Below, piece by piece: positions 1-64,000 of a stretch of DNA of 64,000 bases. A model generated the notes under the pieces. That model ran no database searches and was not told the DNA's origin. It saw only the letters and a program-made list of their open reading frames with translations. Origin of the DNA: Candidatus Limnocylindrales bacterium. Its GTDB lineage: Bacteria > Patescibacteriota > Microgenomatia > Levybacterales > UBA12049. The stretch lies in the NCBI GenBank assembly GCA_035526025.1, contig DATLDE010000011.1, positions 49,374 through 113,373 on the forward strand, written 5' to 3'. Positions within the stretch are counted from its first letter, which is position 1. The number at the start of each line of letters is the position of its first letter. Made by a program: the position numbers and the translations under genes.

Positions 1-679
1 ACTGTGTAAATATACTTGATCTAGCAACAAGTCTCTGTACAGCAGCTTTTTGTACCTCAAGAGGGGCTAAATCAGCACGCGCATATCCTGTCCCCATACT
101 GTTCCATGTACCAGCTGAGAACTGAAATGCGCCATAGTAGCCGTTTCCTGTATTCTTGGCAGGATCCATACCTGCTTCACAGCTTCCAAGATAATTAAGT
201 TGTCCCTCAGTCAACGATTGTGCTGATGCAACAGCCGCTACTGGTGCTGCAGGAGCCTGAGAAACAACAGGAACTTGCGTAACTGCTGCAGACGCACCAG
301 CAGATGGTGTATTCAAGGATGTTGCTACATAAGTATATTCAGGTGTTTCATCTGCTATTCGCTCTTCAAGTTCTGGGTTAAGTAACTCAGGAAGAATTGT
401 TTTGGTGTTTCTAATCTTTAATACCATTCCTGATTCAAGTTTAGCTGCATCTTCAAGCTCTGAATTATCATTCCAGATATTTGTCCAGTAGTCCTCACTG
501 CCATAATAAGCATTGGCAATCATAGAAAGATAATCACCATCTTGAACGATATATGATGAAAATTTCTCATTATTAACTACCTGGCTAAATGAATAGCTGG
601 GTGTCGGGTTGGGAGTTGCTGGCAATGACGTAGTTAATATTGATGATGCCATTACCCCGGCAATTAATGTAGTAATCAT
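1..679 (-). CDS. LysM domain + transglycosylase-like (Rpf/SLT-like) cell-wall protein, C-terminus truncated by window edge
   Basis: Minus-strand translation from the ATG at 677-679 gives MITTLIAGVMASS (signal/TM). A LysM-like block follows (DGDYLSMIANAYYGSEDYW...GMVLKI). The C-terminal region reads GYYGAFQFSAGTWNSMG...APLEVQKAAVQRL, as in transglycosylase-like domains. The frame is open to position 1. It is absent from the ORF track because there is no stop. Confidence 0.5.
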   Translation of the reverse strand, partial: MITTLIAGVMASSILTTSLPATPNPTPSYSFSQVVNNEKFSSYIVQDGDYLSMIANAYYGSEDYWTNIWNDNSELEDAAKLESGMVLKIRNTKTILPELLNPELEERIADETPEYTYVATSLNTPSAGASAAVTQVPVVSQAPAAPVAAVASAQSLTEGQLNYLGSCEAGMDPAKNTGNGYYGAFQFSAGTWNSMGTGYARADLAPLEVQKAAVQRLVARSSIFTQ

Positions 680-882
680 ATTTAAAACAAAAACCAAATG
701 GCTAATTTAGTCACTTGGCTATGTTTAGGAGTTATTATATACTAATTATTCTTATTTGTCAAGTAGTATAATAATTAAATTTGAGGCTCTAATATAATTT
801 ATATATATCCTATAATATTTTAATCGACTATTTTACGATTCCTTAATACCTTCCATGTAGAAGAGAATTAATTGAGAATTTA

Positions 883-1701
883 TTAATTACCTGACTTCAA
901 ATTAAGTGCGTCAAACTGTTGTAGGGCATGTCTGAAAGGATCTTGACTGACGCGGACATTTCCTGTGAATGGATAATTGATACTGAAAATAAGAAAGAGA
1001 ACACCAGCGATTATTGTTGCCAAAATACCAGTCAATATATAATGAGCTGAAACGCTTTTCATTGTAAAAAAGTACGAGGATATTACTGTAATCAAGCCGC
1101 CACCGATCAATAATGGCCAAAATATAGTTGGTAGACTTGCTTCACCAGCCAAATGCCTGAAGTGCCTCTGCGATTCAAGATTGCCAAGGCTTGACTCTGC
1201 GCTACTGAGTCCCGCTTCTTCTGAGGCATCTTGGGGAACCATATCCCGGTATAACTCCCAAGTACTATTTAAAGGGTCAGGGCTTGTATGTTTCATGACA
1301 GATCCATGTGATTTCCATTCTTTCACCATAACGTACTGAATATAATTCCTGTATTCTGCCTGAGCTTTGGATCTTACAGGTTCAGGAAGCCTCTGAGTAT
1401 CACGGAACGCAACTACAACAGCTGCAGCTTCACTTGTTACTACTGCACGTGTCGTAGTATAACGATCCCAGACCGCAAATACTACGAAGGCCAGGACGAC
1501 TGCATATACCAACGCAGTGGCGCTAAATATATACCCGACAATAGCTTCATCGTTTTTTAAGCTATGGGGTTTTATATAAGGTCTGAGGATCCAGAATAAA
1601 AATAGCGCAATGGAGACTGCTGACCCAATAAAAATAAGTGCATTAATAAAAAGTGACATAAAACTAATATCAATAAGTATTAGCTTGCCCTGAGCGAGCA
1701 A
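883..1701 (-). CDS. multi-pass membrane protein (DUF4239-like)
   Basis: 272-aa ORF with several hydrophobic helices at both ends and a charged central region. Family assignment is from memory only. Confidence 0.4.
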   Translation of the reverse strand: MLAQGKLILIDISFMSLFINALIFIGSAVSIALFLFWILRPYIKPHSLKNDEAIVGYIFSATALVYAVVLAFVVFAVWDRYTTTRAVVTSEAAAVVVAFRDTQRLPEPVRSKAQAEYRNYIQYVMVKEWKSHGSVMKHTSPDPLNSTWELYRDMVPQDASEEAGLSSAESSLGNLESQRHFRHLAGEASLPTIFWPLLIGGGLITVISSYFFTMKSVSAHYILTGILATIIAGVLFLIFSINYPFTGNVRVSQDPFRHALQQFDALNLKSGN

Positions 1702-1827
1702 AGCGAGCCGAACGGGTGCTGAGGGTCAGAGTCGAACTGACATAGCCTGTTCTTCAGACAGGTGCCTTGACCACCTTGGCTACCTCAGCAAAAAGCGGTA
1801 ACTGATATTGTATCAAAAAAACCTCGA

Positions 1828-3387
1828 TTAGTCAGCAGTTGTTGTAGTTACTTTATTTACAGGATTTCTTTTTTGTCCGGGACTATCACACTCTCCACTG
1901 CAATTTATAGGAGTACGGGTTACCTGAAGATCAAGCTTGCCATTGGGCTGCAGGCCAGACAATACAAATCTGTCAACTGAAGCTGGTCTGTTTTTGGCAT
2001 CAAAGTAGAGTATTGAGAATGTCTGGGGTTGGCCTGTATCACCCCCCGAAGCTTGGGTACATTTGTCATTCATCGTCCTGAGATTGGCACCACCCGTAGT
2101 ACCAACATTAAAGTTAATAGTTCCTGAATCGAGCTTGACATGCTCAGACATGCACCGATGTGAGTGTCCTGATATAACAATTCGTGTATTATTCACAACT
2201 TCTTTTGCAGCATCAGGCTTATGTACAACTACAAGATCCGGTATTTCTTGATCAACTATCTTCTTAAGTTTCTGTCCAGTTTCCAAATCAGTTTTCACAC
2301 GATCGCTTTGGCCAAATAATTGATCATCCGGTGAATAATCTTTGTCAGCAACTCCTGTAATTTTTATACCCTTAACCTCAACCATTTGACCGTCAAGAAC
2401 AGTTACATTTGGGATGTTGCTGAGAGCGGTCATTGTTTGCTCAGAATCATGATTCCCTCTTACCACATAATAATTAACACCAAGATTTCCCAAATCAGCA
2501 AGAGGTTCATTCTCAAAAGAAGCGCCCCATTCAGTCAAGTCCCCGGCATCAACAACAGCATCAACACAACTTGTCGATATAATAGAACGTAGAAGCGGGG
2601 CAACATTTCTGGAATGTATATCTGATACAACCATAATGCACGTTGATGGATCCTCAGTTGTATTATTTTGCTTTTGTAGAGCATTTGAAAGACGAAGATA
2701 ATTTCTGACTGTTAATGCAATTAAATCGTCATGTTCATCAAATTTTTCTAGTAAACCAAGTTGTTCTTTGGCATAGGCTATACCTCCTGTATATTTAGCT
2801 TTCTCAACGCTTTTACTATCATATGTTGAGGCGGAGTAAGCACTAACAGAACCGGCAAGTACAGCACCAGCCAAAACTCCACGCATAACCATGTGGGCCT
2901 TTTCCTTCCCAGAAGTCTTTTCTTTTCGCGTTATAGCCTCAGCAGATACCCATCCGACACTTCCTCCGAGTGCAAAAATTACCAAATCCCTTGCAAGATC
3001 TTTTTGGATTTCCTTTTTTATTGTTTTGAGGTTATTTCCAAATGATTCGGCAAAACTACTTACACCTTCACCTTCCTGGAGCGTATTCAAAGTTTTCTCA
3101 ACCGGAATAGATCTGACTCTCACATTTTGCCCAAATGGCCCTGAGTGAGTTGGAAGAATAATATCTCCCAAAGGTGTTTCTACTGTGACCCCATGTGTTC
3201 CCAATACAGTTTCCGACTCCCAGACTATACCTTGAGGTTTACTGGTATGCTCTACTGCATCAGGTGCGAGTACTGCCAGAGAGCCCATGCCAACTGCGGC
3301 AACACCCTTGAAAAGCCTACGTCCTGCCCTACGTGTTCTTCTGAATCTATCTTTTCCTTGACTTGAATCCTGTTCAATATTACTCAT
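1828..3387 (-). CDS. Tat-secreted calcineurin-like metallophosphoesterase
   Basis: N-terminal RRAGRRLFKGVAAVGMGSLAV matches a twin-arginine signal. The C-terminal half carries GDLTEWG, VVRGNHDS and ISGHSHR metallophosphoesterase motifs. Confidence 0.6.
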   Translation of the reverse strand: MSNIEQDSSQGKDRFRRTRRAGRRLFKGVAAVGMGSLAVLAPDAVEHTSKPQGIVWESETVLGTHGVTVETPLGDIILPTHSGPFGQNVRVRSIPVEKTLNTLQEGEGVSSFAESFGNNLKTIKKEIQKDLARDLVIFALGGSVGWVSAEAITRKEKTSGKEKAHMVMRGVLAGAVLAGSVSAYSASTYDSKSVEKAKYTGGIAYAKEQLGLLEKFDEHDDLIALTVRNYLRLSNALQKQNNTTEDPSTCIMVVSDIHSRNVAPLLRSIISTSCVDAVVDAGDLTEWGASFENEPLADLGNLGVNYYVVRGNHDSEQTMTALSNIPNVTVLDGQMVEVKGIKITGVADKDYSPDDQLFGQSDRVKTDLETGQKLKKIVDQEIPDLVVVHKPDAAKEVVNNTRIVISGHSHRCMSEHVKLDSGTINFNVGTTGGANLRTMNDKCTQASGGDTGQPQTFSILYFDAKNRPASVDRFVLSGLQPNGKLDLQVTRTPINCSGECDSPGQKRNPVNKVTTTTAD

Positions 3388-3464
3388 AGCTGTTGAGAGG
3401 ACTTATTATACAAGATGCGCTACCTAATTAGTATGGAAGAATAATTTCAGAGGAGCGAGATTGT

Positions 3465-3537
3465 GGACGCTGAGGGATTCGAACCCCCGACATCTTCAGT
3501 GTAAATGAAGCGCTCTACCAGCTGAGCTAAGCGTCCT
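3465..3537 (-). tRNA. tRNA-Val (anticodon TAC)
   Basis: Reverse complement is GGACGCTTAGCTCAGCTGGTAGAGCGCTTCATTTACACTGAAGATGTCGGGGGTTCGAATCCCTCAGCGTCCA. It has the canonical cloverleaf, GTTCGAATC T-loop, and anticodon loop TTTACAC. Confidence 0.8.
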
Positions 3538-3646
3538 AAGTAGAATAGATTATAGAATAAATTAAATTTTCAAGCAATGGTTATTTGAGATGACAAAAAG
3601 ACAGTTCATGAAATAATTCCAAAATAATTTCTGATACAATAATAAT

Positions 3647-4102
3647 ATGGATACCCTGCCAGACATGGAAGCATACAGATTCGTTGCGATTCTAAATAAA
3701 AAAATTGAGATTGGTAAGCTGATGAATGCTCTTGGGCATATGGCTGCAGGATTGGGTGGAGGATCAAAAAAAGCCGGTCTTATGTATTTTCTGGAATATT
3801 TTGATAAGGATGGTGGCCTGCACCCAAATATATCAAACTATCCATTTATTGTTCTAGCAGCTGATAACTCCAGTCAGATAAGAACCGCCAGAATTGGAGC
3901 AATAGAAAGAGGAATTTCTTTTACTGACTTTACAAGTTCCATGACTGTCGGATCAACCCAGGAACAGCTAGATAATACCGCAAATACAATTGAGACGGAT
4001 CTTGAATATTATGGTTTATGTATGTTCGGCGCAACACAGGAGCTTCAGGACATCACAAAGAAATTTCACTTTTCAAATAACACTTTGCCCAATCATGAAT
4101 GA
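3647..4102 (+). CDS. hypothetical protein (DUF2000-like)
   Basis: 151-aa ORF. Glycine-rich AAGLGGGSKKAG segment. Overlaps the next gene by 8 nt. Confidence 0.4.
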   Translation: MDTLPDMEAYRFVAILNKKIEIGKLMNALGHMAAGLGGGSKKAGLMYFLEYFDKDGGLHPNISNYPFIVLAADNSSQIRTARIGAIERGISFTDFTSSMTVGSTQEQLDNTANTIETDLEYYGLCMFGATQELQDITKKFHFSNNTLPNHE

Positions 4103-4673
4103 AACAAGATCTGAAACAGAAAGAGTATACGCCGTTCCTAGCATGGCATTACTTGAAAGCTTTACTCTCCCTCCCGATAGCTGGTCACCAACCCAGGAAC
4201 CATCTTCAGTTATTGAAGCAGGTGAACAATACAAATTTAAAACAGCATTAGTCATCGGTCGATTTCAGCCTTTGCACTGGGGGCATATTTACTTAATACA
4301 CAAAGCACTGGAGATGTCAAAATCTGTAGTAATAGGAATCGGAAGCTCAAACACAGCTGATGAAAAAAACCCATTTCCAGCCTTACAACGTCACCTTTTA
4401 TTAGAAAGAACTCTCAATAGGGAGGGGATTAGATCAAGAATAAATAATATTGTCCATCTCACAGATCATGATGATGATAATCAATGGTTACAAAGAACAG
4501 TTTACAGGACAGGTGAAGTTGAGGCGGTAGTAGGCAATAATCAATGGGTAAATGGGATTTTTGAAAACGCTGGGTTTCAGACAGTAGAAATCCCCATGTA
4601 TAAAAGACAGATTTATAAAGGTGAGGAGATCAGGAGAAATTTGCGCAGTGCAGGTCTCCTAAGACCCCATTAA
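4095..4673 (+). CDS. cytidylyltransferase-fold nucleotidyltransferase, NadM-like NMN adenylyltransferase
   Basis: ALVIGRFQPLHWGHIYLIHKAL is the (H/T)xGH nucleotidyltransferase motif in the archaeal NMNAT context GRFQP.HxGH. Start chosen at the internal ATG at 4095 (MNETR...). Track ORF is 3990..4673. Confidence 0.55.
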   Translation: MNETRSETERVYAVPSMALLESFTLPPDSWSPTQEPSSVIEAGEQYKFKTALVIGRFQPLHWGHIYLIHKALEMSKSVVIGIGSSNTADEKNPFPALQRHLLLERTLNREGIRSRINNIVHLTDHDDDNQWLQRTVYRTGEVEAVVGNNQWVNGIFENAGFQTVEIPMYKRQIYKGEEIRRNLRSAGLLRPH

Positions 4674-4710
4674 CTAATATCATTTATCAAAAACATAGAA
4701 GTCTTTTTTT

Positions 4711-6183
4711 TTAATTGAAATTCCCAACATCTTTTGAAATCCAGTATTTTATTTTATTTTCCGGCAAAAGCATAATCCTACTCGGACTTAGTCCCTCAAC
4801 AAATTCCTCCGTGTGGCTTACAAAAAGCATTGCCCCTTTATAAGTTTTTAACGCTTCAAGTATTGTTCTTTGCGATACCATATCAAGATACGTTGTGGGT
4901 TCATCAAGTATAAGCAAATTATAATTTTGAAGCATCAGCATCGCAATCGATAGTCTGGTCTTCTCGCCCCCTGAAAGTGTACCGATTTTTTGATAAAGTT
5001 GAGGTCTTGGGAAATTAAATGAACCGAAAATTGGCAATATTTGCTGAAGAGCCAGACTGCATTGCTCCTCAATCATTTCCATTATCGTCTGTTCAAAATT
5101 AAATGTTTCAAATTCTTGTGAGTAATACCCGATATGAAGCTCAGGATCTTTTATAATATCACCAGTTGTAGGCTGCAGTCTTCCCATGAGGATTTTGATA
5201 AATGTACTTTTTCCAGCACCGTTTGGACCATACAGTGCGATGCGCTCTCCACGTTTTATAGCAAGTGATACATCATTTAAGATTTTTTTTCCTTCAAAAC
5301 TTATTGAGATATCTTTCACCCGTAGAGGGATTTCACTGGTTCGCTTTGGCTCAGGGAGCGTAAATTTAATACCACGAACTTCTTTGGGCAATTCTGGCAA
5401 TTTGTCTTTGATACGATCAATACGTGTCTGTACGCTTGCACGCGCTCTCGCACCCTTTTCTGTAAATCCACTTGCCATTTTCAAAAGACTTTTTTTCATA
5501 CGATTTATTTCTTTTTGATCATTCTCAAATTTTTTCGCAAGCATCGCGTCATTGTTTCCTTTTAACTTAACGTATTTTGTATAATTTCCTTTATATTCCT
5601 CAATTTTCTTTGTTGTAGGGTTAATTGCCAGGATTTTATCGATATGATTATCAAGAAGACTGATATCATGAGAAATTATTAGTAGGGTATTTGGATAATC
5701 ACTCAAAAATTCCATTATCCATCTCTTGCCCTCTGTATCCAGAAAATTGGTTGGTTCATCAAGCAAGAGAATCTCTGGCTCCTGAATTATTGCACGAAGC
5801 AAGGCGAGCTTTGTGCGCTGTCCACCACTTAGAATTTTGGGCATTGTGTCCAGATCTGCATTCACTTCAAGAGACTCAAGCATTACCATAAGCTCCCACA
5901 TTTCTTTTTTCATTTCAGGGTCTATATAGCTTTTGATATCTACTGCAGCAACGAGTAGGGGATCATGTTTTACTTCTTGAGGTACATATCCGATACTTCC
6001 TTGAATTTGTAGGGATCCAGTCGAAGCCTGATCTTCACCTCTTAAGAGCTTAAATAAAGTTGATTTACCAGCCCCATTTGGACCGACCAACCCAATCAGC
6101 TCACCCTTTATGACAGAAAAGCTGGAGTCAGTATAGACAACTTGACGGGAATAACCATAAGAAATATTTTTGGCGATAATCAT
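4711..6183 (-). CDS. ABC-F family ATPase (tandem ABC domains, no membrane domain)
   Basis: Two Walker A sites (GPNGAGKST twice), two ABC signatures (LSGGQRTKLALL, LSGGEKTRLSIA), two Walker B sites (LLLDEPTN, LILDEPTT). 490 aa. Confidence 0.75.
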   Translation of the reverse strand: MIIAKNISYGYSRQVVYTDSSFSVIKGELIGLVGPNGAGKSTLFKLLRGEDQASTGSLQIQGSIGYVPQEVKHDPLLVAAVDIKSYIDPEMKKEMWELMVMLESLEVNADLDTMPKILSGGQRTKLALLRAIIQEPEILLLDEPTNFLDTEGKRWIMEFLSDYPNTLLIISHDISLLDNHIDKILAINPTTKKIEEYKGNYTKYVKLKGNNDAMLAKKFENDQKEINRMKKSLLKMASGFTEKGARARASVQTRIDRIKDKLPELPKEVRGIKFTLPEPKRTSEIPLRVKDISISFEGKKILNDVSLAIKRGERIALYGPNGAGKSTFIKILMGRLQPTTGDIIKDPELHIGYYSQEFETFNFEQTIMEMIEEQCSLALQQILPIFGSFNFPRPQLYQKIGTLSGGEKTRLSIAMLMLQNYNLLILDEPTTYLDMVSQRTILEALKTYKGAMLFVSHTEEFVEGLSPSRIMLLPENKIKYWISKDVGNFN

Positions 6184-6286
6184 AATTATTTTTGAGGAAA
6201 AGAATTAAACTAATTAGTTCTTGTGAGGGTCGCAAAGCGCAAAACACAATCTCTTCTTACATTTCTATTTATTATACCAGATCTAG

Positions 6287-6369
6287 TGCGGACGAAAGGA
6301 GTTGAACCTTCACACCCTTTCGGGCACTACCACCTCAAGGTAGCGTGTATACCATTTCACCACGTCCGC
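6287..6369 (-). tRNA. tRNA-Leu (anticodon GAG)
   Basis: Reverse complement is GCGGACGTGGTGAAATGGTATACACGCTACCTTGAGGTGGTAGTGCCCGAAAGGGTGTGAAGGTTCAACTCCTTTCGTCCGCA. The long variable arm is typical of Leu. No encoded CCA. Confidence 0.8.
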
Positions 6370-6559
6370 GTATTTTTGTGCCCCTGAGGGACTTTCTTTT
6401 GAACACTTCTTGCCTTGGATTCAGAAAATAATAAATGTTTATCAAAACCTTGAAGATGCTCAAGACGGTCAGCTTATACCTCAGGACATTACAACCTCTA
6501 AAGCATATTATACGAAAAAATTGAATTAAAAGAAAGTTAAATGATTAATAGAGAATTGG

Positions 6560-6832
6560 TTACTTTCCGTAGACTTCATCATGTGTTCCAATATCGACAA
6601 AGTATGCTGTACTATCATCAAGTAAATGATAAATCATTCTTATATTCATTGTAATTGAGATACTCCACATGTTTGTTAAGTTCCCAGTTAATTTATGGAG
6701 TCGCAATGAAGGATGCCTCGGATTAGTTTTTAATAGCTGTAATTGTTTAATGATTTTCTTTTCTAGTTTTTGATCTGTTTTTTTAATTCTTGATAATTCT
6801 TTTACGACAAGCGGAGAGAGTTTAAAATTCAT
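6560..6832 (-). CDS. type II toxin, RelE/ParE superfamily
   Basis: 90 aa. HPSLRLHKLTGNLTNMWSISIT...YFVDIGTHDEVY fits the RelE/YafQ-like core. Start overlaps the upstream antitoxin stop (ATGA). Confidence 0.65.
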   Translation of the reverse strand: MNFKLSPLVVKELSRIKKTDQKLEKKIIKQLQLLKTNPRHPSLRLHKLTGNLTNMWSISITMNIRMIYHLLDDSTAYFVDIGTHDEVYGK

Positions 6833-7086
6833 TACAATTCTTCAAAAAACTTAGTGACATCGTTAACTGAAACTGCATTATTAATCTGCTCCATTGCTTC
6901 CTTGGCTCTTTTTTCAGTCCTTTCAGACATTTTAAATGTAGGATATTCTTCAGTCTCTACCTCTTTGATTATGAGATGTTTTACAAATTGAGTTACAGGA
7001 ATACCTAAGCGCGAAGCTTTAGACTGCAATAAATCATTCAGTTGGTCCGAAAGGCTAATTTTGAGTTGTATTTGTTGTGTATTCAT
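6832..7086 (-). CDS. cognate antitoxin (RHH/ParD-DinJ-like)
   Basis: 84-aa acidic protein immediately upstream of, and overlapping, the toxin. PVTQFVKHLII is ribbon-helix-helix-like. Confidence 0.5.
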   Translation of the reverse strand: MNTQQIQLKISLSDQLNDLLQSKASRLGIPVTQFVKHLIIKEVETEEYPTFKMSERTEKRAKEAMEQINNAVSVNDVTKFFEEL

Positions 7087-7227
7087 AAAATTACTTAATT
7101 AATACCTAAATTATACCTATAAACTGTAGCTATGTCAAGATATAAAAAAATAAAGTGTTCAACTCTCCTTTAGGTGGTCATAAAAAATAGGCTAAAAATA
7201 CAAAAACTATTAAGTTATAAAATCGCC

Positions 7228-7255
7228 ATTTAGCCCGATATATCAATCTATTCGT
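7228..7255. repeat. 27-bp direct repeat, copy 1 (ATTTAGCCCGATATATCAATCTATTCGT)
   Basis: Matches 8581..8607 in 26 of 27 positions. The two copies bracket the Fic gene. Confidence 0.7.
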
Positions 7256-7391
7256 ATGTTTGAGACCGACCATGTCTCCTCTGGTGCACAAGAGAACTCT
7301 TATTTTGAACTCTTGCTGACATATTGTAACAAGTTGATGGAGGCTTATCAAGATAAAGCTGAAGACAAAATTGATAAAAATGAATAATTCC

Positions 7392-8426
7392 TTATTTCTC
7401 ACTCAAAACATAATAAGTGGCTCTTCCTTGTCCTTTTTTCTGAATAAGTCCTGCATCGATAAGTTTTTGAAAATCTAAAACTCTCGTGGGCTTGGCTCTT
7501 GACACTAGCTTTGCATATTCTCGATGGGTAATTGAACCATTTTCTTTTATAAAATTGAGTATTTTAATATGATAATCTTCTAATCTCGTGACTGATTTAA
7601 TAAAGGTTTCTGGCAGTAATTTTTGAACCCGGAGAAGCTCATCAATAATTCCTTCTGTAAAATACTCAAGCCATCTGGTGAAATCCATTTTCTCAGCTAA
7701 ATCATAATAATTTCCAAATTCTCCAACTGTTTGAAAGTATTTTGTAACATTTTTGTTATAATAATTTTCAAAACTAAAGAGACTGAATGTATTTAAACCC
7801 ATTTTTGCTAACAACACTTTTGTCATGAGTCGAGTTGTTCTTCCATTGCCATCCATAAATGGATGTATAATCACCATTTGTTTATGAAAAATACCAGCTA
7901 AAATAAGTGGATCAATACCTATGTTGTTAACATTGACATACCTTGTAAGCTCTTGAAGCATAGGTATTACATCTTGTACATCAGGAGGTAAATAAACCAT
8001 TTTGCCGGTTCGTGGATCATTAACAACTACCGGCTTTTGTCTAAGACCAATTTCGAACTTAGGAAGTAATCCTTCCATGACTTGTTTTTGAATTTTTAAG
8101 ATGAGGTCAAGTGAAAATTCCACTTTTCCCTCAGAAAGTTGTTGATTTAATTCTTGAAGCGCTCGGTTATAATTAAGTACTTCTTTTTCGCTGTCTCTAA
8201 TATGAGAAGGTGTGGTCTTAAGAATTTTTTTAACTTCGGTAAGAGGTAGTGGATTGCCCTCAATACTTGTGGAAGAGTAAGCTGATACTTCGCGGGCCGT
8301 CTTTTCAAATTCAAGAAGTATAATATTTGGGAAATGTCTGTTATTTAGCTCCGCCACAAGAGAAGTGATTTGCTTAATATTGGCGAGTAAACGTTCTGTA
8401 ATAGTGTACCTAGGATTAAATGACAT
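7392..8426 (-). CDS. Fic/DOC family protein (AMPylator-type) with C-terminal winged HTH
   Basis: HPFMDGNGRTTRLMTKVLL matches the Fic motif HPFx(D/E)GNGR. An N-terminal TSIEGN inhibitory-helix motif (S/T)xxxE(G/N) is present. 344 aa. Confidence 0.8.
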   Translation of the reverse strand: MSFNPRYTITERLLANIKQITSLVAELNNRHFPNIILLEFEKTAREVSAYSSTSIEGNPLPLTEVKKILKTTPSHIRDSEKEVLNYNRALQELNQQLSEGKVEFSLDLILKIQKQVMEGLLPKFEIGLRQKPVVVNDPRTGKMVYLPPDVQDVIPMLQELTRYVNVNNIGIDPLILAGIFHKQMVIIHPFMDGNGRTTRLMTKVLLAKMGLNTFSLFSFENYYNKNVTKYFQTVGEFGNYYDLAEKMDFTRWLEYFTEGIIDELLRVQKLLPETFIKSVTRLEDYHIKILNFIKENGSITHREYAKLVSRAKPTRVLDFQKLIDAGLIQKKGQGRATYYVLSEK

Positions 8427-8580
8427 TAGACGTATTATAGACGATTACTAGACGATTGTCAAGTATGTCTCACAATATTTGATTTAAATTAAAGAATACG
8501 AAGAGAAGAGTTGAACTTTTTTGAAGCTAAATTTATAGATTTGCTTACCACAAATAACTGTATGTTCTTATCAAGACAAA

Positions 8581-8607
8581 ATTAGCCCGATATATCAAGC
8601 TATTCGT
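8581..8607. repeat. 27-bp direct repeat, copy 2 (ATTAGCCCGATATATCAAGCTATTCGT)
   Basis: Second copy lies about 30 bp from the 3' end of tRNA-Leu(CAG). Confidence 0.7.
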
Positions 8608-8636
8608 CGCTTTGACAATACTACTATCTTCTCATG

Positions 8637-8719
8637 TGCCCAGGAGAGGAGTTGAACCTCCACGCCCTTGCGAGCACTGGCACCTGAAGCCAGCGTGTAT
8701 ACCATTTCACCACCTGGGC
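8637..8719 (-). tRNA. tRNA-Leu (anticodon CAG)
   Basis: Reverse complement is GCCCAGGTGGTGAAATGGTATACACGCTGGCTTCAGGTGCCAGTGCTCGCAAGGGCGTGGAGGTTCAACTCCTCTCCTGGGCA. Long variable arm. Confidence 0.8.
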
Positions 8720-8809
8720 ATGACAGGCTTATTCTAACGCCAAGCATAATTTTAACAGAAGATGATACAGTTGACAACGGAGGTGAATTTTGCAAATATA
8801 TAGTAGCCC

Positions 8810-9376
8810 ATGAGAAAGTTATTACTTGCCTCAATCCTCCTGGCAATCACTCCGCTTGCCATGATCCTTGGCCTCGTCGTCTTCTTAAATAGCTATAGCC
8901 AGACAGCCCAACCAATCACATACCGCGAAACCGTCGCGTACGCAGCGCTCCCATCTGATCAAAACATTATTTCAGGGAATATAATTGAAAGTCAGAACGG
9001 CAAAGCTGAAAAAATCAGACAATTTTTAGCTCGATACAATTCACCACTTGAGCCTTATTCAGTTGACATTGTAAATGCAGCAGAAGAGTATGGCCTTGAT
9101 CATAGGTTAATTCCGGCAATTGCCATGCAGGAGTCTACACTTTGTAAAAAAATACCCGTAAATTCTTTTAATTGTTGGGGATTTGGGATTTATGGAACCA
9201 AGGTAACAAGATTTGCTGACTTTAAAGAGGGTATTTATACCGTAACAAGGGCACTTGCTACAAGATATAAGAAAAGAGGACTTGTAACAGCCGATCAAAT
9301 AATGACTATGTACACCCCAAGTAGTAATGGTAGTTGGGCAAGAGGTGTAAATACAGTCCTCAATCAGCTTCAGTAA
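8810..9376 (+). CDS. secreted/membrane-anchored GH73-like glucosaminidase-domain protein (FlgJ-like), paralog 1
   Basis: N-terminal TM/signal. FLARYNSPLEPYSVDIVNAAEEYGLDHRLIPAIAMQES...NCWGFGIYG resembles the FlgJ glucosaminidase core (FLARL..P...A.QES.WG...NLFGIK). Confidence 0.45.
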   Translation: MRKLLLASILLAITPLAMILGLVVFLNSYSQTAQPITYRETVAYAALPSDQNIISGNIIESQNGKAEKIRQFLARYNSPLEPYSVDIVNAAEEYGLDHRLIPAIAMQESTLCKKIPVNSFNCWGFGIYGTKVTRFADFKEGIYTVTRALATRYKKRGLVTADQIMTMYTPSSNGSWARGVNTVLNQLQ

Positions 9377-9551
9377 ATCGATCACATCTTATAGTTTGGT
9401 ACTTGACAAACCTATAGTTATATGATATTATCCCTTCCAGATCCTAAGGCAAGTGCCCAAAACACTTGCGTTAGGATTTTTTTTAATAAAAATTAAATAG
9501 CATCTCTATTCTCACCAATACCAATCTTACAAGATTTTTCCAATACTTATT

Positions 9552-10100
9552 ATGAAAAAAATTTTATTTTTAATACTTTGCGCTTTATTTTTTCAGAATG
9601 CAGACCCTACTTTTGCCAAAACACCTATTGCACGATCATCTGCAAAATTAGTTGTATCTAATAGCTTACCTAAGAAGGATAGGCGTGCTGAAATACTTGA
9701 ACAATTCCTTATTGAGCGAGGGTCTCCACTTGCGCCGCATGCTCAGACATTTATAGACGAGGCTGATAAAAATAAGATTGACTGGAAGCTAGTCGTTGCC
9801 ATTTCAGGCAACGAATCTCAATTTGGTCTTCTGATCCCACCATATTCCAATAATGGATGGGGTTATGGAGTTTATGGGAACAATGTCAGAAATTTTGCGT
9901 CATGGGATGAGGGAATTGTAGTTGTATCAAAAGCATTGAGAAAAGACTATTTGGATATGTGGGGCGCAACAAATATTTATGAAATAGGAGCTATTTACGC
10001 AGAAGATCCGTTATGGGCAAATAAAGTAAGCTACTATTTAACACTCATTGAAGAATACGATTCGGAACCTTCGAACACTTCTATTTCAATTTCTCTATAA
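9552..10100 (+). CDS. secreted GH73-like glucosaminidase-domain protein, paralog 2
   Basis: Signal peptide. Same motif layout as 8810..9376 (QFLIERGSPLAPHAQTFIDEADKNKIDWKLVVAISGNES...NGWGYGVYG). Confidence 0.45.
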   Translation: MKKILFLILCALFFQNADPTFAKTPIARSSAKLVVSNSLPKKDRRAEILEQFLIERGSPLAPHAQTFIDEADKNKIDWKLVVAISGNESQFGLLIPPYSNNGWGYGVYGNNVRNFASWDEGIVVVSKALRKDYLDMWGATNIYEIGAIYAEDPLWANKVSYYLTLIEEYDSEPSNTSISISL

Positions 10101-10105
10101 ATATT

Positions 10106-11827
10106 CTATAATAATATTGTCTTTTCGTGGTTCCAGTCAAAATGCGTAGCATTTTGATAGAGGAGCAACCGACGAAAAGCCGCAATCCGAATGCAATGAG
10201 GATAAAGGCTGCAGTCGAGTTGTGACGAGCGGACGTGGTGAAATGGTAGACACGCAAGTTTTAGGAACTTGTGCTCAAAAGGCTTGGAGGTTCGAGTCCT
10301 CTCGTCCGCACACAACAGTACAGTCTCATCCTTAAACCCTCGAATAGCCTGATATAACGGGCTAATCTTATGATTCAATGTACCATTATAGCTCCAAGCT
10401 AATCCTTCAGGGAACATTGAACCAAGCAGTACCTTAGCCTGACTTTGATTTGATCTTTTGTAAGCTTCCCCAAGATCTGCTAAGAGTGTCTTTATAAAAG
10501 ACGTAACTTTATCAATATTGTAATTCTCCATCGTTGCGTCATCTTTACTGATCAAAACTTGAGTAATTTGGTTTTCAATAGTTGCGTTTTGCTCCTTAAA
10601 GATTTCATCAGAATATACACCTGAAAGGTTTTTCTCAACTAACTGTTTTCTAAGAGCTTTAAGCCTCACTATCTCATCATCAGCATTATTTTTAATCTTA
10701 AGTAGCCTTGAATATCTTGCATGGTATGTCTTGTAAAGACAGGTTATGAAAAGATTAAGGCATTCTGTTTTGGGAGTAACTTCTTTGAGTAAATTTATCA
10801 GGACATTATCAAGATCATTTGTTTTAATTGATTTACTATTGCAGGGTTTACCACAGCGGTAATATTGATATTTAATGTGTCGCCCCTTACTCCATGCACC
10901 AGTTAAGCCAAATCCGCATTTTGAACACTTTATAATCCGTCTTAGCGGAAAATCAGGGTTAATGTGATTCCTTTTGGCTAAAGCCACTTTATTTGGGTTC
11001 CGACCGTCCAGAATGGCCTGTACCTTATAGAATTGCTCCTCTGTGATCATTGGTACATATTGTCCTTTTACTTCCTCATTGTATGTGTTTGAGGACAGAA
11101 TTCCCATATAAAACTTATTTCTAAAAAGTTCATTTACTCTCTGGCGAAGCAGGGGATACTCTTTTTGTTTACGCATATGCCTCAAGCCCCAGTCATTCAT
11201 AATTTCAGCCATCTCAGAAAGGCTCTTAGTGCCTGTCGCCATAAGATCCCATGCTTTTCTCATACTATCCCAAGCTTTTGGATCTTTTACCGCATAACCT
11301 GTCTGAACCATATAACCAAGAGGCACAGAGCCTGTAACGATCATTCCTGACAAAAACCGTGCTCTAAGCCCATTTCGTGACCTTTCTGAGCGGATATCAT
11401 TATCAAGTTGTGCAAAGCCAGCAAGAATTGTCTCAACCAGCTTTTCTGTTGGACTTTCTCCAGTTGGCTCGGAAATTGAAACAACATTTGCTCCGTATTC
11501 AGCAAGTTTTTTCCTTATACTTAAATAATCAGCAGTTATTCTTGAAATCCTATCTATTCTATAGACAAATACAGCTTGAACCCTATTCTTGTTTTTCCGG
11601 CAATACTCAAGTAGATTAATCAGAACAGGTCTTCCGGTTATGTTTTTAGCAGAACGCCCCTCTTCTCTAAATATTTCAATCACGTCATAGCCTCTTTTCT
11701 CCGCTTCTTTTCTGCACATACCCTCTTGGGTATCCAGGGAGAAGTTATCAACCTGCTCCTCAGTTGATACCCGAATGTAGATTACTGCTCTTTTCCCATC
11801 AGCATAAATTGCTTTTTGCGGTCTCAT
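10106..11827 (-). CDS. large serine recombinase (resolvase/invertase N-domain + recombinase domain + zinc ribbon)
   Basis: N-terminus AVIYIRVSTEEQ carries the catalytic Ser. Zinc ribbon: CSKCGFGLTGAWSKGRHIKYQYYRCGKPC. 573 aa. The last roughly 70 codons run antisense through tRNA-Leu(TAG) and beyond. The true C-terminus is uncertain. Confidence 0.8.
   Translation of the reverse strand: MRPQKAIYADGKRAVIYIRVSTEEQVDNFSLDTQEGMCRKEAEKRGYDVIEIFREEGRSAKNITGRPVLINLLEYCRKNKNRVQAVFVYRIDRISRITADYLSIRKKLAEYGANVVSISEPTGESPTEKLVETILAGFAQLDNDIRSERSRNGLRARFLSGMIVTGSVPLGYMVQTGYAVKDPKAWDSMRKAWDLMATGTKSLSEMAEIMNDWGLRHMRKQKEYPLLRQRVNELFRNKFYMGILSSNTYNEEVKGQYVPMITEEQFYKVQAILDGRNPNKVALAKRNHINPDFPLRRIIKCSKCGFGLTGAWSKGRHIKYQYYRCGKPCNSKSIKTNDLDNVLINLLKEVTPKTECLNLFITCLYKTYHARYSRLLKIKNNADDEIVRLKALRKQLVEKNLSGVYSDEIFKEQNATIENQITQVLISKDDATMENYNIDKVTSFIKTLLADLGEAYKRSNQSQAKVLLGSMFPEGLAWSYNGTLNHKISPLYQAIRGFKDETVLLCADERTRTSKPFEHKFLKLACLPFHHVRSSQLDCSLYPHCIRIAAFRRLLLYQNATHFDWNHEKTILL
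10229..10310 (+). tRNA. tRNA-Leu (anticodon TAG)
   Basis: GCGGACGTGGTGAAATGGTAGACACGCAAGTTTTAGGAACTTGTGCTCAAAAGGCTTGGAGGTTCGAGTCCTCTCGTCCGCA. Long variable arm. Confidence 0.8.
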
Positions 11828-12213
11828 AGGCCTCCTTTCTCATGAAGCAACTCATTTAAAGTTTTTCCTTCAAATATTTCTCGCTCAAAATCATCAAGCC
11901 AACTTTCAGCTAGGAATTGGACTTTTGTTACCGTATCTTTTAACTCATTTTCGCTAAATTGAGTAGCCATAGGACCTAACGCCTTTTTTGCCTCTTGAAT
12001 AATTTTTCCGTCATATTCTTGCTCCGGGAATAAATCATCCAAGGATTGTTTAAGTGATTGAGAAATTGGCTTGGGCGCAGAGACAGGTAGGGATTCATCT
12101 AAAACTTGTGCTAAAGGAGTAATTATCTTTTCTTGAGAAAGTGGCAACTGTTGAACTGCTGCATTCATATTTGGTCTATCAACATTGTCAATTTTCAAAG
12201 CTAAACTAGTCAT
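11824..12213 (-). CDS. hypothetical acidic protein, overlaps the recombinase start (ATGA)
   Basis: 129-aa ORF translationally coupled to the recombinase. Confidence 0.45.
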   Translation of the reverse strand: MTSLALKIDNVDRPNMNAAVQQLPLSQEKIITPLAQVLDESLPVSAPKPISQSLKQSLDDLFPEQEYDGKIIQEAKKALGPMATQFSENELKDTVTKVQFLAESWLDDFEREIFEGKTLNELLHEKGGL

Positions 12214-12454
12214 ATATGATTAGTATATAACTATATATGCCTAGTTGTCAATCGCCAAATTATTTGCTCTTATTAAGAGCTTTTAAGTGCTTTTACAATG
12301 CTTCTTTTAGGGGTCTTACCCCTCTAATGCAAGGGTAAAATGCACTCCTCATTCTTCGTCGCCCTTGCATTATTCACCCTGCTTATGACTTTCAGTCAGG
12401 TAGTCGGGCATGGGCATGCCCGACAAAAACAATTATGAGAAAGGAGGTGAGAAT

Positions 12455-12790
12455 ATGGAATTATTAACAGTAGAGCTTAAAGAGAAACTTCCAGCTCTTT
12501 ATGCTCAAGAGAAAGAGAGAGATCCATTGGTGTATATTAAATTCTTTGATCCAACCGGATCATGGACATGGTATGCAACTGAAGGTGAGGAGGCAGATGA
12601 TGACTTTCTTTTCTTTGGGTATGTTGTAGGACACGATTCAGAGCTTGGGTATTTTACTCTTAGCCAGCTGAGGAGTGCTAAAAAAGGCGTGAGCGGTATT
12701 TTGAGCTTACCAATAGAACGTGATCTATATTTCAAGCCATGCAGGCTTTCTGAGGTAAAAGGATTAAATCAGTCCATGTGTAAGTTTTAG
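12455..12790 (+). CDS. DUF2958 family protein (plasmid/ICE-associated)
   Basis: KFFDPTGSWTWYATEGEE...FGYVVGHDSELGYFTLSQL...ERDLYF matches my memory of the DUF2958 signature. Start taken at the ATG preceded by GAAAGGAGGTGAG. Track ORF is 12410..12790. Confidence 0.6.
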   Translation: MELLTVELKEKLPALYAQEKERDPLVYIKFFDPTGSWTWYATEGEEADDDFLFFGYVVGHDSELGYFTLSQLRSAKKGVSGILSLPIERDLYFKPCRLSEVKGLNQSMCKF

Positions 12791-12837
12791 TGATAGTGGG
12801 GTGCTGACAAAGTGCCCCACTATTCTAATATGCTAGA

Positions 12838-13629
12838 TTATTTTATACTTTCCCAAATACTTCCAGTTACGCCATTTGCTATTACATCCTCAGCTGTTGC
12901 GAACATGATTGATAACTCATCAGTGTTATCTTCCTCAAGTATTCTTTTAGTATAGCGTTTTGCATAAATCATCCTTTCCTTTGTTCCTCCGACAAAAAAT
13001 ATCATGGGAAAAGGTGAATTTATGTGGTTTTCCCACTCATTACTGTAGTAAAAATCTTTGTATGCGCGTATTCGTTTTCGTATTCTGTAATATGGAAGTT
13101 TCTCATCAAAAATAGTCAGTAGGAAGTATTGTATTTTTTTGCCCTTTTCTTTTTTAGAAAAACATATATCAACCGACAGATCAGAGTTTTTTAAAAATTT
13201 AAAGTCACTATCTTCATTACAGATATCGCTTTCGGTTGAATATGTGCGAGTTACGGTATCATTGTTTTTCCTCTCAAGCTCGCAGCAAATTCTAGAGATA
13301 AGTAAACAGTGTTGAATAAAGCTATCAGAGCGGGTCTTATCCCAGTAGAGTTTATGAATAAAATTTGTGTCATATTTTCCTTTTGCTTTTATATATCTTA
13401 TCCCGTTATTATCCAATGTATAGATTGCCGATATTCTGTTTTTCCCAATGATCGTATTGTCATATATTCTTTTGATGTATTTCTTCTCTGTTAGGTCTTT
13501 TAACCAGTTATTTATTCTTGCCTCGTCTTTGTGATTGAGGAGGGATTGGATATGTTGTCTGTTGAGGAATCTGTATCGTGGAATTAGTGTTGTTATTTCT
13601 TGTTGTTTGTTAGTTATGTTAGGTATCAT
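12838..13629 (-). CDS. replication-relaxation (Replic_Relax) family-like protein
   Basis: 263 aa. N-terminal wHTH-like region (LIPRYRFLNRQHIQSLL...WLKDLTEKKYIKRIY). Family call is tentative. Confidence 0.4.
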   Translation of the reverse strand: MIPNITNKQQEITTLIPRYRFLNRQHIQSLLNHKDEARINNWLKDLTEKKYIKRIYDNTIIGKNRISAIYTLDNNGIRYIKAKGKYDTNFIHKLYWDKTRSDSFIQHCLLISRICCELERKNNDTVTRTYSTESDICNEDSDFKFLKNSDLSVDICFSKKEKGKKIQYFLLTIFDEKLPYYRIRKRIRAYKDFYYSNEWENHINSPFPMIFFVGGTKERMIYAKRYTKRILEEDNTDELSIMFATAEDVIANGVTGSIWESIK

Positions 13630-13788
13630 TATGTTTGTTTTTTTTGTATATATTTATTTTTTACTTTTATTATTTATGCCATGCCCAACCGTATTAATAT
13701 ACTCCGTTATTTTTAAGGGTAGGTGTCACAATTCTATTGCATATTAGCTTCAAATTAGCTTAAAAATTGTCGTTAACATCAACGACAA

Positions 13789-16548
13789 TTAAATATATTG
13801 TTGTTTTATAGTTTTTATTCCTTTTTTAACCCCGTTTGTTTTTACTGTGAGCTTACTTGCTTCTAGCAATTGCTTATCTTTTTTTTCAGAGTCTGTTTTC
13901 TTTGTGTTTCCTTTTGTAGGTACTGCTTTGAACAATTTTTCCAGTTGCTTTTCAACATCTGCTTTTGGAGTCGCATAGTGTGCCCTTGAATTCTCAATAA
14001 TCTTTTTTGCTGTTTTGTCACTCCCTTGTTCTGTTACGGGTAACGTAACGCCTGAAAATGCATCTTCTGAATGCTCATTGGTCACTTTCATATAGAAGTG
14101 GTGTGGCGCAAGATTAACTATTGCCCCTTTTTCTACTTCCGGCTCAAGGAAGGGTAGAAGGATTTTTTCATCATCAGGTCCGTTTTTAAGAGCAATTAAG
14201 TTTCCACTATTACTTAAAACTATCTTTGATAATTTTGGATCTTCAATTTGGGCAATATTTTGATGAGACGGCGTGAAGTAAACATGATACTTTCTTGCTT
14301 CTGAAAAAAGATCAGTAAAATGCGCACTTGCAAAGTTTTGAAATTCATCGATATAAACATAGAAATGAGATCTATCTTTTTCCGGTATTGCGGCTCTGGC
14401 ATATACAGCCAGTTGGATAAGGGAAAGTATTAGCGTGCCAAAGAACGCACTCCGCTCTTCTCCAAGCTTCCCTTTTGAGAGATTTACCAGAAGAATTTTA
14501 CCCTTATCCATTATTGCTGAAATGTTAATTGTTGTATTTTTCTGAAGTAAGATATTTCTTGACAATTTATCTGTCATAAATTCACCCAGTTTGTTGGTCA
14601 AGGGGGAGGCAGCATCTGCCTGCTGAATTTTGCCATATGAGCTATACTCTTTTTCCCAGAATTGCTTTAATACAGGATCAGTAAGAGTTTGAGTAACAGT
14701 TCTTCTATAGTCCTTATCAGTTAACAGTTTTTGAATTGCCATTAAAGAAATGTATGGAGTCTCAGGAGTCGGAGTATGTACCTGGAGTGCAGTAAGCGTG
14801 GCATTTCTGAGGATATGCTCCATTTTCTGACCCCAATGCTTCTCTGGTGTTATTTTCATAAATACAGCCATTAATGACCTGGCAATGAAACCATGCTCCT
14901 CATCAATATCTGAGAATTTTATATCTGGGGAGAGTATATTAAGTCCCAATGGAAAATCTTTATCAGAAGGATTAATTAGGACTACATCTTTCAATCTGTG
15001 TTTGGGGATAAGAGTCAGTAAATGCTCAATCAAATCCCCATGAGGATCAAGAATTGCAATCCCTTTCCCATTTTGAATGTCTTGTAGTGCCATACCTTCA
15101 ATAATGGTTGTTTTACCCATACCTGTTTTACCGACAATGTACGTGTGCTCCTTTTTATTCTTATCAGTTAACCCTACTTCAGTTTTTTCTCCACCATAAT
15201 TATTTGTACCAACTACAACGTCAAACTGCGTTGCTGTTTTTTTAAATGAATGAGGAGCAGGTAGTTCCTTACTTTTGCTTTTAACCATATCCTCAGTTTT
15301 GGTTGTTTGAGTGTAAGGCAAGTGATAGATGCTTGAGAGTTCTGTAACTGATAAGAAAATTGTATGGGAAAAAGAAAGGAGCCTGTTACCAAGTTGGTAG
15401 ACAGAAAAGAGTAAAATATATTGTTTTATTCTTTTAGGAATGAATGATGAAAAAACTGTGTGACGCGGAATAATTGCCTGATACTGGGCATTATCAAATG
15501 TTGAAAGTGTTGCCTGGAACCCCCTTATCCTCTCCCTAACAATATTCGAGTTATTTCCAATAACAAGAAGTCGCATGCTTGTTTCAAACACAGGAAGTTG
15601 TAACTTATCCTGTACCTGCTGAAACAATACTTGTTGAGTAGCTGTTGGGGTAAAGACTTTCTTGGGCTTTGCCTCATAATTATTACGTGGAGCTGGTTGG
15701 TTACTGCTACTTCTCAGTGCAATATCAGCAAAAAAACCAATAATTCCAACTAATAACCCAAGAGTCCAATAAATTAATTTACTAATTACATTAATTGGAA
15801 AAACAATGACTGAAAGCAATCTATTCTTTTGAATAATTGGTGAAATATCCTTATTGTGCCAGAGGTGATTTAGTAGCTTATCTGCCTCCTGTGTTTTTGC
15901 CCTATTACTTGCCTTGTCCATAGGAGAAAGGATTAATTGCAGGGAAATAAGCTCCTGTGGTGCAAGCTTTGTCATATTGCCTGTTAGGTATGCAATTGGA
16001 TCATGCTCTCTTAGTTTTGTTTGATCTGTTAGAGGGATAGCGAAGTGGTTTACTAAACGGAATGTTATTAACCGTATAGCTTTACTTGCTGTGAGAAAAT
16101 TTCTTATGCCTTCAAATGATCGCGGAAGATAATCAGCTACCTCCTCTATCTCAACACTTGGTAAGTATGAAAGAAGTGTTTTTCGTATAACTGGGGCATC
16201 AGATTTAGCTGTGTGAATAAGATAACGGATTCCTTCTTCTTTGGTTGCAACAAGCTCAACACTGATTGTTGTTTTGTCATGTATAAATCTTTGCCAGAAT
16301 GTTTTTCCTTTGATTAGCGAATGGAGTTGGGTAAATAACTGCTCTGTAGCATAGGAACTCTGGAGTGTTTGCTTGATTGGTTTAATTGAAAGAACAACAT
16401 GTGGGGTATTGAGTTTCCTTTTTAGCAGTAAATACCTGGAGAGGAGATAAACTATGAGCAAAGTAAATGCTACGCATGAGAGTAATATTAAGTACGCTGG
16501 AAGAACTGCCAGAAATGATATATATTGTGTTGGCATATGCAATATCAA
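13789..16548 (-). CDS. conjugative-transfer-type P-loop ATPase (TraG/TraD/VirD4 coupling-protein-like, or VirB4-like), membrane anchored
   Basis: N-terminal TM helices. Walker A YIVGKTGMGKTTIIEG near residue 480, followed by IAILDPHGDL. Walker B YVYIDEFQNF. Lys-rich C-terminal tail. Confidence 0.6.
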   Translation of the reverse strand: MILHMPTQYISFLAVLPAYLILLSCVAFTLLIVYLLSRYLLLKRKLNTPHVVLSIKPIKQTLQSSYATEQLFTQLHSLIKGKTFWQRFIHDKTTISVELVATKEEGIRYLIHTAKSDAPVIRKTLLSYLPSVEIEEVADYLPRSFEGIRNFLTASKAIRLITFRLVNHFAIPLTDQTKLREHDPIAYLTGNMTKLAPQELISLQLILSPMDKASNRAKTQEADKLLNHLWHNKDISPIIQKNRLLSVIVFPINVISKLIYWTLGLLVGIIGFFADIALRSSSNQPAPRNNYEAKPKKVFTPTATQQVLFQQVQDKLQLPVFETSMRLLVIGNNSNIVRERIRGFQATLSTFDNAQYQAIIPRHTVFSSFIPKRIKQYILLFSVYQLGNRLLSFSHTIFLSVTELSSIYHLPYTQTTKTEDMVKSKSKELPAPHSFKKTATQFDVVVGTNNYGGEKTEVGLTDKNKKEHTYIVGKTGMGKTTIIEGMALQDIQNGKGIAILDPHGDLIEHLLTLIPKHRLKDVVLINPSDKDFPLGLNILSPDIKFSDIDEEHGFIARSLMAVFMKITPEKHWGQKMEHILRNATLTALQVHTPTPETPYISLMAIQKLLTDKDYRRTVTQTLTDPVLKQFWEKEYSSYGKIQQADAASPLTNKLGEFMTDKLSRNILLQKNTTINISAIMDKGKILLVNLSKGKLGEERSAFFGTLILSLIQLAVYARAAIPEKDRSHFYVYIDEFQNFASAHFTDLFSEARKYHVYFTPSHQNIAQIEDPKLSKIVLSNSGNLIALKNGPDDEKILLPFLEPEVEKGAIVNLAPHHFYMKVTNEHSEDAFSGVTLPVTEQGSDKTAKKIIENSRAHYATPKADVEKQLEKLFKAVPTKGNTKKTDSEKKDKQLLEASKLTVKTNGVKKGIKTIKQQYI

Positions 16549-16719
16549 TAATTTTGAGGCAGTAGTCTAAAGCGGACAGAGGTTTTAGATGAAGCTGATG
16601 ATATCAGAAAAGGTTATTTAAGTACAGATGTCATACAATACCCAATAACCTGCTAAGAGACTTTTTTAATACTTGAAGTTTTAGAGCATGATGGGAAAAA
16701 AGACCAAAGCATCTTGGTT

Positions 16720-17655
16720 TTAAGCAGCAATCTTGTCATAGTAAAATAACTTTCCTCTTACGTCGTCAAAGCAGCGTTTCGAAGTTAGAGCTGATGGTAT
16801 ACCATTTGCATGCCCAGCTTGTTGATAAGCTTGCCATTCTTCAGGATCAAATCTGTCAACATATTCACTGGCATCTCTAGCAATAAAATAAACTGGTATC
16901 CCCGCAGCTAAAGCTGTAGTTCCTTTTAAAAATTCACGCCTATCCTTTAATGGTTCTTCTTTCTTGTTTATATAAGACACTGCAGCAATTTCAGCTGCTG
17001 CAGCTGCTGCTACGTATGGAGCTGTAGCTAAAGTTAATTTTTTCATACCGTATAATGCGGTTACAGCATTTCTAGTGTTTTCACCTCGTCTCCCACCTTG
17101 CACTACGTGATATAGCTCATGAAAAACTACTCCATTTAGTGCAGAATTCCAATGCGGAAGAATGTCTGGGGCTATTTCTAAAACTATTGGATCTTCAGGA
17201 TACATAGGGTGACGTACTGTGCCTGAAAATCCGCTATGTCCATCTCCGTTACCCCTATCTTCTTTACGCATTTGATTTATTTCTAGTCCGTATTTTTTAA
17301 CGTATGCAGATACTCTGTCTACCTCAGAGACTCCTCCGTCAAGATAGGATAAGTAAGTTAGGGCACGAGACATAGTATCCAAATTGACTGCGGGTTGGCT
17401 TGGACTTCCATCTGATCCTCCACCTATTACTATAACAGTGTCAAACTTTCCAGCTTTCATGTATTTTTTTATTTCCTCTGCCTTGGGCTTTAGAAGTTCA
17501 GCAGTTTGTGGAGATATATCATAATCAGGACCAAATGTTCGGTTTTCATAGGCTTTACTTCCCAGGACCCCCCCCAATACAGTAGCAACTCCCGCTTTTG
17601 CACCTAAACGTAAGAATCTTCTTCTGCCTATGCTTACAGGATCTCTTTCCGCCAT
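16720..17655 (-). CDS. Tat-signal secreted protein with HExxH zinc-peptidase-like motif
   Basis: N-terminal RRRFLRLGAKAGVATVLGG. FHELYHV is an HExxH motif. A second internal Tat-like motif, DRREFLKGTTALAAGIP, is also present. Confidence 0.45.
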   Translation of the reverse strand: MAERDPVSIGRRRFLRLGAKAGVATVLGGVLGSKAYENRTFGPDYDISPQTAELLKPKAEEIKKYMKAGKFDTVIVIGGGSDGSPSQPAVNLDTMSRALTYLSYLDGGVSEVDRVSAYVKKYGLEINQMRKEDRGNGDGHSGFSGTVRHPMYPEDPIVLEIAPDILPHWNSALNGVVFHELYHVVQGGRRGENTRNAVTALYGMKKLTLATAPYVAAAAAAEIAAVSYINKKEEPLKDRREFLKGTTALAAGIPVYFIARDASEYVDRFDPEEWQAYQQAGHANGIPSALTSKRCFDDVRGKLFYYDKIAA

Positions 17656-17870
17656 AATGCGGATTATATACCGTTCTAGGATAAATTTCTACACTATTTT
17701 GAGCAGGTTAATTCCCCACTAGAGAAAAAATATATCTAAGTCCATTTCTACAAAACTTAAAAATTTTTACATTAAACACTGTCATATTCAAAAATACATG
17801 AAAAAGTAAATAATTTTATTTTCCTATAGTACTTGTTTTTGCCATTTCAGGCTGCTAAAATAGGCAAATC

Positions 17871-18767
17871 ATGATGCAAGCCGAAAGAAGACCGAGCCGA
17901 TATGAGTTTGGTGATCTAAATAGAAGTCTTTTAAAGGATCTTCGCATTGTCCATTTGCCAGAAACCACCAGCACAATGGATTTAGTTGATGGATTAGCCA
18001 GATCATGGGCAAAAACAAAACGCGAATTCATACCCCCAGTTGTAATAATTGCGGATCATCAAACTGCAGGAATCGGCAGAGGAGATTTGGGAGAAGAAAA
18101 AAAGTGGCATGACATACCCGAGCTATCTATGCTTTTTAGCATTTTTATTCCAAAAGACAGAATAGAAGAAGAAAATCTACCCGAGTTATCAGATTTGGTT
18201 GCATTAAGAACATGCATGGCACTTAGAAAAGCAGGAGGAAATTTTCTTATAAAAGCCCCCAATGACATTGTTGACGCAGATACTGGTAAAAAGGTTAGCG
18301 GACTTCTTGTTAGATCGATTTATTCAGATGAAGGAGAATATTTGGGAGCAAATGTTGGAGTAGGTACAAATGTTCATTATAGAGATAATCAATTAGCTAA
18401 TTTTCCTGTGGAACCTGAATATGGAGCAATCTCAGTAGATAGCGCAACTGGTCAATTCAATAGTAGACAAGATTTATTGGTTGATATCTTAACTGGTATT
18501 TCCACAGTTGTTCCGGAAGCCGCCACTATCAATAAGGGAAGTGTTCATAACCCAACATCTGTTCATGCTATACAAAATGCCGAATGGAGAAGGCATTCAT
18601 ATTTACTAAATGAAAGGGTAGTAGTTAGAGAAGGTGAACAAGTCGTAGCCGAGGGAACAGTTGTTGACACAGAAATTGGTAACGGATTTATATTGAGATC
18701 AAATGATGGAATTGAGCATGCGGTACCGGTTTTTGGAACAGATACGAAGGTGAGGTTAGCTTCATGA
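17871..18767 (+). CDS. biotin--protein ligase (BirA-like; BPL catalytic domain + BPL_C-like C-terminus), paralog 1
   Basis: TSTMDLV...VVIIADHQTAGIGRGDLGEEKKWHD is a divergent BirA GRGRxGRxW block. The C-terminus VVVREGEQVVAEGTVVDTEIGNGFILRSNDGIEHAVPVFGTD is SH3-like as in BirA. Confidence 0.6.
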   Translation: MMQAERRPSRYEFGDLNRSLLKDLRIVHLPETTSTMDLVDGLARSWAKTKREFIPPVVIIADHQTAGIGRGDLGEEKKWHDIPELSMLFSIFIPKDRIEEENLPELSDLVALRTCMALRKAGGNFLIKAPNDIVDADTGKKVSGLLVRSIYSDEGEYLGANVGVGTNVHYRDNQLANFPVEPEYGAISVDSATGQFNSRQDLLVDILTGISTVVPEAATINKGSVHNPTSVHAIQNAEWRRHSYLLNERVVVREGEQVVAEGTVVDTEIGNGFILRSNDGIEHAVPVFGTDTKVRLAS

Positions 18768-19186
18768 TTGGTGAAGGATTTAGGAGATTACCCAGACCCG
18801 AAGGAGATGGCCATCCAACTAGAGAAGTACGGGGAAATGTTACTAGAAGTATCGAGCGTTTAAGGCCAGATTCCATAGCAGTTGAGTTAGTGCCACCTCA
18901 TGAGCTTATGCCATTTATTCTTCCTCCAAGTGCCGAAGGGGTAGTGCAAGCAATAGCGGCATTCGCAATCAGTGGAGAAACCCGTACTGCAGTTTGCGAA
19001 TTTGAAGATCGCAGAAACGATACGGTAACAAGAATTACTCTTGAAAATCCAACTGGTGATCCTTTCAACATGAGAATTACCCTTTCCAGTCCAGACAGAG
19101 AAGAAGGAGAAAAAGTACCACCCGGTATTGGCATTAAGGTTGTTGATAAAGAAGGAGCAACTCAAAAAGAGTTAGATAAAAAGTAA
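18764..19186 (+). CDS. hypothetical protein
   Basis: 140-aa ORF overlapping the ligase stop. No recognisable motif. Confidence 0.35.
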   Translation: MIGEGFRRLPRPEGDGHPTREVRGNVTRSIERLRPDSIAVELVPPHELMPFILPPSAEGVVQAIAAFAISGETRTAVCEFEDRRNDTVTRITLENPTGDPFNMRITLSSPDREEGEKVPPGIGIKVVDKEGATQKELDKK

Positions 19187-19263
19187 GACTTTGGAGACGG
19201 CTGAATCCTCGAGAAGATCCTCTTATTCAAGTTGGACAGACAGTTGAGCCTGGAGCTACTCTT

Positions 19264-19446
19264 ATGCTTGCAACAAGAGGCAAAAGTATCAAAAGAAGAA
19301 TAAAACTTCCAAGAGATAAATTTCCCAAGGGAGGTAAAGTTACTGCTATTTACGTTGACCCAGAGGACAACAATGAAGAACTCCGAAAAAAGGGTAAATT
19401 AGTTAATGGTGAATTTGTTCTTGCAGTTATAGATCCAGTTAAATAG
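19264..19446 (+). CDS. small ORF of uncertain status (possible fragment)
   Basis: 60-aa ORF. The frame is open about 78 nt upstream of the ATG without another start codon. KGGKVTAIYVD is KOW/hybrid-barrel-like. Confidence 0.25.
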   Translation: MLATRGKSIKRRIKLPRDKFPKGGKVTAIYVDPEDNNEELRKKGKLVNGEFVLAVIDPVK

Positions 19447-19449
19447 CCT

Positions 19450-22400
19450 ATGCCTGTATCCGTTAAAGAAAGATCAAGAACTCCAGAAGAAGGTGTCCGT
19501 CCGATTCGTAAAATGTTTATTGCAAACCGCGGTGAAATTGCTGTGCGTGCTGCAAAGGCATGTGAGAGAAGAGGGATTGCTGCTGTAATCCCATATTCTG
19601 ATCTTGAGTCCGAAAGAAATTCTTACGCAACTCGTTTTGTGGATAAGAACGCTAACAAAGGCTGGGAATTAGCAGCTATAGAGGGATATAGTGGCGACGA
19701 AACGTATGGAGATCCTAACGCAATACTACAAGAAGCAATTATACATAATTGTGACGCTATTTTTCTTGGATATGGATTTTTAGCAGAAAACGCTGATTTT
19801 GTTAAGCAAGTTGAGGATCATAATGAGGCAAGAAGAAGCCGAGGGGATGAACCTATTCGTTTACTTGCTCCTGATTCACGTGCCATGAGGCTTTTGGGAA
19901 ATAAAGCAAATGCTCGGGAGTTTGTAAACACTGTTAAAGTTGGCCTTGGAAGAAACAGAAGAACAGTGCCCATTGTTGAAGGATCTGATAAGCCTCGAAC
20001 CCAAATTGAAGAACTAATAAGGGATGTTGAGGGGGACGGAAAGAGCAAAGAAGGTATTGGATATCCTGTTATGGTAAAAGCTCCTGATGGAGGTGGTGGA
20101 ATGGGTAATATTGTAGCACGTACTCATGCTGAGCTTGATGCAGCATATAGGGATCTTCGCGGAACAGGAGAAGATCAAGGATTAATTGTTGAGCACTATA
20201 TAGAAAACGCAATTCATGTTGAGATGCAAGTTATTGCTGATCAACACGGTAACGTTGTGATTTTGGGTGAGCGTGATTGCACTCTTCAGAGAAGAAGTCA
20301 AAAACTGGTTGAAGAGTCCCCATCTCCACATATAAATGAACGGCAAAGGAAGAAAATAACTGAAGAATCTGCTGCAATTGTAAAAAAAGCAAAATATTCA
20401 GGACCGGTAACAATTGAAATGATCTTTGATAAAGACAGAGTTGATGAAGACGGGGATATGTGGCATGGTTTCATGGAAGCAAATACACGCTTGCAGGTAG
20501 AGCATGTTGTAACTGAAATTCAGACAGGAATAGATATTGTTGACACAATGATAGATGTTGCAGAAGGTCGTGAGTTAAAATTTAAACAAAAAGACATTAA
20601 GCCTCAAGGACATACTATGGAGCTTCGTGTTTACGCAGAAGATCCTGACCGTAATTTTGAACAACAAGAAGGAATTTTAAATGTATTAAGTCTTCCTGAA
20701 GATGTGGAGGGAGTAAGGATTGATAAAGGATATGAAGAAGGTGATGAAGTATCAGTAGAATACGACGGAACGATATTTAAAATAAATATACATGGCGTAA
20801 CAAGAGCTGACATGCTTGAGCGGACAAGTCAAGTAATTGCAATGTGTGAAATTGCTGGAGTTAAAAATAATCTTGCCTTTCTTGATGAGCTTATTAATAC
20901 ACCAGAATTTCAACGAGGAACAGTGAAAACGAAATTTGTCGAGGAATGGGTAGACCGTAGGCGAAAAGAGGCAAGAGACCAAATAATGAATGAGTTATTG
21001 GGCGAAAATGGAACATTTACTCCATTTCCCCCATCAAAACTTCGTGATAATTTTCCTGTAAATCCAACTTTTAAAACTTCTAACTCTGCTGAATCCACAA
21101 CGCTAGAGGAAAGCCTTGCGCGACAGAAAGAAAAAACAGGATTAGAAAGAGCGTCAGAATATGGAATTGTTGAAAGAGATGGAGTTAGGTACGTATTATA
21201 TCTATTAAATTCCAAATTTAATGCAGGAACATTTGGAAAAGAAGAAGGGTGGATGTTGACCGATGCAATTAAACTTGCACATAAGTACAATCTCCCATTA
21301 ATAACAGATACTTCAACAGCGGGTGTCAGAAACACTGAAGGATCATACGGAATAGATATGATGATGAACTCTACCAGCGATCTAAGTGAATATCCTCCAC
21401 TTTTTCATATTGACATACGGCATGGATACGTATTGGGTGGAGTTCCAGCCTCATATTCTGGAAGAGCCAATTTGTTTATGGCGGTTAATGATGACGCTAC
21501 CAAAATAGGAATAACTGGAGCAAATGCATTGGCTGCTGGAGAGGATTTGCATCCTACTGACTTAGAAGGTAAGTCAAGCACAAAAGCTGCTGACGCATAT
21601 AGAGCATTGAATGAAAACCAAGAAGACGAAGGCGCTCCAGTGCATACTCCCACCCGTCATCACGAGGAAAGAACTGGTGCTGATATGCTGCCAGCAAGTT
21701 TAACAGAAGCTGGGGCAAAGATTAGCCATATATTACAAATTCTAAAATTCACTCATCCCCACATCAGATCAGATCTAGATACACATGTCTTTAGTCCACA
21801 TGAGCAAATAGGATACGGACATATGCCTCACGCTGTTACTCTTTACGATTCAGGTGAACAACGACCCGGTTTTGTGCCCCCAACAATCAGCCGATTATGG
21901 GAAAGGTTTGCGAGTAATAGAGGAAAAGAAAAAATTATTTTTGCACCTGAAACTCCAGAAATCACAATCGGAGAGAGAAGAAGAATAGTAAAGCACCCCG
22001 ATAGACCTACAGGTCTTGACCTTGTTGATACTGGTTCCGAACTTTTTGATGATGCTGTATTTCTTGATCATGTAACTTTTGTCGATAATGTACACCAAGT
22101 TCTTCCCATTACCTCGGCCTTAGTTCGCTTTGGTGATCACCCAATTTTAGTGGTTACTCAAAATCGTCAAGAGAGAATCAATGACGCTGGAGAAAGAGAA
22201 ATATATTACAAACCAATTCGTCCTACTGATTGGGAAGCCACAAAACGTCATCTTCAATGGGCAGAAAATGTAGGTATCACAGTTATGCTAATGGGCGACA
22301 CTTCAGGAGCAGATTCAAGTAGGCAGGCTGAAGACCGGGGACAAGAAATTAAGCTCGCCGAAATATCGCAATTTGTTCAACAGCTAAAAGTGCCAGTAAT

Positions 22401-22875
22401 TACTAATCAATCTGGACTAGGGGGAAGTGGTAGTGTTCTTCCCTTTAGTTGGTATGGAGATTATGCAGCCATGTGGGAGAATGCCACAAGGTGGCCAGCC
22501 GATGCCCCAGCAATGAGAAGCTTTATTGAAGGAGTCTCTCTTCTTAAAGAATCAGACGCAACAGCAGAGGAGATAGCAGCACTTGATTTATTTGCAGCTC
22601 AATTTATCGATGTTACTGCTGAAGCGCATCTAGCAAAAGGTAGGATTGATAAAATACTTCTAGAAGGACCCGGAGGTGCGCATATAAACCCAAGAATAAT
22701 TGTTGATAGTAACAGGGAGATGTTGAGAGACGTGTTACCAAAATTACGACAAAGATATCTTGACGGCACTTTACTTGAAGAAAGAAGGAGAAGAAAAGAG
22801 CATGTTGCATTGATTGGCTCCAGACCAAATCCAGACTATGCAGCACAAGTTGCTGAATTAGAAGAAAGACTTTAA
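19450..22875 (+). CDS. biotin carboxylase - carboxyltransferase fusion protein (acyl-CoA carboxylase-like BC + PccB/AccD-like CT), no BCCP domain
   Basis: BC motifs MFIANRGEIAVRAAKACERRGI, GYPVMVKAPDGGGGMGNIVA, ERDCTLQRRSQKLVEESPSP, FMEANTRLQVEHVVTE. First CT subdomain PLITDTSTAGVRNTEG...GGVPASYSG. Second CT subdomain VPVITNQSGLGGSGSV. No (A/V)MKM biotinyl motif anywhere in the 1141 aa. Confidence 0.7.
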   Translation: MPVSVKERSRTPEEGVRPIRKMFIANRGEIAVRAAKACERRGIAAVIPYSDLESERNSYATRFVDKNANKGWELAAIEGYSGDETYGDPNAILQEAIIHNCDAIFLGYGFLAENADFVKQVEDHNEARRSRGDEPIRLLAPDSRAMRLLGNKANAREFVNTVKVGLGRNRRTVPIVEGSDKPRTQIEELIRDVEGDGKSKEGIGYPVMVKAPDGGGGMGNIVARTHAELDAAYRDLRGTGEDQGLIVEHYIENAIHVEMQVIADQHGNVVILGERDCTLQRRSQKLVEESPSPHINERQRKKITEESAAIVKKAKYSGPVTIEMIFDKDRVDEDGDMWHGFMEANTRLQVEHVVTEIQTGIDIVDTMIDVAEGRELKFKQKDIKPQGHTMELRVYAEDPDRNFEQQEGILNVLSLPEDVEGVRIDKGYEEGDEVSVEYDGTIFKINIHGVTRADMLERTSQVIAMCEIAGVKNNLAFLDELINTPEFQRGTVKTKFVEEWVDRRRKEARDQIMNELLGENGTFTPFPPSKLRDNFPVNPTFKTSNSAESTTLEESLARQKEKTGLERASEYGIVERDGVRYVLYLLNSKFNAGTFGKEEGWMLTDAIKLAHKYNLPLITDTSTAGVRNTEGSYGIDMMMNSTSDLSEYPPLFHIDIRHGYVLGGVPASYSGRANLFMAVNDDATKIGITGANALAAGEDLHPTDLEGKSSTKAADAYRALNENQEDEGAPVHTPTRHHEERTGADMLPASLTEAGAKISHILQILKFTHPHIRSDLDTHVFSPHEQIGYGHMPHAVTLYDSGEQRPGFVPPTISRLWERFASNRGKEKIIFAPETPEITIGERRRIVKHPDRPTGLDLVDTGSELFDDAVFLDHVTFVDNVHQVLPITSALVRFGDHPILVVTQNRQERINDAGEREIYYKPIRPTDWEATKRHLQWAENVGITVMLMGDTSGADSSRQAEDRGQEIKLAEISQFVQQLKVPVITNQSGLGGSGSVLPFSWYGDYAAMWENATRWPADAPAMRSFIEGVSLLKESDATAEEIAALDLFAAQFIDVTAEAHLAKGRIDKILLEGPGGAHINPRIIVDSNREMLRDVLPKLRQRYLDGTLLEERRRRKEHVALIGSRPNPDYAAQVAELEERL

Positions 22876-22877
22876 AT

Positions 22878-23726
22878 ATGAAAACAGAAGCTGCAATTAG
22901 TGTTCGACCTTATACCGAATATGATCAGAATAGAGTCAGATCTGCAGTGGGAGCATTGGGATACGATTTTCAATACCGTCAGATCACTGGAACCACCATG
23001 GATGATGCTCTGTCTTCGGAAAGACCTACTGTTTGGGTTGCTGATAGTCAAAGAAATGGCCGAGGAAGAACAGGAAATAGATGGGAAGACACATCAAAAG
23101 CAAATGTTCTGGTAACAGTTGCCGTCGACCGGATAAAACTTTCAAATCCTTTACTGCTTCCTCAGCTTGGTGCATTGGCTGCCTGCAGGGCTGCCAGAAC
23201 AGTTACAAAAAGTGATGCTCCTCAGATACGTTGGCCCTATGACCTAGAAATTGATGGTAAAAAGTTCGGGGGAGTATTGGTCGAACAAAAGGTTTCTGCA
23301 ACCGGAAAACCGTTAACCTTAATTGGCGTTGGAATGGATGTACATGATCAGTCTTTTCCTCAATTTCCTTGGGAAGCAGTAGCTCTTGAACAAGTACAAG
23401 GCATTGAATCAATAGATAGGAACGCACTATTAATTGAATTTACAAAAGAGTTAACTAGCCTGCTAGATATAATCGATATTGTTGATACTGATCCGCAAGC
23501 ATACGCAACATGGAACAACATTTGGATAGCTCATCAAAGCTTAGGAGGAAAACATGTTATAGCAGAGAATATCGGTCCAGATAAATTTGGGGACGTGGAG
23601 GGAATTGCAAGGGTACCTATGCTAGGAAGAGGGCTTGATTTAGTCACAACAGGTTTCGATGGATTGGAAAAAACTGTTACGGTTTCAAGCTGGAATCCCC
23701 TCTCTTTAATTAGAAACTTGGAATAA
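22878..23726 (+). CDS. biotin--protein ligase (BirA-like), paralog 2
   Basis: QRNGRGRTGNRWEDTSKANVLVTVAV matches the BirA signature GRGRxGRxW..G.xL. It has a C-terminal SH3-like domain. Its start lies 3 nt after the BC-CT stop. Confidence 0.65.
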   Translation: MKTEAAISVRPYTEYDQNRVRSAVGALGYDFQYRQITGTTMDDALSSERPTVWVADSQRNGRGRTGNRWEDTSKANVLVTVAVDRIKLSNPLLLPQLGALAACRAARTVTKSDAPQIRWPYDLEIDGKKFGGVLVEQKVSATGKPLTLIGVGMDVHDQSFPQFPWEAVALEQVQGIESIDRNALLIEFTKELTSLLDIIDIVDTDPQAYATWNNIWIAHQSLGGKHVIAENIGPDKFGDVEGIARVPMLGRGLDLVTTGFDGLEKTVTVSSWNPLSLIRNLE

Positions 23727-23730
23727 AAAT

Positions 23731-24360
23731 ATGCCAGTTGAACAAGCAAGGAACGTTTTCGTACTCGACATCGGTCAAGTCCTTGCCGACGGTGGACGGG
23801 AATATTTCACAAGAAGAAAAGGACAATTTAGTTTTAGAGATAGAGCCTCTCTTGCTATTGTTTATGATGATTTTGTTCCCCTACCAGGTTCGATAGAGGG
23901 AGTAGGTGCGCTTTCCAAAGTTGCTACATTTGGCGGATATTATACGGTAAGACCTCCAGAGTTAAAACAACAAGGAACCAACTGGTTGACCCGTTATAAT
24001 TTCCCTGATGCAGAAAATATCCATACCTGTGTAAATCACGAAGATAAAGTAAGACAAATTATCAATGATTTACTCTTGAATGAAGATGGCCAAAATAACA
24101 GAAGCGTTGTACTGATTGATGATAACTTGGACCCTTTACTATCCGCAGCTGAAAAACTGGTAGACCAAGACCCCCCCCTCAAGCAAGCAACTGAAAAATT
24201 AATTCTTGTAGGATTTGGAAAAAAACATCAAGATATGCCTCAAGGAGGAGTACATCTTGCAACAGGCATTAGAACATTCTCGCTTTCTTCCTGGGAAAAC
24301 CAGAATAGAGATGATCTTATTGGAGACTTGCAAATGTTATATCAGAGCCATTCAGGTTGA
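23731..24360 (+). CDS. hypothetical protein (degenerate HAD-like motifs)
   Basis: VFVLDIGQVL and VVLIDDNLDPL resemble HAD motifs I and IV, but motif I lacks the second Asp. Confidence 0.35.
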   Translation: MPVEQARNVFVLDIGQVLADGGREYFTRRKGQFSFRDRASLAIVYDDFVPLPGSIEGVGALSKVATFGGYYTVRPPELKQQGTNWLTRYNFPDAENIHTCVNHEDKVRQIINDLLLNEDGQNNRSVVLIDDNLDPLLSAAEKLVDQDPPLKQATEKLILVGFGKKHQDMPQGGVHLATGIRTFSLSSWENQNRDDLIGDLQMLYQSHSG

Positions 24361-24418
24361 TATGGCAATAAATTTACATTTGCAGTAATAATTAAGACTA
24401 TGTTATAATGCAAATCTT

Positions 24419-24781
24419 ATGGGAGCTCCACAAGAAAGAAATTGCGAAGCGCTGATTACTTACACTACGGTTAGGAGAGGTCAAGCAAGGTATGAAATTC
24501 TTAAACCACCTGAGGGCATGGAATTAAATTCTACAGGAATGGTTGCGAACAGAGAAGTAATTAGTGGCATAGAAGAGGTTTGCATAAATTGTGGGAGATG
24601 TGGAATTGATAATGTAAAGCGCAGGTCATCAGATAATAAACATCCATGGTCTGCTGCTGTTGGCGCAGAAAGACTAGCGGCCCAAGTACTTGAAGACCAA
24701 TGTCAGCCTTTTCAACCCCTGAAGGAATTGGGATTAAAGCCAAATAAAGATTTCCATCCAATGCTTACTCATATAAAATAG
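24419..24781 (+). CDS. hypothetical protein with CxxCxxC cluster
   Basis: 120 aa. CINCGRCG. Confidence 0.3.
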   Translation: MGAPQERNCEALITYTTVRRGQARYEILKPPEGMELNSTGMVANREVISGIEEVCINCGRCGIDNVKRRSSDNKHPWSAAVGAERLAAQVLEDQCQPFQPLKELGLKPNKDFHPMLTHIK

Positions 24782-24834
24782 GCCTACCGCGCGGTTATTT
24801 GAAGTCTTAGGGTTTGACATTTTATATTAAAAAT

Positions 24835-25548
24835 TTAATTTGTGGGCATTATCAAATCTCTTTCCATATCTATATTATCCAATAACAAATTCAACTCCAA
24901 TAATCTTACTCTACTTTCTTCAACTTCTTTAGGAGTCCTACTTCTTAATGGACCCAATATGAGTTCATCCCAGTGCTTGTATATGGCTGCATTTATTTGA
25001 GCGTTGATTAATTCGTCATCTAAAAATCCCGCAGCTGATCTTGGATCCTCATCTGAATCATTGGATCCAACAACTAACGGACGTGGTTCATCGGTAGCAG
25101 CCATTACTAAATCAGTACTTGGTCTCTCAGGATATTCAATATCATAATCTCTTTCGTAATCTTGCGCTCCTTCCGGCAAAAAAAGTGTTTTTTGTTTCCC
25201 GTCGCCAAACCAAATAAATCTCTTGCCTGCACCACCTCTGATATATTTATCGTCTACAAATGGGTCAGGAATTACAGGGGTAAAAACAATGTGCCCGTCA
25301 TATAAGCTTGGCCCCACAGGCTCATTGCAAACTGCAGATACGACAACCCCCCCCTCAGTATTTCTATAAAGAGAGATTCGCTCTTTAGATACGTGCGAAG
25401 GAATTGCGAGTCCGTTCGGATCTATTACAAAAGTGAATCCGCTCCGCTTTGCAAGCCTGCTTAAACGAGTTGTTGTTTGTTTTGCAAGTTCTTGTTCCGG
25501 AATTGGTACAGCAGCTTCATGTCTTTGCATGGGGCGATTATAGCACAA
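24835..25548 (-). CDS. hypothetical protein
   Basis: 237-aa ORF. Acidic. No motif recognised. Confidence 0.4.
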   Translation of the reverse strand: MCYNRPMQRHEAAVPIPEQELAKQTTTRLSRLAKRSGFTFVIDPNGLAIPSHVSKERISLYRNTEGGVVVSAVCNEPVGPSLYDGHIVFTPVIPDPFVDDKYIRGGAGKRFIWFGDGKQKTLFLPEGAQDYERDYDIEYPERPSTDLVMAATDEPRPLVVGSNDSDEDPRSAAGFLDDELINAQINAAIYKHWDELILGPLRSRTPKEVEESRVRLLELNLLLDNIDMERDLIMPTN

Positions 25549-25623
25549 ATTATGCCTATAATTAGTTTCTTACTGCGACCTTTTTATAAAAAGTGTATAA
25601 TCTAAAATAGAGGTAAATTATTT

Positions 25624-25827
25624 ATGGGAGCCAAACAACTAGGAAAAAATGTTAAGAAAGCCAGGGAAAAAGCAGGTTTGACCCAAGAGGAGCTTGCCGA
25701 AAAAATAGGCTTGCATGCTAGTTCTATTTCCCGCATTGAAAGAGGTGCTGCCAACCCTACGCATTCTATTTTGGATAATATCCGTAAACTCTTGAAAATG
25801 GATCCTTCGGAAATATTCCCCAACTAA
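25624..25827 (+). CDS. XRE-family HTH transcriptional regulator
   Basis: KAREKAGLTQEELAEKIGLHASSISRIERG is a canonical Cro/C1-type HTH. Confidence 0.75.
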   Translation: MGAKQLGKNVKKAREKAGLTQEELAEKIGLHASSISRIERGAANPTHSILDNIRKLLKMDPSEIFPN

Positions 25828-25830
25828 TAT

Positions 25831-26148
25831 TTATTCTGTTTTTTCATTTTCTTCGAAAACTTTCTTAGCAAACACCTGCATCAAATCAGCAAGAACGGTA
25901 GCTTGTTCATAAGTTGCGTTGGGATCTGTTTTCTTCAAGCTTTTTAGAGCTGATTTTATCAAAGCTTTGCGGTTTTTACTCTCAGCAGCAAACTGGAAAC
26001 TAGATTTTGGAATTCTCTTAAATACCTCCTTAAATAAACCTTTTTGGCTAATTTCTTTTATATCTTCCCAAGGCAAATCATCAATATTTGAAGTACTCAT
26101 GTTGTGAGTATAAATTTTTTGGAGGTATTTAACAAGAGATGTGATCAA
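25831..26148 (-). CDS. hypothetical protein
   Basis: 105-aa ORF. Confidence 0.35.
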   Translation of the reverse strand: MITSLVKYLQKIYTHNMSTSNIDDLPWEDIKEISQKGLFKEVFKRIPKSSFQFAAESKNRKALIKSALKSLKKTDPNATYEQATVLADLMQVFAKKVFEENEKTE

Positions 26149-26186
26149 CTTCTATTTTCACACTATTATTCGGGCCCGAACGTAAG

Positions 26187-27212
26187 CTATTTATTATCTT
26201 CTTCCCGCAATACTTTTTTTATCTCTTCAATTGTTAAACGTTTTTCAAGTTGCAATTGCCGAATACGCTTGACTACATCAATCGCTGAATGCTCATACAA
26301 TTGGTATCCACTTGGAGTATGATCTTTTGCGTTTAGTAATCCCTCTTTGGTCCAGAAGCGTAATGTGTGAATTGTCTCTCCTGTTTTCTTGGCAAGGCTT
26401 CCTATTTTTAAAAGTTCTTCTTGTGGTTGAGTCTCAAACTCTTTAAATACGGCGTTCTTTTTACTAAGTGCGTTTAGGTATATATCAAGTGATCTTTCAA
26501 CAGAGGTAAAGATAATTGTATAAAAGGGCTGCATGTCTTTTTTATTTTGTGCTGATTCAAATGAGTTAAGATATGCAGTTCTTTCTTCATTTCGTATAAT
26601 ACCCATTGGGTACCCATTCAGCAAAAGAATTAAGTTCATTAATAGTCTAGTTGTACGCCCATTTCCGTCAATAAATGGATGAATACTGACAAACTTCATA
26701 TGAGCATCCGCTGCGATTTTAACAGGATGATCATCTTGTTGTGCCTGAAGCCAACTGATGAAATTGCGCATTTCGATATGTAGAGAATTGGGCATGGGAA
26801 ATTCTGCATTTGAGCCACGAATAAAAACCTCAGTCAACCTGTATTTACCTGCCCAGTTATCGTCAATACCGGTCAAAATAATTTTATGAATGTCCAAGAT
26901 GTCTTTTTCAGTAATAAATTGATGGCTTTTTCGTGTCCGCGCTAACTGATTTATGAAATCAAGCGCTTTTGCGTGATTAATTGCTTCTATTTGATCTTTT
27001 AGAGGTTTACCATTTATAACAGCTGTTATGCCCCTCTCGATCACCTCTGCAGTTTCAATACGTGTTAAGGTGTTGCCTTCAATAGCGTTTGAGGAATATG
27101 TAAGCTCAACTTTTAGCCATTCTTCAATATTCTTTCGTAATTCCGGGGGAATTGGCTGATGAGAGTCCAGCTGCTTTTTTTTCTTAGTTAGCCTTAGAAG
27201 TAGATTATCCAT
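26187..27212 (-). CDS. Fic/DOC family protein fused to a C-terminal MerR-type HTH
   Basis: HPFIDGNGRTTRLLMNLILL is the Fic motif. An AIEGN inhibitory motif is present. The C-terminus LLKIGSLAKKTGETIHTLRFWTKEGLL is MerR-like HTH. Confidence 0.75.
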   Translation of the reverse strand: MDNLLLRLTKKKKQLDSHQPIPPELRKNIEEWLKVELTYSSNAIEGNTLTRIETAEVIERGITAVINGKPLKDQIEAINHAKALDFINQLARTRKSHQFITEKDILDIHKIILTGIDDNWAGKYRLTEVFIRGSNAEFPMPNSLHIEMRNFISWLQAQQDDHPVKIAADAHMKFVSIHPFIDGNGRTTRLLMNLILLLNGYPMGIIRNEERTAYLNSFESAQNKKDMQPFYTIIFTSVERSLDIYLNALSKKNAVFKEFETQPQEELLKIGSLAKKTGETIHTLRFWTKEGLLNAKDHTPSGYQLYEHSAIDVVKRIRQLQLEKRLTIEEIKKVLREEDNK

Positions 27213-27263
27213 TCATAAAGTATAAAGCATCACTTCATGCTTTGTCAAGTGGACAAGTTAAAA

Positions 27264-27461
27264 TTAATCACGCCTGACCCAAAACTCTAGAACACGTCTT
27301 TTCTGGGGATCAATAGTGATTTTGTCCCAATATTTCTTAAGATGTTTTGTATCAATTTTCTCTCCCTCTAAACCATAATTTATCAATTGCTCAAGCTTCC
27401 AAATAACATGTTTTTCAGAATTTTTCTCAAGTATTGCTGTGTCCGTACTCCAATTATGCAT
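27264..27461 (-). CDS. small hypothetical protein upstream of the Fic-MerR gene
   Basis: 65-aa Lys/Glu-rich ORF in the same orientation as the Fic gene. Uncertain. Confidence 0.3.
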   Translation of the reverse strand: MHNWSTDTAILEKNSEKHVIWKLEQLINYGLEGEKIDTKHLKKYWDKITIDPQKRRVLEFWVRRD

Positions 27462-27572
27462 AAGTCTATTCTACCAGATCCTAAGCGAATATTCAGCATA
27501 AACGGATGGCCTCAATTTAGCCTCAAAACAGCACTTGACAGAAATGGGCCACATTATGTATACTTCTTGTAT

Positions 27573-27845
27573 ATGAATACAACATCTATACATATAAAAA
27601 TAGAAGCTGATATTAAAGCACAAGCTCAAAAAACAGCAGAAGAACTAGGTCTTTCTTTGAGCGCTGTTATGAAAGCATTGCTCAAACAATTCATTCGCAC
27701 AAAACATTTATCCGTAGGATTAAGCGAAGAGCCTTCTTCCTACATGCTTGAAGCATTAAAAAAATCAGATAAAGAATATAAAGAAGGCAAAACTTCCCCA
27801 AGTTTTACCGCAGTTGAAGACTCTTTCAAATGGCTCGATCAATAA
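27573..27845 (+). CDS. RelB/DinJ-family antitoxin
   Basis: MNTTSIHIKIEADIKAQAQKTAEELGLSLSAVMKALL is an RHH DinJ-like N-terminus. Start at the internal ATG of track ORF 27387..27845. The stop overlaps the toxin start. Confidence 0.6.
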   Translation: MNTTSIHIKIEADIKAQAQKTAEELGLSLSAVMKALLKQFIRTKHLSVGLSEEPSSYMLEALKKSDKEYKEGKTSPSFTAVEDSFKWLDQ

Positions 27846-28124
27846 ATGAGCATGTCTATCAAGTATTCAACCACATTCAAAAAACAATATAAGAAAGCTC
27901 CAAAAAAGATACAAGAAAAAGTAAAAGAACGAATCAGTATTTTCGTTCAAGATCCTACAAATCAACAACTGAATAATCATGGTCTCACAGGAAAATTTCA
28001 GGGAATACGCAGTATAAACATCACAGGAGATTGGAGAGCAGTTTATTCAATACGCTTAAATTCACAATCACAAAAGGAGTATTATTTCGAGCTAGTGGGA
28101 ACACATAGCCAACTATATAAATAA
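27846..28124 (+). CDS. YafQ/RelE-family toxin
   Basis: HGLTGKFQGIRSINITGDWRAVYSI...FELVGTHSQLY matches the YafQ/RelE core. Confidence 0.7.
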   Translation: MSMSIKYSTTFKKQYKKAPKKIQEKVKERISIFVQDPTNQQLNNHGLTGKFQGIRSINITGDWRAVYSIRLNSQSQKEYYFELVGTHSQLYK

Positions 28125-28258
28125 CATAATCAGCTCACTTTTCCGGCTCTTCCGCTGCTTGATAAGCCTCCATCAAACTGCTAAAATGGACTATGAACTG
28201 GAGGAAAAGCGGTTCAAAATAAATACTATCCTCCGCACACCAGCGGAAAAATATAAAT

Positions 28259-29089
28259 ATGGAAAAATCACAAATTGAACGTCTCAAAGACGGTACAATC
28301 AAATTGACTATTACAATACCAAAAGAAAAGGTCAGTAAAGCCCGAGAGGACGCCATCGTGCATATTGCCAAACAGGCCAATCTCCCTGGATTCAGAAAAG
28401 GAAAAGCCCCAGAAAAACTTGTTGAGGAAAAACTAGATAAAGCCGAGATCCAAGAAGACGTGCTAAAAAATCTACTACCTGCAGCATATCAGGAAGCTGT
28501 ACTTCAGCATCAATTACGTCCAATTATGAGTCCCAAAATTCATATAGAAAAGCTTGAGGAAGACATGGATTGGACTCTTGATGCCATAACTTGTGAAGCA
28601 CCCGTTGTAGAAGCGGGGGATTATAAGACAAGTGTCAAAAACGTGACTGCAAAGAGTAAAATTATAATACCAGGCAAGGAAGAAAAAAAACCTACATTTG
28701 AAGAAATAGCAAAAGCTCTTTTGGAAAAAGCAGAAGTCGCTATTCCGGATGTCCTACTTGAGCAGGAAACAGATAGATTACTGTCTCAACTTCTGGCAGA
28801 CATTAAAAAATTGGGTCTCAATCTTGAACAGTATCTAGCCTCCACTAAAAGAACTCCTGATGACTTAAGGGCTGAGTACGCAAATAGAGCCAGAGATGAC
28901 ATGAAGCTTGAATTTATTCTCCAAAAAATTGCAGAAAATGAGAAAATAACAGTTGAGGACAGAGAAATTGAGGAGGCTATTCAAAAAGCTAAATCTGATG
29001 AAGAAAGAAAACATCTTGAGGGAAATAGATATATGCTGGCTGCAATACTCAGGCAACAAAAAACACTTGATTTTCTTATGGGACTGTGA
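28259..29089 (+). CDS. tig: trigger factor (N- and C-domains only, no PPIase domain)
   Basis: GFRKGKAPEKLVEE is the TF ribosome-binding signature GFRxGxxP. 276 aa with no FKBP-like segment. Confidence 0.65.
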   Translation: MEKSQIERLKDGTIKLTITIPKEKVSKAREDAIVHIAKQANLPGFRKGKAPEKLVEEKLDKAEIQEDVLKNLLPAAYQEAVLQHQLRPIMSPKIHIEKLEEDMDWTLDAITCEAPVVEAGDYKTSVKNVTAKSKIIIPGKEEKKPTFEEIAKALLEKAEVAIPDVLLEQETDRLLSQLLADIKKLGLNLEQYLASTKRTPDDLRAEYANRARDDMKLEFILQKIAENEKITVEDREIEEAIQKAKSDEERKHLEGNRYMLAAILRQQKTLDFLMGL

Positions 29090-29104
29090 TAGAATCGGGC
29101 TGTT

Positions 29105-29746
29105 ATGGCTAGCAAATTCAAGAAGCTTACAGGCATCAAGAACCCTCTTGAGTCACTAAGTGATTTTACAGGGATAGGCCACGCCACTGCAAAATCCGCA
29201 AAAGACGATATTTTAAAAGGTTCAGCAAATGATTTCATGGAAATGCTCGGACTTGGTCTGGAATCAACAGACAAAAAAGGATCCAAACATTCAGAGCCAA
29301 CTGACATTGTTGATTTTACCAAATCAAAGGATTCTCAAAAATCCAAACCTGAGTCCCGCATCGAGGCAGCAATTGATTACCACCGCGATATAGTCAGGTC
29401 AAGTGAAAATATATCAAGGACTGAGCTTCAGACAATGAATAGTAAAGTCCAGCAGATAAAAATGGAGCTACAAGCGCTTGTTGCATCATCAAAAGACCTG
29501 CAAATGACTTTTGCATCAGTAACAGTTGAGCAGACTACGACAAATATAGGTACATATCATGAAAATTTCTTTGACTGGATGATTAATATGATACGGGATG
29601 CAAGAAAGAAAGTTGAAGACTCAGGATCATGGATGAATGCAGCAAAAGGAAAAGGAAATAAAAAAGGCTACTGGGGAATGTTCAAAAAACATGGCACAAG
29701 CTTTGGTCTTTCAAATGAGCGAAGTGTTGCAACTCAAGTCGGGTAA
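29105..29746 (+). CDS. hypothetical protein
   Basis: 213-aa ORF. Confidence 0.4.
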   Translation: MASKFKKLTGIKNPLESLSDFTGIGHATAKSAKDDILKGSANDFMEMLGLGLESTDKKGSKHSEPTDIVDFTKSKDSQKSKPESRIEAAIDYHRDIVRSSENISRTELQTMNSKVQQIKMELQALVASSKDLQMTFASVTVEQTTTNIGTYHENFFDWMINMIRDARKKVEDSGSWMNAAKGKGNKKGYWGMFKKHGTSFGLSNERSVATQVG

Positions 29747-29750
29747 GCTC

Positions 29751-29887
29751 TTGACCATTTGAAAAAAGTTTGCTATTATCAATTTATGAAATCACAAAAA
29801 TTTGTAACATTATCACTCCTTCTTAACCCGTAAGGGCGGGGAAGAATGTTGTGAATTGAATACCCGCCAACTGAGCGGGTTTTTTTG
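29751..29887 (+). promoter_or_regulatory. promoter + 15-codon Leu-rich leader ORF + intrinsic terminator (putative attenuator)
   Basis: Promoter: TTGACC 29751-56, 17-nt spacer, TATTAT 29774-79. Leader ATG at 29786 encodes MKSQKFVTLSLLLNP* (29786..29833). Terminator hairpin CCCGCCAACTGAGCGGG plus a T-run (29864..29887). The upstream GGGCGGGG (29834-41) could form an antiterminator. Confidence 0.5.
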
Positions 29888-29912
29888 TGGTTTGAAAGGA
29901 GGTGGGAAAAAT

Positions 29913-30233
29913 ATGAGAAATGAGCAAGTACCATTAGAGGTATTAAGAGTAGCAACTGATACAAGATGGCATGATCAGGTTGCAGAAGTAATGAATAAAA
30001 GAAGACCGGGGGCTGTTACGGTCTTTGAGGCAACAGATGATCAACCTAAAGGATATTCATATCCTGTTGAAAGTCCGTTTAGAGCATTAACTAGAGCTGC
30101 ACAAAATTTTGACACAGCTTTAGAAGCTATTACACCTGACGCAGATGCCAGAGCAATAGAAGTCAGAAAAGCAATTAAAAAAGTTTATAAAGATCAAACC
30201 AAAAAAAGATTTGGTAGACGCAGGGGAAAATAA
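29913..30233 (+). CDS. hypothetical basic protein
   Basis: Start at the ATG after the RBS AAAGGAGGTGGG. Track ORF is 29856..30233. Arg-rich tail. Confidence 0.45.
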   Translation: MRNEQVPLEVLRVATDTRWHDQVAEVMNKRRPGAVTVFEATDDQPKGYSYPVESPFRALTRAAQNFDTALEAITPDADARAIEVRKAIKKVYKDQTKKRFGRRRGK

Positions 30234-30292
30234 CTTATCCTTATAATCAAAACTGTTTGGAGGCATATTGAAACAAAGGAGGTGAGTAAATT

Positions 30293-30700
30293 ATGAATAG
30301 AAACATAGAAGGAGATACAAGAGAAAGAATGGTAACTGGTGAAAATTTAGCCATGCAGTTAGCAGGTAAGGTTACAGCAACTCTTGATACAATGTCAGAA
30401 AAAGGTATACCAGATGGTGCTACTGTTGGGCGGTTAAAAGGTGTATTCCCACAAATCAGAGATAGGGATATTGATCGCATCTTGGGTAAATCGTCAAAAA
30501 GAATGGGAACCATAGTGGTACCACGCGATAGTGTTGTTAAATTGGTTGTAAGCGTTGGATATCCAAGTCAAGTTGGAAATAAACCCTTTGATAAAGCACT
30601 GGAAAGTGCAATTCGTGATGAAAATAGAAAGAGGGCCGAAGCGCAACGCCTTAAAAGAAATGGAGGAAGTGTTCAGTCTAGATCTTCCGGAGGAAAATGA
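30293..30700 (+). CDS. hypothetical basic protein
   Basis: RBS AAGGAGGTGAG precedes the ATG. 135 aa. Confidence 0.45.
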   Translation: MNRNIEGDTRERMVTGENLAMQLAGKVTATLDTMSEKGIPDGATVGRLKGVFPQIRDRDIDRILGKSSKRMGTIVVPRDSVVKLVVSVGYPSQVGNKPFDKALESAIRDENRKRAEAQRLKRNGGSVQSRSSGGK

Positions 30701-30724
30701 TAAGCATTACATATTTCAAATAGC

Positions 30725-30855
30725 TTGACGAAAAAATATACTCGTGGTATTATAGCTTAGATGAAGGCGAAATTATTTTTAAATGAAATTAGTATTAACT
30801 CCTAGAGAGAGGTTCTATCGCGTTTGCAATGGACCTCCCGAACGGGAGTTTTTTT
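30725..30855 (+). promoter_or_regulatory. promoter + short leader ORF + hairpin/T-tract upstream of ilvA (putative attenuator)
   Basis: Promoter: TTGACG 30725-30, 17-nt spacer, TATTAT 30748-53. Leader ATG at 30761 encodes MKAKLFLNEISINS* (to 30805). Hairpin CTCCCGAACGGGAG plus 7 T (30835..30855) lies immediately before the ilvA ATG. Confidence 0.45.
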
Positions 30856-32106
30856 ATGCTTATGGAAGTTACTGTTAAAACAATTGATGACGCCGCGAAA
30901 ACACTGGAAAGTGTTGTGAAAAAGACACCTCTTCAGCACAATAAAAGATTATCTGATCAATTTGGTGCAAATATTTATTTTAAACGTGAAGACTTACAAG
31001 ACGTAAGGTCATATAAGATACGCGGTGCATATACTCTGATGAGCACTCTTAGTACGGAGGAGAAAAGTAAAGGGGTAGTTGCAGCGAGTGCCGGAAATCA
31101 TGCACAAGGCGTTGCGATGAGCGCAAGCCTTCTTAAGATAAAAGCGACCATTTTCATGCCGGTTATCACACCGCGTCAGAAAATAAACAAGGTAAAGCAT
31201 TTTGGAAAAGATTTTATAGAAATAAAACTTGTCGGGCAGGTATATGACGAAGCTTCCGCTGCAGCGTACGCATATTGTAAGGCACAAAAAATGGTATATG
31301 TTCACCCATTTAATGATCCACGAACAATGTCAGGGCAGGGAACAGTAGGTAAGGAGATATTGGAACAACTTGAATCATCACCTGATTATATTTTCTGCCC
31401 GATTGGCGGAGGAGGGCTTATATCAGGACTTGGTACTTACGTAAAAGAAAAGTATAAAGATACAAAAATAATTGGTGTTGAACCCAAAGGCGCTCCGGCG
31501 ATGTATGAATCCTTCAAACAAAAAAAAGTTATCACGCTAAACGATATAGATACATTTGTTGATGGTGCGGCAGTAACGACAGTCGGGGACCTGAGCTATA
31601 AGATCGCAAGCCTTGTAACAGACAAAATCGTTGTCAGTGATGAAGGGAAAATATGTACAACTATGATTGAGGTATATCAGAATGAGGGCATCATAGCAGA
31701 GCCAGCTGGTGCCTTATCAATTTCAGCAATAGATGATTTTGCAAAAGAAATAAAAGGCAAAACTGTAGTCTGCATTCTAAGTGGTGGGAATAACGATATT
31801 CTGCGCTATCCAGAAGTTATGGAAAAAAGCCTGGTGTATAGAGGGCTCAAACACTATTTTCTGATAGAATTTGCACAAAAACCAGGCCAGTTAAAACAAT
31901 TTTTAAATCACGCCCTCGGTCCAAATGATGACATTGTACTTTTCGAATACATAAAAAGAAATTCAAGAGAAAAAGGACCTGCATTAATTGGGGTTGAGTT
32001 AACAAAGAAAGAAGATTTATCAACACTTTTGGAAAGAATGAAAAAAATGCAGTTGCGTTATACTAAAATAACAAGTGATGATCCACTTTATGGATTTATA
32101 TTATGA
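30856..32106 (+). CDS. ilvA: threonine dehydratase (threonine ammonia-lyase) with C-terminal ACT-like regulatory domain
   Basis: TPLQHNKRLSDQFGANIYFKREDLQDVRSYKIRGAY and SAGNHAQGVA place it in the PLP fold-II family. Track ORF begins at 30829, but that ATG lies inside the hairpin. 30856 or 30862 is the more likely start. Confidence 0.75.
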   Translation: MLMEVTVKTIDDAAKTLESVVKKTPLQHNKRLSDQFGANIYFKREDLQDVRSYKIRGAYTLMSTLSTEEKSKGVVAASAGNHAQGVAMSASLLKIKATIFMPVITPRQKINKVKHFGKDFIEIKLVGQVYDEASAAAYAYCKAQKMVYVHPFNDPRTMSGQGTVGKEILEQLESSPDYIFCPIGGGGLISGLGTYVKEKYKDTKIIGVEPKGAPAMYESFKQKKVITLNDIDTFVDGAAVTTVGDLSYKIASLVTDKIVVSDEGKICTTMIEVYQNEGIIAEPAGALSISAIDDFAKEIKGKTVVCILSGGNNDILRYPEVMEKSLVYRGLKHYFLIEFAQKPGQLKQFLNHALGPNDDIVLFEYIKRNSREKGPALIGVELTKKEDLSTLLERMKKMQLRYTKITSDDPLYGFIL

Positions 32107-32189
32107 CCCTTCGACTATGCTCAGGTCATTCGACTCTGAGGGAGCCCTCAGGCTCAGACTCGAAGAGATCATGTTGAGTTTATCGAAAT

Positions 32190-32561
32190 ATGAAAAAAAT
32201 TTACACTGATAAAGCACCCAGGCCTGTCGGCCCATATTCTCAGGCAATTATAAGCAATGGAATGGTATTTACAGCGGGACAAATTGGCCTGGATCCAATA
32301 TCAGGTAATCTGGTAGGAGTGGATATTGCAGAACAAACAACGCAAGTCATCAAAAATCTGAATGAAGTACTTACGGAAGCGGGTAGTTCCCTTCAAAAAG
32401 TTATTAAAACCACGTGTTACTTAAAAAATATGGATGATTATACTGTTTTCAATGAAATTTATGCAAAGCACTTTACAAATAATCCAGCGCGCTCAACTGT
32501 GGAAGTCTCCAAACTTCCTAAAGACGCGCTAATTGAAATAGAAGTAATCGCTGAGATTTGA
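32190..32561 (+). CDS. ridA: RidA/YjgF-family reactive-intermediate deaminase
   Basis: YSQAIISNGMVFTAGQIGLDP. 123 aa. Confidence 0.75.
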   Translation: MKKIYTDKAPRPVGPYSQAIISNGMVFTAGQIGLDPISGNLVGVDIAEQTTQVIKNLNEVLTEAGSSLQKVIKTTCYLKNMDDYTVFNEIYAKHFTNNPARSTVEVSKLPKDALIEIEVIAEI

Positions 32562-32571
32562 CTCTTCATTT

Positions 32572-33651
32572 ATGATTAATAAAAACCGCCTGATTAATAC
32601 ATTCCTGGAACTCGTGAAAATTGATAGCCCTTCTGGTGAGGAAAAAGCCATCAGTAAATTCATCGCTTTAAAGCTTTCTGATTTAGGTGGTGAAGTATCA
32701 TTTGACAGTTATGGAAATCTTCTTGGAAAGTTCAAAGGAACAGGGGACGCAATAATGCTAAACGCACATCTCGATACAGTTGAACCCGGACGTGGAATTT
32801 CACCTTTAGTTAAAAATGATCGTATTACAAGTGACGGCCGTACTGTTCTAGGCGCTGATGCAAAATCGGGAATTGCCATGATTTTGGAAGCTATCACTTC
32901 TCTTGTTGAGGATAAAATTTCTCACCTACCACTTGATGTATTGTTCACTGTTGAGGAGGAAACAGGCCTACATGGAGCTTCCAATCTTGACTATACGATG
33001 CTTGAAGCAAAATATGGAATAACTTTTGATGGACAAAGCTCGGTCAATAACATCACAAGTTCTGCTCCCGGGTTTATCCGGGTTGATGCAGCAGTTATAG
33101 GGCGGGGTGCCCATGCTGGCTATGAACCAGAAAAAGGATTATCTGCTATCAAAATAGCTGCAGAAATAATTACCAAACTTGATGTTGGAAGGATTGATTC
33201 TGAAACAACGGCAAATATAGGTACAATTCACGGAGGAAGTGTCAGAAATGCTGTCCCTGAGACTGTACATATTGAAGCTGAGATTAGAAGCAGAAATTTA
33301 GAAAAACTAAATGCTCACAAGACACACTTTGAAAAAGTCTTTAAAGATGCCTCCAAAAAATATACTGATGCAAAAATAGATCTAAATCTTTTTAAAGAAT
33401 TTGATCCTTATCTATTTGATGAAACACAACCACTCAAAAAAATGGCTCTTCAAGCAATTAAAAAAATAGGCCTTGTGCCAAGTCTTAAGCCTTCAGGGGG
33501 CGCAACTGATGTGAACATTTTTCATACAAAAGGATTGAAGGCTTTATGCGTAGGCGCTGGGTATTATAATGCTCACACAACACGTGAATACGCTGTTATT
33601 TCCAAAATGGTTCAAGGAGCCAAGTTTTGTGAAGAAATTGTAAAGATATAA
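32572..33651 (+). CDS. M20-family metallopeptidase (PepT/ArgE/DapE-like)
   Basis: NAHLDTVEPG carries the metal-binding His. Dimerisation-domain layout. 359 aa. Confidence 0.6.
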   Translation: MINKNRLINTFLELVKIDSPSGEEKAISKFIALKLSDLGGEVSFDSYGNLLGKFKGTGDAIMLNAHLDTVEPGRGISPLVKNDRITSDGRTVLGADAKSGIAMILEAITSLVEDKISHLPLDVLFTVEEETGLHGASNLDYTMLEAKYGITFDGQSSVNNITSSAPGFIRVDAAVIGRGAHAGYEPEKGLSAIKIAAEIITKLDVGRIDSETTANIGTIHGGSVRNAVPETVHIEAEIRSRNLEKLNAHKTHFEKVFKDASKKYTDAKIDLNLFKEFDPYLFDETQPLKKMALQAIKKIGLVPSLKPSGGATDVNIFHTKGLKALCVGAGYYNAHTTREYAVISKMVQGAKFCEEIVKI

Positions 33652-33657
33652 ATAATG

Positions 33658-33731
33658 TGGATCTAAGTGGATTCGAACCGCTGACCTCTTCAATGTCAAT
33701 GAAGCGCTCTAACCAACTGAGCTATAGATCC
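33658..33731 (-). tRNA. tRNA-Val (anticodon GAC)
   Basis: Reverse complement is GGATCTATAGCTCAGTTGGTTAGAGCGCTTCATTGACATTGAAGAGGTCAGCGGTTCGAATCCACTTAGATCCA. One C-A mismatch in the T-stem. Confidence 0.7.
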
Positions 33732-33836
33732 TTTTATCTCCTCATTCTAACAAAACCGTAGCTTTTAGACAAACTAAATTTCATAAATTATGAAGGTAAC
33801 CTTGACAGTTCAAAGCATTGATGGTGTAATTGCATT

Positions 33837-34073
33837 ATGCCTAGAGATATTCAACCATATGAAAAAGCTGGTGCACGCTTAAAACTTCGGGAAATAGTAG
33901 CCAATAACTTCATAGGCGGAGTATTTTGGGCTGTTGGAGCAACAGTAGGGCTTGCTATTGTATTCTCTGTACTTACAATTGTCTCAAATAACATTGACCT
34001 TATTCCTGTTATCGGATCATTTGTTTCTGAAATAATTGATTTTGTCATAACCAAGAATCCAAATCTCAGGTAA
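33837..34073 (+). CDS. small membrane protein
   Basis: 78 aa with one long hydrophobic helix. Confidence 0.35.
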   Translation: MPRDIQPYEKAGARLKLREIVANNFIGGVFWAVGATVGLAIVFSVLTIVSNNIDLIPVIGSFVSEIIDFVITKNPNLR

Positions 34074-34112
34074 CATCTTTATAAACTCCTAAAATTCAGC
34101 TATAATCCGTTT

Positions 34113-35861
34113 ATGGATAAAGAAAAATTGGAACACCTCAGACATTCTACAGCTCATCTTCTGGCAGCTGCTGTAATGGAAATCTGGCCAAATACCAAAA
34201 GAGCTATTGGTCCGGCAATAGATAATGGATTTTATTTTGATTTTGAGTTTGAAAATCCAATCTCAGAAGAAAATTTCCCACAAATTGAGAAAAAAATGAA
34301 TGAAATTCTAAAATCCTGGAATAACTTTGAAAAACATTTGTTAACTCCCGATGATGCAAAAAAAGAATTCCCAAACAATCCATATAAACATGAATTAATT
34401 GATGAATTCTCAAAAAATGATGAGAAACTGAGCTTTTATAAATCCGGTACGTATTGGGATCTTTGTAAAGGCGGGCATGTCGAAAATCCATCAAAAGAAA
34501 TCGGAGCTTTTAAATTACTATCAGTTGCAGGAGCATACTGGAGGGGCAGTGAAAAAAATAAAATGCTGACCAGGATTTATGGAACTGCATTTTCATCTAA
34601 AAAAGAGCTTGACGAACATTTAAATATGCTTGAGGAAGCAAAACTACGGGATCATAAAAAATTAGGAAAAGAATTAGATCTTTTTGTATTTTCAGATATT
34701 GTAGGTAAAGGCTTACCCTTATGGACTCCTAAGGGCTCGATTATTCGTCGTGAACTGGAGAGATTTATAACAGATGAAGAAATTAAAAGAGACTATTTAC
34801 ACGTTTATACACCAGATTTAGCAAATGTAGCATTATATGAAAAGTCTGGCCACTATCCCTATTACAAAGAATCAATGTATGCACCGATTAAAGTAGATGG
34901 CGAAGAGTTTATGCTTAGACCAATGTCTTGCCCGCATCATTTTGAACTATATCTTAGCAAGCCGCATAGTTATAAAGAATTGCCAATAAGATATGCTGAA
35001 CTTGCCAAGCTTTATCGTTATGAACAATCAGGCGAGCTAGCAGGACTGCAAAGAGTACGCTCTTTCACTCTAGCTGATGCACATATAGTTGTAAGTGTTG
35101 AACAGGCAACAGATGAAATAACAAAAGTTCTTGATTTAATTGATGATTCGGTAAAATTATTGGGGCTTAAGTTGGGAAAGGACTATTGGTACAGATTGTC
35201 ACTGGGGGACCGAGAAGACGAAAAAAAATATTTCAAAGATGACCTATCATGGGACAATGCAGAAAAAGCTTTACGAGATGCTCTGAAAAAAAGAAAAGCG
35301 GATTTTGAGGAAGCAGCTGGTGAGGCTGCTTTTTATGGTCCCAAGATAGATATACAAATGAAAAATGTAAATGGCAAAGAAGACACAGCTTTCACTGTAC
35401 AGTATGATTTTGTAATGCCAAAACGGTTTAATCTTACATATATAAATGACCTGGGAGAAGACGTAATGCCTGTTGTAATTCATAGATCATCAATTGGTGC
35501 TATTGAAAGACTTATGGCATTCCTAATTGAGCATACTGCTGGTGCATTTCCTACATGGCTTGCGCCTGTTCAGATTTCTTTACTTCCAATTGCGGATAGA
35601 CACATAGAATTCGCAGAAAAAGCCAAAAAAGAATTGAAAAATGCAGGTATACGCGTTGAGATTGATTCCAGATCAGAAAGACTTCAGGCCAAAATTCGAG
35701 ATGCTGCTTTACAAAAAGTACCATTTATGGGTATAATAGGGGATAAGGAATTAGAGGGAAGTACCGTCTCTGTTAGAATGCGGGGAGGAGAAGACTTAGG
35801 ATCTCTATCTGTAACGACACTTAAAGATAAATTAAAAGAAAACATTGATAAGAAAATTTAA
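34113..35861 (+). CDS. thrS: threonyl-tRNA synthetase (lacking the N-terminal TGS/N1 domain)
   Basis: Begins at the HSTAHLLAAAV editing-domain motif, followed by the class II core and the anticodon-binding domain. 582 aa. Confidence 0.85.
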   Translation: MDKEKLEHLRHSTAHLLAAAVMEIWPNTKRAIGPAIDNGFYFDFEFENPISEENFPQIEKKMNEILKSWNNFEKHLLTPDDAKKEFPNNPYKHELIDEFSKNDEKLSFYKSGTYWDLCKGGHVENPSKEIGAFKLLSVAGAYWRGSEKNKMLTRIYGTAFSSKKELDEHLNMLEEAKLRDHKKLGKELDLFVFSDIVGKGLPLWTPKGSIIRRELERFITDEEIKRDYLHVYTPDLANVALYEKSGHYPYYKESMYAPIKVDGEEFMLRPMSCPHHFELYLSKPHSYKELPIRYAELAKLYRYEQSGELAGLQRVRSFTLADAHIVVSVEQATDEITKVLDLIDDSVKLLGLKLGKDYWYRLSLGDREDEKKYFKDDLSWDNAEKALRDALKKRKADFEEAAGEAAFYGPKIDIQMKNVNGKEDTAFTVQYDFVMPKRFNLTYINDLGEDVMPVVIHRSSIGAIERLMAFLIEHTAGAFPTWLAPVQISLLPIADRHIEFAEKAKKELKNAGIRVEIDSRSERLQAKIRDAALQKVPFMGIIGDKELEGSTVSVRMRGGEDLGSLSVTTLKDKLKENIDKKI

Positions 35862-36435
35862 GCCAAATCAAAAGAAAATTTATAGGCTCAATCAAAGAAT
35901 TTTTGCATCCCCTCTAAGAGTTCTAGATGCAGAAGGAACATTAATTGGAGTCCTAACAAAATTTGAAGCACTAAAGCTTGCCCAGGAACAGGAGCTAGAT
36001 CTAGTTGAGATAGCACCAAAAGCAAACCCACCTGTTGCAAAGATAGTTGATTTTAATAAATTTCTTTATCAACAGGAGAAAAAGAAAAAAGAAGAAAAGA
36101 AAAAAGCAAAAACAAGTGAGACCAAGGAAGTTAGACTTGGCCCATTTATGTCTGAGAACGACCTCCAAGTTGTTATCAGAAGGGCCCGGGATTTTCTCGA
36201 AGAAGGACATAAATTAAGGCTTGTTTTGAAATTCAGGGGAAGACAAATAGTCCATCCCGAATTTGGACACAAAATCATAAATAAATTTGTTGAGTCTCTA
36301 AAAGACTTATCAAAAGTTGATAGAGAAGCGCATTTTGAAGGAAAACAACTGGTAGCACTCCTATCAGCTGATAAAGGGGCGCAGGTCAAAAAACCGAGCC
36401 CGCCTGCGAGCGCAAGCGAGACAGGGGAGGAGTAA
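35845..36435 (+). CDS. infC: translation initiation factor IF-3
   Basis: RVLDAEGTLIGVLTKFEALKLAQEQELDLVEI. The true start may be a downstream non-ATG codon (ATT/ATA), as is usual for infC. Confidence 0.8.
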   Translation: MIRKFKPNQKKIYRLNQRIFASPLRVLDAEGTLIGVLTKFEALKLAQEQELDLVEIAPKANPPVAKIVDFNKFLYQQEKKKKEEKKKAKTSETKEVRLGPFMSENDLQVVIRRARDFLEEGHKLRLVLKFRGRQIVHPEFGHKIINKFVESLKDLSKVDREAHFEGKQLVALLSADKGAQVKKPSPPASASETGEE

Positions 36436-36438
36436 AGC

Positions 36439-36651
36439 ATGAAGAAAACGACGAAGACAAAACAAAAAGTTAGAGGATCTGTAAGTAAACGCTTTAAGGT
36501 TACAAAAACCGGCAAAGTGCAATTTGCGCATCAAATGGGAAGTCATAAAAAACTTCACAAGTCAAAAAGCCGCATCAGACGTCAAAAAGAGCCAGGAGAA
36601 CTAACAGGCGCATTTGCAAAAAAAGTAAAACAAATGCTGGGAGTCGCATAA
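36439..36651 (+). CDS. rpmI: 50S ribosomal protein L35
   Basis: MKKTTKTKQKVRGSVSKRFKVTKTGKV. Confidence 0.85.
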   Translation: MKKTTKTKQKVRGSVSKRFKVTKTGKVQFAHQMGSHKKLHKSKSRIRRQKEPGELTGAFAKKVKQMLGVA

Positions 36652-36661
36652 AGGAGATATT

Positions 36662-37012
36662 ATGGCAAGAGTAAAAAGAGGAACTATATCACGAAGAAAA
36701 CACGTTAAATTACTTTCCCTTACAAAAGGGTTTAAGGGTACGAAAAGTACACTTATAAAAGAAGCTAAATCAGCTAGTCTTCATGCTGGGCAATACGCAT
36801 ATCACGGAAGAAAAATCAAAAAAGGAGACTTCAGGACACTTTGGATCACAAGAATTGGTGAAGCTGTAAAATTACAAGGCCTTTCATACAGTGTATTTAT
36901 AGATAAACTTAAAAAAGCAAATATTGAACTTGATCGAAAAATATTAAGCAATCTATTGGTTGAGGACCCGGCAGCATTCAAGCACGTTGTTGACTCAGTC
37001 AACAAATCTTAG
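36662..37012 (+). CDS. rplT: 50S ribosomal protein L20
   Basis: MARVKRGTISRRKHVKLLSLTKGFKG. Confidence 0.9.
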   Translation: MARVKRGTISRRKHVKLLSLTKGFKGTKSTLIKEAKSASLHAGQYAYHGRKIKKGDFRTLWITRIGEAVKLQGLSYSVFIDKLKKANIELDRKILSNLLVEDPAAFKHVVDSVNKS

Positions 37013-37120
37013 TACGATAAACATATGATTAACAAGCAAATTTCTTGGAACTTCTATTATTTTACCACCCTTACCGGGATGGTTAAGTAATGGTAAATTA
37101 ACAAAATACCAAAACATAAA

Positions 37121-37143
37121 CCTCCCAGTTGGAGGTTTTTTTT
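37121..37143 (+). terminator. intrinsic terminator after rplT
   Basis: CCTCCCAGTTGGAGG followed by an 8-T run. Confidence 0.6.
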
Positions 37144-37161
37144 ATTGAGAATATAAAACAT

Positions 37162-37536
37162 ATGATAAGAAATGAATTAAAACGAGACACTGTTGAGATA
37201 TGGCAACGAAGAAATTCAGGAACACCTGGGGGCGGAGATGTTATCACAGCTACATTATTTCCGTTGCCTCATGGCGCTGGTGTCCATAAATTTGATACTC
37301 CAACAGGTACTGTAACTGTTGATATGAGATTTGAAAATATAAATCCTGCAAACGAAACACAGCACGCTGTCGTAAAAGGTCCTCACACTGGTGGAAAAAT
37401 CGAGGTAGAGCTTAAAAATGGACGGGGGAGGTCAACGCCCACTCCAGATGTAGAAGTAGTTTGTGATGTATTCAAACTCACAAATGCATTAAAGGCAATG
37501 CACGCGCATGATAGTCGCCCTAGAAAGGGCTGGTAG
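37162..37536 (+). CDS. hypothetical protein (Gly/Thr/Pro-rich)
   Basis: Start at the internal ATG (MIRNELKR...) after the terminator. Track ORF is 37129..37536. Confidence 0.4.
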   Translation: MIRNELKRDTVEIWQRRNSGTPGGGDVITATLFPLPHGAGVHKFDTPTGTVTVDMRFENINPANETQHAVVKGPHTGGKIEVELKNGRGRSTPTPDVEVVCDVFKLTNALKAMHAHDSRPRKGW

Positions 37537-37549
37537 CCTAGTAATATAT

Positions 37550-37694
37550 TTGACTAAATTCAAATAGTTTGATATACTATATTCAGATGAAGAACCTAAC
37601 AAAAATAAATGCATTCTTTTTTGCCTTTGCGTAAGCGGAGGTAGTTTTTGCGTTAAAAAAACTAACTAACCTCCGAAAAGCGGAGGTTTTTTTA
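37550..37694 (+). promoter_or_regulatory. Phe-leader transcription attenuator (pheM/pheL-like) upstream of pheA-pheS-pheT
   Basis: Promoter: TTGACT 37550-55, 17-nt spacer, TATACT 37573-78. Leader ORF 37587..37634 encodes MKNLTKINAFFFAFA*. GCGGAGG (37635-41) can pair with CCTCCG (37670-75) as an antiterminator. The terminator CCTCCGAAAAGCGGAGG plus 7 T spans 37670..37693. Confidence 0.7.
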
Positions 37695-37707
37695 TGGAGA
37701 AAATTAT

Positions 37708-38931
37708 ATGACAAGAGCTGAAACAGCAACACAACCACCGAGTGATGTTTTGAGAAAAACTGAGGGTAGTCCTCTGCGTACTTATGCATATCTTAAGCCA
37801 AATGGTAACTTTACTCACTTGGCAGCTTTAGAATTGATAAAGCGACCTCAGCATGAATCTGCTATTCTAATTGGTGAAAGCGGAATCGATAATCTATTTG
37901 GATCAATTATATCTGGGCGTACATCACACGCGCTTATTCCCATTGAAAACTCCACTGAAGGACCTGTACCAAAGTCTCACGCTAATCTTTTTGAACATGA
38001 TGTTACCATAGTAGGCGAAATGAATATGCCTATAATTCCGTCTATTTATTATCAAGATAAAACCACGGTTAAAAAAGTCGCATCAAAAGACTCAGCTCTA
38101 GGACAGTGCAAGCAACACATCAGAAAGCATTTTGGAAGCGATGTAGAATTAATTGAAATGGAAAGCACAGGGGATGCTGTTGCGCTTGCAGCAAAAGATC
38201 CAACCGTAGCAGCTATAGGAAGTTCGATATCAGCCAGGGAACAAGGTATAGATAATTTGCATCAAATAGATAACTTTAATGACAAAGACTTAAACGCGAC
38301 AACATTCGCATTAGTTCAAAAGGGTGGCGAGCTTCCTTCACCCACAGGAGATGATAAAACAACTTTTATAATGACGATTGAGGACTCAAAAGGAAAATTG
38401 GTAGATGCTCTAGATGTGCTCGCAAAAAAAGGAGTAGATCTGAATAAAATTAAATCAATAAATAAAACTCTTGATACCGTAAGCTTCTTAGTTTCGGCAG
38501 ATGGACATGTTGATGATGAAGGCCCGACTGGCGCAGCGCTAATGGCTCTTGCCGAATCAGGTGTTATTGTAAAAAAACTTGGATCTTATCCAAAAGATGA
38601 TTACGCACCTCCTGAAAATAATGAAGATTATGATTTTGACGCAGCTATTGAGCGAATACAAAATGAAGCCAAAAACGGTGATGAAATGGATAAGAATAAA
38701 ACAATTGTTGTATTCACCCTACAAGATAAGCCAGGAGCACTTTTGGGTGCTTTAAAACCATTTGCTGACGAAGGAGTGAATTTAACCAAAATTGACTCAC
38801 AACCAAGCGGTATTCCAAATGAACATATTTTTTATCTTGCGTTTGATAATCAAACACCTCGTGCCGATGAGCTTATTACAGAATTAGGCAAACACTGTCA
38901 TCATGTTGCAAAATTGCAGCGTGCAGCATAA
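37708..38931 (+). CDS. pheA: prephenate dehydratase with two C-terminal ACT domains
   Basis: IPIENSTEGPV is the PDT ENS.EG motif. ACT-like segments TTFIMTIEDSKGKLVDALDVLAKKGVDLNKIKS and IVVFTLQDKPGALLGALKPFADEGVNLTKIDSQPS. Confidence 0.75.
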   Translation: MTRAETATQPPSDVLRKTEGSPLRTYAYLKPNGNFTHLAALELIKRPQHESAILIGESGIDNLFGSIISGRTSHALIPIENSTEGPVPKSHANLFEHDVTIVGEMNMPIIPSIYYQDKTTVKKVASKDSALGQCKQHIRKHFGSDVELIEMESTGDAVALAAKDPTVAAIGSSISAREQGIDNLHQIDNFNDKDLNATTFALVQKGGELPSPTGDDKTTFIMTIEDSKGKLVDALDVLAKKGVDLNKIKSINKTLDTVSFLVSADGHVDDEGPTGAALMALAESGVIVKKLGSYPKDDYAPPENNEDYDFDAAIERIQNEAKNGDEMDKNKTIVVFTLQDKPGALLGALKPFADEGVNLTKIDSQPSGIPNEHIFYLAFDNQTPRADELITELGKHCHHVAKLQRAA

Positions 38932-38961
38932 AAATAATACCTTCTATGATACAATTAATTT

Positions 38962-39993
38962 ATGGAATATGAACTTCTTACAATCAAGAATAACGCTATC
39001 TCACTTATTCTTGACGCAAAAGAAAGAAAAGAACTTGAAGAAATAAAACTGCAGTTCCTTGGACGAAGCGGAGAACTCACCCAAGCCTTAAAAGGGTTAA
39101 AAAATCTATCAGTAGATGACAAGCCAAAAGTAGGCAAGATTGCGAATGAAGTAAAAAATATAATTGAGGATGCTATAAAACAGAAGCAAACTGAGCTCGT
39201 ACATCCAAAAAAAGCCACCCAAAAAATTGATACATCAGAGCCTGGAATTACTCCGGAAATAGGACACCTACATCCAATGACTCTTACTCTTTTTGAAATG
39301 GTCGAGATATTTAAAAAAATTGGTTTTCAGGCAGCTGATGGACCTGATATAGAAACAGATCATTATAATTTCGAAATCTTAAACATTCCCAAAAATCACC
39401 CGGCCCGTGATACCCAACAATCACTTTACCTCGATACAAGAAATTCAAAGACAAATCCTGGTGAAATTTTACTTCGTACACACGGCTCAAACATGCAGGG
39501 AAGAATTATGGAAAAAACAAAACCACCTATAAGAGCAATTTATCCAGGAAAAGCATTTCGATATGAACAAGTTGATGCATCACACGGATTTGAATTTTGG
39601 CAACTGGAGGGACTTGCAATCGGAACTGATATCACCATGACAAATTTATTTGGAACAATGTCATACATTGTCAAAGAGTTTTTTGGGAAAGATACAAAAG
39701 TAAAATTTGTATGCCACAATTTTCCATTTGTTGAACCGGGAGCAGAAGCTTACATGAGTTGCACTGTTTGCAAAGGCAAAGGATGTAGTTTTTGCAAACA
39801 TTCAGGCTGGGTTGAAATTCTAGGGTGCGGGATGATACATCCAAAAGTTTTAAAAGCTGTTGGATATGATTCTCAAAAATATTCAGGCTTTGCATGGGGT
39901 ATGGGACTATCACGTATGGTAACACTTCGCTACATGATGGATGATCTTAGGCTCTTGACCAATCCTGATATGCGAATATTGGAACAATTTTAA
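38962..39993 (+). CDS. pheS: phenylalanyl-tRNA synthetase alpha subunit
   Basis: Class II core (FRYEQVDASHGFEFWQLEG, GWVEILGCGMIHPKVL). Confidence 0.9.
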   Translation: MEYELLTIKNNAISLILDAKERKELEEIKLQFLGRSGELTQALKGLKNLSVDDKPKVGKIANEVKNIIEDAIKQKQTELVHPKKATQKIDTSEPGITPEIGHLHPMTLTLFEMVEIFKKIGFQAADGPDIETDHYNFEILNIPKNHPARDTQQSLYLDTRNSKTNPGEILLRTHGSNMQGRIMEKTKPPIRAIYPGKAFRYEQVDASHGFEFWQLEGLAIGTDITMTNLFGTMSYIVKEFFGKDTKVKFVCHNFPFVEPGAEAYMSCTVCKGKGCSFCKHSGWVEILGCGMIHPKVLKAVGYDSQKYSGFAWGMGLSRMVTLRYMMDDLRLLTNPDMRILEQF

Positions 39994-39995
39994 TT

Positions 39996-41885
39996 ATGCT
40001 TGCACCATTATCCTGGCTTAAAGATTACGTAAATATAAAAAGTAATATAAAATCACTTACTGAGCGATTGGGTGAGGTAGGACTTGGTACTGAAGAAATG
40101 ACCAAAACCTCAGATGGCGACACAATTCTTGATCTTGAGATCACTCCAAACAGACCTGATTTGCTTTCAATTATCGGAATTGCCAGAGAAGTTGCAGCTG
40201 TTGAAAATACAAAGATAAAGTATCCGGACTTGAAGACTGATCTTAACCCCAAAAAAAATGCAGATATTCTACCTCTTAAAATACATCCTAACTACGAAGT
40301 TACACCCAGACTTACTGGAATAGTTATAAATAACGTAACTGTTAAAGAATCACCTGATTGGTTAAAAGAAAAACTTAAAAAACTTGGACAACGCCCTATT
40401 AATAATATAGTTGACATCACAAATTTTGTGATGTATGAGCTGGGTAATCCTATTCATTCTTTTGATTACCATAAAATTGCAGGTCATGAAATTTACGTAC
40501 AACAGTCAAAAGGTGGTGAAAAATTTGAAAGTGTTGATGAAATTGTATATCACCTACCCAAAGACGCGATAATTTTTGAGGACACAGAAAAAATATTTGA
40601 TTTAGTCGGCATAAAAGGAGGGAAAAATAGCGGAACTTACAATGACACAAAAGCTGTATTTATAGCAGTCGAAGTCGATGATCCTGTCCTTATTAGAAAA
40701 GCATCCCAAGCACTGAGCCTCCGATCTGATGCAAGCGCTATATTTGAGCGAAACGTAAACAGAGGCGGAACAATTGATGCGCTAAAAAGAACTGTTGATT
40801 TAATTTTAGAATGCGCTGGTGGTGAAATCGCGAGCGAATTATATGATCTTAAAAAAGACAATTTTGAACCCTGGAAACTATCCTTACGAATTGAGAGATT
40901 AAATAAGTTATTAGGAATTGAAATTTCAGAAAAGAATGTACTGGAAATACTCGAATCACTCAATTTATCTCCAAAGCTTAGTAGTGAAAAAGTAGAATGT
41001 ATAATACCTACTTACAGAAATGATTTACAGATTGAGGAAGATCTAATTGAGGAGGTTGCACGTATTTACGGGTATAGTAAATTCCCGCAAATTCTACCAA
41101 GTGGTGAGATTCCAATAGATGAAGTCCCATATTTTAAAGATTACAAAATCGATGAAAAGGTAAAAGGACTTCTGGCTGCTGCAGGATTTTCTGAAATATA
41201 TACATATGGTTTAGTTAGTGAAAAAGATCTACATAATCACGGAGTAAGTTCTGAAAAAACACTTAGAGTAGATACTCCAGTCAGTCGGGAATATGAATAT
41301 CTTAGGCCAAATCTTTTGATCAATTTAAAAAAAGCGCTTTATCAGAACAGACTTATATCTGCAAAAATAAATTTGTTTGAGCTGGGAAAGGTTTATAATG
41401 GTAAAAAAATAGATGAAGCCTCTGAGAAATACAGTCTTGCCGGGATAACCAATAGCAAAAGTTTCCTAGAGGTAAAAGGAATATTGGAAAGAGTCTATAA
41501 AAATTTGAACATCAACGAGGATCCAACTGAGTATATCGAGTTCATCGATGAGGGAGTATACTTTGAACTTGATTATTCATCTTTACTGGAAAAAACCAAT
41601 CAAACAAAATTATTTATTCCTGTCCCCAAATTTCCACCAATATTTGAAGATATGTCATTTATCGCATCAGAAAACGTGTTAATCGGGGACATAATTAAGA
41701 CTATGAAGTCTCAAAGCACTCTTATTTCAGAAGTCACAGTGCTGGATAAATATAGAGATACCAGAACATTTCATATAATTTATCAAAGTCGCGAAAGGAA
41801 TTTAAAAACAGAAGAAATCATTGAGATTAGAAATAAAATCATAAAAGCCCTAAATGAAAAGCATAACGCTAGACTAAAAGAATAA
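39996..41885 (+). CDS. pheT: phenylalanyl-tRNA synthetase beta subunit (short form)
   Basis: MLAPLSWLKDYVNIK N-terminus and B3/4 and B5 region motifs. 629 aa. Confidence 0.85.
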   Translation: MLAPLSWLKDYVNIKSNIKSLTERLGEVGLGTEEMTKTSDGDTILDLEITPNRPDLLSIIGIAREVAAVENTKIKYPDLKTDLNPKKNADILPLKIHPNYEVTPRLTGIVINNVTVKESPDWLKEKLKKLGQRPINNIVDITNFVMYELGNPIHSFDYHKIAGHEIYVQQSKGGEKFESVDEIVYHLPKDAIIFEDTEKIFDLVGIKGGKNSGTYNDTKAVFIAVEVDDPVLIRKASQALSLRSDASAIFERNVNRGGTIDALKRTVDLILECAGGEIASELYDLKKDNFEPWKLSLRIERLNKLLGIEISEKNVLEILESLNLSPKLSSEKVECIIPTYRNDLQIEEDLIEEVARIYGYSKFPQILPSGEIPIDEVPYFKDYKIDEKVKGLLAAAGFSEIYTYGLVSEKDLHNHGVSSEKTLRVDTPVSREYEYLRPNLLINLKKALYQNRLISAKINLFELGKVYNGKKIDEASEKYSLAGITNSKSFLEVKGILERVYKNLNINEDPTEYIEFIDEGVYFELDYSSLLEKTNQTKLFIPVPKFPPIFEDMSFIASENVLIGDIIKTMKSQSTLISEVTVLDKYRDTRTFHIIYQSRERNLKTEEIIEIRNKIIKALNEKHNARLKE

Positions 41886-42155
41886 ATGAATAAGGTAGAC
41901 ACTCTTAATGCTGAGATTGATAAATTAAGAGAACGAAATAAGAAAGTTGATAGAAATAAGGCTTGGGAAATAAGTTCTACAAGAAAACTCCTAATAATAA
42001 TTCTAACTTACATAGTCGCGGTCATCACTCTAATTACCATAGATAATCCCTCACCCTTTGAAAATGCTATTATTCCTTCCATCGGATTCTTTCTATCAAC
42101 ATTGACTCTTCCGCTCGCTCGAAAACTTTGGGAGAAAAAAATTTATAAAAAATAG
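41886..42155 (+). CDS. small membrane protein
   Basis: 89 aa with hydrophobic helices. Confidence 0.35.
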   Translation: MNKVDTLNAEIDKLRERNKKVDRNKAWEISSTRKLLIIILTYIVAVITLITIDNPSPFENAIIPSIGFFLSTLTLPLARKLWEKKIYKK

Positions 42156-42157
42156 AC

Positions 42158-44476
42158 TTATGGAGCGGTGGACGGAGTCGGGGATGTGTCTGCTCCACTT
42201 ACCGCGGGGACAGCAGTTGGCGCGGGTTCATCTTTCTTTTCCTCTTGATTTGGATTTTTCACCTCATCTGGGGGATTGTACATCTTATCATCCTTTTTAA
42301 ACTGCGCTATCCACTCGTCAATTCCTTTTTGCCATCTATTTTGACCATCACTTGATACGGGATCATCTTCTTTAAATACAAAGTACTCTTGTCCATCTTT
42401 GCTTTTATATATTGGTGATTCGCCTGTTGGCTCAGTACCTTTTACAAAATATTCAGATCGCGTTGGAATACTTCCATGGGGAAGACCGCCTCCCAAACTA
42501 TCGATTTGAAGCGCTATGACGTTATCCGGCTTTTGTGGGATTTCATCTGCTTTGTCCTTAAGAACTTCTTTCATGATTTTGTTCCAGATTGGACTTGCTC
42601 CAGTAATACCACTGGCGATTGCTTGATTCATCGGAGTGTTATCATTATTTCCTACCCAGACACCAACAACAAAAGACGGAGTATATCCAATAGTCCAGTT
42701 GTCGCGTTTGTCATCAGTAGTTCCTGTTTTTACAGAAACTGTCTTCCCGGGAATATTAAGTGTTGAATTTGGGCCAAAAGCCTGTTTCCTTGCATTATTA
42801 TCCAGAAGAATATGAGAAATAATAAAAGATACTTCCTCTGACAACGCTTTTTTCCCTTCGGTTTTTTGACGCTCATATAGAACTTTTCCTTTGATATCTG
42901 TGACTTTGAGAATGGTCACAGGGTCATGTTTTATACCTTTATTGGCGAAAACACCGTAAGCTGTTACTTCGTCAATGAGAGAGGTCTCACGCCCTCCGAG
43001 AACTAGAGATAGTCCAACACCTGCTCGATTTTTGGCCGTTGGTTCCCAGTTATTTATTCCCATCTCATAAGCTTTTCGCAGGACTGGAGTTATCCCAACT
43101 TTAGCCAACATTTTAACAGCCGGAATATTGTATGAATTTCCTAAAGCAAATCTTACTTGAGTTGGTCCTCTAAATACTCCGTCATAATTCACTGGAGTAT
43201 ATATGGGGGGATTTCCACTTGAGGGGAATTCGGTTCTGGTATCCATTAAAAGAGTTGAGGCAGTATATCCACTTTCTAGTGCCGCTGCATATACGATTGG
43301 CTTCATCGAAGATCCGGGCTGTCTGGTATTATGAACTGCAACATTATAATTTCCTTCATTTTCACGATCAAAATAATCTTTGCTTCCGACCATTGCGAGC
43401 ACTTCACCAGTTTTCGGGTCTGACACAATAGCAGCGCCATTTCCAACTTTATAAGTTTTAAGTTCATCAACTTCATCTTTAACTATTTTCTCAGCTTTTT
43501 CCTGCAATGCATAATCCAGGGACGTGGTCACCTGAAGTCCGCCGGTTGTGACAGCTTGTTCCCCAAATTGTGCTGCCAACTTTTCTCTTACATACATAAC
43601 AAAATGCGCTGCTTTTATAGCCTCATCGCGTTCTGAGAATTTATAATTTTTAATTTCAGCAAGTGCTTTGACTGATTCCTTCTTTGTTATATATTTATTT
43701 GAAACCATTTGCTTCAGAACAGCTTCTGTTCTCCCAATGTAGGATTTTCCACCATTAAAAGGCGCATACCGGCTTGGGCTCTGTGGTAATCCCGCTAGAA
43801 AAGCCGACTCTGCAAGATTCATTTCATTTGCTTTTTTACCAAAATATTGTTGACTTGCAGCCTCCACACCGACCGCTGTCCCTCCATATGGAATGTTATT
43901 TAAATACATCTCCAGGATTTCAGGTTTCTTATATTTTCTATTTACCTGAATTGCAAGTATCAGCTCTTTTATTTTTCTGGGAAGACTTCTTTCGTTTGAT
44001 AACAATACATTTTTTACAAGTTGCTGGGTAATCGTTGACCCCCCGGCAAGTCCTTTCCCACGCGCAGCATTCCAGGCAACTCTCACATACGCAATCGGTG
44101 AGAATCCGTTATTTTTATAAAAATCCTTGTCTTCAATCGAAATAGTTGCTTCCTGAAGCTTGATAGGTATCTTGGATAATGATACATAGGATCTATTTTC
44201 ATCCTGATACACAGAGTACAGTAATTCACCTTTTCTGTCAGTTATGCGGGTCGCATCTTTATATTTGGATGTGACCAATTTTCCAGGAGTAGGCAAATCC
44301 CTGGAGAACCATAAAAACATAAGCGGAATCGCTACTATAAAGGCAATCAACCCATAAAGCGCTATTCTCAGTAGCTTGTTATAAGTTAATAGCTTTGAAG
44401 TATTTACTGTTCTTAATGTTCTTCTTCGGGCGAGTCTGCTACGACGATTTCGATAATCCATAGAGGGTTGATACAT
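42158..44476 (-). CDS. class A penicillin-binding protein (PBP1A: GT51 transglycosylase + transpeptidase)
   Basis: GT51 motif GGSTITQQLVKN. Transpeptidase motifs SSMKPIVYAAAL (SxxK), SYN and KTGTT. Pro/Thr-rich C-terminal tail. Confidence 0.85.
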   Translation of the reverse strand: MYQPSMDYRNRRSRLARRRTLRTVNTSKLLTYNKLLRIALYGLIAFIVAIPLMFLWFSRDLPTPGKLVTSKYKDATRITDRKGELLYSVYQDENRSYVSLSKIPIKLQEATISIEDKDFYKNNGFSPIAYVRVAWNAARGKGLAGGSTITQQLVKNVLLSNERSLPRKIKELILAIQVNRKYKKPEILEMYLNNIPYGGTAVGVEAASQQYFGKKANEMNLAESAFLAGLPQSPSRYAPFNGGKSYIGRTEAVLKQMVSNKYITKKESVKALAEIKNYKFSERDEAIKAAHFVMYVREKLAAQFGEQAVTTGGLQVTTSLDYALQEKAEKIVKDEVDELKTYKVGNGAAIVSDPKTGEVLAMVGSKDYFDRENEGNYNVAVHNTRQPGSSMKPIVYAAALESGYTASTLLMDTRTEFPSSGNPPIYTPVNYDGVFRGPTQVRFALGNSYNIPAVKMLAKVGITPVLRKAYEMGINNWEPTAKNRAGVGLSLVLGGRETSLIDEVTAYGVFANKGIKHDPVTILKVTDIKGKVLYERQKTEGKKALSEEVSFIISHILLDNNARKQAFGPNSTLNIPGKTVSVKTGTTDDKRDNWTIGYTPSFVVGVWVGNNDNTPMNQAIASGITGASPIWNKIMKEVLKDKADEIPQKPDNVIALQIDSLGGGLPHGSIPTRSEYFVKGTEPTGESPIYKSKDGQEYFVFKEDDPVSSDGQNRWQKGIDEWIAQFKKDDKMYNPPDEVKNPNQEEKKDEPAPTAVPAVSGADTSPTPSTAP

Positions 44477-44557
44477 TATAGCAAATTATCGACAAGTATG
44501 TGGGGCTGCACACCTGGCCTTAATATTGGTAAAACCATATGTTATACTGTAAATAAC

Positions 44558-45763
44558 ATGGACAAAATTGAAGAATTACTTACACGAGGAGTGGATAAAA
44601 TATATCCCTCAAAAGTTGAACTTGAAAAAGTACTGAAAAGTGGCAAAAAATTACGTCTCTATCAAGGGTTTGACCCAACTGGAACGCAGCTTCACATAGG
44701 ACATATGGTTGGATTTAGAAAACTTAGACAGTGGCAAGATCTGGGCCATCATGTTATATTTTTGATAGGAGACGGCACAGGACAAGCAGGTGACCCCTCA
44801 GGCAAAACAAAATCACGAGATAAGTTCATGAACCGCGATGAACTACGATCAAATGCAAGAAATTATGTTATGCAGGCCAAAAAAATTGTTAGATTTGACG
44901 GAGATAATCCCGTAGAGATTCTCTATAACGGTGACTGGCTCAACAAACTAGCTCTGGTAGATATTTTAAACATAGCAGGCAATTTTTCACTCCAACAACT
45001 TTCAGAACGGGACCTTTTTCAGGAAAGAATGAAAAAAGGAGAAACTGTAAATATGCGTGAATTTCTTTACCCATTACTTCAGGGATATGACTCTGTTGCC
45101 ATGAAGGTTGATCTTGAACTGGGAGGATCTGACCAGACTTTTAATATGCTTTGTGGAAGAACTCTTGTAAAATCTATGCTTGATAAAGAAAAATTTGTCA
45201 TGACCACGCCGCTCCTAACTGATTCAGACGGACGAAAAATCGGAAAAACAGAGGGAAATGTCATAGGGATAACAGATGAACCAAATGAGTTATTCGGAAA
45301 AATAATGGGCTTATCTGATGATGTTATCGTTAAAGCATTTGAGTACCTAACAGACCTTCCAATTGAGGAAATCAGTATTATCAACAAAAAAATTACTGAC
45401 GGAGAAAATCCTATGCAATTCAAAAAACAGCTGGCTTTTGAACTGGTGAAACAATTAAATGATAAAGATGAAGCAATAAAATCTCAAGAAAATTTTGAAA
45501 AGACAGTACAAGACAAAGAGACTCCCTCAGAAATATCTACTGTCTCAGTACAAAAAGCCCAAAGTATTTTAGACGTTTTAATTCATACTGGACTAGCGCT
45601 TAGTAAATCCGATGCGAAAAGACTTGTGGAACAGGGAGCTGTTGAGATTAATAATAAACGGATTACGGATGGATATATACTAATTGAAAAACTTGCAAAA
45701 AGCGATGAGACACTAATTCAGGTAGGAAAAAGAAGATTTATTAAGGTGAAGATTGAAAAATAA
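44558..45763 (+). CDS. tyrS: tyrosyl-tRNA synthetase (C-terminal S4 domain)
   Basis: GFDPTGTQLHIGHMVG is the HIGH motif. KIGKTEGN is KMSKS-like. S4 domain AKRLVEQGAVEINNKRI. Start at the internal ATG of track ORF 44468..45763. Confidence 0.8.
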   Translation: MDKIEELLTRGVDKIYPSKVELEKVLKSGKKLRLYQGFDPTGTQLHIGHMVGFRKLRQWQDLGHHVIFLIGDGTGQAGDPSGKTKSRDKFMNRDELRSNARNYVMQAKKIVRFDGDNPVEILYNGDWLNKLALVDILNIAGNFSLQQLSERDLFQERMKKGETVNMREFLYPLLQGYDSVAMKVDLELGGSDQTFNMLCGRTLVKSMLDKEKFVMTTPLLTDSDGRKIGKTEGNVIGITDEPNELFGKIMGLSDDVIVKAFEYLTDLPIEEISIINKKITDGENPMQFKKQLAFELVKQLNDKDEAIKSQENFEKTVQDKETPSEISTVSVQKAQSILDVLIHTGLALSKSDAKRLVEQGAVEINNKRITDGYILIEKLAKSDETLIQVGKRRFIKVKIEK

Positions 45764-45904
45764 TTTGCTATAATAAATATATGGAAACTTTTGGAAAACA
45801 CAAAACAATTTGGAAAGTAATAATGATAGTAGCCTCACTTTCATTAATAGCTGCAACATTTCTTCCATACCTGACCCTTCTAAATCAATAGCTTTTAATA
45901 ACTT

Positions 45905-47932
45905 ATGAATTTACAATCTCCGATCACAATGGGCGGAAGACCTCTGAAGATGTTTTCAACAAGGCTTGAAAAACTTGAAATATTTACTTTTGAAGATTTT
46001 CTTTTGCACCTACCTTCGCGTTATGAAGACTTTTCACTGATTTCAAAAATCGGCAGACTTCAAGCGGGTGAGACAGTAACCATAAAAGGAAAAGTGCAGG
46101 AATCAAAAAATCAATACCTAAGAGGAAATCGCATCAAAACTATCCAAAAAGCAGTTCTGTCAGACGAGACTGGCTCAATAGAGCTTACATGGTTTAATCA
46201 ACCATTCATAGTCAAAGCAATTCCTGTAGGATCAGACATCTCAGTATCTGGAAAAGTTGAGCTTTCCAAAAAAGGACTATCGATAAGTTCTCCAGATTAT
46301 GAAATAATTTTTAATGAAAAATCTGATTCTCTCCATACGGGAAGACTTGTACCTATTTATCCTGAGACAAAAGGAATATCATCCAAATGGCTTAGGCGCC
46401 AAATTCACAATATTTTAGTCCAGTACGGAGCAAACATCAAAGACTATCTACCTGTTGAAGTTATAAAACGGAATAATTTCTTAGATTTGCATGACGCATT
46501 GCAAGAAGTTCATTTTCCCAAATCACTTGTTTCAGCGACAAATGCAAGAAACAGGATAGCATTTGATGAGCTTTTTCTTTTACAACTGGCAAGTATTAAA
46601 AAACGCAGTGATTGGAAGATAAAGAAAAAAGGGCATAAGTTTGAAATTACTAAATATCAAAAAAAAATTGATAACTTAATTTCGTCTTTACCATTTATAC
46701 TTACTGATTCACAGCAGATTGCTGTTAATGAGATTCTCACAAACTTATCAACTGATCAGCCGATGAATAGGCTTCTACAGGGAGATGTGGGATCTGGTAA
46801 AACAGTAGTTGGTGCAATAGCAATGTATTTAGCTTATCTTAACGGTTTTCAATCAGTACTTATGGCTCCAACTGAAATCTTAGCTGAGCAACATTTTGAA
46901 ACTATCAAAAACCTACTTGAGCCAATTGGTGTGAGAGTTAAGATTGTTACCGGATCAAAAAAATTAACCGATGAGTTTGATATCTTGATAGGAACACACG
47001 CGATACTAAATGAAAAAGTTTTGTTTTCCAAATTAGGACTTGTAATCATAGATGAGCAACAACGATTTGGAGTAAACCAAAGAGGTATTATCCGAGACAA
47101 AGGAGAAAATCCACACTTACTTACTATGACCGCGACTCCGATACCAAGAACGGTTGCGCTCACAATGTACGGAAATCTTGATCTTTCTTATCTTAAAGAA
47201 TTGCCCAAAAACAGAAAGCTCATAAAGACTTGGCTCGTTCCACCTGTTAAAAGAGATCCTGGATATTTATGGATAAAAAAAGAAATTATAGAAAATAAAT
47301 CTCAAGCATTTATAATATGTCCGTTTATTGAAGAATCGGAAAGCATGCAAACGATTAAAGCGGCTGCAAAAGAATATGAAAAACTGTCAAAAGATATTTT
47401 CCCGGACCTCAAACTGGGTCTTCTGCACGGTAAGTTAAAAGGTAAGGAAAAAAACGAAATTCTTAATAAATTCCGTTCAGGCGATTTTGACATATTGGTT
47501 TCTACTCCAGTTGTAGAGGTAGGAATTGATATACCAAATGCAACTATAATAATGATTGAGGCAGCAGAACGCTTTGGTCTCGCCCAACTACACCAGCTCA
47601 GAGGAAGAGTAGGAAGGGGAGATAAGCAATCATATTGCCTCCTTTTCACTGATAATCCTAATTCACTCCATTCCCCTAGATTAAAAGGAATGGAGACACT
47701 GTATTCCGGCGCAGAACTGGCAGAGTTAGATCTCAAACTTAGGGGACCTGGAAATCTATATGGAATCGCCCAACATGGAGTACCAAAATTAAAAGCTGCG
47801 TCATTTTCCGATACACATACACTCCATATAGCAAAGAGGGAAGCAGATAAAATTTTTTCTGAACTTAATAAACATATTTTATTATCGGAAAAGATTGAGA
47901 ATACTGCATATTCCCATGTTTCCCCAGACTAA
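45905..47932 (+). CDS. recG: ATP-dependent DNA helicase RecG
   Basis: DVGSGKTVVGAIAM (motif I), IIDEQQRFGV (motif II), TATPIPRT. N-terminal wedge-domain region. Confidence 0.85.
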   Translation: MNLQSPITMGGRPLKMFSTRLEKLEIFTFEDFLLHLPSRYEDFSLISKIGRLQAGETVTIKGKVQESKNQYLRGNRIKTIQKAVLSDETGSIELTWFNQPFIVKAIPVGSDISVSGKVELSKKGLSISSPDYEIIFNEKSDSLHTGRLVPIYPETKGISSKWLRRQIHNILVQYGANIKDYLPVEVIKRNNFLDLHDALQEVHFPKSLVSATNARNRIAFDELFLLQLASIKKRSDWKIKKKGHKFEITKYQKKIDNLISSLPFILTDSQQIAVNEILTNLSTDQPMNRLLQGDVGSGKTVVGAIAMYLAYLNGFQSVLMAPTEILAEQHFETIKNLLEPIGVRVKIVTGSKKLTDEFDILIGTHAILNEKVLFSKLGLVIIDEQQRFGVNQRGIIRDKGENPHLLTMTATPIPRTVALTMYGNLDLSYLKELPKNRKLIKTWLVPPVKRDPGYLWIKKEIIENKSQAFIICPFIEESESMQTIKAAAKEYEKLSKDIFPDLKLGLLHGKLKGKEKNEILNKFRSGDFDILVSTPVVEVGIDIPNATIIMIEAAERFGLAQLHQLRGRVGRGDKQSYCLLFTDNPNSLHSPRLKGMETLYSGAELAELDLKLRGPGNLYGIAQHGVPKLKAASFSDTHTLHIAKREADKIFSELNKHILLSEKIENTAYSHVSPD

Positions 47933-47981
47933 TTTAATCCTGCACTTGACAATCAATCAATTTGTTATTACGCTAGATCTA

Positions 47982-48728
47982 ATGACTAAAAAGATAATCA
48001 TTGCATCAGCCATTGCATTTGCGACATTTACACCTTTTGCTTTTGCTGAATCTCATCCAATTAATGACTCCACAAATCCACCAACCCGTAAAGAGAAATT
48101 TGTTCAAAGAATGGAAGATAAAAAATTTGTAACTACGGAACATAAGGAAAATGGAGAAGAGCTAAAAAGCCTTCAACAAGATAAATTAAAAGCATTGCAC
48201 GAAGAGTTTAATGCCAAACATGATGAATTTAAGAAAAAAATCCTTGACTTAAAAGATCAACACAAAAAAATCATAGTTGATCGAGTAGATAGTCGACTTG
48301 TAACAATAAATCAAAATTGGGTTCAAAGAATGAATGCATCTATTCTTAGACTTGAGAGATTACTTGATAAATTCTCAGGTAGAGCTGAGAGGTTAAAAGC
48401 AGAGGGTAAAAATACAACTGAGGTAGAGACGGCGATTGTAGCTGCTGAAAGAGCAATACAGACTGCCAAAGACGCTGTAGCGGTTCAGGGAGCAAAGGAA
48501 TATGTAGCAGACCTCTCTAACGAAGAAAATCTTAAATCAACAGTGGGGGATGCAATATCAGAGCTTCGAAAAGATTTAAAAATAGCACATGATATCGTTA
48601 AAGTTGCAAAACAAAAAGTTATAGATGTTGCAAGAGCACTTGCAAAAATTAATAAAACAAGTGATATTCCAAGCATAGAACCAACTCAGACAAGCACACC
48701 TAGCCCAACTGAAGTACCTGAAATATAA
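47982..48728 (+). CDS. secreted coiled-coil protein
   Basis: Signal peptide MTKKIIIASAIAFATFTPFAFA. Lys/Glu-rich heptad-like sequence. Confidence 0.45.
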   Translation: MTKKIIIASAIAFATFTPFAFAESHPINDSTNPPTRKEKFVQRMEDKKFVTTEHKENGEELKSLQQDKLKALHEEFNAKHDEFKKKILDLKDQHKKIIVDRVDSRLVTINQNWVQRMNASILRLERLLDKFSGRAERLKAEGKNTTEVETAIVAAERAIQTAKDAVAVQGAKEYVADLSNEENLKSTVGDAISELRKDLKIAHDIVKVAKQKVIDVARALAKINKTSDIPSIEPTQTSTPSPTEVPEI

Positions 48729-48732
48729 TAAT

Positions 48733-49173
48733 ATGGATAATAATAACAATAATAATACACAAAATAATAATCCGACTGGTCAAGTTTCCCAGCCAGAACA
48801 ACAGCAAGTACTTCAACCAGAGGCTCAACACGCACCTCCTGAACCAGCACAGACCCCAACTCAACCAACAGAACAAACTCCGCCAGTTATTCAAAATCCT
48901 ACTGCTGCTCAGCCAAAAAAAGGAAATAAAACATTTTTGATAGTGTTTCTAATTATCTTAGTTCTAATAACCGGGGTCATGTTATATTTTATGAAAAATA
49001 ATCAAAATTCCACCAAATCCGTTACCCCCTTAGTAAGCTCACCGACCCAAGCTCCACTCACAACTCCTACTGCTTCTGGATCCGCTGAAGAACAAGAGGT
49101 TAAAAATGTAGACATAAATGACACAAGTCCTACAGAATTCCCCGCAGTAGAATCCGACATTAAGAGATTATAA
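48733..49173 (+). CDS. low-complexity (Asn/Gln/Pro/Thr-rich) single-pass membrane protein
   Basis: Begins MDNNNNNNTQNNN. TM helix FLIVFLIILVLITGVMLYF. Confidence 0.4.
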   Translation: MDNNNNNNTQNNNPTGQVSQPEQQQVLQPEAQHAPPEPAQTPTQPTEQTPPVIQNPTAAQPKKGNKTFLIVFLIILVLITGVMLYFMKNNQNSTKSVTPLVSSPTQAPLTTPTASGSAEEQEVKNVDINDTSPTEFPAVESDIKRL

Positions 49174-49193
49174 AGTCGAACTTTATTATTATC

Positions 49194-49856
49194 CTAGGCT
49201 GCTTTGGGTATAACTACTTTATATGAAACAACTGTGGGGTCACCTGTTGATCTATCCCTTGATGAAACGGACATAATATATTCTTCCCCGACTTTCAGTT
49301 GAGTAACTGCTTCCCAACGTGGGGATTTCTCTGGTTCACCATCAACTCGCATCTGTACTGTTCTGTGAAGAGGAACGGTTTTTAAAATGCGATCAGGCGT
49401 TCTAATGGATCTAATTTGTGCTTTTACATCTTCTAGTTCCCTTGAAATTTCTGGATTTTCCATATTGCGTGCATTAACAAAGCTTAAAACCAGGCTTCCA
49501 GGGGATGTGACTACATTTCTCTGCTGCTTTATAGTATTTCTCTGCTGCTCTACAGTAAAAGTACAATGATTTTCTGTATACGCATTTTCAGTCATTACAT
49601 GCCCGCTAAACAATTCTATCCTGGCAGAAGGTTGGGAAGTTTTATCAGAGTCCAACGGGGAAATTTGTATTCCAGTTTCACTTACTGTAGCAGGATTTTT
49701 TCTTTGTGAATCTACCAATGCAGCTCTGCCTCCGCCAACACCAAGCGCCAAACCAGCGCTCATTAATAAAATAGGCAATCTTTTCCTAGGCTCCCTCTCT
49801 CCTCTCATATGCACATAATTATAGCAACAACCGCTCCGCTTGTCGAATGCTTGCAA
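49194..49856 (-). CDS. secreted hypothetical protein
   Basis: Signal-like RKRLPILLMSAGLALGVGGG. The true start is probably the internal ATG (MRGEREP...). Confidence 0.4.
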   Translation of the reverse strand: MQAFDKRSGCCYNYVHMRGEREPRKRLPILLMSAGLALGVGGGRAALVDSQRKNPATVSETGIQISPLDSDKTSQPSARIELFSGHVMTENAYTENHCTFTVEQQRNTIKQQRNVVTSPGSLVLSFVNARNMENPEISRELEDVKAQIRSIRTPDRILKTVPLHRTVQMRVDGEPEKSPRWEAVTQLKVGEEYIMSVSSRDRSTGDPTVVSYKVVIPKAA

Positions 49857-49886
49857 GAACCGATTAAATAAAGTAAAATAGAGAGC

Positions 49887-50114
49887 ATGTCACAAGAACC
49901 AAAAAGAAGACATTCAATTGCTCGGAAAGGGAAAAGAAGAGCCGCAATTAAACTTGCTGTAAATAGATCTGTAATTTGTAAAAATTGCCAAAATCTTTAT
50001 TTGCCACATACTGTTTGTGCCAATTGCGGTTATTATAAAGGGAAACAAATTGTTGCAACGAAACTGAGTAAAAAGTTATCCGGGGAAACACCGGCTCAAG
50101 TACCTCAATCCTGA
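49887..50114 (+). CDS. rpmF: 50S ribosomal protein L32
   Basis: KRRHSIARKGKRRAA...CKNCQNLYLPHTVCANCGYYKGKQI. Confidence 0.85.
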   Translation: MSQEPKRRHSIARKGKRRAAIKLAVNRSVICKNCQNLYLPHTVCANCGYYKGKQIVATKLSKKLSGETPAQVPQS

Positions 50115-50124
50115 TAATTAACTG

Positions 50125-50484
50125 ATGAAAACCTCTCAAGACCCCAGACATCAAAGAAGACAGGCAATTGTTCAAGAGTTATTTGGTTTTGATTTTCATA
50201 CTCAGAGAATTGGACTTGAGACAAAGAATGTAATTGATAATAAAGCAATAATAGACAAAAACATACAAAAAGCTGCGCCTGATTTTCCAGTGGAAAAAAT
50301 AAATAGAATTGATCTAGCAGTATTAAGACTAGCGTCCTATGAATTACTAATTGATAAAAAAGAACCGCCAAATGTTATAATTGATGAGGCAGTTGAACTG
50401 GCTAAAGAATTCGGAAATGAAACCAGTCCTGGTTTTATTAATGGAGTACTAGGTCAAATTTTATCTTATGCACGCACTACCTGA
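50125..50484 (+). CDS. nusB: NusB-family antitermination protein
   Basis: RHQRRQAIVQELFGFDF...DLAVLRLASYELL...VIIDEAVELAKEFG. Confidence 0.7.
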   Translation: MKTSQDPRHQRRQAIVQELFGFDFHTQRIGLETKNVIDNKAIIDKNIQKAAPDFPVEKINRIDLAVLRLASYELLIDKKEPPNVIIDEAVELAKEFGNETSPGFINGVLGQILSYARTT

Positions 50485-51133
50485 ATTCAAAAATCCAAAA
50501 TTATTACGCCTTGCATTTATTCATAGGTCGTATTTGAATGAATCAAAAACTGACGCTGAGTCTAACGAAAGACTTGAATTCTTAGGAGATAGCATTATTT
50601 CATTTGTAATTTCAGATCATCTTTATAAAACATACCCTGGATTTGATGAGGGCATTCTGACAAATCTTCGATCATTAGTTGTTAATACCAAGAGCCTTGC
50701 AAAAGCAGGAAAAGCTTTAAAATTTGGTGATCAGCTTTTACTATCCCGGGGAGAAGAAGAATCAGGTGGACGTTTAAATGATTCACTTCTGGCTAATACA
50801 TTTGAGGCATTTACCGGTGCGTTATATATAGACCAGGGCATTGTTACTGTATCCAAATTTTTGCACGAAATTCTTGTTCCATCTATCTCAGAACACGTAC
50901 AAAAAAAAGTTTTTAAAGATCCAAAAAGCTTATTACAAGAACAGGTGCAAGCCAAAAAACAAAACTCACCTGTGTACAAAGTACTTACGGAGGTCGGTCC
51001 AGCACATGCAAAGCAATTTACAATTGGGGTATACATTCAAAATGAGTTACTGGGAGAAGGAAGTGGGAAATCCAAACAGATTGCTGAAGAAATTGCAGCT
51101 GGAGTAGCACTTGAGAAGATCAGCAAACTCTGA
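50468..51133 (+). CDS. rnc: ribonuclease III
   Basis: ERLEFLGDSII is the RNase III signature. C-terminal dsRBD. Confidence 0.85.
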   Translation: MHALPEFKNPKLLRLAFIHRSYLNESKTDAESNERLEFLGDSIISFVISDHLYKTYPGFDEGILTNLRSLVVNTKSLAKAGKALKFGDQLLLSRGEEESGGRLNDSLLANTFEAFTGALYIDQGIVTVSKFLHEILVPSISEHVQKKVFKDPKSLLQEQVQAKKQNSPVYKVLTEVGPAHAKQFTIGVYIQNELLGEGSGKSKQIAEEIAAGVALEKISKL

Positions 51134-51146
51134 TACAATATACACT

Positions 51147-51374
51147 ATGTCACTTGTGATTAGACTTACCAGAACAGGAAAAAAAGGAGAGCGAAAATTC
51201 CGTGTTGTCGTGAAAGAAAAGCGAAGCAAGCGGGATGGGGGATATATCGATCTTTTAGGTTGGTATGAAAAATCAAAGGATATGAAAAATAAAAAAATTG
51301 ATATGGAAAAATATAAATACTGGATATCAAATGGTGCACAACCAAGCAGCACCGTACAAGAACTAGTAAAATAA
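51147..51374 (+). CDS. rpsP: 30S ribosomal protein S16
   Basis: MSLVIRLTRTGKKGERKFRVVV. Start at the internal ATG of track ORF 51111..51374. Confidence 0.8.
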   Translation: MSLVIRLTRTGKKGERKFRVVVKEKRSKRDGGYIDLLGWYEKSKDMKNKKIDMEKYKYWISNGAQPSSTVQELVK

Positions 51375-51619
51375 TGAAAGACACCCTGCACTATATAATC
51401 TCTTCGATTGTTGACAGTCCTGACTCCGTTGTAATTGACGAGAATGAAGTTGATGGAATTATAAATTTCGTAGTCACAGTAGCAAAAGAAGATATGGGTA
51501 AAATAATTGGAAAAGAAGGAAAAGTTATAAGAAGCATTAGAAATATAATGAAAATTAAGGCCATGAAAACCGATGTACGTATAAATATCACACTTGCTGA
51601 CATTCCTCAGGATTCTTAA
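51374..51619 (+). CDS. KH-domain RNA-binding protein (YlqC-like)
   Basis: GKIIGKEGKVIRSIRNIMKIKA is a KH GxxG motif. It sits in the conserved position after rpsP. Confidence 0.7.
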   Translation: MKDTLHYIISSIVDSPDSVVIDENEVDGIINFVVTVAKEDMGKIIGKEGKVIRSIRNIMKIKAMKTDVRINITLADIPQDS

Positions 51620-51714
51620 TTTCTCTTCTATTTAGAATTAACTTTTTGCAAGTATAGGGAAGTGAAATATAAAAGTTATATCAATATCAAACTACTATTT
51701 GATAAAATATATTT

Positions 51715-52407
51715 ATGAAAATAACCATACTCACATTATTCCCGGAAATGTTTAAAGGTCCGTTTGAGCAATCGATTATAAAAAATGCAATTGACAAGAA
51801 ACTTGTCGAAATTACATATGTAAATATTCGAGATTCTGGAATTGGCAAACACAAAATTATTGATGACACGGAATATGGGGGAGGAATTGGAATGGTAATG
51901 AAAGTTGATGTATTACATAATGCAATAGAAAGTGTACGAACCGGTGAGAATAACGAAGAAGTTGTACTCCTAAGCGCAACGGGGGAGACATATAATCAAA
52001 AGATAGCTAAAAGTTTCTCAAAATTAAATCATCTGATTTTAATTTGCGGCCATTATGAGGGGGTGGATGAAAGGATAAAAAAATATATTAATATGGAAGT
52101 TTCGATCGGAGACTTTGTATTAACGGGTGGAGAGATACCGGTAATGTTGATTACCGACAGTGTTTCCAGGTTAATCACAGGTGTACTTCCCAAAGGCGCA
52201 ACTGAAGATGAATCATTCTCTGAAATTAATAATAAAATATTGCTTGAATATCCACACTATACAAAACCTCGCATTTTTAAAAACAAACATGTACCAGATA
52301 TTCTACTATCAGGAAATCACCCTGAAATTAAAAAGTGGAGGGAAAAAAAAGCTATAGAAGTAACAAATTCCCTACGTCCTGATTTATTAAAAAAGAGGAA
52401 CGGCTGA
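51715..52407 (+). CDS. trmD: tRNA (guanine37-N1)-methyltransferase
   Basis: MKITILTLFPEMFKGPF and YGGGIGMVMKVD. Confidence 0.85.
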   Translation: MKITILTLFPEMFKGPFEQSIIKNAIDKKLVEITYVNIRDSGIGKHKIIDDTEYGGGIGMVMKVDVLHNAIESVRTGENNEEVVLLSATGETYNQKIAKSFSKLNHLILICGHYEGVDERIKKYINMEVSIGDFVLTGGEIPVMLITDSVSRLITGVLPKGATEDESFSEINNKILLEYPHYTKPRIFKNKHVPDILLSGNHPEIKKWREKKAIEVTNSLRPDLLKKRNG

Positions 52408-53130
52408 TGATGATGAGGTCGGCAAGTCTTCTACATTAAAAATTGGTGTTGATTTCCATTTAGATAATTTTTCTATAACTTCTCTTTTTTTTGGTGAGAC
52501 TGCAGCAATCGCTTCATCAGCTTTAATTGTAATCACAGGGTAAGGCTTGTAATGAAATTTTAATTTTACTAAAGTGTACTCTGAACTCCCATCAATCTCA
52601 AAAACTTCAACCAGGGGTGATTTCTCACTCAACTCTTTTAAAAAATTTCTCACTTTAAGAGTATTACCCTCTAAGGAAATTGTCATATCAATCGTCTGAG
52701 AAACAGTTTTCTTTTCTCCAACCTTTCTGGCACTTCCTGAAGCAATTTCGCCTATAACGAATTTATAATCATTTACTGATGCACCCGACTTAGCTGATGA
52801 ATCTGATAGTGCATCGATAATTCCCCCAAAGTCTTTTTGTGCAGGAACAGCGCTTGTAACTATTGCTAATTGGTCTTCTAATTCATCTTTATTTAGGTTT
52901 TTCATAAATTCTATATTTTCGTTTACCACTCTTATTTGTTCTCTTTTCGCGATCACTTCACTTCTTAAAGAAAAATAATTATTTGCCAATGGTATAATTA
53001 TTGACGCTATTAGCATAAAGCAAATCGTAATTGTAGCAAGTATAATAGAAATTGAATAAAGACTTGAATCTTTAAATCGGAAATATAAATATCTTAAATC
53101 GTTTTTTCCAAAAAATAATTTATTATTCAT
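52387..53130 (-). CDS. type IV pilus assembly protein PilO-like
   Basis: Single N-terminal TM helix followed by a coiled-coil region. Positioned immediately after pilM-pilN. Confidence 0.5.
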   Translation of the reverse strand: MNNKLFFGKNDLRYLYFRFKDSSLYSISIILATITICFMLIASIIIPLANNYFSLRSEVIAKREQIRVVNENIEFMKNLNKDELEDQLAIVTSAVPAQKDFGGIIDALSDSSAKSGASVNDYKFVIGEIASGSARKVGEKKTVSQTIDMTISLEGNTLKVRNFLKELSEKSPLVEVFEIDGSSEYTLVKLKFHYKPYPVITIKADEAIAAVSPKKREVIEKLSKWKSTPIFNVEDLPTSSSSAVPLF

Positions 53131-53660
53131 TATATTGAAATCATCAAAGTCACACTAAAGCTATTGTCACTTTTATCAATTTTTAAATTTGAAAGCAAAA
53201 TATTTGAAAAACCATTTTGAGATTTATCTGCATTTTGGATTGTGTCAAGGAACTGATTAATATTGAATAATGACATACTGCTAACAGTTACGTTTAAAAT
53301 ATCTCCTTCTACTTTAAACGAGTCAATTGCAACGCCTGATGGTAGCAAGCTTTGTAAATTATTTAAAAACTGATCATATTGTGGGCGATTTTTTAATATA
53401 TTATTTATTATTTGAATCCTATCATTAACTAAGCCCAGCTTGACTATTTCACTAGATGAAAGTGATAAATTGAATTCGGCAGCTTTTTTTTGCTTTGACA
53501 ATTCCGGAAGAGGAGAAAGCGATATAAGGATAAAAAGCACAATTGATGCTGCTGATACCAAAAACAATAAACCAACAGCAATAATCCTTAAAGAGCTATT
53601 ATTTCTATGCTTTGAAACATTTATTTTGGATTTATAATCGAGTAAATTTATGTTATTCAT
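53130..53660 (-). CDS. type IV pilus assembly protein PilN-like
   Basis: N-terminal NINLL..K followed by a TM helix, the typical PilN layout. Start overlaps the pilM stop. Confidence 0.55.
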   Translation of the reverse strand: MNNINLLDYKSKINVSKHRNNSSLRIIAVGLLFLVSAASIVLFILISLSPLPELSKQKKAAEFNLSLSSSEIVKLGLVNDRIQIINNILKNRPQYDQFLNNLQSLLPSGVAIDSFKVEGDILNVTVSSMSLFNINQFLDTIQNADKSQNGFSNILLSNLKIDKSDNSFSVTLMISI

Positions 53661-54687
53661 ACTCTTTTAAAGCGAGTCCGCATGCAACAGCATATTCGGG
53701 GCCTTGTCGCTGCAATGATTCAGGTACTCCTTGGACATTCATCATTTTCCATGGGTTTGCTATAACTGTTTCAATTCCTATGTTTTTTACAAAATATATA
53801 TCAATTCCAGGCATTTTGGCTGAACCACCTGATAACACAATTTGAGAAATAGGAGATTCATTTTTATATTTCTCATTATAAAATGCAATTGCTTTTCTAA
53901 GTTCGGTTAGTAAATTTGAAAAAATTGGATCAATTGCTATTCCTATTTTTCCTCCTAAATTTTTATCTGATAAACCGTATGTTTTTTTATATTCTTCTGC
54001 TTGCGCAATACTCAGTCCAAAATCTGAAGCAATAGCGCGTGTCATTGCAGTACCACCAAGAGGTATTGAATATGTAAATACAATTACCCCTCCTTGCACA
54101 ATCGCAATAGAAGTACTAAGTGATCCGATATTCATAATAATAGATGTGGGAGAACTTGGACCTTTGAATAATCCCCTAATTATTGATAAAAGTTCGGTTT
54201 CAACCGCAACAACAGAAAGACCCGCTAAGTCCAGAATGGTCTGGTATCTCTTAATTAGCTGAATCGGAGCAGCTACCAAAAGCACCTGCATCATTTGACC
54301 ATTACCGCTAGTTTTTGGCCTATTAACCACATTCCAGGCAAGAGACATGGTTTCGATTGGTGCCGGAATATGCTCCTCTGCCTCCCAGTAAATAGCAGTT
54401 GATAGCTCCTTTTCAGAAATGGCCGGCATATCAATCATTTTGGTGAAAATATGACTCTCAGGAAGCGCAATTACAACTTTTGTTGACGTAATTTTCGCGT
54501 CATTTATCAATTTGTTAATTGCCTGCGCTAAATCCTGATGATCAAAAGGAGATTCTGATTGTAATCCTGGGGTAGGAGTGGGCGTGGATAAAGCACTATT
54601 ATAGGTTATAATTTCTTTTTCACGATTAAACCAAACTGCTTTTATAGTAGAAATGCCTATATCAAGGCCGAATGTATTGCTTTTCAT
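53653..54687 (-). CDS. pilM: type IV pilus assembly protein PilM (actin-like ATPase fold)
   Basis: FGLDIGISTIKAV N-terminus. 344 aa. Confidence 0.75.
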   Translation of the reverse strand: MKSNTFGLDIGISTIKAVWFNREKEIITYNSALSTPTPTPGLQSESPFDHQDLAQAINKLINDAKITSTKVVIALPESHIFTKMIDMPAISEKELSTAIYWEAEEHIPAPIETMSLAWNVVNRPKTSGNGQMMQVLLVAAPIQLIKRYQTILDLAGLSVVAVETELLSIIRGLFKGPSSPTSIIMNIGSLSTSIAIVQGGVIVFTYSIPLGGTAMTRAIASDFGLSIAQAEEYKKTYGLSDKNLGGKIGIAIDPIFSNLLTELRKAIAFYNEKYKNESPISQIVLSGGSAKMPGIDIYFVKNIGIETVIANPWKMMNVQGVPESLQRQGPEYAVACGLALKEYE

Positions 54688-55547
54688 TATTTGGGTGAGA
54701 AGAGTACGAACGGAAATAGCTCGACCGGTAATTTCGGGAATCCCTTATAACTTAATATCTTTCTCTTAGTTTCATTTGAAGTCCCAGTTGCAGTGATTAT
54801 AGTTCCCTGCGAAGGCAAGTCAGGATCACCTGCTGCTTTCTGTACGCCTATCACTGTTGATGAATACAATGGAATCACACGCACGATTAATCCTGAAGTT
54901 ATAGGAATAGACTTTTTTCTAAAATAGGTAGTTCCATTGATATTATCCCCAGCAGTAGAAATTTGCTCTGCGTTGCTACTACTTGCCCGGGAGCTACATG
55001 GATCCAGTAAATAAGTAGTGGTCTTAGGAGTAGTTAAGCTTCCCGAGATCACTACTACCTCAAGAGCTGACTGTGTATTATTGGATTCAATTGGGTCACA
55101 TGTATCTGTTGCACTGCCCCAATTTATATCTAGTGTACCTGTCCAAGGGCTTGAATATGTGGGATATGTAGCTAACCAAATATCAACAGGCTCATCCTTG
55201 AGAACAATTGTACCATTGTTTAAATTTAATGAATTTCCAGACAAAATCGTAACAGTGGTCGCATAAGTGGTGTTATTTGGAAGACTGGATGAATTTGGCA
55301 AATTTGATGTTGAAGATAATTCTATCCCAGCTTCTGCGGCGGAAAAAGCGCGTTCGGAATTTTCCCCGTCGCTTGAGGTACGCAAATTGCTTGTTGTCCG
55401 AACGGCAACTGAAAGTCCAACTGTCAAAGCAATAACCATAACCAAAATTACAATTAATAATCCTTGTCCAGACTGTAAGTTTTTTTTATTATATAAAGGT
55501 ATTTTAAAGTTCATAATTTTATATAGTAGATACATATATCGTAACAA
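54687..55547 (-). CDS. pilus-associated protein (PilX-like minor pilin candidate)
   Basis: Hydrophobic N-terminal segment GQGLLIVILVMVIALTVGLSVAV without Glu at +5. Confidence 0.4.
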   Translation of the reverse strand: MLRYMYLLYKIMNFKIPLYNKKNLQSGQGLLIVILVMVIALTVGLSVAVRTTSNLRTSSDGENSERAFSAAEAGIELSSTSNLPNSSSLPNNTTYATTVTILSGNSLNLNNGTIVLKDEPVDIWLATYPTYSSPWTGTLDINWGSATDTCDPIESNNTQSALEVVVISGSLTTPKTTTYLLDPCSSRASSSNAEQISTAGDNINGTTYFRKKSIPITSGLIVRVIPLYSSTVIGVQKAAGDPDLPSQGTIITATGTSNETKRKILSYKGFPKLPVELFPFVLFSPK

Positions 55548-55588
55548 TCGCCCGTACTAGTGTCAACCTTATTTAAATAGAATTAAGC

Positions 55589-56146
55589 CTACTGACTGTA
55601 GTTCCTTAATGTCACTGAAGTATCAAAAGGAATAGAAACTCTTTGCTCCCAAATATTACTTGGATTTTTTGAATTGAGTACAAAACTAAATTTGATGGTA
55701 GGTGGATCATTTAGAGTGTTTTGCGTACAAGTAAATGAGCAATTTGTTGCAACTGCCGAATTTGTGTCTATTAATGATAATCCATTTGACTCTATAGTTG
55801 CTGAACTTCCACCTGTACATACGAATGTCGTTGACTCATTTTCAAGAGATGTTACCGTAATACTAGTTGTTCTTACAGGACTGATGCATGATGATGGTGA
55901 GTTCAATTTTTTTGTATACCTTATTGCTTTAGATACTTGAGAAATTGCACTGTTTCCATTATATTTCAGAACTACAATCAAATCTGTTCTCTTACTAACT
56001 CTGAGGGTTGTAAAGAGAATTGATATTATAATCGCTCCAACAAATCCGGAAATCCCAAGTGACATTAAAAGCTCAATCAAAGTAAATCCATGAAGCGCAA
56101 ATTTTAAATTTTTATTCTTTTTTCTAAACTTAATTATATTATTCAT
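55589..56146 (-). CDS. prepilin-type pseudopilin
   Basis: HGFTLIELLMSLGISGFVGAII is a prepilin cleavage/methylation motif. Confidence 0.7.
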   Translation of the reverse strand: MNNIIKFRKKNKNLKFALHGFTLIELLMSLGISGFVGAIIISILFTTLRVSKRTDLIVVLKYNGNSAISQVSKAIRYTKKLNSPSSCISPVRTTSITVTSLENESTTFVCTGGSSATIESNGLSLIDTNSAVATNCSFTCTQNTLNDPPTIKFSFVLNSKNPSNIWEQRVSIPFDTSVTLRNYSQ

Positions 56147-56176
56147 TTAACTTTAGGAAATCTATATAATTCTAGA

Positions 56177-57022
56177 TTAATTCACTGTAAAATTAATAAC
56201 TGCAGAATCTCTTCCAGGACATGTAGTTCCACCAGGAACATATCTTCCAAATACCGTATGGCTGCCAGCGCCAATTGCATTTGCTGGATATCCTGCGGTA
56301 GCAACTCCCGGATTGCTATTACCTGTACTCGCGGCGGTAAAATAAGATGGCTGTCCATCTCTATAAAAATAAACAGCTCCTGTTGGCGTGCAGCCTGAAC
56401 CTGTTACCGTAGCGGTAAATGTTATGCTCTGACTGACAGATACTGGATTGGGGGATACTGTCATGGAAATACTTCCACCTCCTGCAGGAGGTGCTGACGT
56501 GGGAGTTGCTGTAGGAATAGTTGTAGGTGCTCCTGGACCTGCTACAGGAGAATCACCAAATTCTGAGAACTGAGAAGGTTTTATTTTCGATAGACAAGAT
56601 ACGAGACTGCTCTTATGACAGAATACGCCGCTTGAACACTTGCTATCACTCCACGCCACATTCACAGTAGCTTTTGCAACATTTTCAGCACATCCTGGTG
56701 ACTGTTCAATCGTTACCGATCTTATGAAATTATCATAATTCATAGCTGTACAGGATGAGGGAACACTAATTGATGTTGCATTTTTGTCCAGACAATAAGT
56801 ACCATTGTATGACTGGAATTCGCTATAATTACTATTTCTAATTTTTTGTAATATCTCTATTCCTTCTTGAGCTGACTGTGTAGCCGAAACCTGTCTTTTT
56901 CCATAATCAACATTTTTTAATGATGATGTTACTATGACAGAGATTCCTGACACAATTATTCCAATTACGCTTATTGCCAATAGTGCTTCAATTAATGACT
57001 GGCCTTTCATATCATTGAACAA
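56177..57022 (-). CDS. prepilin-type protein with C-terminal Ig-like domain
   Basis: GQSLIEALLAISVIGIIV. C-terminal SVSQSITFTATVTGSGCTPTGAVYFYRDGQ is Ig-like. Confidence 0.65.
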   Translation of the reverse strand: MFNDMKGQSLIEALLAISVIGIIVSGISVIVTSSLKNVDYGKRQVSATQSAQEGIEILQKIRNSNYSEFQSYNGTYCLDKNATSISVPSSCTAMNYDNFIRSVTIEQSPGCAENVAKATVNVAWSDSKCSSGVFCHKSSLVSCLSKIKPSQFSEFGDSPVAGPGAPTTIPTATPTSAPPAGGGSISMTVSPNPVSVSQSITFTATVTGSGCTPTGAVYFYRDGQPSYFTAASTGNSNPGVATAGYPANAIGAGSHTVFGRYVPGGTTCPGRDSAVINFTVN

Positions 57023-58142
57023 CTAGATTAACTGTTGAGGATACAGCTGCTGGACAAGCACCGTTGGAGACATACCTCGCATATAATGGATGAGTCCCAA
57101 CTCCAATCACCGATGCAGGGTAACTTGAATATGTGGCAACCCCGGGATTTGAACTTCCTGTTGTAGCGGCCACAAATCTTGTGGATTGATTATCCCGGTA
57201 AAAATCAACATATCCAGTTGGAGTACAATTTATTCCTGTAACTGTAGCAGTAAGCGAAATGCTTTGACTTGAAGATACTGGATTGGGAGATACCGAAAAA
57301 GATATAGTTGTATTAACACCAGCTGGTGCAGTTGTAGCAGTAGGAGCAGTAGTTGCAACGGGAGCAGTTCCTACCCGACCACCACATGTTTCCTCACAGT
57401 CACTACCGGCAAATGCTCCTGCACCTAAGTCATAACATATAGCGGGTGAGACACTGTTATAATAGTAATATCTCTTGTTACAGGAAGGAGTCACATTTGG
57501 TTGACCACATGTAGCATCACAATACGTTCCAGTCCCTGGATCACCTTCTACACAGTTGTATGGTGCTGGATACAATCGGTATTTCGCAGTAGATGCATTA
57601 CAACTGGCTGATACCGCTGGAGTGGCGGTAGGATCAGTTGAAGCAGAAGGTACAAAGGCTCCTGACGATAGGATGATCGTACCAGTCCTGTCAATTGATA
57701 ACGTACTTGTTTTACCCAGTCCTGTGACCATAATAATTCCAGGTGTTGTCATCGTACCGGTTGAAACATTAAACATAACTACCGATGTAGATCCCGTTGC
57801 AAATGTTAAGGATGATGCCAATTTCCTTCTTTCTATAACAGTACGCACTCCTCCACATACTACAGATTGCTCATAATCGGTTCCAGAAACAGTTATTTTC
57901 ACCTCATAACCATCTAATGTGCCTGCACCGCAATTTGCTGGCTTTACCTGAGAAATGGCTCTTGAACGGGCAACATTCAGTGTATTTTGCACTTCAGACA
58001 CACTCCCATTAAAAACTTGAGAATTATTCAATATGCTAGAGGATGTTACGCCAGCGCTGATAATAATTCCACTTATAGCGAAAACTAACAAAAGCTCAAC
58101 CAATGTAAAACCTTTAATATTTTTATAGTATTTTTTAAACAT
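57012..58142 (-). CDS. prepilin-type protein with C-terminal Ig-like domain (paralog of 56177..57022 C-terminus)
   Basis: KGFTLVELLLVFAISGIII. C-terminal SSSQSISLTATVTGINCTPTGYVDFYRDNQ is Ig-like. Confidence 0.65.
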   Translation of the reverse strand: MFKKYYKNIKGFTLVELLLVFAISGIIISAGVTSSSILNNSQVFNGSVSEVQNTLNVARSRAISQVKPANCGAGTLDGYEVKITVSGTDYEQSVVCGGVRTVIERRKLASSLTFATGSTSVVMFNVSTGTMTTPGIIMVTGLGKTSTLSIDRTGTIILSSGAFVPSASTDPTATPAVSASCNASTAKYRLYPAPYNCVEGDPGTGTYCDATCGQPNVTPSCNKRYYYYNSVSPAICYDLGAGAFAGSDCEETCGGRVGTAPVATTAPTATTAPAGVNTTISFSVSPNPVSSSQSISLTATVTGINCTPTGYVDFYRDNQSTRFVAATTGSSNPGVATYSSYPASVIGVGTHPLYARYVSNGACPAAVSSTVNLVVQ

Positions 58143-58152
58143 CTTTCAGAAG

Positions 58153-58665
58153 TCATGGGCTACTTACCGTATACAATCCCGGGTAAGCACCCCCCCAATC
58201 GCAAGATCCATACCGAATAATATTATTAATTTCACTATCAGTTGTATTTTCAAGTCGGGTAGTTAAAATATATGATGTACCAGGAGCTACACCGCAAAAA
58301 GAACTGCTGTAATATGAATATGTATAGCCGCTTGAGAAAGGAACAGGCGACCCGCTATTTTTTGGGTCTTTAGGAACCGTTTTTAAAAAATTCGGAGTTA
58401 AGCCCGCGATCCATGAATCTCCTTGTTGGCTATTTACCCAATCACTAACAGGATACGAATCGTTATCTGACCTATAAAGCTCTAATGCTGCGCGGATTTG
58501 CTGAAGATCGGCTTTTCTTTTGGAGTCTCTTGATTTTTGTAATTGCCCTGAGGGATTTAACAATGCCATACTTGTCGTAGCTAAAACACCCAAAATCCCA
58601 ATTACTACCAATAATTCAATTAGTGTGAATCCTTTTCTCATATATTTATTATCTATCACATCCAC
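58153..58665 (-). CDS. type IV pilin
   Basis: RKGFTLIELLVVIGILGVLA. Confidence 0.75.
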   Translation of the reverse strand: MDVIDNKYMRKGFTLIELLVVIGILGVLATTSMALLNPSGQLQKSRDSKRKADLQQIRAALELYRSDNDSYPVSDWVNSQQGDSWIAGLTPNFLKTVPKDPKNSGSPVPFSSGYTYSYYSSSFCGVAPGTSYILTTRLENTTDSEINNIIRYGSCDWGGAYPGLYTVSSP

Positions 58666-59453
58666 TATATAAGTAAATATCCAGTTATTTTACTAATTAA
58701 AATATCTCCCCAAAACATCGAGATAATTGTACCGCTTACCAAAAAAGGGCCAAATGGGATAGTACTGCCTTTGATTTTTTTCTTTTTTGCCATCACCAGT
58801 ATCAAAGATATAATTGCACCACTTATAAAAGCTATATACATACCGAGGATTATTTTTGGATAACCTAACAAAAAGCCCATTAAAAATACATAGATAACAT
58901 CTCCAAATCCCATCCCGCGACCTTTTGTAACTAAAAATATAAACAAAAATGCCAAAAAAGAACATAAAGCAGAAATAAAGCTTAATCTTAAATCCGAAGA
59001 AAAATATATAGATTTAAAAATAAGAGCAACAACAAATGCCATGACAGTCACGTTAAATGGTATCAGCCCATACTTGATGTCTGTAAGAAAAATCACGATA
59101 AGCGATGATAATATAACTAAAGAATAAGCAATAGTTAACCAAAAATGAATATTAAATTCTCCGATATTTGTAGAAAATATATATGCAGAAGCAAATAATA
59201 TCCCTGTTATCAGCTCTGAAAGAGGATAATAGAATGAAAGCTTTTTTTTACAATATCTACATTTCCCACCTGTTGAGATATATGAAAATAACGGAATTAG
59301 ATCAAATGGGGAAAGAATTTTCTTGCAATATTCACAGTGTGATCTTCCCTTAAATGGATTTTCACCATTTGGTAATCGATCCGCCAAAACATTTAAAAAA
59401 CTGCCCACAAATATACCCAGTATAAAAAGTACAATTACAAATAATTCAGGCAT
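58665..59453 (-). CDS. pilD: prepilin peptidase (A24 family)
   Basis: Zinc-binding CEYC...CRYC pairs. Multi-TM. GMGFGDV. Confidence 0.8.
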   Translation of the reverse strand: MPELFVIVLFILGIFVGSFLNVLADRLPNGENPFKGRSHCEYCKKILSPFDLIPLFSYISTGGKCRYCKKKLSFYYPLSELITGILFASAYIFSTNIGEFNIHFWLTIAYSLVILSSLIVIFLTDIKYGLIPFNVTVMAFVVALIFKSIYFSSDLRLSFISALCSFLAFLFIFLVTKGRGMGFGDVIYVFLMGFLLGYPKIILGMYIAFISGAIISLILVMAKKKKIKGSTIPFGPFLVSGTIISMFWGDILISKITGYLLI

Positions 59454-59507
59454 GTCTAGAGCGTATCTAAAATGAATATTATATGCAAGAAGAAATATGA
59501 AGTTGCT

Positions 59508-59975
59508 TTATGGACAGCCAGTACCAACTGCAGCGACTATGCACTGCTTTCCGGTAACAGAATCATATTTTGCAAATGCAGTTGCTCCACCTGATGCTGC
59601 TAATGATTTTTTGGAAAAAAGGGTAGCTGTCATTGAAAATGCAGTTGCACTATACGTTGGGTTATAAGTCCACTTAGTTCCAGCCCCATCCGGATCTATG
59701 GGAGCTGATTTTAAATTTCCCGATGAAATCAATATAGCTTCAGTTGTCGGATAAGCCCCATTATTTGATGCTGCATAATTCTCAGCAGCTCTTGCCACAA
59801 GTCCTACATCATTCAATACTTTTGTATCATTAGATGCGTTTATTTTGTCAACTGGATCAATTGTCGAGATAAGACCAACAGCTAAAATACCTAGAACTGA
59901 AATAACTACCAAAAGCTCAATCAGAGTAAATCCTTTGGGAATAAAAGTGGATTTGGAATTATTTATTTTATTCAT
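59508..59975 (-). CDS. type IV pilin (major pilin candidate)
   Basis: PKGFTLIELLVVISVLGILAVG. C-terminal Cys pair. 155 aa. Confidence 0.75.
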   Translation of the reverse strand: MNKINNSKSTFIPKGFTLIELLVVISVLGILAVGLISTIDPVDKINASNDTKVLNDVGLVARAAENYAASNNGAYPTTEAILISSGNLKSAPIDPDGAGTKWTYNPTYSATAFSMTATLFSKKSLAASGGATAFAKYDSVTGKQCIVAAVGTGCP

Positions 59976-60049
59976 TTTCTATCTGTATTTAGTAGACCAC
60001 ATTTCTAGATAACGTGTCAAGAGGTTAAAAAGCGAAAAAAACGCGAATT

Positions 60050-61540
60050 TTATAACTTAGTGTGAACTATACCTACTTTATTTTCAGAGTCATTATTTGA
60101 AATTTCGCTATCTTTTGATAGATCTTCACCTTTAAAAACTTTCAGCGAAAAGCAAAATTGAGCACCTTTGCCCAATCCCTCAGAATTCGCCCAGATTTTT
60201 CCTTTATGCAATTCTATAATTGATCTGGAAATATACAGCCCAAGCCCACTTCCTGACGCACTTTTATTATTTGCATAAGAGTCTGGCAACATACTGAATT
60301 TCTGAAAAAGTTTATCTATATTTTCTTTTGATATTCCGGCACCAGTATCACTTATGCTTGTCTCAATCATGTCATTATTCTGGAAAAAAGAAATAGAAAT
60401 ATTTCCATTTTTAGGTGTAAATTTCAGAGAATTACCGATAAGGTTAAACAAGACCTCTTTAATTTTGTCAGCATCAGCCAAAACTTCGGGAAGTCCAGCT
60501 GCCGAATTAACTATCACATGCACTCCTAGTTCGGTTGCCCTCGGTTGGATCTCACCAACAATTTCTTGAGTTATTTTATACAAATCAACTTTCTGCAGCT
60601 CAACGGTTATCCTACCAGATTCTATCCTTGAGATATTTAACATATCATTTACAAGTTTTATCAATCTCTCAACAGAGCTATATGCACGGTCCAAGTATAA
60701 TTTCTGGGTATCATTCAAAATTCCGGCATCACCTTGCAACGTCATCCATAAGTATGACTTTATTGCAGTCATAGGTGTCCTCAACTCGTGAGACGCGAGA
60801 TATACAAATTCATCTTTAAGCTTATCCAAAACTTTTAATTTTTCGTTTGCATCCTGAAGATTATTGTACAAAGAAGCATTATCAATAGCGATTCCTATTA
60901 CCTGAGCCAGACGAGCCAATAAGTCTTTTGTGTATTCAGATATGTTTTGCTCTTCATCTGTTAGAGCAACCGCAATGACACCTGTTAATTGATCTCTTAC
61001 GATAAATGGGTAGGCGTGTACGGACTTCACTCCATTGAAATCCTTCAAACTAATTAACTTTGTTGATCCTTCTTTTGAAACAAACGAATTTTGCAGGGTA
61101 TTTGAGGATGTAGCAGTCTTATTTATTATGGCTTGTGGTATGATATTGTCTTTTTCAGAAAGAGATAATTCTGTTAAATAATATCTTTCAAAGTCATTTT
61201 TGAAGTTTTTGCTATACATGGATTCAGTTTCATATAGGGATAATCTCTTAAGAACCTCCTTTGACTCATCATATTCAAATATTGCAGCAATCTGAAAATC
61301 TGTTTCTGTAACAAGTAACTGAGTAACTCTTCTGGCAATTTCGTGATGATCTGTAACTGAACTAAGTATTATTTCATCGATTTTGCGAAGAAGTAGTAAT
61401 GTTTTGTTGCGCTCTGAAAGCTCTACGCTTTTTTTGTACATTTCCTGATTTATGTGAACAAGCTCTTGGGGAAGGTCGGATTTTCCACTGGTGTCATCGG
61501 ATGTTTTTTTGAGAAAAGGCAGCATAGGATTGATTACCAT
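60050..61540 (-). CDS. sensor histidine kinase (GAF-like N-terminus, HisKA + HATPase_c)
   Basis: LASHELRTPMTAIKSY is the H-box. N, G1 and G2 boxes are present (GNSLKF, DTGAGI, GSGLGL). Confidence 0.8.
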   Translation of the reverse strand: MVINPMLPFLKKTSDDTSGKSDLPQELVHINQEMYKKSVELSERNKTLLLLRKIDEIILSSVTDHHEIARRVTQLLVTETDFQIAAIFEYDESKEVLKRLSLYETESMYSKNFKNDFERYYLTELSLSEKDNIIPQAIINKTATSSNTLQNSFVSKEGSTKLISLKDFNGVKSVHAYPFIVRDQLTGVIAVALTDEEQNISEYTKDLLARLAQVIGIAIDNASLYNNLQDANEKLKVLDKLKDEFVYLASHELRTPMTAIKSYLWMTLQGDAGILNDTQKLYLDRAYSSVERLIKLVNDMLNISRIESGRITVELQKVDLYKITQEIVGEIQPRATELGVHVIVNSAAGLPEVLADADKIKEVLFNLIGNSLKFTPKNGNISISFFQNNDMIETSISDTGAGISKENIDKLFQKFSMLPDSYANNKSASGSGLGLYISRSIIELHKGKIWANSEGLGKGAQFCFSLKVFKGEDLSKDSEISNNDSENKVGIVHTKL

Positions 61541-61566
61541 TTTATCTTAACTGCTTTTTAGGAATA

Positions 61567-61845
61567 TTACAAAAGCAATTGTGGAATTTGATCTTTTGGA
61601 GCCTGTGAAATTATACTTTTAACCGCATCACGGCAAACTTCAATTGATGCAGGGCCAAAAAGCTTTTCGTATTGTCTAACCAAATTTTCTAAAATTATTT
61701 TCTTATCACCAGATATAATTAGTTCATTTTTTGCTTCATCAACTTTAATCCCGGTAACTTTCTGAGCCTGCTCCAGCGCAATAGGACCAATGATTGTTTC
61801 CTGCTCTTTTATTATTTTATCAACTATTTGGGCAAAAATATCCAT
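61567..61845 (-). CDS. hypothetical protein
   Basis: 92-aa ORF. Confidence 0.35.
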   Translation of the reverse strand: MDIFAQIVDKIIKEQETIIGPIALEQAQKVTGIKVDEAKNELIISGDKKIILENLVRQYEKLFGPASIEVCRDAVKSIISQAPKDQIPQLLL

Positions 61846-61848
61846 AGC

Positions 61849-62673
61849 TTATGCTCTATTACCTTGCTCTTTTGTGTCAAAGCAGTTAATTCCAAAAACG
61901 ATAAGCATCCAGGCAGTAGGCAAAATGATATCTACCCAATGTCCGTTATAATAAGTCCCAACCGTCGTTGTATATGAAAAAGAAAAATCACCAAAAAAGA
62001 GAACAAGCAATCCTAAAATTATGCTCAAAATAGGATATTTATATCTGCCCCCAAGATAATTAAAAGATAATCCATAAATAAGTAATGCGAAAAGTAAAAT
62101 TACTAAGTCACCAAGAGGATATGCAAGATCAAAGAAAAGCTTCAAACCTCCTTCTTCAAAATCAATAACTCCACCGCGAGCCACAACAATAAGCAAATAA
62201 TATGCTACAAATGTAGCAATAATTGTAATGACAGCAGCAAGTATTTTCCCGCCAACATGTTTTAATGAAATACGAGCTCCACTTGCTTTTGATAAACTAA
62301 CCAGTCCGATTGCTAAAAAGGGGAAAGATAAACTGTAACCTACATCGGCCAGAGAAGGGTATGGTACATCTATCTTCTGAAGAATATTATAGTATATAGA
62401 CCAAAACATTTGACCTATTCCCCAGGAAAATGCACCCAGAGACATAAAAAACATAGCTCTTCCGACCTTACTTTTAAGCATTCCCCATTGTTTTGCTTTG
62501 GTCATTCCCCAAATTCCACCAATGAGTGGGATAAGTCCAAATGCAAACTGATACCAATAATTGGCAGCAGTTTCTTTAATTCCGAGGAAATAAAAAGTCG
62601 AGCCCCATACAATAATTAGGCAGTAATAAATGAAGATAATCTTTGAATCTTTACTAATATTCCTTAATTGCAT
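61849..62673 (-). CDS. polytopic membrane protein
   Basis: 274 aa with about 7 hydrophobic helices. Confidence 0.45.
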   Translation of the reverse strand: MQLRNISKDSKIIFIYYCLIIVWGSTFYFLGIKETAANYWYQFAFGLIPLIGGIWGMTKAKQWGMLKSKVGRAMFFMSLGAFSWGIGQMFWSIYYNILQKIDVPYPSLADVGYSLSFPFLAIGLVSLSKASGARISLKHVGGKILAAVITIIATFVAYYLLIVVARGGVIDFEEGGLKLFFDLAYPLGDLVILLFALLIYGLSFNYLGGRYKYPILSIILGLLVLFFGDFSFSYTTTVGTYYNGHWVDIILPTAWMLIVFGINCFDTKEQGNRA

Positions 62674-62773
62674 AAATTATTACTACTATTGTTAGTATGC
62701 ACCCTCCAAAATAAATGTCAAGAGCATAGCATCTTTCAAATGCTTGGCATGCAAAAAGTAAAATAATTCTAAA

Positions 62774-64000
62774 TTATTTCACAACCCATACAGTCTCCAT
62801 TGACTTATCTCTCGCTGCAATATGTACATTGGGATAATTTCTTAGCTTTAAGTAATACTCAACAATCTCCTGCGTAAATTCTTCACCTTTTATTGTCAAT
62901 GGAATGCCAGGTGGGAATGGGGTTATGTATTCTGCAGCAATTCTTCCAATAGCCTTCGCTAATGGCACCATTTCAATTTGACTCCATAACAGCTTTGAAA
63001 CGTCGCTCAACTCTAAAATTCTGGGAATGTTTGTAGGAATATTTAGGTCAAACTTCGCACGTATTTTCCCTCGTTTTGGTAATTGTACTATTTGCTTAAG
63101 TGCACTTACTGTAATTTTTACATCGCTCAATGTGGCGCGGAAAGGAACCAAAAAAAGAATTGTACCTATATTATATTCCTCTACAATAACTTTGTATTTT
63201 TTTTCAAGAAGTTTTGCTATTTCATATCCATTAAATCCTGCTTTAGATACATTTACAATTACCTTTGTTTCATCACGATTATGCACAGAGATATGTCTAC
63301 TCTTCAACAGGTTAGTGGTTACAACTTCAAGTCCATCAATATGACTAATTTGCTGGGAAAGGGATTCTGCAATCATTAGAATATGATCTATTTTACTTTT
63401 ACCTCTTTTTTCCATCATTTCTCTTGCTGCATCCAATGACGCAAGAAGTAAAAACGATGGACTGCTTGTTACTAAACTCCGATAAGAATCCATTAATAAA
63501 TCAATATTAATTCTTCCATCGTTCCAATGAATCATTCCTGACTGCTGAAGAGAACCACCTTGCTTATGTGTGCTTTGCACGCATATATCAGCACCCGCTT
63601 CCATGGAAGAAGTTGGCAGCCTATTTGAAAAATGTAAATGTGCTCCCCATGCTTCATCTACAAAGACTACTAATTCTGGATATTTACGGCGTATCGTTGT
63701 AATTATCTTTTTTAAATTTATAGATATTCCCTCATAGGTAGGATTTACAAGAAGCAAAACTTGAGGTTTTGTTTTTTCAATCGTTTCATATATCTCTTTT
63801 TCCGTGTTTGGAAGAAATAATTGAAGTTCTTGGTCAATATTCGTAGGAAGAAAAATAAGATTTATGCCATAATCCTCACATGCTGCCACTATTGATTTGT
63901 GAACGTTTCTTCCAGAGAGTATCCTTAAGTTTGGAATCTGCTTGCTTAGTGCCCTAAGAACTACAAAATTGCTACCGGTTGTTCCGTTTACAGAAAAAAG
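62774..64000 (-). CDS. Orn/Lys/Arg decarboxylase family (PLP-dependent), N-terminus beyond window
   Basis: The frame is open upstream of the track start to the window edge (..FSVNGTTGSNFVVLRAL..). QSTHKQGGSLQQS carries the PLP lysine. Confidence 0.65.
   Translation of the reverse strand, partial: LFSVNGTTGSNFVVLRALSKQIPNLRILSGRNVHKSIVAACEDYGINLIFLPTNIDQELQLFLPNTEKEIYETIEKTKPQVLLLVNPTYEGISINLKKIITTIRRKYPELVVFVDEAWGAHLHFSNRLPTSSMEAGADICVQSTHKQGGSLQQSGMIHWNDGRINIDLLMDSYRSLVTSSPSFLLLASLDAAREMMEKRGKSKIDHILMIAESLSQQISHIDGLEVVTTNLLKSRHISVHNRDETKVIVNVSKAGFNGYEIAKLLEKKYKVIVEEYNIGTILFLVPFRATLSDVKITVSALKQIVQLPKRGKIRAKFDLNIPTNIPRILELSDVSKLLWSQIEMVPLAKAIGRIAAEYITPFPPGIPLTIKGEEFTQEIVEYYLKLRNYPNVHIAARDKSMETVWVVK

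Follow-up and report, generated by a model that had tools for sequence, protein, structure and literature searches.

The open reading frame at positions 10106-11827 (minus strand) of the window, the stretch of 64,000 nucleotides analysed here, encodes a 573-aa large serine recombinase (LSR), Int, and its 3' end very probably marks the attL of an integrated mobile element whose integrase recombines inside the 3' end of its own gene. The target would be the intact host tRNA-Leu(TAG) at 10229-10310 (plus strand; acceptor stem GCGGACG/CGTCCGC), called at 10229-10311 (+) by ARAGORN and at 10229-10310 by Rfam (56.8 bits). The whole tRNA lies inside int, on the other strand. Antisense tRNA makes up codons ~506-533, and codons 534-573 correspond to the 120 nt that follow, ending at the stop (10106-10108); codons 1-507 come from the element and codons 508-573 from the host, as the antisense of the tRNA and then 120 nt of intergenic sequence. 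The ORF list, ARAGORN and Rfam thus agree with a preliminary description, in which the recombinase frame was said to read antisense through the entire tRNA and 120 nt beyond. The tail had also been called Cys/His/Trp-rich, and the 68 aa in question, CADERTRTSKPFEHKFLKLACLPFHHVRSSQLDCSLYPHCIRIAAFRRLLLYQNATHFDWNHEKTILL, do contain four Cys, six His and one Trp. One of the two explanations offered there, that the integration junction joined the tRNA region to the 3' end of the recombinase, is borne out, with attL in int codons 506-508. The other, a real C-terminus upstream with a lost stop, survives only in part: the closest relatives do end six codons into the tRNA, at 511 aa, with TGA, but the stop is supplied by the host and was never the element's, and the conserved C-terminus is encoded 17.9 kb away. 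The tail of the 573-aa ORF is neither an error nor a genuine protein extension.

Membership of Int in the LSRs is indicated by a resolvase catalytic domain with a serine nucleophile (Pfam Resolvase PF00239, 8e-32, residues 14-161), followed by a recombinase domain (PF07508, 2e-8) and a four-Cys zinc ribbon (Zn_ribbon_recom PF13408, 2e-7). The catalytic and zinc-ribbon residues that are invariant across the family alignment (R19, S21, C301, C304, C325 and C329) are all present. Structure-database matches are to PDB 3guv and TP901-1, and to the C-terminal domain of the A118 integrase (7e-8). In an AlphaFold2 model of the homolog P0078, a coiled coil is predicted in the zinc-ribbon domain (helices 355-402 and 408-431, pLDDT 80-90). 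Int carries an extra conserved C-terminal region at aa ~440-505. It has more than 1000 homologs with a modal length of 511 aa, and nearly all of the 120 homologs listed end in antisense-tRNA peptides.

The same arrangement recurs throughout the family. In 57 of 78 related genome loci the antisense tRNA begins 31-34 nt after the Q494 codon, and because the same antisense tRNA is found at the same distance from the same codon in so many independent loci, the arrangement is not due to chance. On comparison of sequences, the design is common to over 50 related elements of ultra-small (CPR) bacteria. The tRNAs at the 57 loci represent 15 anticodon classes and seven amino acids, Glu, Leu, Gly and Ser among them. 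Stops fall 4-86 codons into the antisense tRNA, and past the tRNA 5' end in 23 of the 57 loci. This distribution bears on the possibility of an assembly chimera, in which the integrase gene was wrongly joined to a tRNA locus. Mis-joins or breaks at repeated tRNA sequences can occur in metagenome assemblies; however, the same architecture is seen to within 3 nt in 57 independent assemblies from many studies, and both flanks match a collinear empty site, making a chimera scarcely credible.

The ~66-residue extension might instead be a real, selected C-terminal domain, such as a Cys/His metal-binding tail, as its composition and the recurrence of its first residues, CADERT, in many homologs could suggest. 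However, these residues come from tRNA 3' ends, conserved DNA that is read here in antisense, and they vary with the type of tRNA, being SGAGDGNRTRD at tRNA-Gly, FGDPTGNRTP at tRNA-Glu and GGEGGIRTH at tRNA-Ser. Beyond the tRNA nothing is common, and the last 40 residues of the 573-aa Int are covered by none of the homologs. A selected domain is thus extremely improbable, and the 66-aa host-encoded tail appears to have no function of its own. The preliminary description had taken an extension conserved at the protein level among homologs as grounds for abandoning its reading; the first residues of the extension (..CADERT..) are indeed common to homologs, yet conservation of tRNA 3'-end DNA explains this, so the test was flawed.

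The length of the tail is accounted for by the host T-loop. At codon 512 the closest relatives have TGA (T-loop TTCAA); there is no stop here because the T-loop of the host tRNA-Leu(TAG) is TTCGA, which reads CGA in antisense. Among the 16 loci with Leu(CAG/GAG/TAG) targets, TTGAA is associated with a stop at codon 512 in 12/12 and TCGAA with read-through in 4/4. In the window, int runs on for 66 codons after codon 507 (65 after the crossover codon 508) before it stops. Once integrated, int lacks a stop of its own and is read antisense into the tRNA until a chance stop is met. Decay of int, in which a mutation removed the stop and the long tail is the sign of a pseudogene in a dead element, could be argued from the closest relative (92% identity), which ends at 511 aa, and from the decayed copies of this element type 2-4 kb away. 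It is nevertheless very improbable: the differing base lies in the host T-loop, and an unoccupied tRNA-Leu(TAG) on the related contig L001 has the same TTCGAG T-arm; the invariant family residues are all kept in int; the tail on the attR side is intact and in frame; and tRNA read-through is also found in 23 of 57 relatives.

With attL at the int end, the element would extend over ~17.9 kb, from int to attR (10313-28231). Identical 9-bp cores, TCCGCACAC, lie at attL (10305-10313) and attR (28232-28240), and are the only sequence common to both element ends; after the second come host DNA and the trigger-factor gene (28259-29089). A search for a direct repeat of the tRNA or of tRNA halves marking the far end returned nothing longer than 9 bp. 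The displaced tRNA 3' fragment at that end is the core at 28232-28240 only, with the intact tRNA at the other, and the right end of the element is placed by an 11-nt pattern with one mismatch plus synteny with an empty site. The crossover probably took place within 10307-10312, which corresponds to tRNA positions 70-75, approximately the last 6 nt of the tRNA, and to int codons 506-508; attP would therefore be inside the int ORF. For the crossover dinucleotide, the symmetry of the P' motif suggests positions 73-75 and analogy with A118 numbering suggests 70-71; the dyad symmetry of the P' arm of attP is a weak TTTGA only, which does not fix the dinucleotide. The T-arm belongs to the host, and the spacer on the 3' side of the tRNA to the element. 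A crossover deeper in the tRNA was ruled out, as T-arms track the type of tRNA and not the element. Cores of 7-11 bp were found at both ends of five elements, with tails in frame in all five.

The element is flanked by tRNA-Leu(TAG) on one side and the trigger-factor gene on the other, two genes that are neighbours in a related genome. L001 carries this site without an insert, and the reconstructed attB aligns across it (trigger factor 73% identical), although L001 is from a different species and the acceptor stem of its tRNA-Leu(TAG) differs. L001 also carries the 92%-identical Int, at tRNA-Leu(GAG); the T-arm there is identical to that of the window's unoccupied tRNA-Leu(GAG), and the 3' spacer of the L001 Leu(GAG) element matches that of the window element.

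At the attR end, an alternative Int C-terminus, EDSIYFEPLFLQFIVHFSSLMEAYQAAEEPEK followed by a stop, is encoded at 28135-28233 (minus strand), in frame with int only after excision. Excision would close the int ORF onto this other end of the element, and the circular form would then encode a 539-aa Int with a conserved tail of ~30 aa. From the reconstructed attP, Int would be 539 aa long, compared with 573 aa at attL; the layout, with attP within int, is that of phage Mx8. The tail follows the pattern xFEPxL..LMEAYQ with an acidic end, which is kept in relatives that target other tRNAs, and is found at 10 independent places elsewhere. An HMM built from four tails gave five further matches with E <1e-3. 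Some lie opposite int, at the ends of L025 and L040, and others are in decayed DNA, at the end of the window's decayed array (6344-6526) and at junctions in L077 and L004; the end of L068 was matched only at E=0.037. Tails differ synonymously, and long tails have a second conserved block, YY[TI]KK[LI]N. A DNA motif accounts for the FEP part of the tail, and the case for conservation at the protein level therefore lies in the distal blocks, in about 10 sequences. Two short metagenome contigs with attP-form proteins (P0078 on L082 and P0080 on L083) are consistent with circular forms, or possibly with tandem junctions. A protein search with the 75-aa attP-form C-terminus returned only three fragments, of the integrated type.

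Insertion at the tip of the tRNA would thus swap the conserved C-terminus of Int for antisense-tRNA residues. This swap may make the free-form and integrated-form enzymes differ, by analogy with IntP and IntX of Mx8, and may shift the balance between integration and excision or change the level of Int. Alternatively, the junction could be read correctly and the swap still be neutral, a side effect of fitting attP into the 3' end of int, both forms of Int behaving alike and the tail being conserved for another purpose or as a DNA-site constraint. This is a serious possibility, if somewhat short of an even chance. Integrated-form tails have no sequence in common and vary in length between 4 and 86 residues, and excision is still required, which argues that the core enzyme tolerates any tail; the FEP motif is fully accounted for by the DNA motif TTCGAACC; and structural modelling of the tail is uninformative (pLDDT <50 for the tail helix of an attP-form homolog, AlphaFold2). 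On the other hand, the LMEAYQ and YY[TI]KK[LI]N blocks are 60-150 nt from the crossover, outside any 50-bp LSR attP, the distal blocks vary synonymously (TTG/TTA/CTT, TAT/TAC), and all five reconstructed tails are open and in frame. In addition, the equivalent change in the Mx8 tyrosine integrase, from IntP to IntX, alters integrase behaviour, its activity being modified and not abolished according to a review (PMC6070905).

A second motif shared by the two substrates suggests how the target may be recognised. The T-arm/loop of tRNA-Leu(TAG), GGTTCGAG (10289-10296, plus strand), is put forward as the attB half-site motif of the zinc-ribbon domain (ZD), and a T-loop-like motif in the P arm of the element, GGTTCAAA (28211-28218, plus strand), is its proposed counterpart in attP. 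The distance of the P-arm motif from the core exceeds that of the tRNA's true T-loop by exactly 5 bp. Counting nucleotides from tRNA position 76, the P-arm motif lies at 22-29 in 11 of 13 P arms, the exceptions to the 5-bp rule being L068 and L077, against 17-24 in 57 tRNA arms. A distal ZD motif shifted by 5 bp between attP and attB, around a short identical centre, is a feature of LSR sites; in A118-type integrases the ZD motif is 5 bp nearer the centre in attB than in attP (PMC3783163). The zinc-ribbon domain would thus read the near-universal T-loop in attB and its mimic in attP, and the choice of tRNA would be set by the sequence around the acceptor end.

Combining these steps, a more far-reaching model can be put forward tentatively, and as a whole it is rather unlikely. 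It holds that the elements encode a large, undescribed serine-integrase family of CPR/Patescibacteria in which the ZD recognises the universal T-loop GGTTCGAA of attB and, in attP, a mimic displaced by 5 bp, at least 15 tRNAs being reachable through inner contacts alone. The C-terminal helix would be kept only when the element is free, as a switch between integration and excision encoded in gene structure, possibly with orf129. The gene orf129 (11824-12213, minus strand) overlaps the start of int by 4 nt, has a promoter-like site at 12251-12222 and is conserved immediately upstream of int at 73 of the 81 loci; it has no family match in Pfam or PHROGs, and by its position is a candidate partner, regulator or directionality factor. 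LSRs cleave DNA with a 2-bp stagger, rotate their subunits and depend on a directionality factor for excision.

The rest of the element backbone consists of DUF2958, a Replic_Relax nickase and a type IV coupling protein (T4CP). The last two form a transfer module (12838-16548, minus strand), with the nickase at 12838-13629 (Replic_Relax 7e-8; PHROG 'replication initiation by nicking' 7e-13) and the TrwB/TraG-like coupling protein, in which T4CP domains were also detected, at 13789-16548. An integrative conjugative element would also carry a complete mating-pair apparatus; neither VirB4 nor any other pore gene was detected among the ORFs of 16720-28124, and the gene content is closer to that of a mobilisable element than of a self-transmissible one. 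No relatives were found among viral contigs, leaving a phage reading without support. Cargo includes an acetyl-CoA-carboxylase-like fusion, two biotin/lipoate ligases, Fic-MerR and RelB/YafQ.

Parts of this design are seen in known systems. In Mx8, as here, attP is within the integrase coding sequence and integration creates a new 3' end and a changed C-terminus. However, the Mx8 enzyme is a phage tyrosine recombinase and Int an LSR on a conjugation-type element, so the likeness is in gene layout only; the new tail here is antisense tRNA of arbitrary length, and the design is kept across a family targeting at least 15 tRNA species. LSRs of the A118/LI type share the resolvase, recombinase and zinc-ribbon domains, the coiled coil and the short att sites, but the similarity to A118 (7e-8) covers only ~100 residues, the region at aa ~440-505 is additional, the target there is a protein gene and here a tRNA 3' end, and the P' arm of attP is here int coding sequence. 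In Dehalococcoides the gene for DsiB, a CcrB-like LSR of ~540 aa, adjoins attL at the 3' end of tmRNA, in tandem, integrative-mobilisable islands (PMC3146451); both systems thus have a serine recombinase gene of similar size beside an attL located at a tRNA or tRNA-like 3' end. That system differs in its tmRNA target, T-loop insertion, 20-bp direct repeat and second small serine recombinase, DsiA, and neither an overlap of int and target nor a C-terminal swap is reported for it (PMC3146451). Islander-class islands likewise integrate at tRNA 3' ends, leave the tRNA intact, carry int beside it and accrete in tandem at one tRNA, but use tyrosine integrases, whereas Int is a serine recombinase; the repeat here is only 7-11 bp, so hardly any of the tRNA sequence comes from the element.

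According to the Islander study (PMC4383910), no serine integrase was known to use a tRNA gene as its target; elsewhere serine integrases are said to insert within genes (PMC5704250), and a large LSR survey makes no mention of tRNA (PMC10083194). No description of this integrase family was found in the literature searched, coverage of which was incomplete, so an earlier account may exist. Judged from sequence comparison, an LSR family targets tRNAs systematically in genome-reduced bacteria, in which gene transfer is little known. Int ORFs of the family are mis-sized in databases (506-588 aa), their ends being host tRNA read backwards, and the conserved C-terminus is not visible in integrated copies. 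The retargeting of one scaffold over many tRNAs while its outer motif stays fixed amounts to a natural experiment on how serine integrases gain their specificity and bears on integrase engineering, and an Int sequence that depends on integration state is a testable idea for the control of directionality or expression.

Decayed copies of the same element type are also present within the window, 2-4 kb from int. Two 26-nt repeats of ISPLYQ-coding DNA (8581-8606 and 7230-7254) were considered as an att core and rejected, being int 3'-end remnants of decayed elements.

The large serine recombinase (LSR) gene int is listed as a reverse-strand ORF of 573 aa (10106..11827), and it wholly encloses, on the opposite strand, a tRNA-Leu(TAG) placed at 10229-10311 (+) by ARAGORN and at 10229-10310 (+) by Rfam (56.8 bits), running 120 nt further past the tRNA to its stop at 10106-10108. 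The preliminary description, in which the frame has no stop until 10106 and reads antisense through the tRNA, is confirmed in its coordinates, and the tail is Cys/His-rich as reported there. The product, Int, matches the Pfam families Resolvase (8e-32), Recombinase (2e-8) and Zn_ribbon_recom (2e-7) and is a complete LSR; the solved structures that match it are of the resolvase family and the A118/TP901-1 integrases. Sequence comparison makes it highly probable that the tail is a product of attL, the int/tRNA junction, with int cut at the tRNA tip. The tail is the ordinary outcome of an unusual design, LSR integration with attP (the circular-form site) inside int, which is a variant on known kinds.

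More than 1000 Int homologs were found by protein search at E < 1e-10. Among the best 120 of these, identity to Int is 64-92%, the modal length is 511 aa with query coverage of only ~89%, and almost all C-termini are tRNA 3' ends translated antisense: ..S[CS]A[DE]ERT in the Leu type, ..SGAGDGNRTRDLLLGKETFYH in the Gly type, ..FGDPTGNRTP.. in the Glu type and ..GGEGGIRTH.. in the Ser type. For the survey, a family alignment was made and 80 genome loci were retrieved and analysed with tblastn and ARAGORN; nearly all are metagenome-assembled genomes of Patescibacteria/CPR (ultra-small bacteria), including Levy-, Davies-, Woese-, Roizman- and Gottesmanbacteria, Saccharibacteria and others. Comparison with homologous recombinases, suggested earlier as a check, finds the antisense tRNA at the same spacing, its 3' end 31-34 nt past the codon that corresponds to Q494 (in the motif ISPLYQ), in 57 of 78 analysable loci (window included in both numbers); most of the remaining loci stop at a contig edge. 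The targets in these 57 loci are Glu (16), Leu (16), Gly (15), Ser (7), Asp (1), Arg (1) and Lys (1). The int stop lies 4 to 86 codons beyond the tRNA 3' end, and the ORF passes the tRNA 5' end in 23 of the 57, including the window (68.7 codons). As tail length and sequence vary with the target, both are dictated by the neighbouring tRNA. Record titles of L003, L023 and other loci name Nanoarchaeota, Woesearchaeota, Gammaproteobacteria or Pseudomonadales, many reading "uncultured Gammaproteobacteria". Int in such loci shares 57-74% identity with CPR copies; the titles are likely due to mis-binning or mislabelling, although the family could be present across domains.

The nearest relative, P0001 (92% identity, 511 aa), is encoded in locus L001 at tRNA-Leu(GAG), and its ORF ends ..CADERS followed by TGA, which the T-loop TTCAA gives when read antisense. 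The window has CGA as codon 512, since its tRNA-Leu(TAG) carries the T-loop TTCGA (10291-10295). Among the 16 loci targeting Leu(CAG/GAG/TAG), the ORF stops at the codon 512 equivalent in all 12 whose antisense sequence is TTGAA and continues for another 16-68 codons in all four that have TCGAA, stop assignments presupposing translation table 11. The earlier suggestion that a stop has been lost does not hold in the sense of a mutation of the element, since the differing base is that of the host tRNA and is also found in the unoccupied tRNA-Leu(TAG) of L001, which has the identical TTCGAGTCCTC T-arm. 

The alternative offered with it, that the integration junction fused the recombinase 3' end to the tRNA region, agrees with the host/element boundary, which is placed in the tRNA tip. 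The close elements of the window and L001 occupy different Leu tRNAs, and each T-arm follows the host tRNA type, the occupied Leu(GAG) T-arm of L001 being that of the unoccupied Leu(GAG) of the window. The spacer directly 3' of the tRNA, ..CA[CA][GA]ACAGTACAGT.., is common to both elements and missing downstream of unoccupied tRNAs. With T-arms from the host and the 3' spacer from the element, the junction therefore lies in the last ~10 nt of the tRNA. Repeat searches found no long repeat of the tRNA anywhere in the window; when the tRNA end was sought as an 11-nt sequence, TCCTCCGCACA came up at 28229-28239, 20 nt upstream of the trigger factor gene. In L001, an empty tRNA-Leu(TAG) is followed 12 nt on by trigger factor (73% identical to that of the window at the protein level), then DUF5660, threonine dehydratase, L-PSP and M20 peptidase, and the same gene order is seen at 28259-33651 in the window. 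Sequence comparison gives a shared att core TCCGCACAC at 10305-10313 and 28232-28240 and an element of 17,927 bp, and the reconstructed empty site, attB, aligns with that of L001 through the tRNA into trigger factor.

When the element is closed at the core, right end onto left end, the result is a 539-aa ORF, ending ..ETVLLCA-EDSIYFEPLFLQFIVHFSSLMEAYQAAEEPEK, which the free element would encode as Int-539; its tail (28135-28233, -) lies in a gap after the YafQ gene that is non-coding otherwise. Tails of this kind recur at several independent places: in P0078 (..GDPSALYIEPALTWFTSLMEFYQNVDISMN) and P0080, homologs without a tRNA-type end whose contigs run on into toxin-antitoxin or other genes with no tRNA; at the far element ends of L058, L025, L040 and L068, where each adjoins a second tRNA-end core and keeps the int frame; and at decayed junctions in L004 and L077. 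A tail search located further attP-type tails in the window at 7214-7387 and 6344-6529 (both +). An HMM built from four tails and run against six-frame translations of all loci recovered five others with E from 4e-7 to 2e-4, and that of L068 with only E=0.037. The distal blocks, 60-150 nt from the crossover, read LM(E/D/L)xYQ and then acidic residues. Long tails (window 6344-6529, L058 2826-2981, L077 2532-2792) have a common YY[TI]KK[LI]N right before the stop and short tails stop after the acidic stretch; thus, there are two tail classes. Synonymous variation in the distal blocks (TTG/TTA/CTT, TAT/TAC) suggests that selection acts on the protein. The expected LSR domains and coiled coil are present in an AlphaFold2 model of P0078, but its tail helix (516-530) has pLDDT < 50, so the model is uninformative on the tail.

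As the sequence shows, recombination at the tRNA tip divides int after about codon 507, leaving the integrated gene without its own stop and a product ending in arbitrary antisense-tRNA residues (66 here), which are presumably functionless. As no second recombinase is present in the element, excision would fall to integrated-form Int, and thus the conserved tail would be dispensable for catalysis; more likely it modulates directionality, synapsis or stability. That the C-terminal swap has a real regulatory role is a tentative idea that we regard as somewhat doubtful. In the integrated state, int transcription would converge on the tRNA gene and the mRNA end would be complementary to tRNA-Leu, which could lower int expression.

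The 57 attL sites were aligned on the tRNA, with tRNA position 76 taken as idx0 and nucleotides counted from it. In this alignment (x)TCGAAC(C), the T-loop read antisense, occupies idx 17-24. Of 13 element P arms, 11 (the main window element, two window remnants, L058, L025, L040, L004, L082, L083, L006 and L060) have a T-loop-like [TA]T[TCG]GAAC[CTA] at idx 22-29, an outward shift of exactly 5 bp; the exceptions are L068 and L077, both with deletions. In the A118-type integrase of Rutherford et al., the zinc-ribbon domain (ZD) motif is at 16-24 in attP and 11-19 in attB half-sites, a shift of 5 bp (PMC3783163). The tail residues F-E-P are the in-frame reading of TTC GAA CC. In attB the ZD may recognise the T-loop itself and in attP the motif that mimics it, which would explain the spread of one scaffold over many tRNAs. 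In five elements the cores, 7-11 bp long, start at idx0 without exception and have tRNA positions 70-75 (window 10307-10312) in common, so the alignment places the crossover within this stretch, with no single dinucleotide singled out. The tRNA body is host DNA, left intact by integration. Across the 57 loci, the ISPLYQ-coding DNA ATTAGCCCGTTATATCAA (window 10341-10366) is conserved at the nucleotide level, most third codon positions included. This stretch is 36-53 nt from the crossover, beyond an attP of normal size (50 bp), and may be either a further DNA site or the mark of strong codon preference alone.

The closest precedent for the gene layout is phage Mx8, where attP is within int and integration gives a new 3' end and a modified enzyme (PMC6070905), although the Mx8 enzyme is a tyrosine recombinase and that of the window an LSR. 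DsiB of the Dehalococcoides ssrA islands is a precedent for an LSR beside a tRNA-like target; however, that system has T-loop insertion and a 20-bp repeat, and ORF overlap is not reported (PMC3146451). According to the Islander paper, tRNA genes are not a known target of serine integrases (PMC4383910), a review of integrative mobilisable elements has serine-recombinase elements inserting within genes (PMC5704250), and tRNA goes unmentioned in a large LSR survey (PMC10083194). A literature search of incomplete coverage found no published description of this tRNA-targeting Int family. The design is widespread in CPR bacteria and yields testable ideas on tRNA recognition and directionality.

The element also carries genes for a DUF2958 protein, for a Replic_Relax nickase that also matches PHROG "replication initiation by nicking" (7e-13), for a 919-aa type IV coupling protein (T4CP) resembling TrwB/TraG, and for the cargo Fic-MerR and RelB/YafQ. 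No mating-pore genes were seen in it, which favours a mobilisable element, and no relatives were found in the viral collection. The backbone recurs in related loci (the small ORF orf129, directly upstream of int, in 73/81, T4CP in 62, Replic_Relax in 49) and the cargo does not. A cargo block at 17871-23726, with a biotin-carboxylase/acetyl-CoA carboxyltransferase fusion (1141 aa) and two flanking biotin/lipoate ligases, has no counterpart in 80 related loci and, as metabolic cargo, is unusual for a CPR mobile element. Between orf129 (11824-12213, -) and the int start codon there is a 4-nt overlap. This ORF, which has a promoter-like site at 12251-12222 and no match in Pfam or PHROG, is possibly an Int partner, directionality factor or regulator. 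The RelB/YafQ toxin-antitoxin pair (27387-28124) adjoins the attP P arm and would converge with the int end in the circular form; an unrelated element in L082 has CopG/BrnT at the same P-arm position (5498-6035).

Elements of the same type form a decayed tandem array at tRNA-Leu(CAG) (8636-8719, -), spanning 6344-8719. The array contains an int 3' remnant, ..QDKISPIYQAIRRFDNTTIFSCAQERS (about 8572-8658, +), which stops within the T-loop, together with a Fic gene at 7392-8426 and a junction resembling attP, ..SPIYQSIRMFETDHVSSGAQENSYFELLLTYCNKLMEAYQDKAEDKIDKNE (7214-7387, +), and its terminal attP-type tail (6344-6529) borders the tRNA-Leu(GAG) 5' end. Five tRNA genes lie within 8.6 kb (1714-10311), three of them Leu isoacceptors. 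Elements of this family occupy two of these three or have left scars at them, which makes the region a local hotspot of integration.

Follow-up and report, generated by a model that had tools for sequence, protein, structure and literature searches.

The components of prokaryotic acetyl-CoA carboxylase are 'partially fused in different combinations', one example being the enzyme of Chloroflexus aurantiacus, in which biotin carboxylase (BC) and the biotinyl carrier (BCCP) are fused and the carboxyltransferase (CT) is separate (PMC11077971). In the locus described here, located in a window of 64,000 nucleotides, the fusion joins BC to CT and leaves BCCP free; the C. aurantiacus paper does not use the term 'BC-CT' (PMC11077971). 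From the cultured patescibacterium Minisyncoccus archaeiphilus a partial fatty-acid-synthesis gene set has been reported in which 'AccC' accompanies FabK, FabG and a FabA-like protein and its role 'remains unclear' (PMC12281837). By reported gene content this set can be likened to the chromosomal context of two loci considered below, L001 and L088, whereas the operon in the window has no adjoining Fab genes and lies on an apparent mobile element.

The heteromeric acetyl-CoA carboxylase (AccC, AccB, AccD, AccA) with BirA shares with this locus an ATP-grasp BC, two CT halves, a biotinyl carrier and a ligase; chromosomal copies of the module adjoin FabH, FabD, KAS and FabA-like (SDR-FabA) genes. 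The differences are that BC, CTbeta and CTalpha form one polypeptide of about 1100 aa with a free-standing BCCP, that no (A/V)MKM motif is present in the carrier, whose invariant Lys lies in a GK instead of an MKM hairpin, and that a dedicated divergent ligase is always encoded upstream, in this lineage with a second, canonical ligase downstream.

Among mobile elements, the closest counterparts are the serine-recombinase IME/ICE, with a large serine recombinase, a relaxase-like protein, a VirD4/TraG-type ATPase, toxin-antitoxin and Fic accessory genes, site-specific insertion, a short flanking repeat and cargo exchangeable among related elements. What sets the present element apart is its Patescibacteria host, a relaxase-like protein belonging to the little-studied Replic_Relax type, and targeting of tRNA-Leu 3' ends, in two isoacceptor genes in two genomes. 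Insertion in tRNA 3' ends is more typical of tyrosine integrases. Classical genomic islands also combine a contiguous block of deviant GC with an adjacent tRNA gene and mobility genes; here, however, synonymous sites do not deviate, and homologues in unrelated low-GC genomes reproduce the deviation of the block. The compositional criterion gave the right answer, a mobile element, for the wrong reason. It seems likely that the block at 16720–25548 is element cargo of mosaic ancestry whose composition is a trait of the encoded protein families, and not an import from a recent GC-rich donor.

The integrative element and its insertion site

The element, of ~17.9 kb (window ~10312–28240), is located in the 3' end of tRNA-Leu(UAG) (10229..10311, + strand; ARAGORN, Rfam tRNA 56.8 bits, alignment of occupied and empty sites), just upstream of tig, and starts directly after ...CGTCCGCAC of the tRNA gene. 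Sequence and alignment place the left direct repeat CCGCACAC at 10306..10313, within the 12-mer TCGTCCGCACAC (10302–10313), and the right one at 28233..28240, within TCCTCCGCACAC (28229–28240), 18 nt before the tig ATG at 28259; the two 12-mers are identical at 11 of 12 positions. In the related genome L007, which has the tRNA-Leu array in common with the window, tRNA-Leu(UAG) lies 12 nt from tig and represents an empty site, and a related element with different cargo is present at another tRNA-Leu. The occupied and empty tRNA-Leu sites align identically through CGTCCGCAC, and both elements begin AC(A/G)ACAGTACAGT, with TCCTCCGCACAC repeated at the right end of that in the window. Because the two genes are adjacent in L007 and a repeat is found to the right of the block, everything between tRNA-Leu(UAG) and tig must be inserted DNA.

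The left end encodes a large serine recombinase (10312..11827, − strand; Resolvase, Recombinase and Zn_ribbon_recom domains), 83% identical at the nucleotide level to that of the L007 element and clustering at ≥90% with P0130; its mechanical ORF extends to 10106, antisense across the tRNA. It is accompanied by a conserved backbone protein of 129 aa (11824..12213, −), with no Pfam match, and a DUF2958 backbone protein (12410..12790, +; PF11171, E=3e-12), both 77% identical to their L007 counterparts, followed by a replication-relaxation (relaxase-like) protein (12838..13629, −; PF13814, E=7e-8) and a VirD4/TraG-like coupling ATPase, T4CP (13789..16548, −; TrwB_AAD_bind, DUF87/HerA and TraG-D_C, and NCBIfam conjugative coupling-protein models). 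The backbone homology to L007 (83% nt) ends at ~16629, upstream of the T4CP gene. The other end carries an Xre-type HTH regulator (25624..25827, +; PF01381, E=7e-16), a Fic/DOC-MerR fusion protein (26187..27212, −; Pfam), and a RelB antitoxin (27573–27845) followed by a YafQ/ParE-type toxin (27846–28124), both on the + strand, assigned by Pfam and called identically in a parallel assembly. The element was found to contain no T4SS genes, VirB4 included. In an independent Logan assembly the same gene order is seen from the 5' end of the T4CP gene through tig. The element is integrative and probably mobilizable, and may still be mobile at present.

Cargo genes and their ancestry

The first cargo gene encodes p311 (16720..17655, −), a membrane-associated protein with RRxFL and a HExxH motif (HELYHVxQxAR), belonging to a rare family of 28 cluster representatives; it has no match in Pfam, NCBIfam, PADLOC or PHROG and no meaningful one in PDB. 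It is followed by BPL1 (17871..18767, +; PF03099, E=9e-9), a module-specific divergent biotin-protein-ligase-like protein whose biotin loop is degenerate in the motif alignment (GIGRGDLGEEKKW), and whose orthologues lie upstream of every BC-CT gene examined. The middle gene (18764..19446, +; full-length alignment with six orthologues) is predicted to encode an atypical BCCP, of 227 aa when joined, and carries a −1 frameshift in the A-run 19178–19182 (GAT AAA AAG TAA), which breaks its reading frame. The prediction is based on gene context and on a profile match to the biotinyl domain of E. coli BCCP (E=2e-3), with the Lys aligned to the biotinyl-Lys; the putatively biotinylated residue is K174 (codon 19282–19284). 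The BC-CT fusion of 1141 aa (19450..22875, +; Pfam, NCBIfam) is composed of biotin carboxylase and AccD-like and AccA-like carboxyltransferase halves (BC-CTbeta-CTalpha), without a BCCP domain. It retains all of the >130 family-invariant residues and has about 38 full-length homologues, those with names coming from Levybacteria or 'Patescibacteria group'. BPL2 (22878..23726, +; PF03099, E=3e-13) is a canonical class-I biotin protein ligase with GRGRTGNRW and KKFGGVLVE motifs, matching BirA-type ligases in PDB (E~1e-9). The twin-arginine/HExxH protein, the two BPL-like ligases and the BC-CT fusion had all been correctly recognized in an earlier note on this DNA.

Three orphan genes complete the cargo, and homologues of none of them were detected: p209 (23731..24360, +; AF2 model too poor for use, pLDDT 38), with no match in Pfam, NCBIfam, PADLOC, PHROGs, PDB, viral contigs or JGI metagenomes; p120 (24419..24781, +), with no family match (including Pfam and NCBIfam) and a CxxCxxC cluster (CINCGRCG) in its translation; and p237 (24835..25548, −), with no hits in family and database searches (including Pfam and NCBIfam). 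We infer that the cargo constitutes a self-contained biotin-dependent carboxylase operon of the acetyl-CoA-carboxylase type, with predicted activity and acetyl-CoA as the presumed substrate. This uncharacterised mobile carboxylase kit holds more interest than the compositional finding, which is itself ordinary.

Judging by sequence, the host genome belongs to the Patescibacteria (CPR), despite the MAG label 'Limnocylindrales'; the named ThrRS relatives at 70–76% identity are all Patescibacteria. The island BC-CT is 50–57% identical to the homologues P0002–P0006 versus only 35–37% to the host-lineage chromosomal copy, represented by L088, the same-genome copy being located outside the window. 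For BPL2, the chromosomal paralogue P0253, located on the same contig, shows 74% identity and the L088 counterpart 55%. These identities mark the three-gene core as a xenologue that came from another, partly MGE-associated, clade of the family within Patescibacteria, and BPL2 as a derivative of the four-gene module on the chromosome of the host lineage. In the reading that we favour, an integrative element entered the tRNA-Leu(UAG) 3' end, just before tig, and brought the block as cargo. One of its ends is formed by the serine recombinase, the relaxase-like protein and the VirD4-like ATPase, the other by the HTH, Fic-MerR and RelB/YafQ genes, and between them lie BPL1, the frameshifted BCCP, BC-CT, BPL2 and four orphan genes, one with RRxFL/HExxH. 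The core came from another Patescibacteria clade and BPL2 was recruited from the host chromosomal module. The odd composition, as a property of the families, is uninformative on a recent GC-rich donor.

Composition of the block and its interpretation

In the GC profile of the 64-kb window, the block at 16720–25548 has the highest GC of all 8829-nt windows, 0.4027, which is 3.5 points above background (z~5; non-overlapping windows: mean 0.368, sd 0.007, maximum 0.380), so the GC-richer DNA seen by eye in the earlier note is confirmed. The same is true of its Arg/Ala/Gly/Asp/Glu-rich proteins: in all eight island ORFs Arg/(Arg+Lys) is 0.50–0.70 (background mean 0.335; Mann-Whitney against the other genes, p=6e-5) and GARP 0.24–0.34 (background 0.215; p=1e-4), with pooled island/background ratios of 1.71 for Arg, 1.36 for Asp, 1.29 for Gly, 1.25 for Pro, 1.24 for Glu, 1.22 for Ala, 1.20 for Val and 0.57 for Lys. 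The observed deviation was reached by none of 2000 random gene sets, and since only 8 of 52 genes outside the island have R/(R+K) ≥ 0.5, the probability of a run of eight consecutive such genes is ~3e-7. Host-like composition returns from the Xre-type HTH gene (25624) onward.

This anomaly is real but purely amino-acid-level, confined to codon positions 1 and 2. The GC1/GC2/GC3 values are.555/.408/.261 in the island versus.472/.363/.281 elsewhere in the window, the entire GC excess falling in the first two positions; the Mann-Whitney test gives p=7.5e-5 for GC, 7e-5 for GC1 and 0.015 for GC2, and no significant difference for GC3 (p=0.53). Four-fold GC is.219 versus.260, with four-fold base usage almost equal to that of the host, AGA accounts for 53% of Arg codons versus 47% in the remaining genes, and the RSCU distance reveals a slight synonymous codon-usage difference (p~0.002) shifted towards more AT. 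Synonymous sites of the island are host-like or more AT-rich. In tetranucleotide usage the island deviates more than any other part of the window (r 0.906–0.924), but barely more than the initial 5 kb and the pilin genes' region. Of the compositional measures suggested with the original observation, GC and tetranucleotides deviate and GC3 does not.

For comparison, eight other low-GC Patescibacteria loci were used, L001–L006 and L088 with the module and L089 with a p311 homologue. At all seven module loci the BPL-BCCP-BC-CT genes have higher GARP (by.008 to.092) and higher R/(R+K) (by.05 to.22) than the genes around them, and at five of the seven their GC3 is lower; the p311 homologue shows the same behaviour. 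In L002 and L006 the module occupies a syntenic chromosomal site adjoining secE-nusG-rplK-rplA, and all relatives that could be identified for the island proteins lie in low-GC (34–43%) Patescibacteria-type contexts. Because these families show the same amino-acid offset, with GC3 unchanged, at the eight comparison loci as well, a 'recent, higher-GC donor' is unsupported, and the Arg/Gly/Ala-rich, Lys-poor composition appears to be a standing trait of the encoded families and not the mark of a recent GC-rich import. This signature reflects functional constraint, very ancient heritage, or both, the data not separating constraint from slow amino-acid amelioration.

A recent acquisition from a higher-GC donor, with the raised GC as its unameliorated signature, would account for the excess of 3.5 points (z~5), the enrichment in amino acids with GC-rich codons and the position on a mobile element, yet it must be considered very improbable. 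Synonymous sites would be expected to retain donor GC, so their host-like or more AT-rich state, with GC3, GC3s and four-fold GC equal to or below the host's and Arg mainly AGA-encoded as in the host, argues against it; all relatives found lie in 34–43% GC contexts, the nearest, at only 50–57% identity, do not allow for a recent donor, and the closest relative of BPL2 is in the same genome. Neither 'comparatively recent' nor 'higher-GC donor' in the earlier note withstands these results, and best-hit taxonomy, also proposed there, points to Patescibacteria for the named BC-CT relatives; the note's further suggestion, that the block was acquired laterally, possibly with the neighbouring mobile element as its carrier, was borne out by the ~17.9-kb element enclosing the block and the empty site in L007. 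An ancient transfer from a GC-richer lineage, by which the set of carboxylase and lipid genes reached Patescibacteria, or this sub-lineage, long ago and only constrained amino-acid positions kept the GARP-rich, Arg-over-Lys usage of the donor while synonymous sites equilibrated fully, is unlikely but deserves serious consideration. In the Lawrence-Ochman amelioration model third positions ameliorate fastest, the offset is common to every family member examined and to the neighbouring FabD in L088 (GARP.278, R/(R+K).54, GC3.274), and R/(R+K) ranges from.35 to.71 across BC-CT homologues, as if at different stages of drift. On the other hand, the donor lineage is not identifiable, and the best BC matches outside the family are generic MCC/PCC alpha subunits at 36–39% identity. 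Host housekeeping enzymes conserved to a similar degree, ThrRS and IlvA among them, are rich in Lys; amino-acid composition can therefore drift strongly in this genome, and a lasting offset also fits functional constraint.

It is highly improbable that the block is native chromosome, with the composition of a specialised operon and the element inserted beside it. The lineage does have a native chromosomal version of the operon, and the accessory genes lack MGE-typical annotation; however, tRNA-Leu(UAG) and tig are adjacent in L007, the tRNA 3'-end repeat lies to the right of the block, Fic and RelB/YafQ, 18 nt from tig, and the core is a xenologue of the host-lineage module. A chimeric contig of two organisms, arising in assembly or binning, is scarcely credible: the MAG label is inconsistent with the sequence and the Logan contig begins inside the T4CP gene (~16398), but it crosses the backbone-cargo junction (16.4–16.7 kb) and extends over all of the block and into tig, the junctions show no break in GC3 or four-fold base usage, and the BPL2 paralogue is on the same contig.

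The proteins p209, p120 and p237 share the island composition without a family explanation. The small proteins at 29856–30700 and 37129–37536, said to look similar to those of the block, resemble it in composition only; in sequence they are similar neither to one another nor to island proteins, and L007 has no counterpart of them.

Composition of the block by codon position

The block at 16720-25548 has a GC content of 40.3%, the maximum among all 8.8-kb windows of the stretch, whose overall GC is 37.3%; the windows that do not overlap the block have a mean of 0.368, a standard deviation of 0.007, and a maximum of 0.380, which places the block at z~5. All eight proteins encoded by its ORFs have an Arg/(Arg+Lys) ratio of 0.50-0.70 and a combined Gly, Ala, Arg, and Pro fraction (GARP) of 0.24-0.34, against a background mean of 0.335 and a background value of 0.215, respectively. 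When the block proteins are pooled, Arg is raised 1.71-fold and Lys reduced to 0.57-fold, while Asp, Gly, Pro, Glu, Ala, and Val are 20-36% higher; in 2000 random draws of equally many genes, these deviations were never reached. An Arg/(Arg+Lys) ratio of at least 0.5 is found in only eight of the 52 other genes, so that the chance of eight consecutive ones is about 3e-7. The impression of a GC-richer stretch coding for Arg/Ala/Gly/Val-rich proteins, recorded in an earlier note made by eye, is thus well founded.

That note had also read the composition as a sign of comparatively recent acquisition from a higher-GC donor. In the amelioration model, a gene recently arrived from a GC-richer genome is expected to carry the donor signature most strongly at synonymous sites. 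The sliding-window GC, codon, and tetranucleotide checks proposed in the note reveal a deviation of bulk GC and amino-acid usage but not of GC3: GC at the first, second, and third codon positions (GC1, GC2, and GC3) is 0.555, 0.408, and 0.261 in the block versus 0.472, 0.363, and 0.281 in the other genes (Mann-Whitney p = 7e-5, 0.015, and 0.53). Synonymous third positions have a GC of 0.239 in the block and 0.261 in the other genes, and four-fold sites 0.219 and 0.260, with four-fold A/T/G/C frequencies of.40/.38/.09/.13 in the block and.39/.35/.12/.14 in the host; AGA accounts for 53% of the Arg codons in the block and 47% elsewhere. The synonymous-codon distance of the block is slightly raised (p~0.002); a handful of idiosyncratic preferences, CAA over CAG for instance, account for this, and its direction is towards AT, not GC. 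The tetranucleotide deviation of the block is the largest in the window, yet barely above those seen at the pilin genes and over the initial 5 kb. Because the excess lies at GC1 and GC2 while the synonymous sites are host-like or AT-shifted, amino-acid usage accounts for the whole anomaly, and the expected mark of a recent GC-rich donor is missing.

An integrative element at a tRNA-Leu array

The block is, by the alignments described below, the cargo section of an integrative element of 17.9 kb that spans about 10312-28240, between tRNA-Leu(UAG) and tig. A large serine recombinase gene (10312-11827) forms its left end, and the part to the left of the block also encodes a VirD4/TraG-like coupling ATPase (T4CP; TrwB_AAD_bind and TraG-D_C; 13789-16548), a Replic_Relax protein (E=7e-8), a DUF2958 protein, and a conserved 129-aa protein; to the right of the block there are genes for an Xre-type HTH protein, a Fic-MerR fusion, and RelB/YafQ. 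A direct repeat, CCGCACAC, is present at 10306-13 and 28233-40, within a surrounding 12-mer that is identical at 11 of 12 positions.

The limits of the element and the cargo status of the block follow from the alignment of occupied and empty sites and from the repeat of the tRNA 3' end before tig. The related genome L007, which comes from a different sample and whose housekeeping genes are 68-74% identical to those of the window at the nucleotide level, shares with it the array tRNA-Leu(GAG) - tRNA-Leu(CAG) - two genes - tRNA-Leu(UAG) - tig - DUF5660 - ilvA. Its tRNA-Leu(UAG) site is empty, the tRNA gene lying 12 nt from tig, and a related element abuts tRNA-Leu(GAG) instead. The occupied and empty sites, tRNA-Leu(GAG) among them, are identical through ...CGTCCGCAC, and both elements start with AC(A/G)ACAGTACAGT. 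In the window, the right end of the element reads ...ACTATCCTCCGCACAC, with the boundary before CAGCGG, 18 nt ahead of the tig ATG, and duplicates the tRNA 3' end at 11 of 12 positions. The two elements are 83% identical at the nucleotide level over the segment from the recombinase to the DUF2958 gene, but their cargo past the T4CP gene differs: homology to the window ends at about 16629, and the L007 element continues with genes for a transglutaminase-core protein and an AAA_5 protein. The suggestion that the block is cargo of the adjacent mobile element is therefore upheld by the flanking repeat, the empty site in L007, and the recombinase/relaxase/T4CP backbone.

Since no ORF for a type IV secretion (VirB4-type mating-pore) component is present within 10.3-28.2 kb, the element is predicted to be mobilizable (IME) and not self-transmissible or conjugative. 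An independent Logan assembly has the same gene order from the 5' end of the T4CP gene through the block into tig, which argues against chimerism. Long repeats inside the element, direct or inverted, were looked for and gave chance-level matches only, and neither promoters nor terminators were predicted more often than expected from shuffled sequence. What is documented here is a serine-recombinase element with exchangeable cargo that targets tRNA-Leu 3' ends in Patescibacteria (CPR).

The array itself, three tRNA-Leu genes (GAG, CAG, and UAG) at 6286-10311 in the window and at 11517-13824 in L007, is conserved, and appears to act as an integration hotspot, related elements using different tRNA-Leu genes in the two genomes. 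The first two tRNA genes are separated by a Fic-wHTH gene (7392-8426) in the window and by a 23S_rRNA_IVP/bAvd-like gene in L007. Between tRNA-Leu(CAG) and tRNA-Leu(UAG) lie two paralogous endolysin/glucosaminidase-like genes (8810-9376 and 9552-10100; 32% identical), which are conserved in L007 and hence assigned to the chromosome, outside the element. The frame of the serine recombinase continues antisense through tRNA-Leu(UAG) into the chromosome (10106-10311), giving 573 aa versus 511 aa in L007, so that its C-terminus and stop codon would depend on the integration site.

Cargo genes and the carboxylase module

The earlier descriptions of the block genes as coding for an HExxH protein, two BirA-like ligases, a biotin carboxylase-carboxyltransferase (BC-CT) fusion, and hypothetical proteins agree with the domain and motif evidence. 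The first gene, on the reverse strand (16720-17655), encodes p311, which is 311 aa long and carries HELYH and, at the N-terminus, an RRRFL motif. Among 1.84 billion proteins its family counts no more than 28 cluster representatives, and the family is characterized by a second, internal RRxFL-plus-hydrophobic segment and by conserved LSYLDGG, HELYHVxQxAR, and PxExQAY motifs; p311 resembles a polytopic membrane metallohydrolase more than a simple Tat-exported protein. The three hypothetical proteins p209 (23731-24360), p120 (24419-24781), and p237 (24835-25548, reverse strand) have no family match and no detectable homologues across the resources queried. Viral contigs contained no matches to p237 or p209, metagenomes none to p209 or p311, and a PDB sequence search with p209, p311, and p237 returned nothing meaningful, the sole p311 match being a spurious antibody; a single-sequence AF2 model of p209 (pLDDT 38) was discarded. 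A defence-system or phage reading of the block finds no support: ten island proteins matched no PADLOC defence-system model at E<=0.01, and PHROGs gave no match for the island proteins.

Central to the cargo is an operon of four genes for a first, divergent biotin-protein-ligase-like protein (BPL1; 17871-18767), a BCCP-like protein (the 'middle' gene; 18764-19446), the BC-CT fusion (19450-22875), and a second ligase (BPL2; 22878-23726). The fusion, of 1141 aa, joins a biotin carboxylase to AccD-like and AccA-like carboxyltransferase halves and has no BCCP domain. Its BC part matches Biotin_carb_N, CPSase_L_D2 (1e-47), and Biotin_carb_C, with catalytic-motif columns invariant across the family, and its carboxyltransferase part matches ACCA PF03255 (6e-21), accD TIGR00515 (4e-6), and AccA models (1e-19 to 1e-20); the window protein keeps all family-invariant residues. 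Only about 38 full-length homologues (37-57% identity) were found among 5.8 billion clustered proteins, and those with names are Levybacteria or 'Patescibacteria group'. A profile search with the BC-CT alignment, through universal biotin-carboxylase motifs, reached at least 80 generic BC loci from many phyla, with no member of the fusion family among the matches listed. In all eight loci examined (L001-L006, L088, and L090) the BC-CT gene is preceded by an orthologue of BPL1 and by a 182-232-aa protein without a Pfam match.

A profile of seven such middle-gene proteins matches the biotinyl domain of E. coli BCCP (1bdo, 2bdo, 3bdo, 1a6x, 8uxz, and 4hr7) at E~2e-3, and in this match K174, the sole invariant Lys of the family, aligns to the biotinylated Lys. 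The canonical (A/V)MKM motif is absent from the family, the invariant Lys being part of a conserved GK hairpin that lacks flanking Met residues. A single-sequence AF2 model of the C-domain has a pLDDT of 56, and Foldseek gave nothing significant with it, 1bdo ranking 17. As for the ligases, BPL2 carries GRGRTGNRW and KKFGGVLVE, is matched by BirA-type ligases of the PDB at about 1e-9, and belongs by its motifs to class I of BirA (GRGRxGRxW biotin loop, KxGGxL catalytic Lys). BPL1 retains the catalytic Lys (GKKVSGLLV), and its biotin loop is degenerate (GIGRGDLGEEKKW). The two are not recent duplicates, since there is no mutual tblastn match at E<=1e-3.

The middle gene of the window is split into ORFs of 140 and 60 aa, and GAT AAA AAG TAA read one base back at the A-run 19178-19182 (A5) restores a 227-aa protein. 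The joined BCCP aligns end to end with its orthologues, the junction ...KKVRLWRRLNP... corresponding to ...LRLFRRLNP...; all seven orthologues are single uninterrupted ORFs. A real inactivating mutation is plausible, and the presence of a redundant chromosomal copy of the module speaks in its favour. The break could also be a homopolymer assembly error; the second (Logan) assembly calls the same two ORFs, possibly from the same reads. A programmed -1 ribosomal frameshift of the dnaX/IS type was also considered: set against the slippery heptamer X XXY YYZ, U AAA AAG (with UAA next) fits in its A-site half (A AAG) and is imperfect in its P-site half. That reading is less likely and was rejected as the default, because the 79 nt after the site fold worse than shuffles (z=+1.6), with no stimulatory structure, and because the orthologues are unbroken.

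The operon is best described as a putative self-contained enzyme of the acetyl-CoA-carboxylase (ACC) type with its own carrier and ligases, a reading based on its domain content and on the Fab-gene neighbours of the chromosomal copies: FabH, SDR-FabA, FabD, and ketoacyl-synthase genes in L001, and FabD in L088. From the carboxyltransferase type and these neighbours, and solely from them, we infer acetyl-CoA as the substrate. In three loci a PAP2 lipid-phosphatase gene lies divergently upstream of the module (L002:7746-8411, L003:7722-8264, and L006:7865-8593), which may hint at a lipid-related role.

Ancestry of the cargo and of its composition

The record is labelled at NCBI as 'Candidatus Limnocylindrales bacterium' (Chloroflexota; HUQ853xx, locus tags VM077_035xx). 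At 37% GC, the contig bears genes for CPR-typical proteins (DUF5660 and a short trigger factor), and every named relative of its ThrRS at 70-76% identity comes from Patescibacteria; the record is probably mislabelled or misbinned. Host and island families thus draw on one phylum-level gene pool.

The genuine relatives of BPL2 number only two, a 74%-identical paralogue about 70 genes upstream on the same 212-kb contig, outside the window, and a 55% homologue in L088. Both end a chromosomal four-gene module, BPL - BCCP - BC-CT - BPL2, adjoining a DsbA-like gene, so the two-ligase architecture is native to the host lineage. The chromosomal copy of the same genome (around VM077_03185-03205; compare L088:5242-10876) is highly divergent, with a BC-CT of 1116 aa; one reduced CPR genome thus holds two divergent biotin carboxylase kits. 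The island BPL1, BCCP, and BC-CT are 31%, 27%, and 35% identical to those of the L088 chromosomal module versus 45-57% to a distinct clade (P0002-P0006), whose member L003 also adjoins a serine recombinase and phage-like genes. The island core is accordingly not a duplicate of the chromosomal module (35-37% identity versus 50-57% to the other clade). The cargo is thus a mosaic: its three-gene core is xenologous and stems from a different clade of Patescibacteria, whereas BPL2 was taken up from the host's own lineage. Genes have accordingly moved laterally among low-GC Patescibacteria, and the picture is not one of import from a GC-rich source. No close relative (>=57% identity) was found. The best relatives of the block proteins are 41-57% identical, reside in contexts of 34-43% GC, and, where named, are Patescibacteria, which again fails to identify the GC-rich donor proposed earlier.

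The composition was compared between the module and its neighbouring genes in seven loci with backgrounds of 34-41% GC (L001-L006 and L088), among them L002 and L006, at a syntenic chromosomal site beside secE-nusG-rplK-rplA, and L088, the native chromosomal module of the host lineage. The module exceeds its neighbours in all seven, by +0.008 to +0.092 in GARP and by +0.05 to +0.22 in Arg/(Arg+Lys). Its GC3 is below that of the neighbours in five of the seven, by up to -0.07, despite higher GC1 and GC2, which may reflect compensation or expression-linked codon choice. The nearest p311 homologue (41% identical, on a 38% GC contig) has a GARP of.29 and an Arg/(Arg+Lys) of.50 versus.20-.23 and.20-.38 in its neighbours, with similar GC3. 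The signature of the block accompanies its protein families wherever they are present in low-GC genomes, and therefore it cannot date or source the present acquisition. For p209, p120, and p237 the block-like composition has no family-level explanation. The earlier note was half right: the block is mobile-element cargo, and its acquisition is neither dated as recent nor traced to a GC-richer donor.

The family-wide composition could stem from an ancient transfer followed by slow amino-acid amelioration, which seems unlikely, or, alternatively, from functional constraint. A joint reading, doubtful as a whole, would have an integrative mobilizable element spread a complete non-canonical ACC kit (its own ligases, GK-type BCCP, and BC-CT) among Patescibacteria, with BPL1 as the dedicated ligase of the carrier and the composition as an amino-acid 'fossil' of an ancient import of lipid genes into CPR. 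To our knowledge, Patescibacteria are generally held unable to make fatty acids. Were the joint reading true, an element xenologue beside a divergent chromosomal copy would mean that additional or distinct carboxylase capacity (malonyl-CoA supply or another acyl-CoA) is selected for. Should the module be active, it would bear on how CPR bacteria obtain lipids.

Prokaryotic ACC components are described as 'partially fused in different combinations', and a BC-BCCP fusion was reported as new in 2024 (PMC11077971), a paper that makes no mention of a BC-CT fusion. In Minisyncoccus, a cultured Patescibacterium, an 'AccC' is reported beside FabK, FabG, and a FabA-like protein, genes whose role 'remains unclear' (PMC12281837). 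No description of a module of BC-CT, GK-type BCCP, and dedicated ligase, or of its carriage by a mobile element, was found in the literature. The Patescibacteria-restricted architecture documented here (BC-CTbeta-CTalpha fusion, free GK-type BCCP, and dedicated ligase(s)), chromosomal beside Fab genes as well as on mobile elements, is a modestly novel, partly mobile variant of a known enzyme class. The compositional finding itself is ordinary and instructive, as a cautionary case for genome scanning: a strong GC and amino-acid outlier is truly located on a mobile element, and its composition is silent on recency or donor. Such a question is settled in minutes once GC is computed separately for each codon position and homologues are looked up in other hosts.

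It is also worth mentioning that the window contains another amino-acid-driven compositional outlier, the pilin-like gene run at 54687-58665, with very high GC2 (0.46-0.56), low GC1 and GC3, and a tetranucleotide r of 0.923, comparable to that of the block. The small proteins at 29856-30700 and 37129-37536, which had been noted as similar to those of the block, do resemble them in composition but show no sequence relationship to them and are missing from L007. The former comprise a pair of Arg-rich orphan ORFs, of 125 and 135 aa, between DUF5660 and ilvA; the counterpart interval in L007 (15380-16337) has only ~350 nt and two tiny ORFs, and the pair may be a small lineage-specific insertion or ORFs that arose de novo.

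Follow-up and report, generated by a model that had tools for sequence, protein, structure and literature searches.

A predicted acetyl-CoA-carboxylase-like gene module with a fused BC-CT protein and a separate BCCP-like carrier

Gene content and conservation of the locus

In the window, i.e. the whole stretch of 64,000 nucleotides that was analysed, a gene module on the + strand comprises a biotin protein ligase gene (BPL 1, 17871–18767), a gene for a small carrier-like protein (18764–19446), a gene for a BC-CT fusion protein (19450–22875) and a second gene of the ligase family (BPL 2, 22878–23726). The fusion protein, 1141 aa long and of the AccC-AccD-AccA type without BCCP, was characterized by Pfam, NCBIfam and PDB profile searches. 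Its description in the initial annotation as a biotin carboxylase (BC) joined to a two-half carboxyltransferase (CT) was confirmed by the Pfam domains of the ORF. The BC domain was assigned with Pfam and NCBIfam to residues 19–503 (19504–20958), and residues 19–499 matched the Pfam families Biotin_carb_N (1e-18), CPSase_L_D2 (1e-47) and Biotin_carb_C (9e-27). Solved biotin carboxylases, including 8hz5, matched this part at 2e-78 in an alignment that brings the catalytic motifs into register, and the ATP-grasp motifs GGGG.G, HVE.Q, ERDC..QRR.QK..EE.P and E.NTR.QVEH were conserved over 38 family members. The AccD-like half (residues ~551–703, 21100–21558) showed a weak Carboxyl_trans/AccD match, and the AccA-like half (residues ~839–1115, 21964–22794) matched ACCA in Pfam at 6e-21. 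When a profile of the CT region was compared with the PDB, AccA was matched by the C-terminal half at 7e-31 and AccD by the N-terminal half at 3e-13; 9kkm was also among the matches. By sequence similarity, the two CT halves are closest to AccA and AccD of the multi-subunit acetyl-CoA carboxylase (ACC).

Both halves are of the crotonase fold and carry glycine oxyanion-hole motifs. The glycines of the first half had been reported as altered, because the motif of the beta half was compared with that of the alpha subunit; the aligned counterpart of GGVPASYSG is GGVSASFAS in S. aureus AccD and GGVTASYPS in another solved AccD, and the motif is the normal one of the beta subunit. In the alpha half the family has GSGGG, while the fusion of the window has GLGGSGSV (G996 to V). 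This substitution is one of 14 deviations of the window BC-CT protein at 164 highly conserved columns, and similar counts (9–25) were obtained for other members of sparsely sampled clades. A Biotin_lipoyl domain was absent from the fusion and from all of its 37 full-length homologues, in agreement with the earlier statement that no biotinyl domain is present in cis.

Both flanking genes belong to the BPL family, as had been proposed. The module PF03099 (BPL_LplA_LipB) was found above its curated cut-off in BPL 1 (298 aa, 9e-9) and in BPL 2 (282 aa, 3e-13), and TIGR00121 (birA_ligase) matched them below its cut-off with 59 and 70.5 bits, respectively. PF02237 (BPL_C) gave no match at E up to 0.1 in either protein; both carry a C-terminal extension of ~100 residues with conserved G.G motifs that are common to the family. 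The two ligases are 28% identical to each other. BPL 1, a ligase of the group I type, has the GxGRxxxxW biotin loop in a variant form (GIGRGDLGEEKKW; GIGR...KKW with a four-residue insertion) and keeps the catalytic Lys of KWPND as Lys128 (IKAPNDIV), aligned with IKWPNDV of the P. horikoshii BPL. Every family orthologue of BPL 1 has this Lys. BPL 1 is 31–51% identical to the carrier-preceding ligase of the related loci and deviates at 1 of 37 family-invariant columns. BPL 2 deviates at 11 of the 37; it has the canonical GRGRTGNRW loop, but at the K and N of KWPND, both invariant, it has Arg118 and Tyr121 (IRWPYDL versus LKWPNDV in the alignment with the A. aeolicus BPL), the catalytic Lys thus being absent, and GVGMDV is found where the family has GIGxNV (N to D). 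To call BPL 1 divergent and BPL 2 canonical, as the initial annotation had done, was therefore misleading.

Each of the 12 distinct related loci recovered had the order ligase, carrier, BC-CT fusion, which identifies BPL 1 as the dedicated partner of the carrier. A second ligase was seen in none of these other loci. Thus, of the two ligases that had been considered unexplained, BPL 1 is accounted for, and the remark stands for BPL 2, which was found only in this window. Loci of this kind are very rare, with only 12 clusters obtained at E ≤1e-30 among 1.84 billion representative proteins, and five loci among 185,579 species genomes. The family was found mostly in genomes labelled as Patescibacteria, and its named relatives are Patescibacteria.

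Two co-directional, tightly spaced ORFs of 209 and 120 aa (23731–24360 and 24419–24781, + strand) follow BPL 2 and may form the tail of the same operon; for neither ORF was a Pfam or NCBIfam match or a homologue in the related loci observed. In five of the related loci (L001, L007, L008, L013 and L014) a gene for a FabH-like condensing enzyme lies 3′ of the BC-CT fusion, and in L001, L007 and L014 there is also an SDR-FabA (reductase-dehydratase) fusion. Genes for FabH, ACP, BioY or other malonyl-CoA users were not found in the 64 kb.

The carrier gene and its frame change

The gene between BPL 1 and the fusion codes for a protein of ~227 aa, the last 85 residues of which make up the divergent BCCP-like domain, and is split over two frames; its start overlaps the BPL 1 stop codon (ATGA). 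The N-terminal part lies in frame A (18764–19186, 140 codons, stop TAA at 19184–19186) and the C-terminal part, a BCCP-like biotinyl domain of ~87 aa by profiles and model, in frame B (19180–19446, stop at 19444–19446). A family HMM built without the window matched frame A over HMM positions 6–110 (E 7e-7) and frame B over positions 115–190 (E 5e-18), the two halves abutting at a run of five A. No Pfam or NCBIfam match was obtained for the N-terminal part. The initial annotation had stated that no recognisable accB lies in the window; this has to be revised, as a divergent BCCP-like gene adjoins the fusion upstream, which had been overlooked because of its divergent sequence and because the gene is split by a frameshift.

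Over 19 carrier sequences only five columns were invariant, one of them a Lys, which in the window is encoded at 19282–19284 (context ATRGKSIK) and aligns on, or at most two residues from, the biotinyl Lys of BCCP. The carriers have the motif G/T/S-K-x where BCCP has E-x-M-K-M (EAMKM). The reported absence of the near-universal (A/V)MKM motif was confirmed in all six frames of the window, and the canonical (A/V)-M-K-(M/L) was likewise not found. A nine-member carrier profile matched E. coli BCCP (1bdo, 3bdo, 1a6x) in the PDB at E ~6e-4 over the whole domain, Lys on Lys, while scattered, low-scoring hits fell on the barrel-sandwich repeats in a beta′ subunit of RNA polymerase; the E-values of the BCCP matches, 6e-4 to 6e-3, are weak in absolute terms. 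When the profile contained 19 members, ACC BCCPs were the only solved proteins matched (E up to 1). Pfam Biotin_lipoyl matched three of nine family members, at best with 4.5e-4. Comparison by hhalign with 77 biotinyl domains plus E. coli BCCP yielded a probability of 84%, an E-value of 7.6e-6 and a score of 37, and 20 shuffled controls scored at most 15.8. The register of the hairpin differs by two residues between two profile alignments.

The AF2 model of the C-terminal domain (pLDDT 67.6) placed Lys34 in the turn between strands 26–32 and 36–41; for one full-length relative the pLDDT was 49.5. In Foldseek searches with the carrier model, E. coli BCCP (4hr7_G) was among the best matches (probability 1.00, TM 0.50/0.56, 28% identity), and BCCP chains were matched with probabilities of 0.99–1.00 but with E-values of 0.03–0.3. 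Together, profiles and models give moderate, not strong, support for a biotinyl carrier domain of the barrel-sandwich hybrid type, with its Lys at a hairpin tip, encoded in trans at 19180–19446.

The frame change (−1) was located from sequence and translations at T-AAAAA-G-TAA (19177–19186, + strand). Frame B has a stop at 19177–19179 and frame A has one at 19184–19186; the change must therefore fall within the A5 run and the next G (19178–19183). One added A, or a −1 slip on AAA-AAG, gives a single ORF of 227 aa, and the carrier repaired in this way aligns across the junction with those of L003, L004 and L011. In frame B the first usable start is the ATG at 19264, and initiation there would remove the first strands of the domain. 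The carrier is a single intact ORF in all 12 related loci; in this genome it is split, and not all components of the module are intact ORFs. The identical 140-aa frame-A ORF was present in an independent Logan assembly of SRR8554898, in which the split was reproduced. The same reads may underlie the two assemblies.

For the gene as assembled to yield a full-length carrier, the run would in reality have to be A6 or ribosomes would have to slip; without either, the system would have been freshly inactivated. Whether it works in this organism hinges on this frameshift.

Proposed function and alternative readings

Our interpretation builds on what was observed, namely the domain assignments, the conserved gene order, the invariant Lys, the split of the carrier gene and the state of the motifs in the two ligases. 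The locus probably encodes a compact acetyl-CoA-carboxylase-like system, in which AccC, AccD and AccA are fused (~1100 aa), a divergent BCCP acts in trans and a dedicated ligase is encoded upstream. Judged from its sequences, the system represents a compact and rare form of acetyl-CoA carboxylase and no new kind of biotin chemistry. The initial annotation had described a carrier-less system, possibly with a trans-acting or non-canonical carrier; its guess of such a carrier was borne out, while the carrier-less framing was not, since a BCCP-like gene is adjacent in 12 of 12 loci. We infer biotinylation, substrate and pathway as follows. BPL 1 would adenylate biotin and load it onto the invariant hairpin Lys of the carrier, and the tethered biotin would be carboxylated by the BC domain with ATP and bicarbonate. 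The carrier would then swing to the CT part, where transfer of CO2 to acetyl-CoA, or to a different short acyl-CoA, would yield malonyl-CoA. The FabH-like and reductase-dehydratase genes that come next in several relatives indicate that a small pathway of the fatty-acid or polyketide type is probably supplied with malonyl-CoA.

It is possible, but clearly less probable, that the locus is decaying, the carrier being a true pseudogene, BPL 2 lacking its catalytic Lys and no working carboxylase being made from the operon. The frame change in two independent assemblies and the missing start for the first domain strands are consistent with decay, as are the changes K118R, N121Y and N to D in conserved motifs of BPL 2, the 14 deviating BC-CT columns, among them G996V in the alpha-half glycine motif, and the lack of downstream pathway genes in the window. 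However, the two assemblies may share reads, the lesion is a single one and lies in a homopolymer, and the fusion, BPL 1 and both carrier halves are otherwise intact with their catalytic motifs kept; deviation counts as high as that of the window protein also occur in other members of sparsely sampled clades. It is unlikely that the frame change reflects −1 ribosomal frameshifting, programmed or tolerated, on U-AAA-AAG, which would set the ratio of full-length carrier to the 140-aa N-terminal product. AAA-AAG, the Lys-tRNA slippery pair used in dnaX, is directly followed by a stop codon and is the only place where the frames can join. Nevertheless, the heptamer is imperfect, with U instead of A at position 1, the RNA 3′ of the site folds no better than shuffled sequences (z = +1.58), and the site is not conserved, because all 12 related loci have the carrier as a single ORF; an X-XXY-YYZ heptamer, a 3′ stimulatory structure and conservation, as expected of programmed frameshifting, were thus not found.

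We consider it very improbable that the fusion works independently of a carrier, using free biotin or a non-biotin route, and that the small protein is unrelated to carboxyl transfer. Such a route would agree with the absence of a cis BCCP in every family member, the absence of the AMKM motif and the only moderate likeness of the small protein to BCCP. Yet a protein ligase is conserved beside the small protein and the fusion at 12 of 12 loci, an association that would be meaningless unless some protein is biotinylated; moreover, the small protein has an invariant Lys, and ACC BCCPs were its sole matches among solved proteins with the 19-member profile. There is also a slim chance that the module is a lineage-specific minimal carboxylase without M-K-M and with a co-evolved private ligase, in which BPL 2 would either act without catalysis, as a sensor of biotin or a regulator, or be a ligase with altered chemistry, and the frame change in the A run would be a switch of carrier expression.

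Relation to known carboxylases and ligases

The four functional modules of the multi-subunit ACC (AccA/B/C/D of E. coli and S. aureus) are all present here. The BC part is a typical AccC, and AccD and AccA are the proteins that the CT halves resemble most; the carrier is likewise free-standing, with an N-terminal region and a C-terminal biotinyl-type domain, and E. coli BCCP chains are its closest solved sequence relatives. Unlike in the multi-subunit enzyme, AccC, AccD and AccA are joined in this order in one chain, and the ligase gene belongs to the same operon. Since the AccD match of the fusion begins near AccD residue 96–124, nothing in the fusion was recognised as equivalent to the N-terminal region of AccD. 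The carrier family further differs in having ..GK.., ..TK.. or ..SK.. instead of E-x-M-K-M and an N-terminal part of 110–130 residues without detectable relatives.

Eukaryotic ACC, actinobacterial LCC and 'AccADCB' (PDB 9kkm, 1517 aa) share with the window protein the location of BC and CT on one polypeptide, but they contain BCCP in cis, usually have BT or central domains and show another domain order, whereas the carrier here is encoded in trans. ACC components fused in varied combinations are also known from Chloroflexus aurantiacus, in which BC and BCCP are fused and CT-beta and CT-alpha are separate (PMC11077971), and from the actinobacterial alpha (BC-BCCP) and beta (CT) subunits. In such partially fused heteromeric ACCs a BirA-type ligase attaches biotin to the carrier, as we propose for this locus, but the partition is reversed here, with BC-CTbeta-CTalpha fused and BCCP alone. 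Our literature searches gave no example of BC, CTbeta and CTalpha fused and combined with a separate BCCP; this split of the four ACC components, with the ligase in the same operon, is apparently unreported.

Patescibacteria are regarded as lacking fatty-acid synthesis. In several of them the predicted malonyl-CoA-forming enzyme is encoded beside genes for FabH-like and reductase-dehydratase proteins, which hints at a small pathway for lipids or polyketides. A BCCP family without flanking methionines and with its own ligase also offers a test case for the requirement of M-K-M and for the recognition between ligase and carrier. Both ligases of the window resemble the group I (catalytic-only) BPLs of P. 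horikoshii and A. aeolicus in having no N-terminal HTH and in the alignment of their catalytic modules. BPL 1 differs from these by the four-residue insertion in the biotin loop, and BPL 2 by an Arg in place of the Lys that is otherwise invariant in the enzyme superfamily.

Composition of the operon and of the BC-CT fusion

Six co-directional, tightly packed ORFs were found on the + strand at 17871-24781. A ligase of the BPL family (BPL 1, 17871-18767, 298 aa) was followed by a 140-aa ORF without family match (18764-19186), the BC-CT fusion (19450-22875, 1141 aa), a second BPL-family protein (BPL 2, 22878-23726, 282 aa) and two ORFs of unknown identity (23731-24360, 209 aa; 24419-24781, 120 aa). 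An apparent gap of 263 bp (19187-19449) separated the 140-aa ORF from the fusion. Searches with Pfam and NCBIfam bore out the basic gene content of the initial annotation, i.e. biotin carboxylase (BC) and carboxyltransferase (CT) in one large protein, no Biotin_lipoyl domain in that protein, and PF03099 above threshold in both flanking ligase ORFs. A scan of the operon for promoters and terminators gave fewer matches than were obtained in shuffled sequence.

By the same searches, residues 19-503 of the fusion form a complete biotin carboxylase (Biotin_carb_N, CPSase_L_D2 at 1e-47 and Biotin_carb_C), residues 551-703 an AccD-like half, as a weak match, and residues 839-1115 an AccA-like half (6e-21). 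Aligned to solved biotin carboxylases (2e-78), the BC part retained the catalytic motifs. With the CT profile, solved AccA chains scored 7e-31 to 2e-26 and AccD chains 3e-13 to 3e-11, and PccB-type beta subunits scored well below both. The motif GGVPASYSG, previously read as an altered oxyanion hole, aligned with GGVSASFAS of Staphylococcus aureus AccD and with GGVTASYPS of another solved AccD; it is an ordinary beta-subunit motif. The AccA-type glycine motif of the fusion was GLGGSGSV (22435-22458; residues 996-1003). At the same position most family members carried GxKGSGGG and Escherichia coli AccA carried GEGGSGGA, and one relative, P0032, read GSGSG at the alpha-half motif. The fusion differed from the family at 14 of 164 highly conserved columns, mostly by conservative changes; other sparsely sampled members deviated to a similar extent. 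Apart from the frame change described below, the operon showed no clear decay.

The BCCP-like gene and its frame change

In every related locus with a readable neighbourhood, the ligase gene, a gene for a protein of 182-229 aa and the fusion gene followed one another in this order as a three-gene module (L001-L008, L011, L013, L014 and L016; 12 distinct loci after removal of duplicates). The small proteins of these loci had no Pfam match, but inspection by eye and alignment revealed a C-terminal domain of some 85 residues that tracks E. coli BCCP from the strand preceding the 'thumb' to the C-terminus. In the window the corresponding gene (18764-19446) was split over two frames. The first 140 aa are encoded in frame A (18764-19186). 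Frame B encodes ...VRLWRRLNPREDPLIQVGQTVEPGATLMLATRGKSIKRRIKLPRDKFPKGGKVTAIYV... and runs to a stop codon at 19444-19446, 3 nt before the ATG of the fusion. When a carrier HMM was built from the other loci only, its positions 6-110 matched frame A (E 7e-7) and its positions 115-190 frame B (E 5e-18). Neither a motif search of the six reading frames nor an HMM of 77 biotinyl domains and E. coli BCCP, run against the six-frame ORFs, revealed a canonical BCCP elsewhere in the window; the only weak top match of the HMM was the frame-B ORF. The initial annotation had found no recognisable accB in the window and had suggested a carboxylase without carrier. Neither view was upheld, since a divergent BCCP-like gene adjoins the fusion and is syntenic in the 12 related loci.

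Profile comparisons pointed to a biotin carrier with modest scores. A nine-member carrier profile matched E. coli BCCP (1bdo, 3bdo, 1a6x, 8uxz_B and 4hr7_B) with E-values of 6e-4 to 3e-3; the alignments spanned the whole domain of 75-80 residues and placed the family Lys on the biotinyl Lys. One match ranked higher, namely scattered low-scoring matches to the barrel-sandwich repeats of RNA polymerase beta', which have a related fold. A 19-member profile retrieved BCCPs of acetyl-CoA carboxylases (ACC) only (6e-3 to 3e-2), and Pfam Biotin_lipoyl was detected in three of the nine members (best 4.5e-4). Alignment with hhalign to the 77 biotinyl domains of MCC/PCC alpha subunits plus E. coli BCCP gave a probability of 81-84%, E of about 1e-5 and a score of 36-37, whereas 20 column-shuffled controls scored at most 15.8; the hairpin register differed by two residues between two hhalign runs. 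Only five columns were invariant in the 19 carrier sequences, and the candidate biotinyl Lys occupies one of them. In an AF2 model of the frame-B domain (pLDDT 67.6), this Lys (residue 34, codon 19282-19284) lay in a turn of three residues that links strands 26-32 and 36-41. Foldseek retrieved barrel-sandwich-hybrid proteins from the PDB, including BCCP domains of pyruvate carboxylase; E. coli BCCP was matched as 4hr7_G (prob 1.00, TM 0.50/0.56, 28% identity) and 1bdo (prob 0.99), with modest E-values of 0.03-0.3. The full-length AF2 model of the intact orthologue P0127 was too poor for use (pLDDT 49.5), while the domain-only model was usable, if modest.

The carrier family lacked the canonical biotinylation motif, having G/T/S-K-x in place of E-x-M-K-M, which is described as highly conserved (PMC11077971). 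The flanking methionines count more in carboxyl transfer than in ligase recognition, so that a carrier lacking them could still be biotinylated; the lack is nonetheless unusual. The module also keeps the domain in strict synteny with a ligase for proteins and with a BC-CT protein that has no carrier of its own. Together with the profile and structure evidence, this supports the assignment well, and the C-terminal domain is probably a biotin carrier. The locus in the window had the BC and CT parts of an ACC-type carboxylase and a moderately matching carrier fold, but neither the canonical motif nor an intact carrier ORF.

The only stretch in which frame A can pass into frame B is T-AAAAA-G-TAA, bounded by the frame-B stop at 19177-19179 and the frame-A stop at 19184-19186. 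Addition of one A yielded a carrier of 227 aa that aligned through the junction with its closest relatives. Used directly as a query for homologues, the repaired carrier returned only its own 140-aa ORF, due to the word-index limit of the search, and the carrier alignment as query retrieved nine relatives. A separate start for frame B would lie at 19264 at the earliest, as no in-frame ATG, GTG or TTG precedes this position, and would remove the first strands of the BCCP-like domain. A homopolymer miscall, with A6 read as A5, is a possible cause of the break. The same 140-aa and 60-aa ORFs were called in the independent Logan assembly of SRR8554898. A single assembler is therefore not the source of the break, but the two assemblies may share reads. 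A recent inactivating mutation in the carrier gene is a further possibility, as is low-level slippage on AAA-AAG beside the stop codon. A conserved programmed frameshift at the A5 run is unlikely, because the carrier is a single ORF in all relatives, the heptamer U-AAA-AAG is imperfect, and the RNA downstream of the site folded no better than shuffled sequences (z = +1.58), giving no sign of a stimulatory structure.

The two ligases and the predicted carboxylase

BPL 1 was the orthologue of the ligase in every related locus (31-51% identity) and differed at one of 37 family-invariant columns. Its biotin loop, GIGRGDLGEEKKW, contains a short insertion common to its closest relatives, and the G-x-G-R, K-W and catalytic Lys were retained (IKAPNDIV vs IKWPNDV in Pyrococcus horikoshii BPL). 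BPL 2 was 28% identical to BPL 1, differed at 11 of the 37 columns and was seen in the window only, among the loci compared. Its loop was canonical (GRGRTGNRW), but the Lys and Asn of KWPND were replaced by Arg118 and Tyr121, and GIGxNV by GVGMDV. As far as is known, the whole biotin/lipoate ligase superfamily shares the KWPND Lys, so that BPL 2 would be either catalytically impaired, altered in its chemistry or non-catalytic. Lacking the catalytic Lys, it was ruled out as a normal housekeeping ligase. The family carrier HMM found only the one split gene in the window, i.e. no second carrier as a client of BPL 2, and Pfam searches of about 48 window ORFs yielded no BioY, ACP, Fab genes or other biotin enzymes. 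The earlier puzzle of two unexplained ligases is thereby reduced to one unexplained paralogue, BPL 2, as BPL 1 is a conserved partner in every related locus.

In the proposed reaction, the carrier would be biotinylated by BPL 1, the tethered biotin would be carboxylated by the BC domain, and the AccD-like and AccA-like CT halves would transfer the carboxyl group to acetyl-CoA, giving malonyl-CoA. Acetyl-CoA is suggested as substrate for the single reason that the CT halves are closest to AccA/AccD of the ACC type and not to the PccB type. The sequence predicts an acetyl-CoA carboxylase of the kind that bacteria build from several subunits, but with its parts divided in a new way. E. coli ACC has four separate subunits, whereas here BC, CT-beta and CT-alpha are fused and BCCP is free. 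Actinobacterial ACC consists of BC-BCCP plus CT, in contrast to the BCCP that stands alone here. In Chloroflexus BCCP is joined to BC, with separate CT-beta and CT-alpha (PMC11077971), while here BC is joined to both CT halves. All-in-one enzymes (eukaryotic ACC, LCC and the 1517-aa 'AccADCB', PDB 9kkm) carry BCCP in cis and not, as here, in trans. In the literature searched, the coverage of which was incomplete, BC-CTbeta-CTalpha beside a free BCCP was not described, and nothing specific was found on ACC in CPR bacteria or on a BC-CT fusion without BCCP.

A FabH-like gene (ACP_syn_III_C/Chal_sti_synt_N) followed the fusion in five related loci, and a 550-aa fusion of short-chain dehydrogenase and FabA (SDR-FabA) was likewise located downstream in L001, L007 and L014. 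These regions extended over 11213-14541 in L001, 7653-10936 in L007, 7244-8353 in L008, 8705-9814 in L013 and 6083-8905 in L014. The neighbouring genes support a consumer of malonyl-CoA, and what the FabH-bearing relatives, which form one clade, encode looks like a compact malonyl-CoA-using pathway; these genomes are usually regarded as lacking fatty-acid synthesis. L001 also contained a PEPcase_2 gene. In six related loci a divergent gene for a PAP2-family phosphatase lay directly upstream of the ligase gene (L002 5746-6411, L003 5722-6264, L005 5865-6593, L006 2171-2851, L011 1-329 and L016 1924-2685). FabH-like, SDR-FabA and PAP2 genes were all absent from the 64-kb window. In L016, the most divergent locus, a stand-alone biotin-carboxylase paralogue of 557 aa (8276-9949), about 29% identical to the BC part, was found directly downstream of BC-CT.

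Distribution of the family and genomic surroundings

The fusion is a member of a small, rare family. Among 5.8 billion clustered proteins, 37 full-length homologues (37-55% identity) were found, all of which comprised BC and CT and none of which contained PF00364. With the CT part searched alone against 1.84 billion representative proteins, only 12 clusters were obtained at E <= 1e-30; about 20 proteins of 950-1150 aa had CT in their C-terminal half, and the next lower matches were AccD-AccA-sized and AccA-sized proteins. Five loci were recovered from 185,579 species, each represented by a single genome, and six further loci from a scan of JGI metagenomes. The source names of the homologues were Levybacteria and Patescibacteria, whereas the fusion of the window was deposited as 'Candidatus Limnocylindrales bacterium'. 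Given this discrepancy, the GC content and the gene content, the taxonomic label of the MAG may be wrong. GC ranged from 0.32 to 0.42 over the whole window (about 38%), which also encoded a trigger factor without PPIase domain (276 aa, 28259-29089), a DUF5660 protein and a type IV pilus cluster (53653-59453).

Just upstream of the operon were mobile-element genes, which encode a large serine recombinase (10106-11827, - strand), a Replic_Relax protein (12838-13629) and, at 13789-16548, a coupling protein of the VirD4/TrwB type. A tRNA-Leu(tag) gene (10229-10311) overlapped the 3' end of the recombinase ORF on the opposite strand. Downstream of the operon, 26187-27212 encodes a Fic-MerR protein and 27387-27845 a RelB-like antitoxin. 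No convincing att-type direct repeats bounding an operon island were found. The GC content of the operon (0.40-0.42) was slightly higher than that of its flanks, and an integrated element may carry the carboxylase genes as cargo. Two Fic/DOC proteins (7392-8426 and 26187-27212) each carried a C-terminal DNA-binding domain, HTH_24-like in the former and MerR in the latter.
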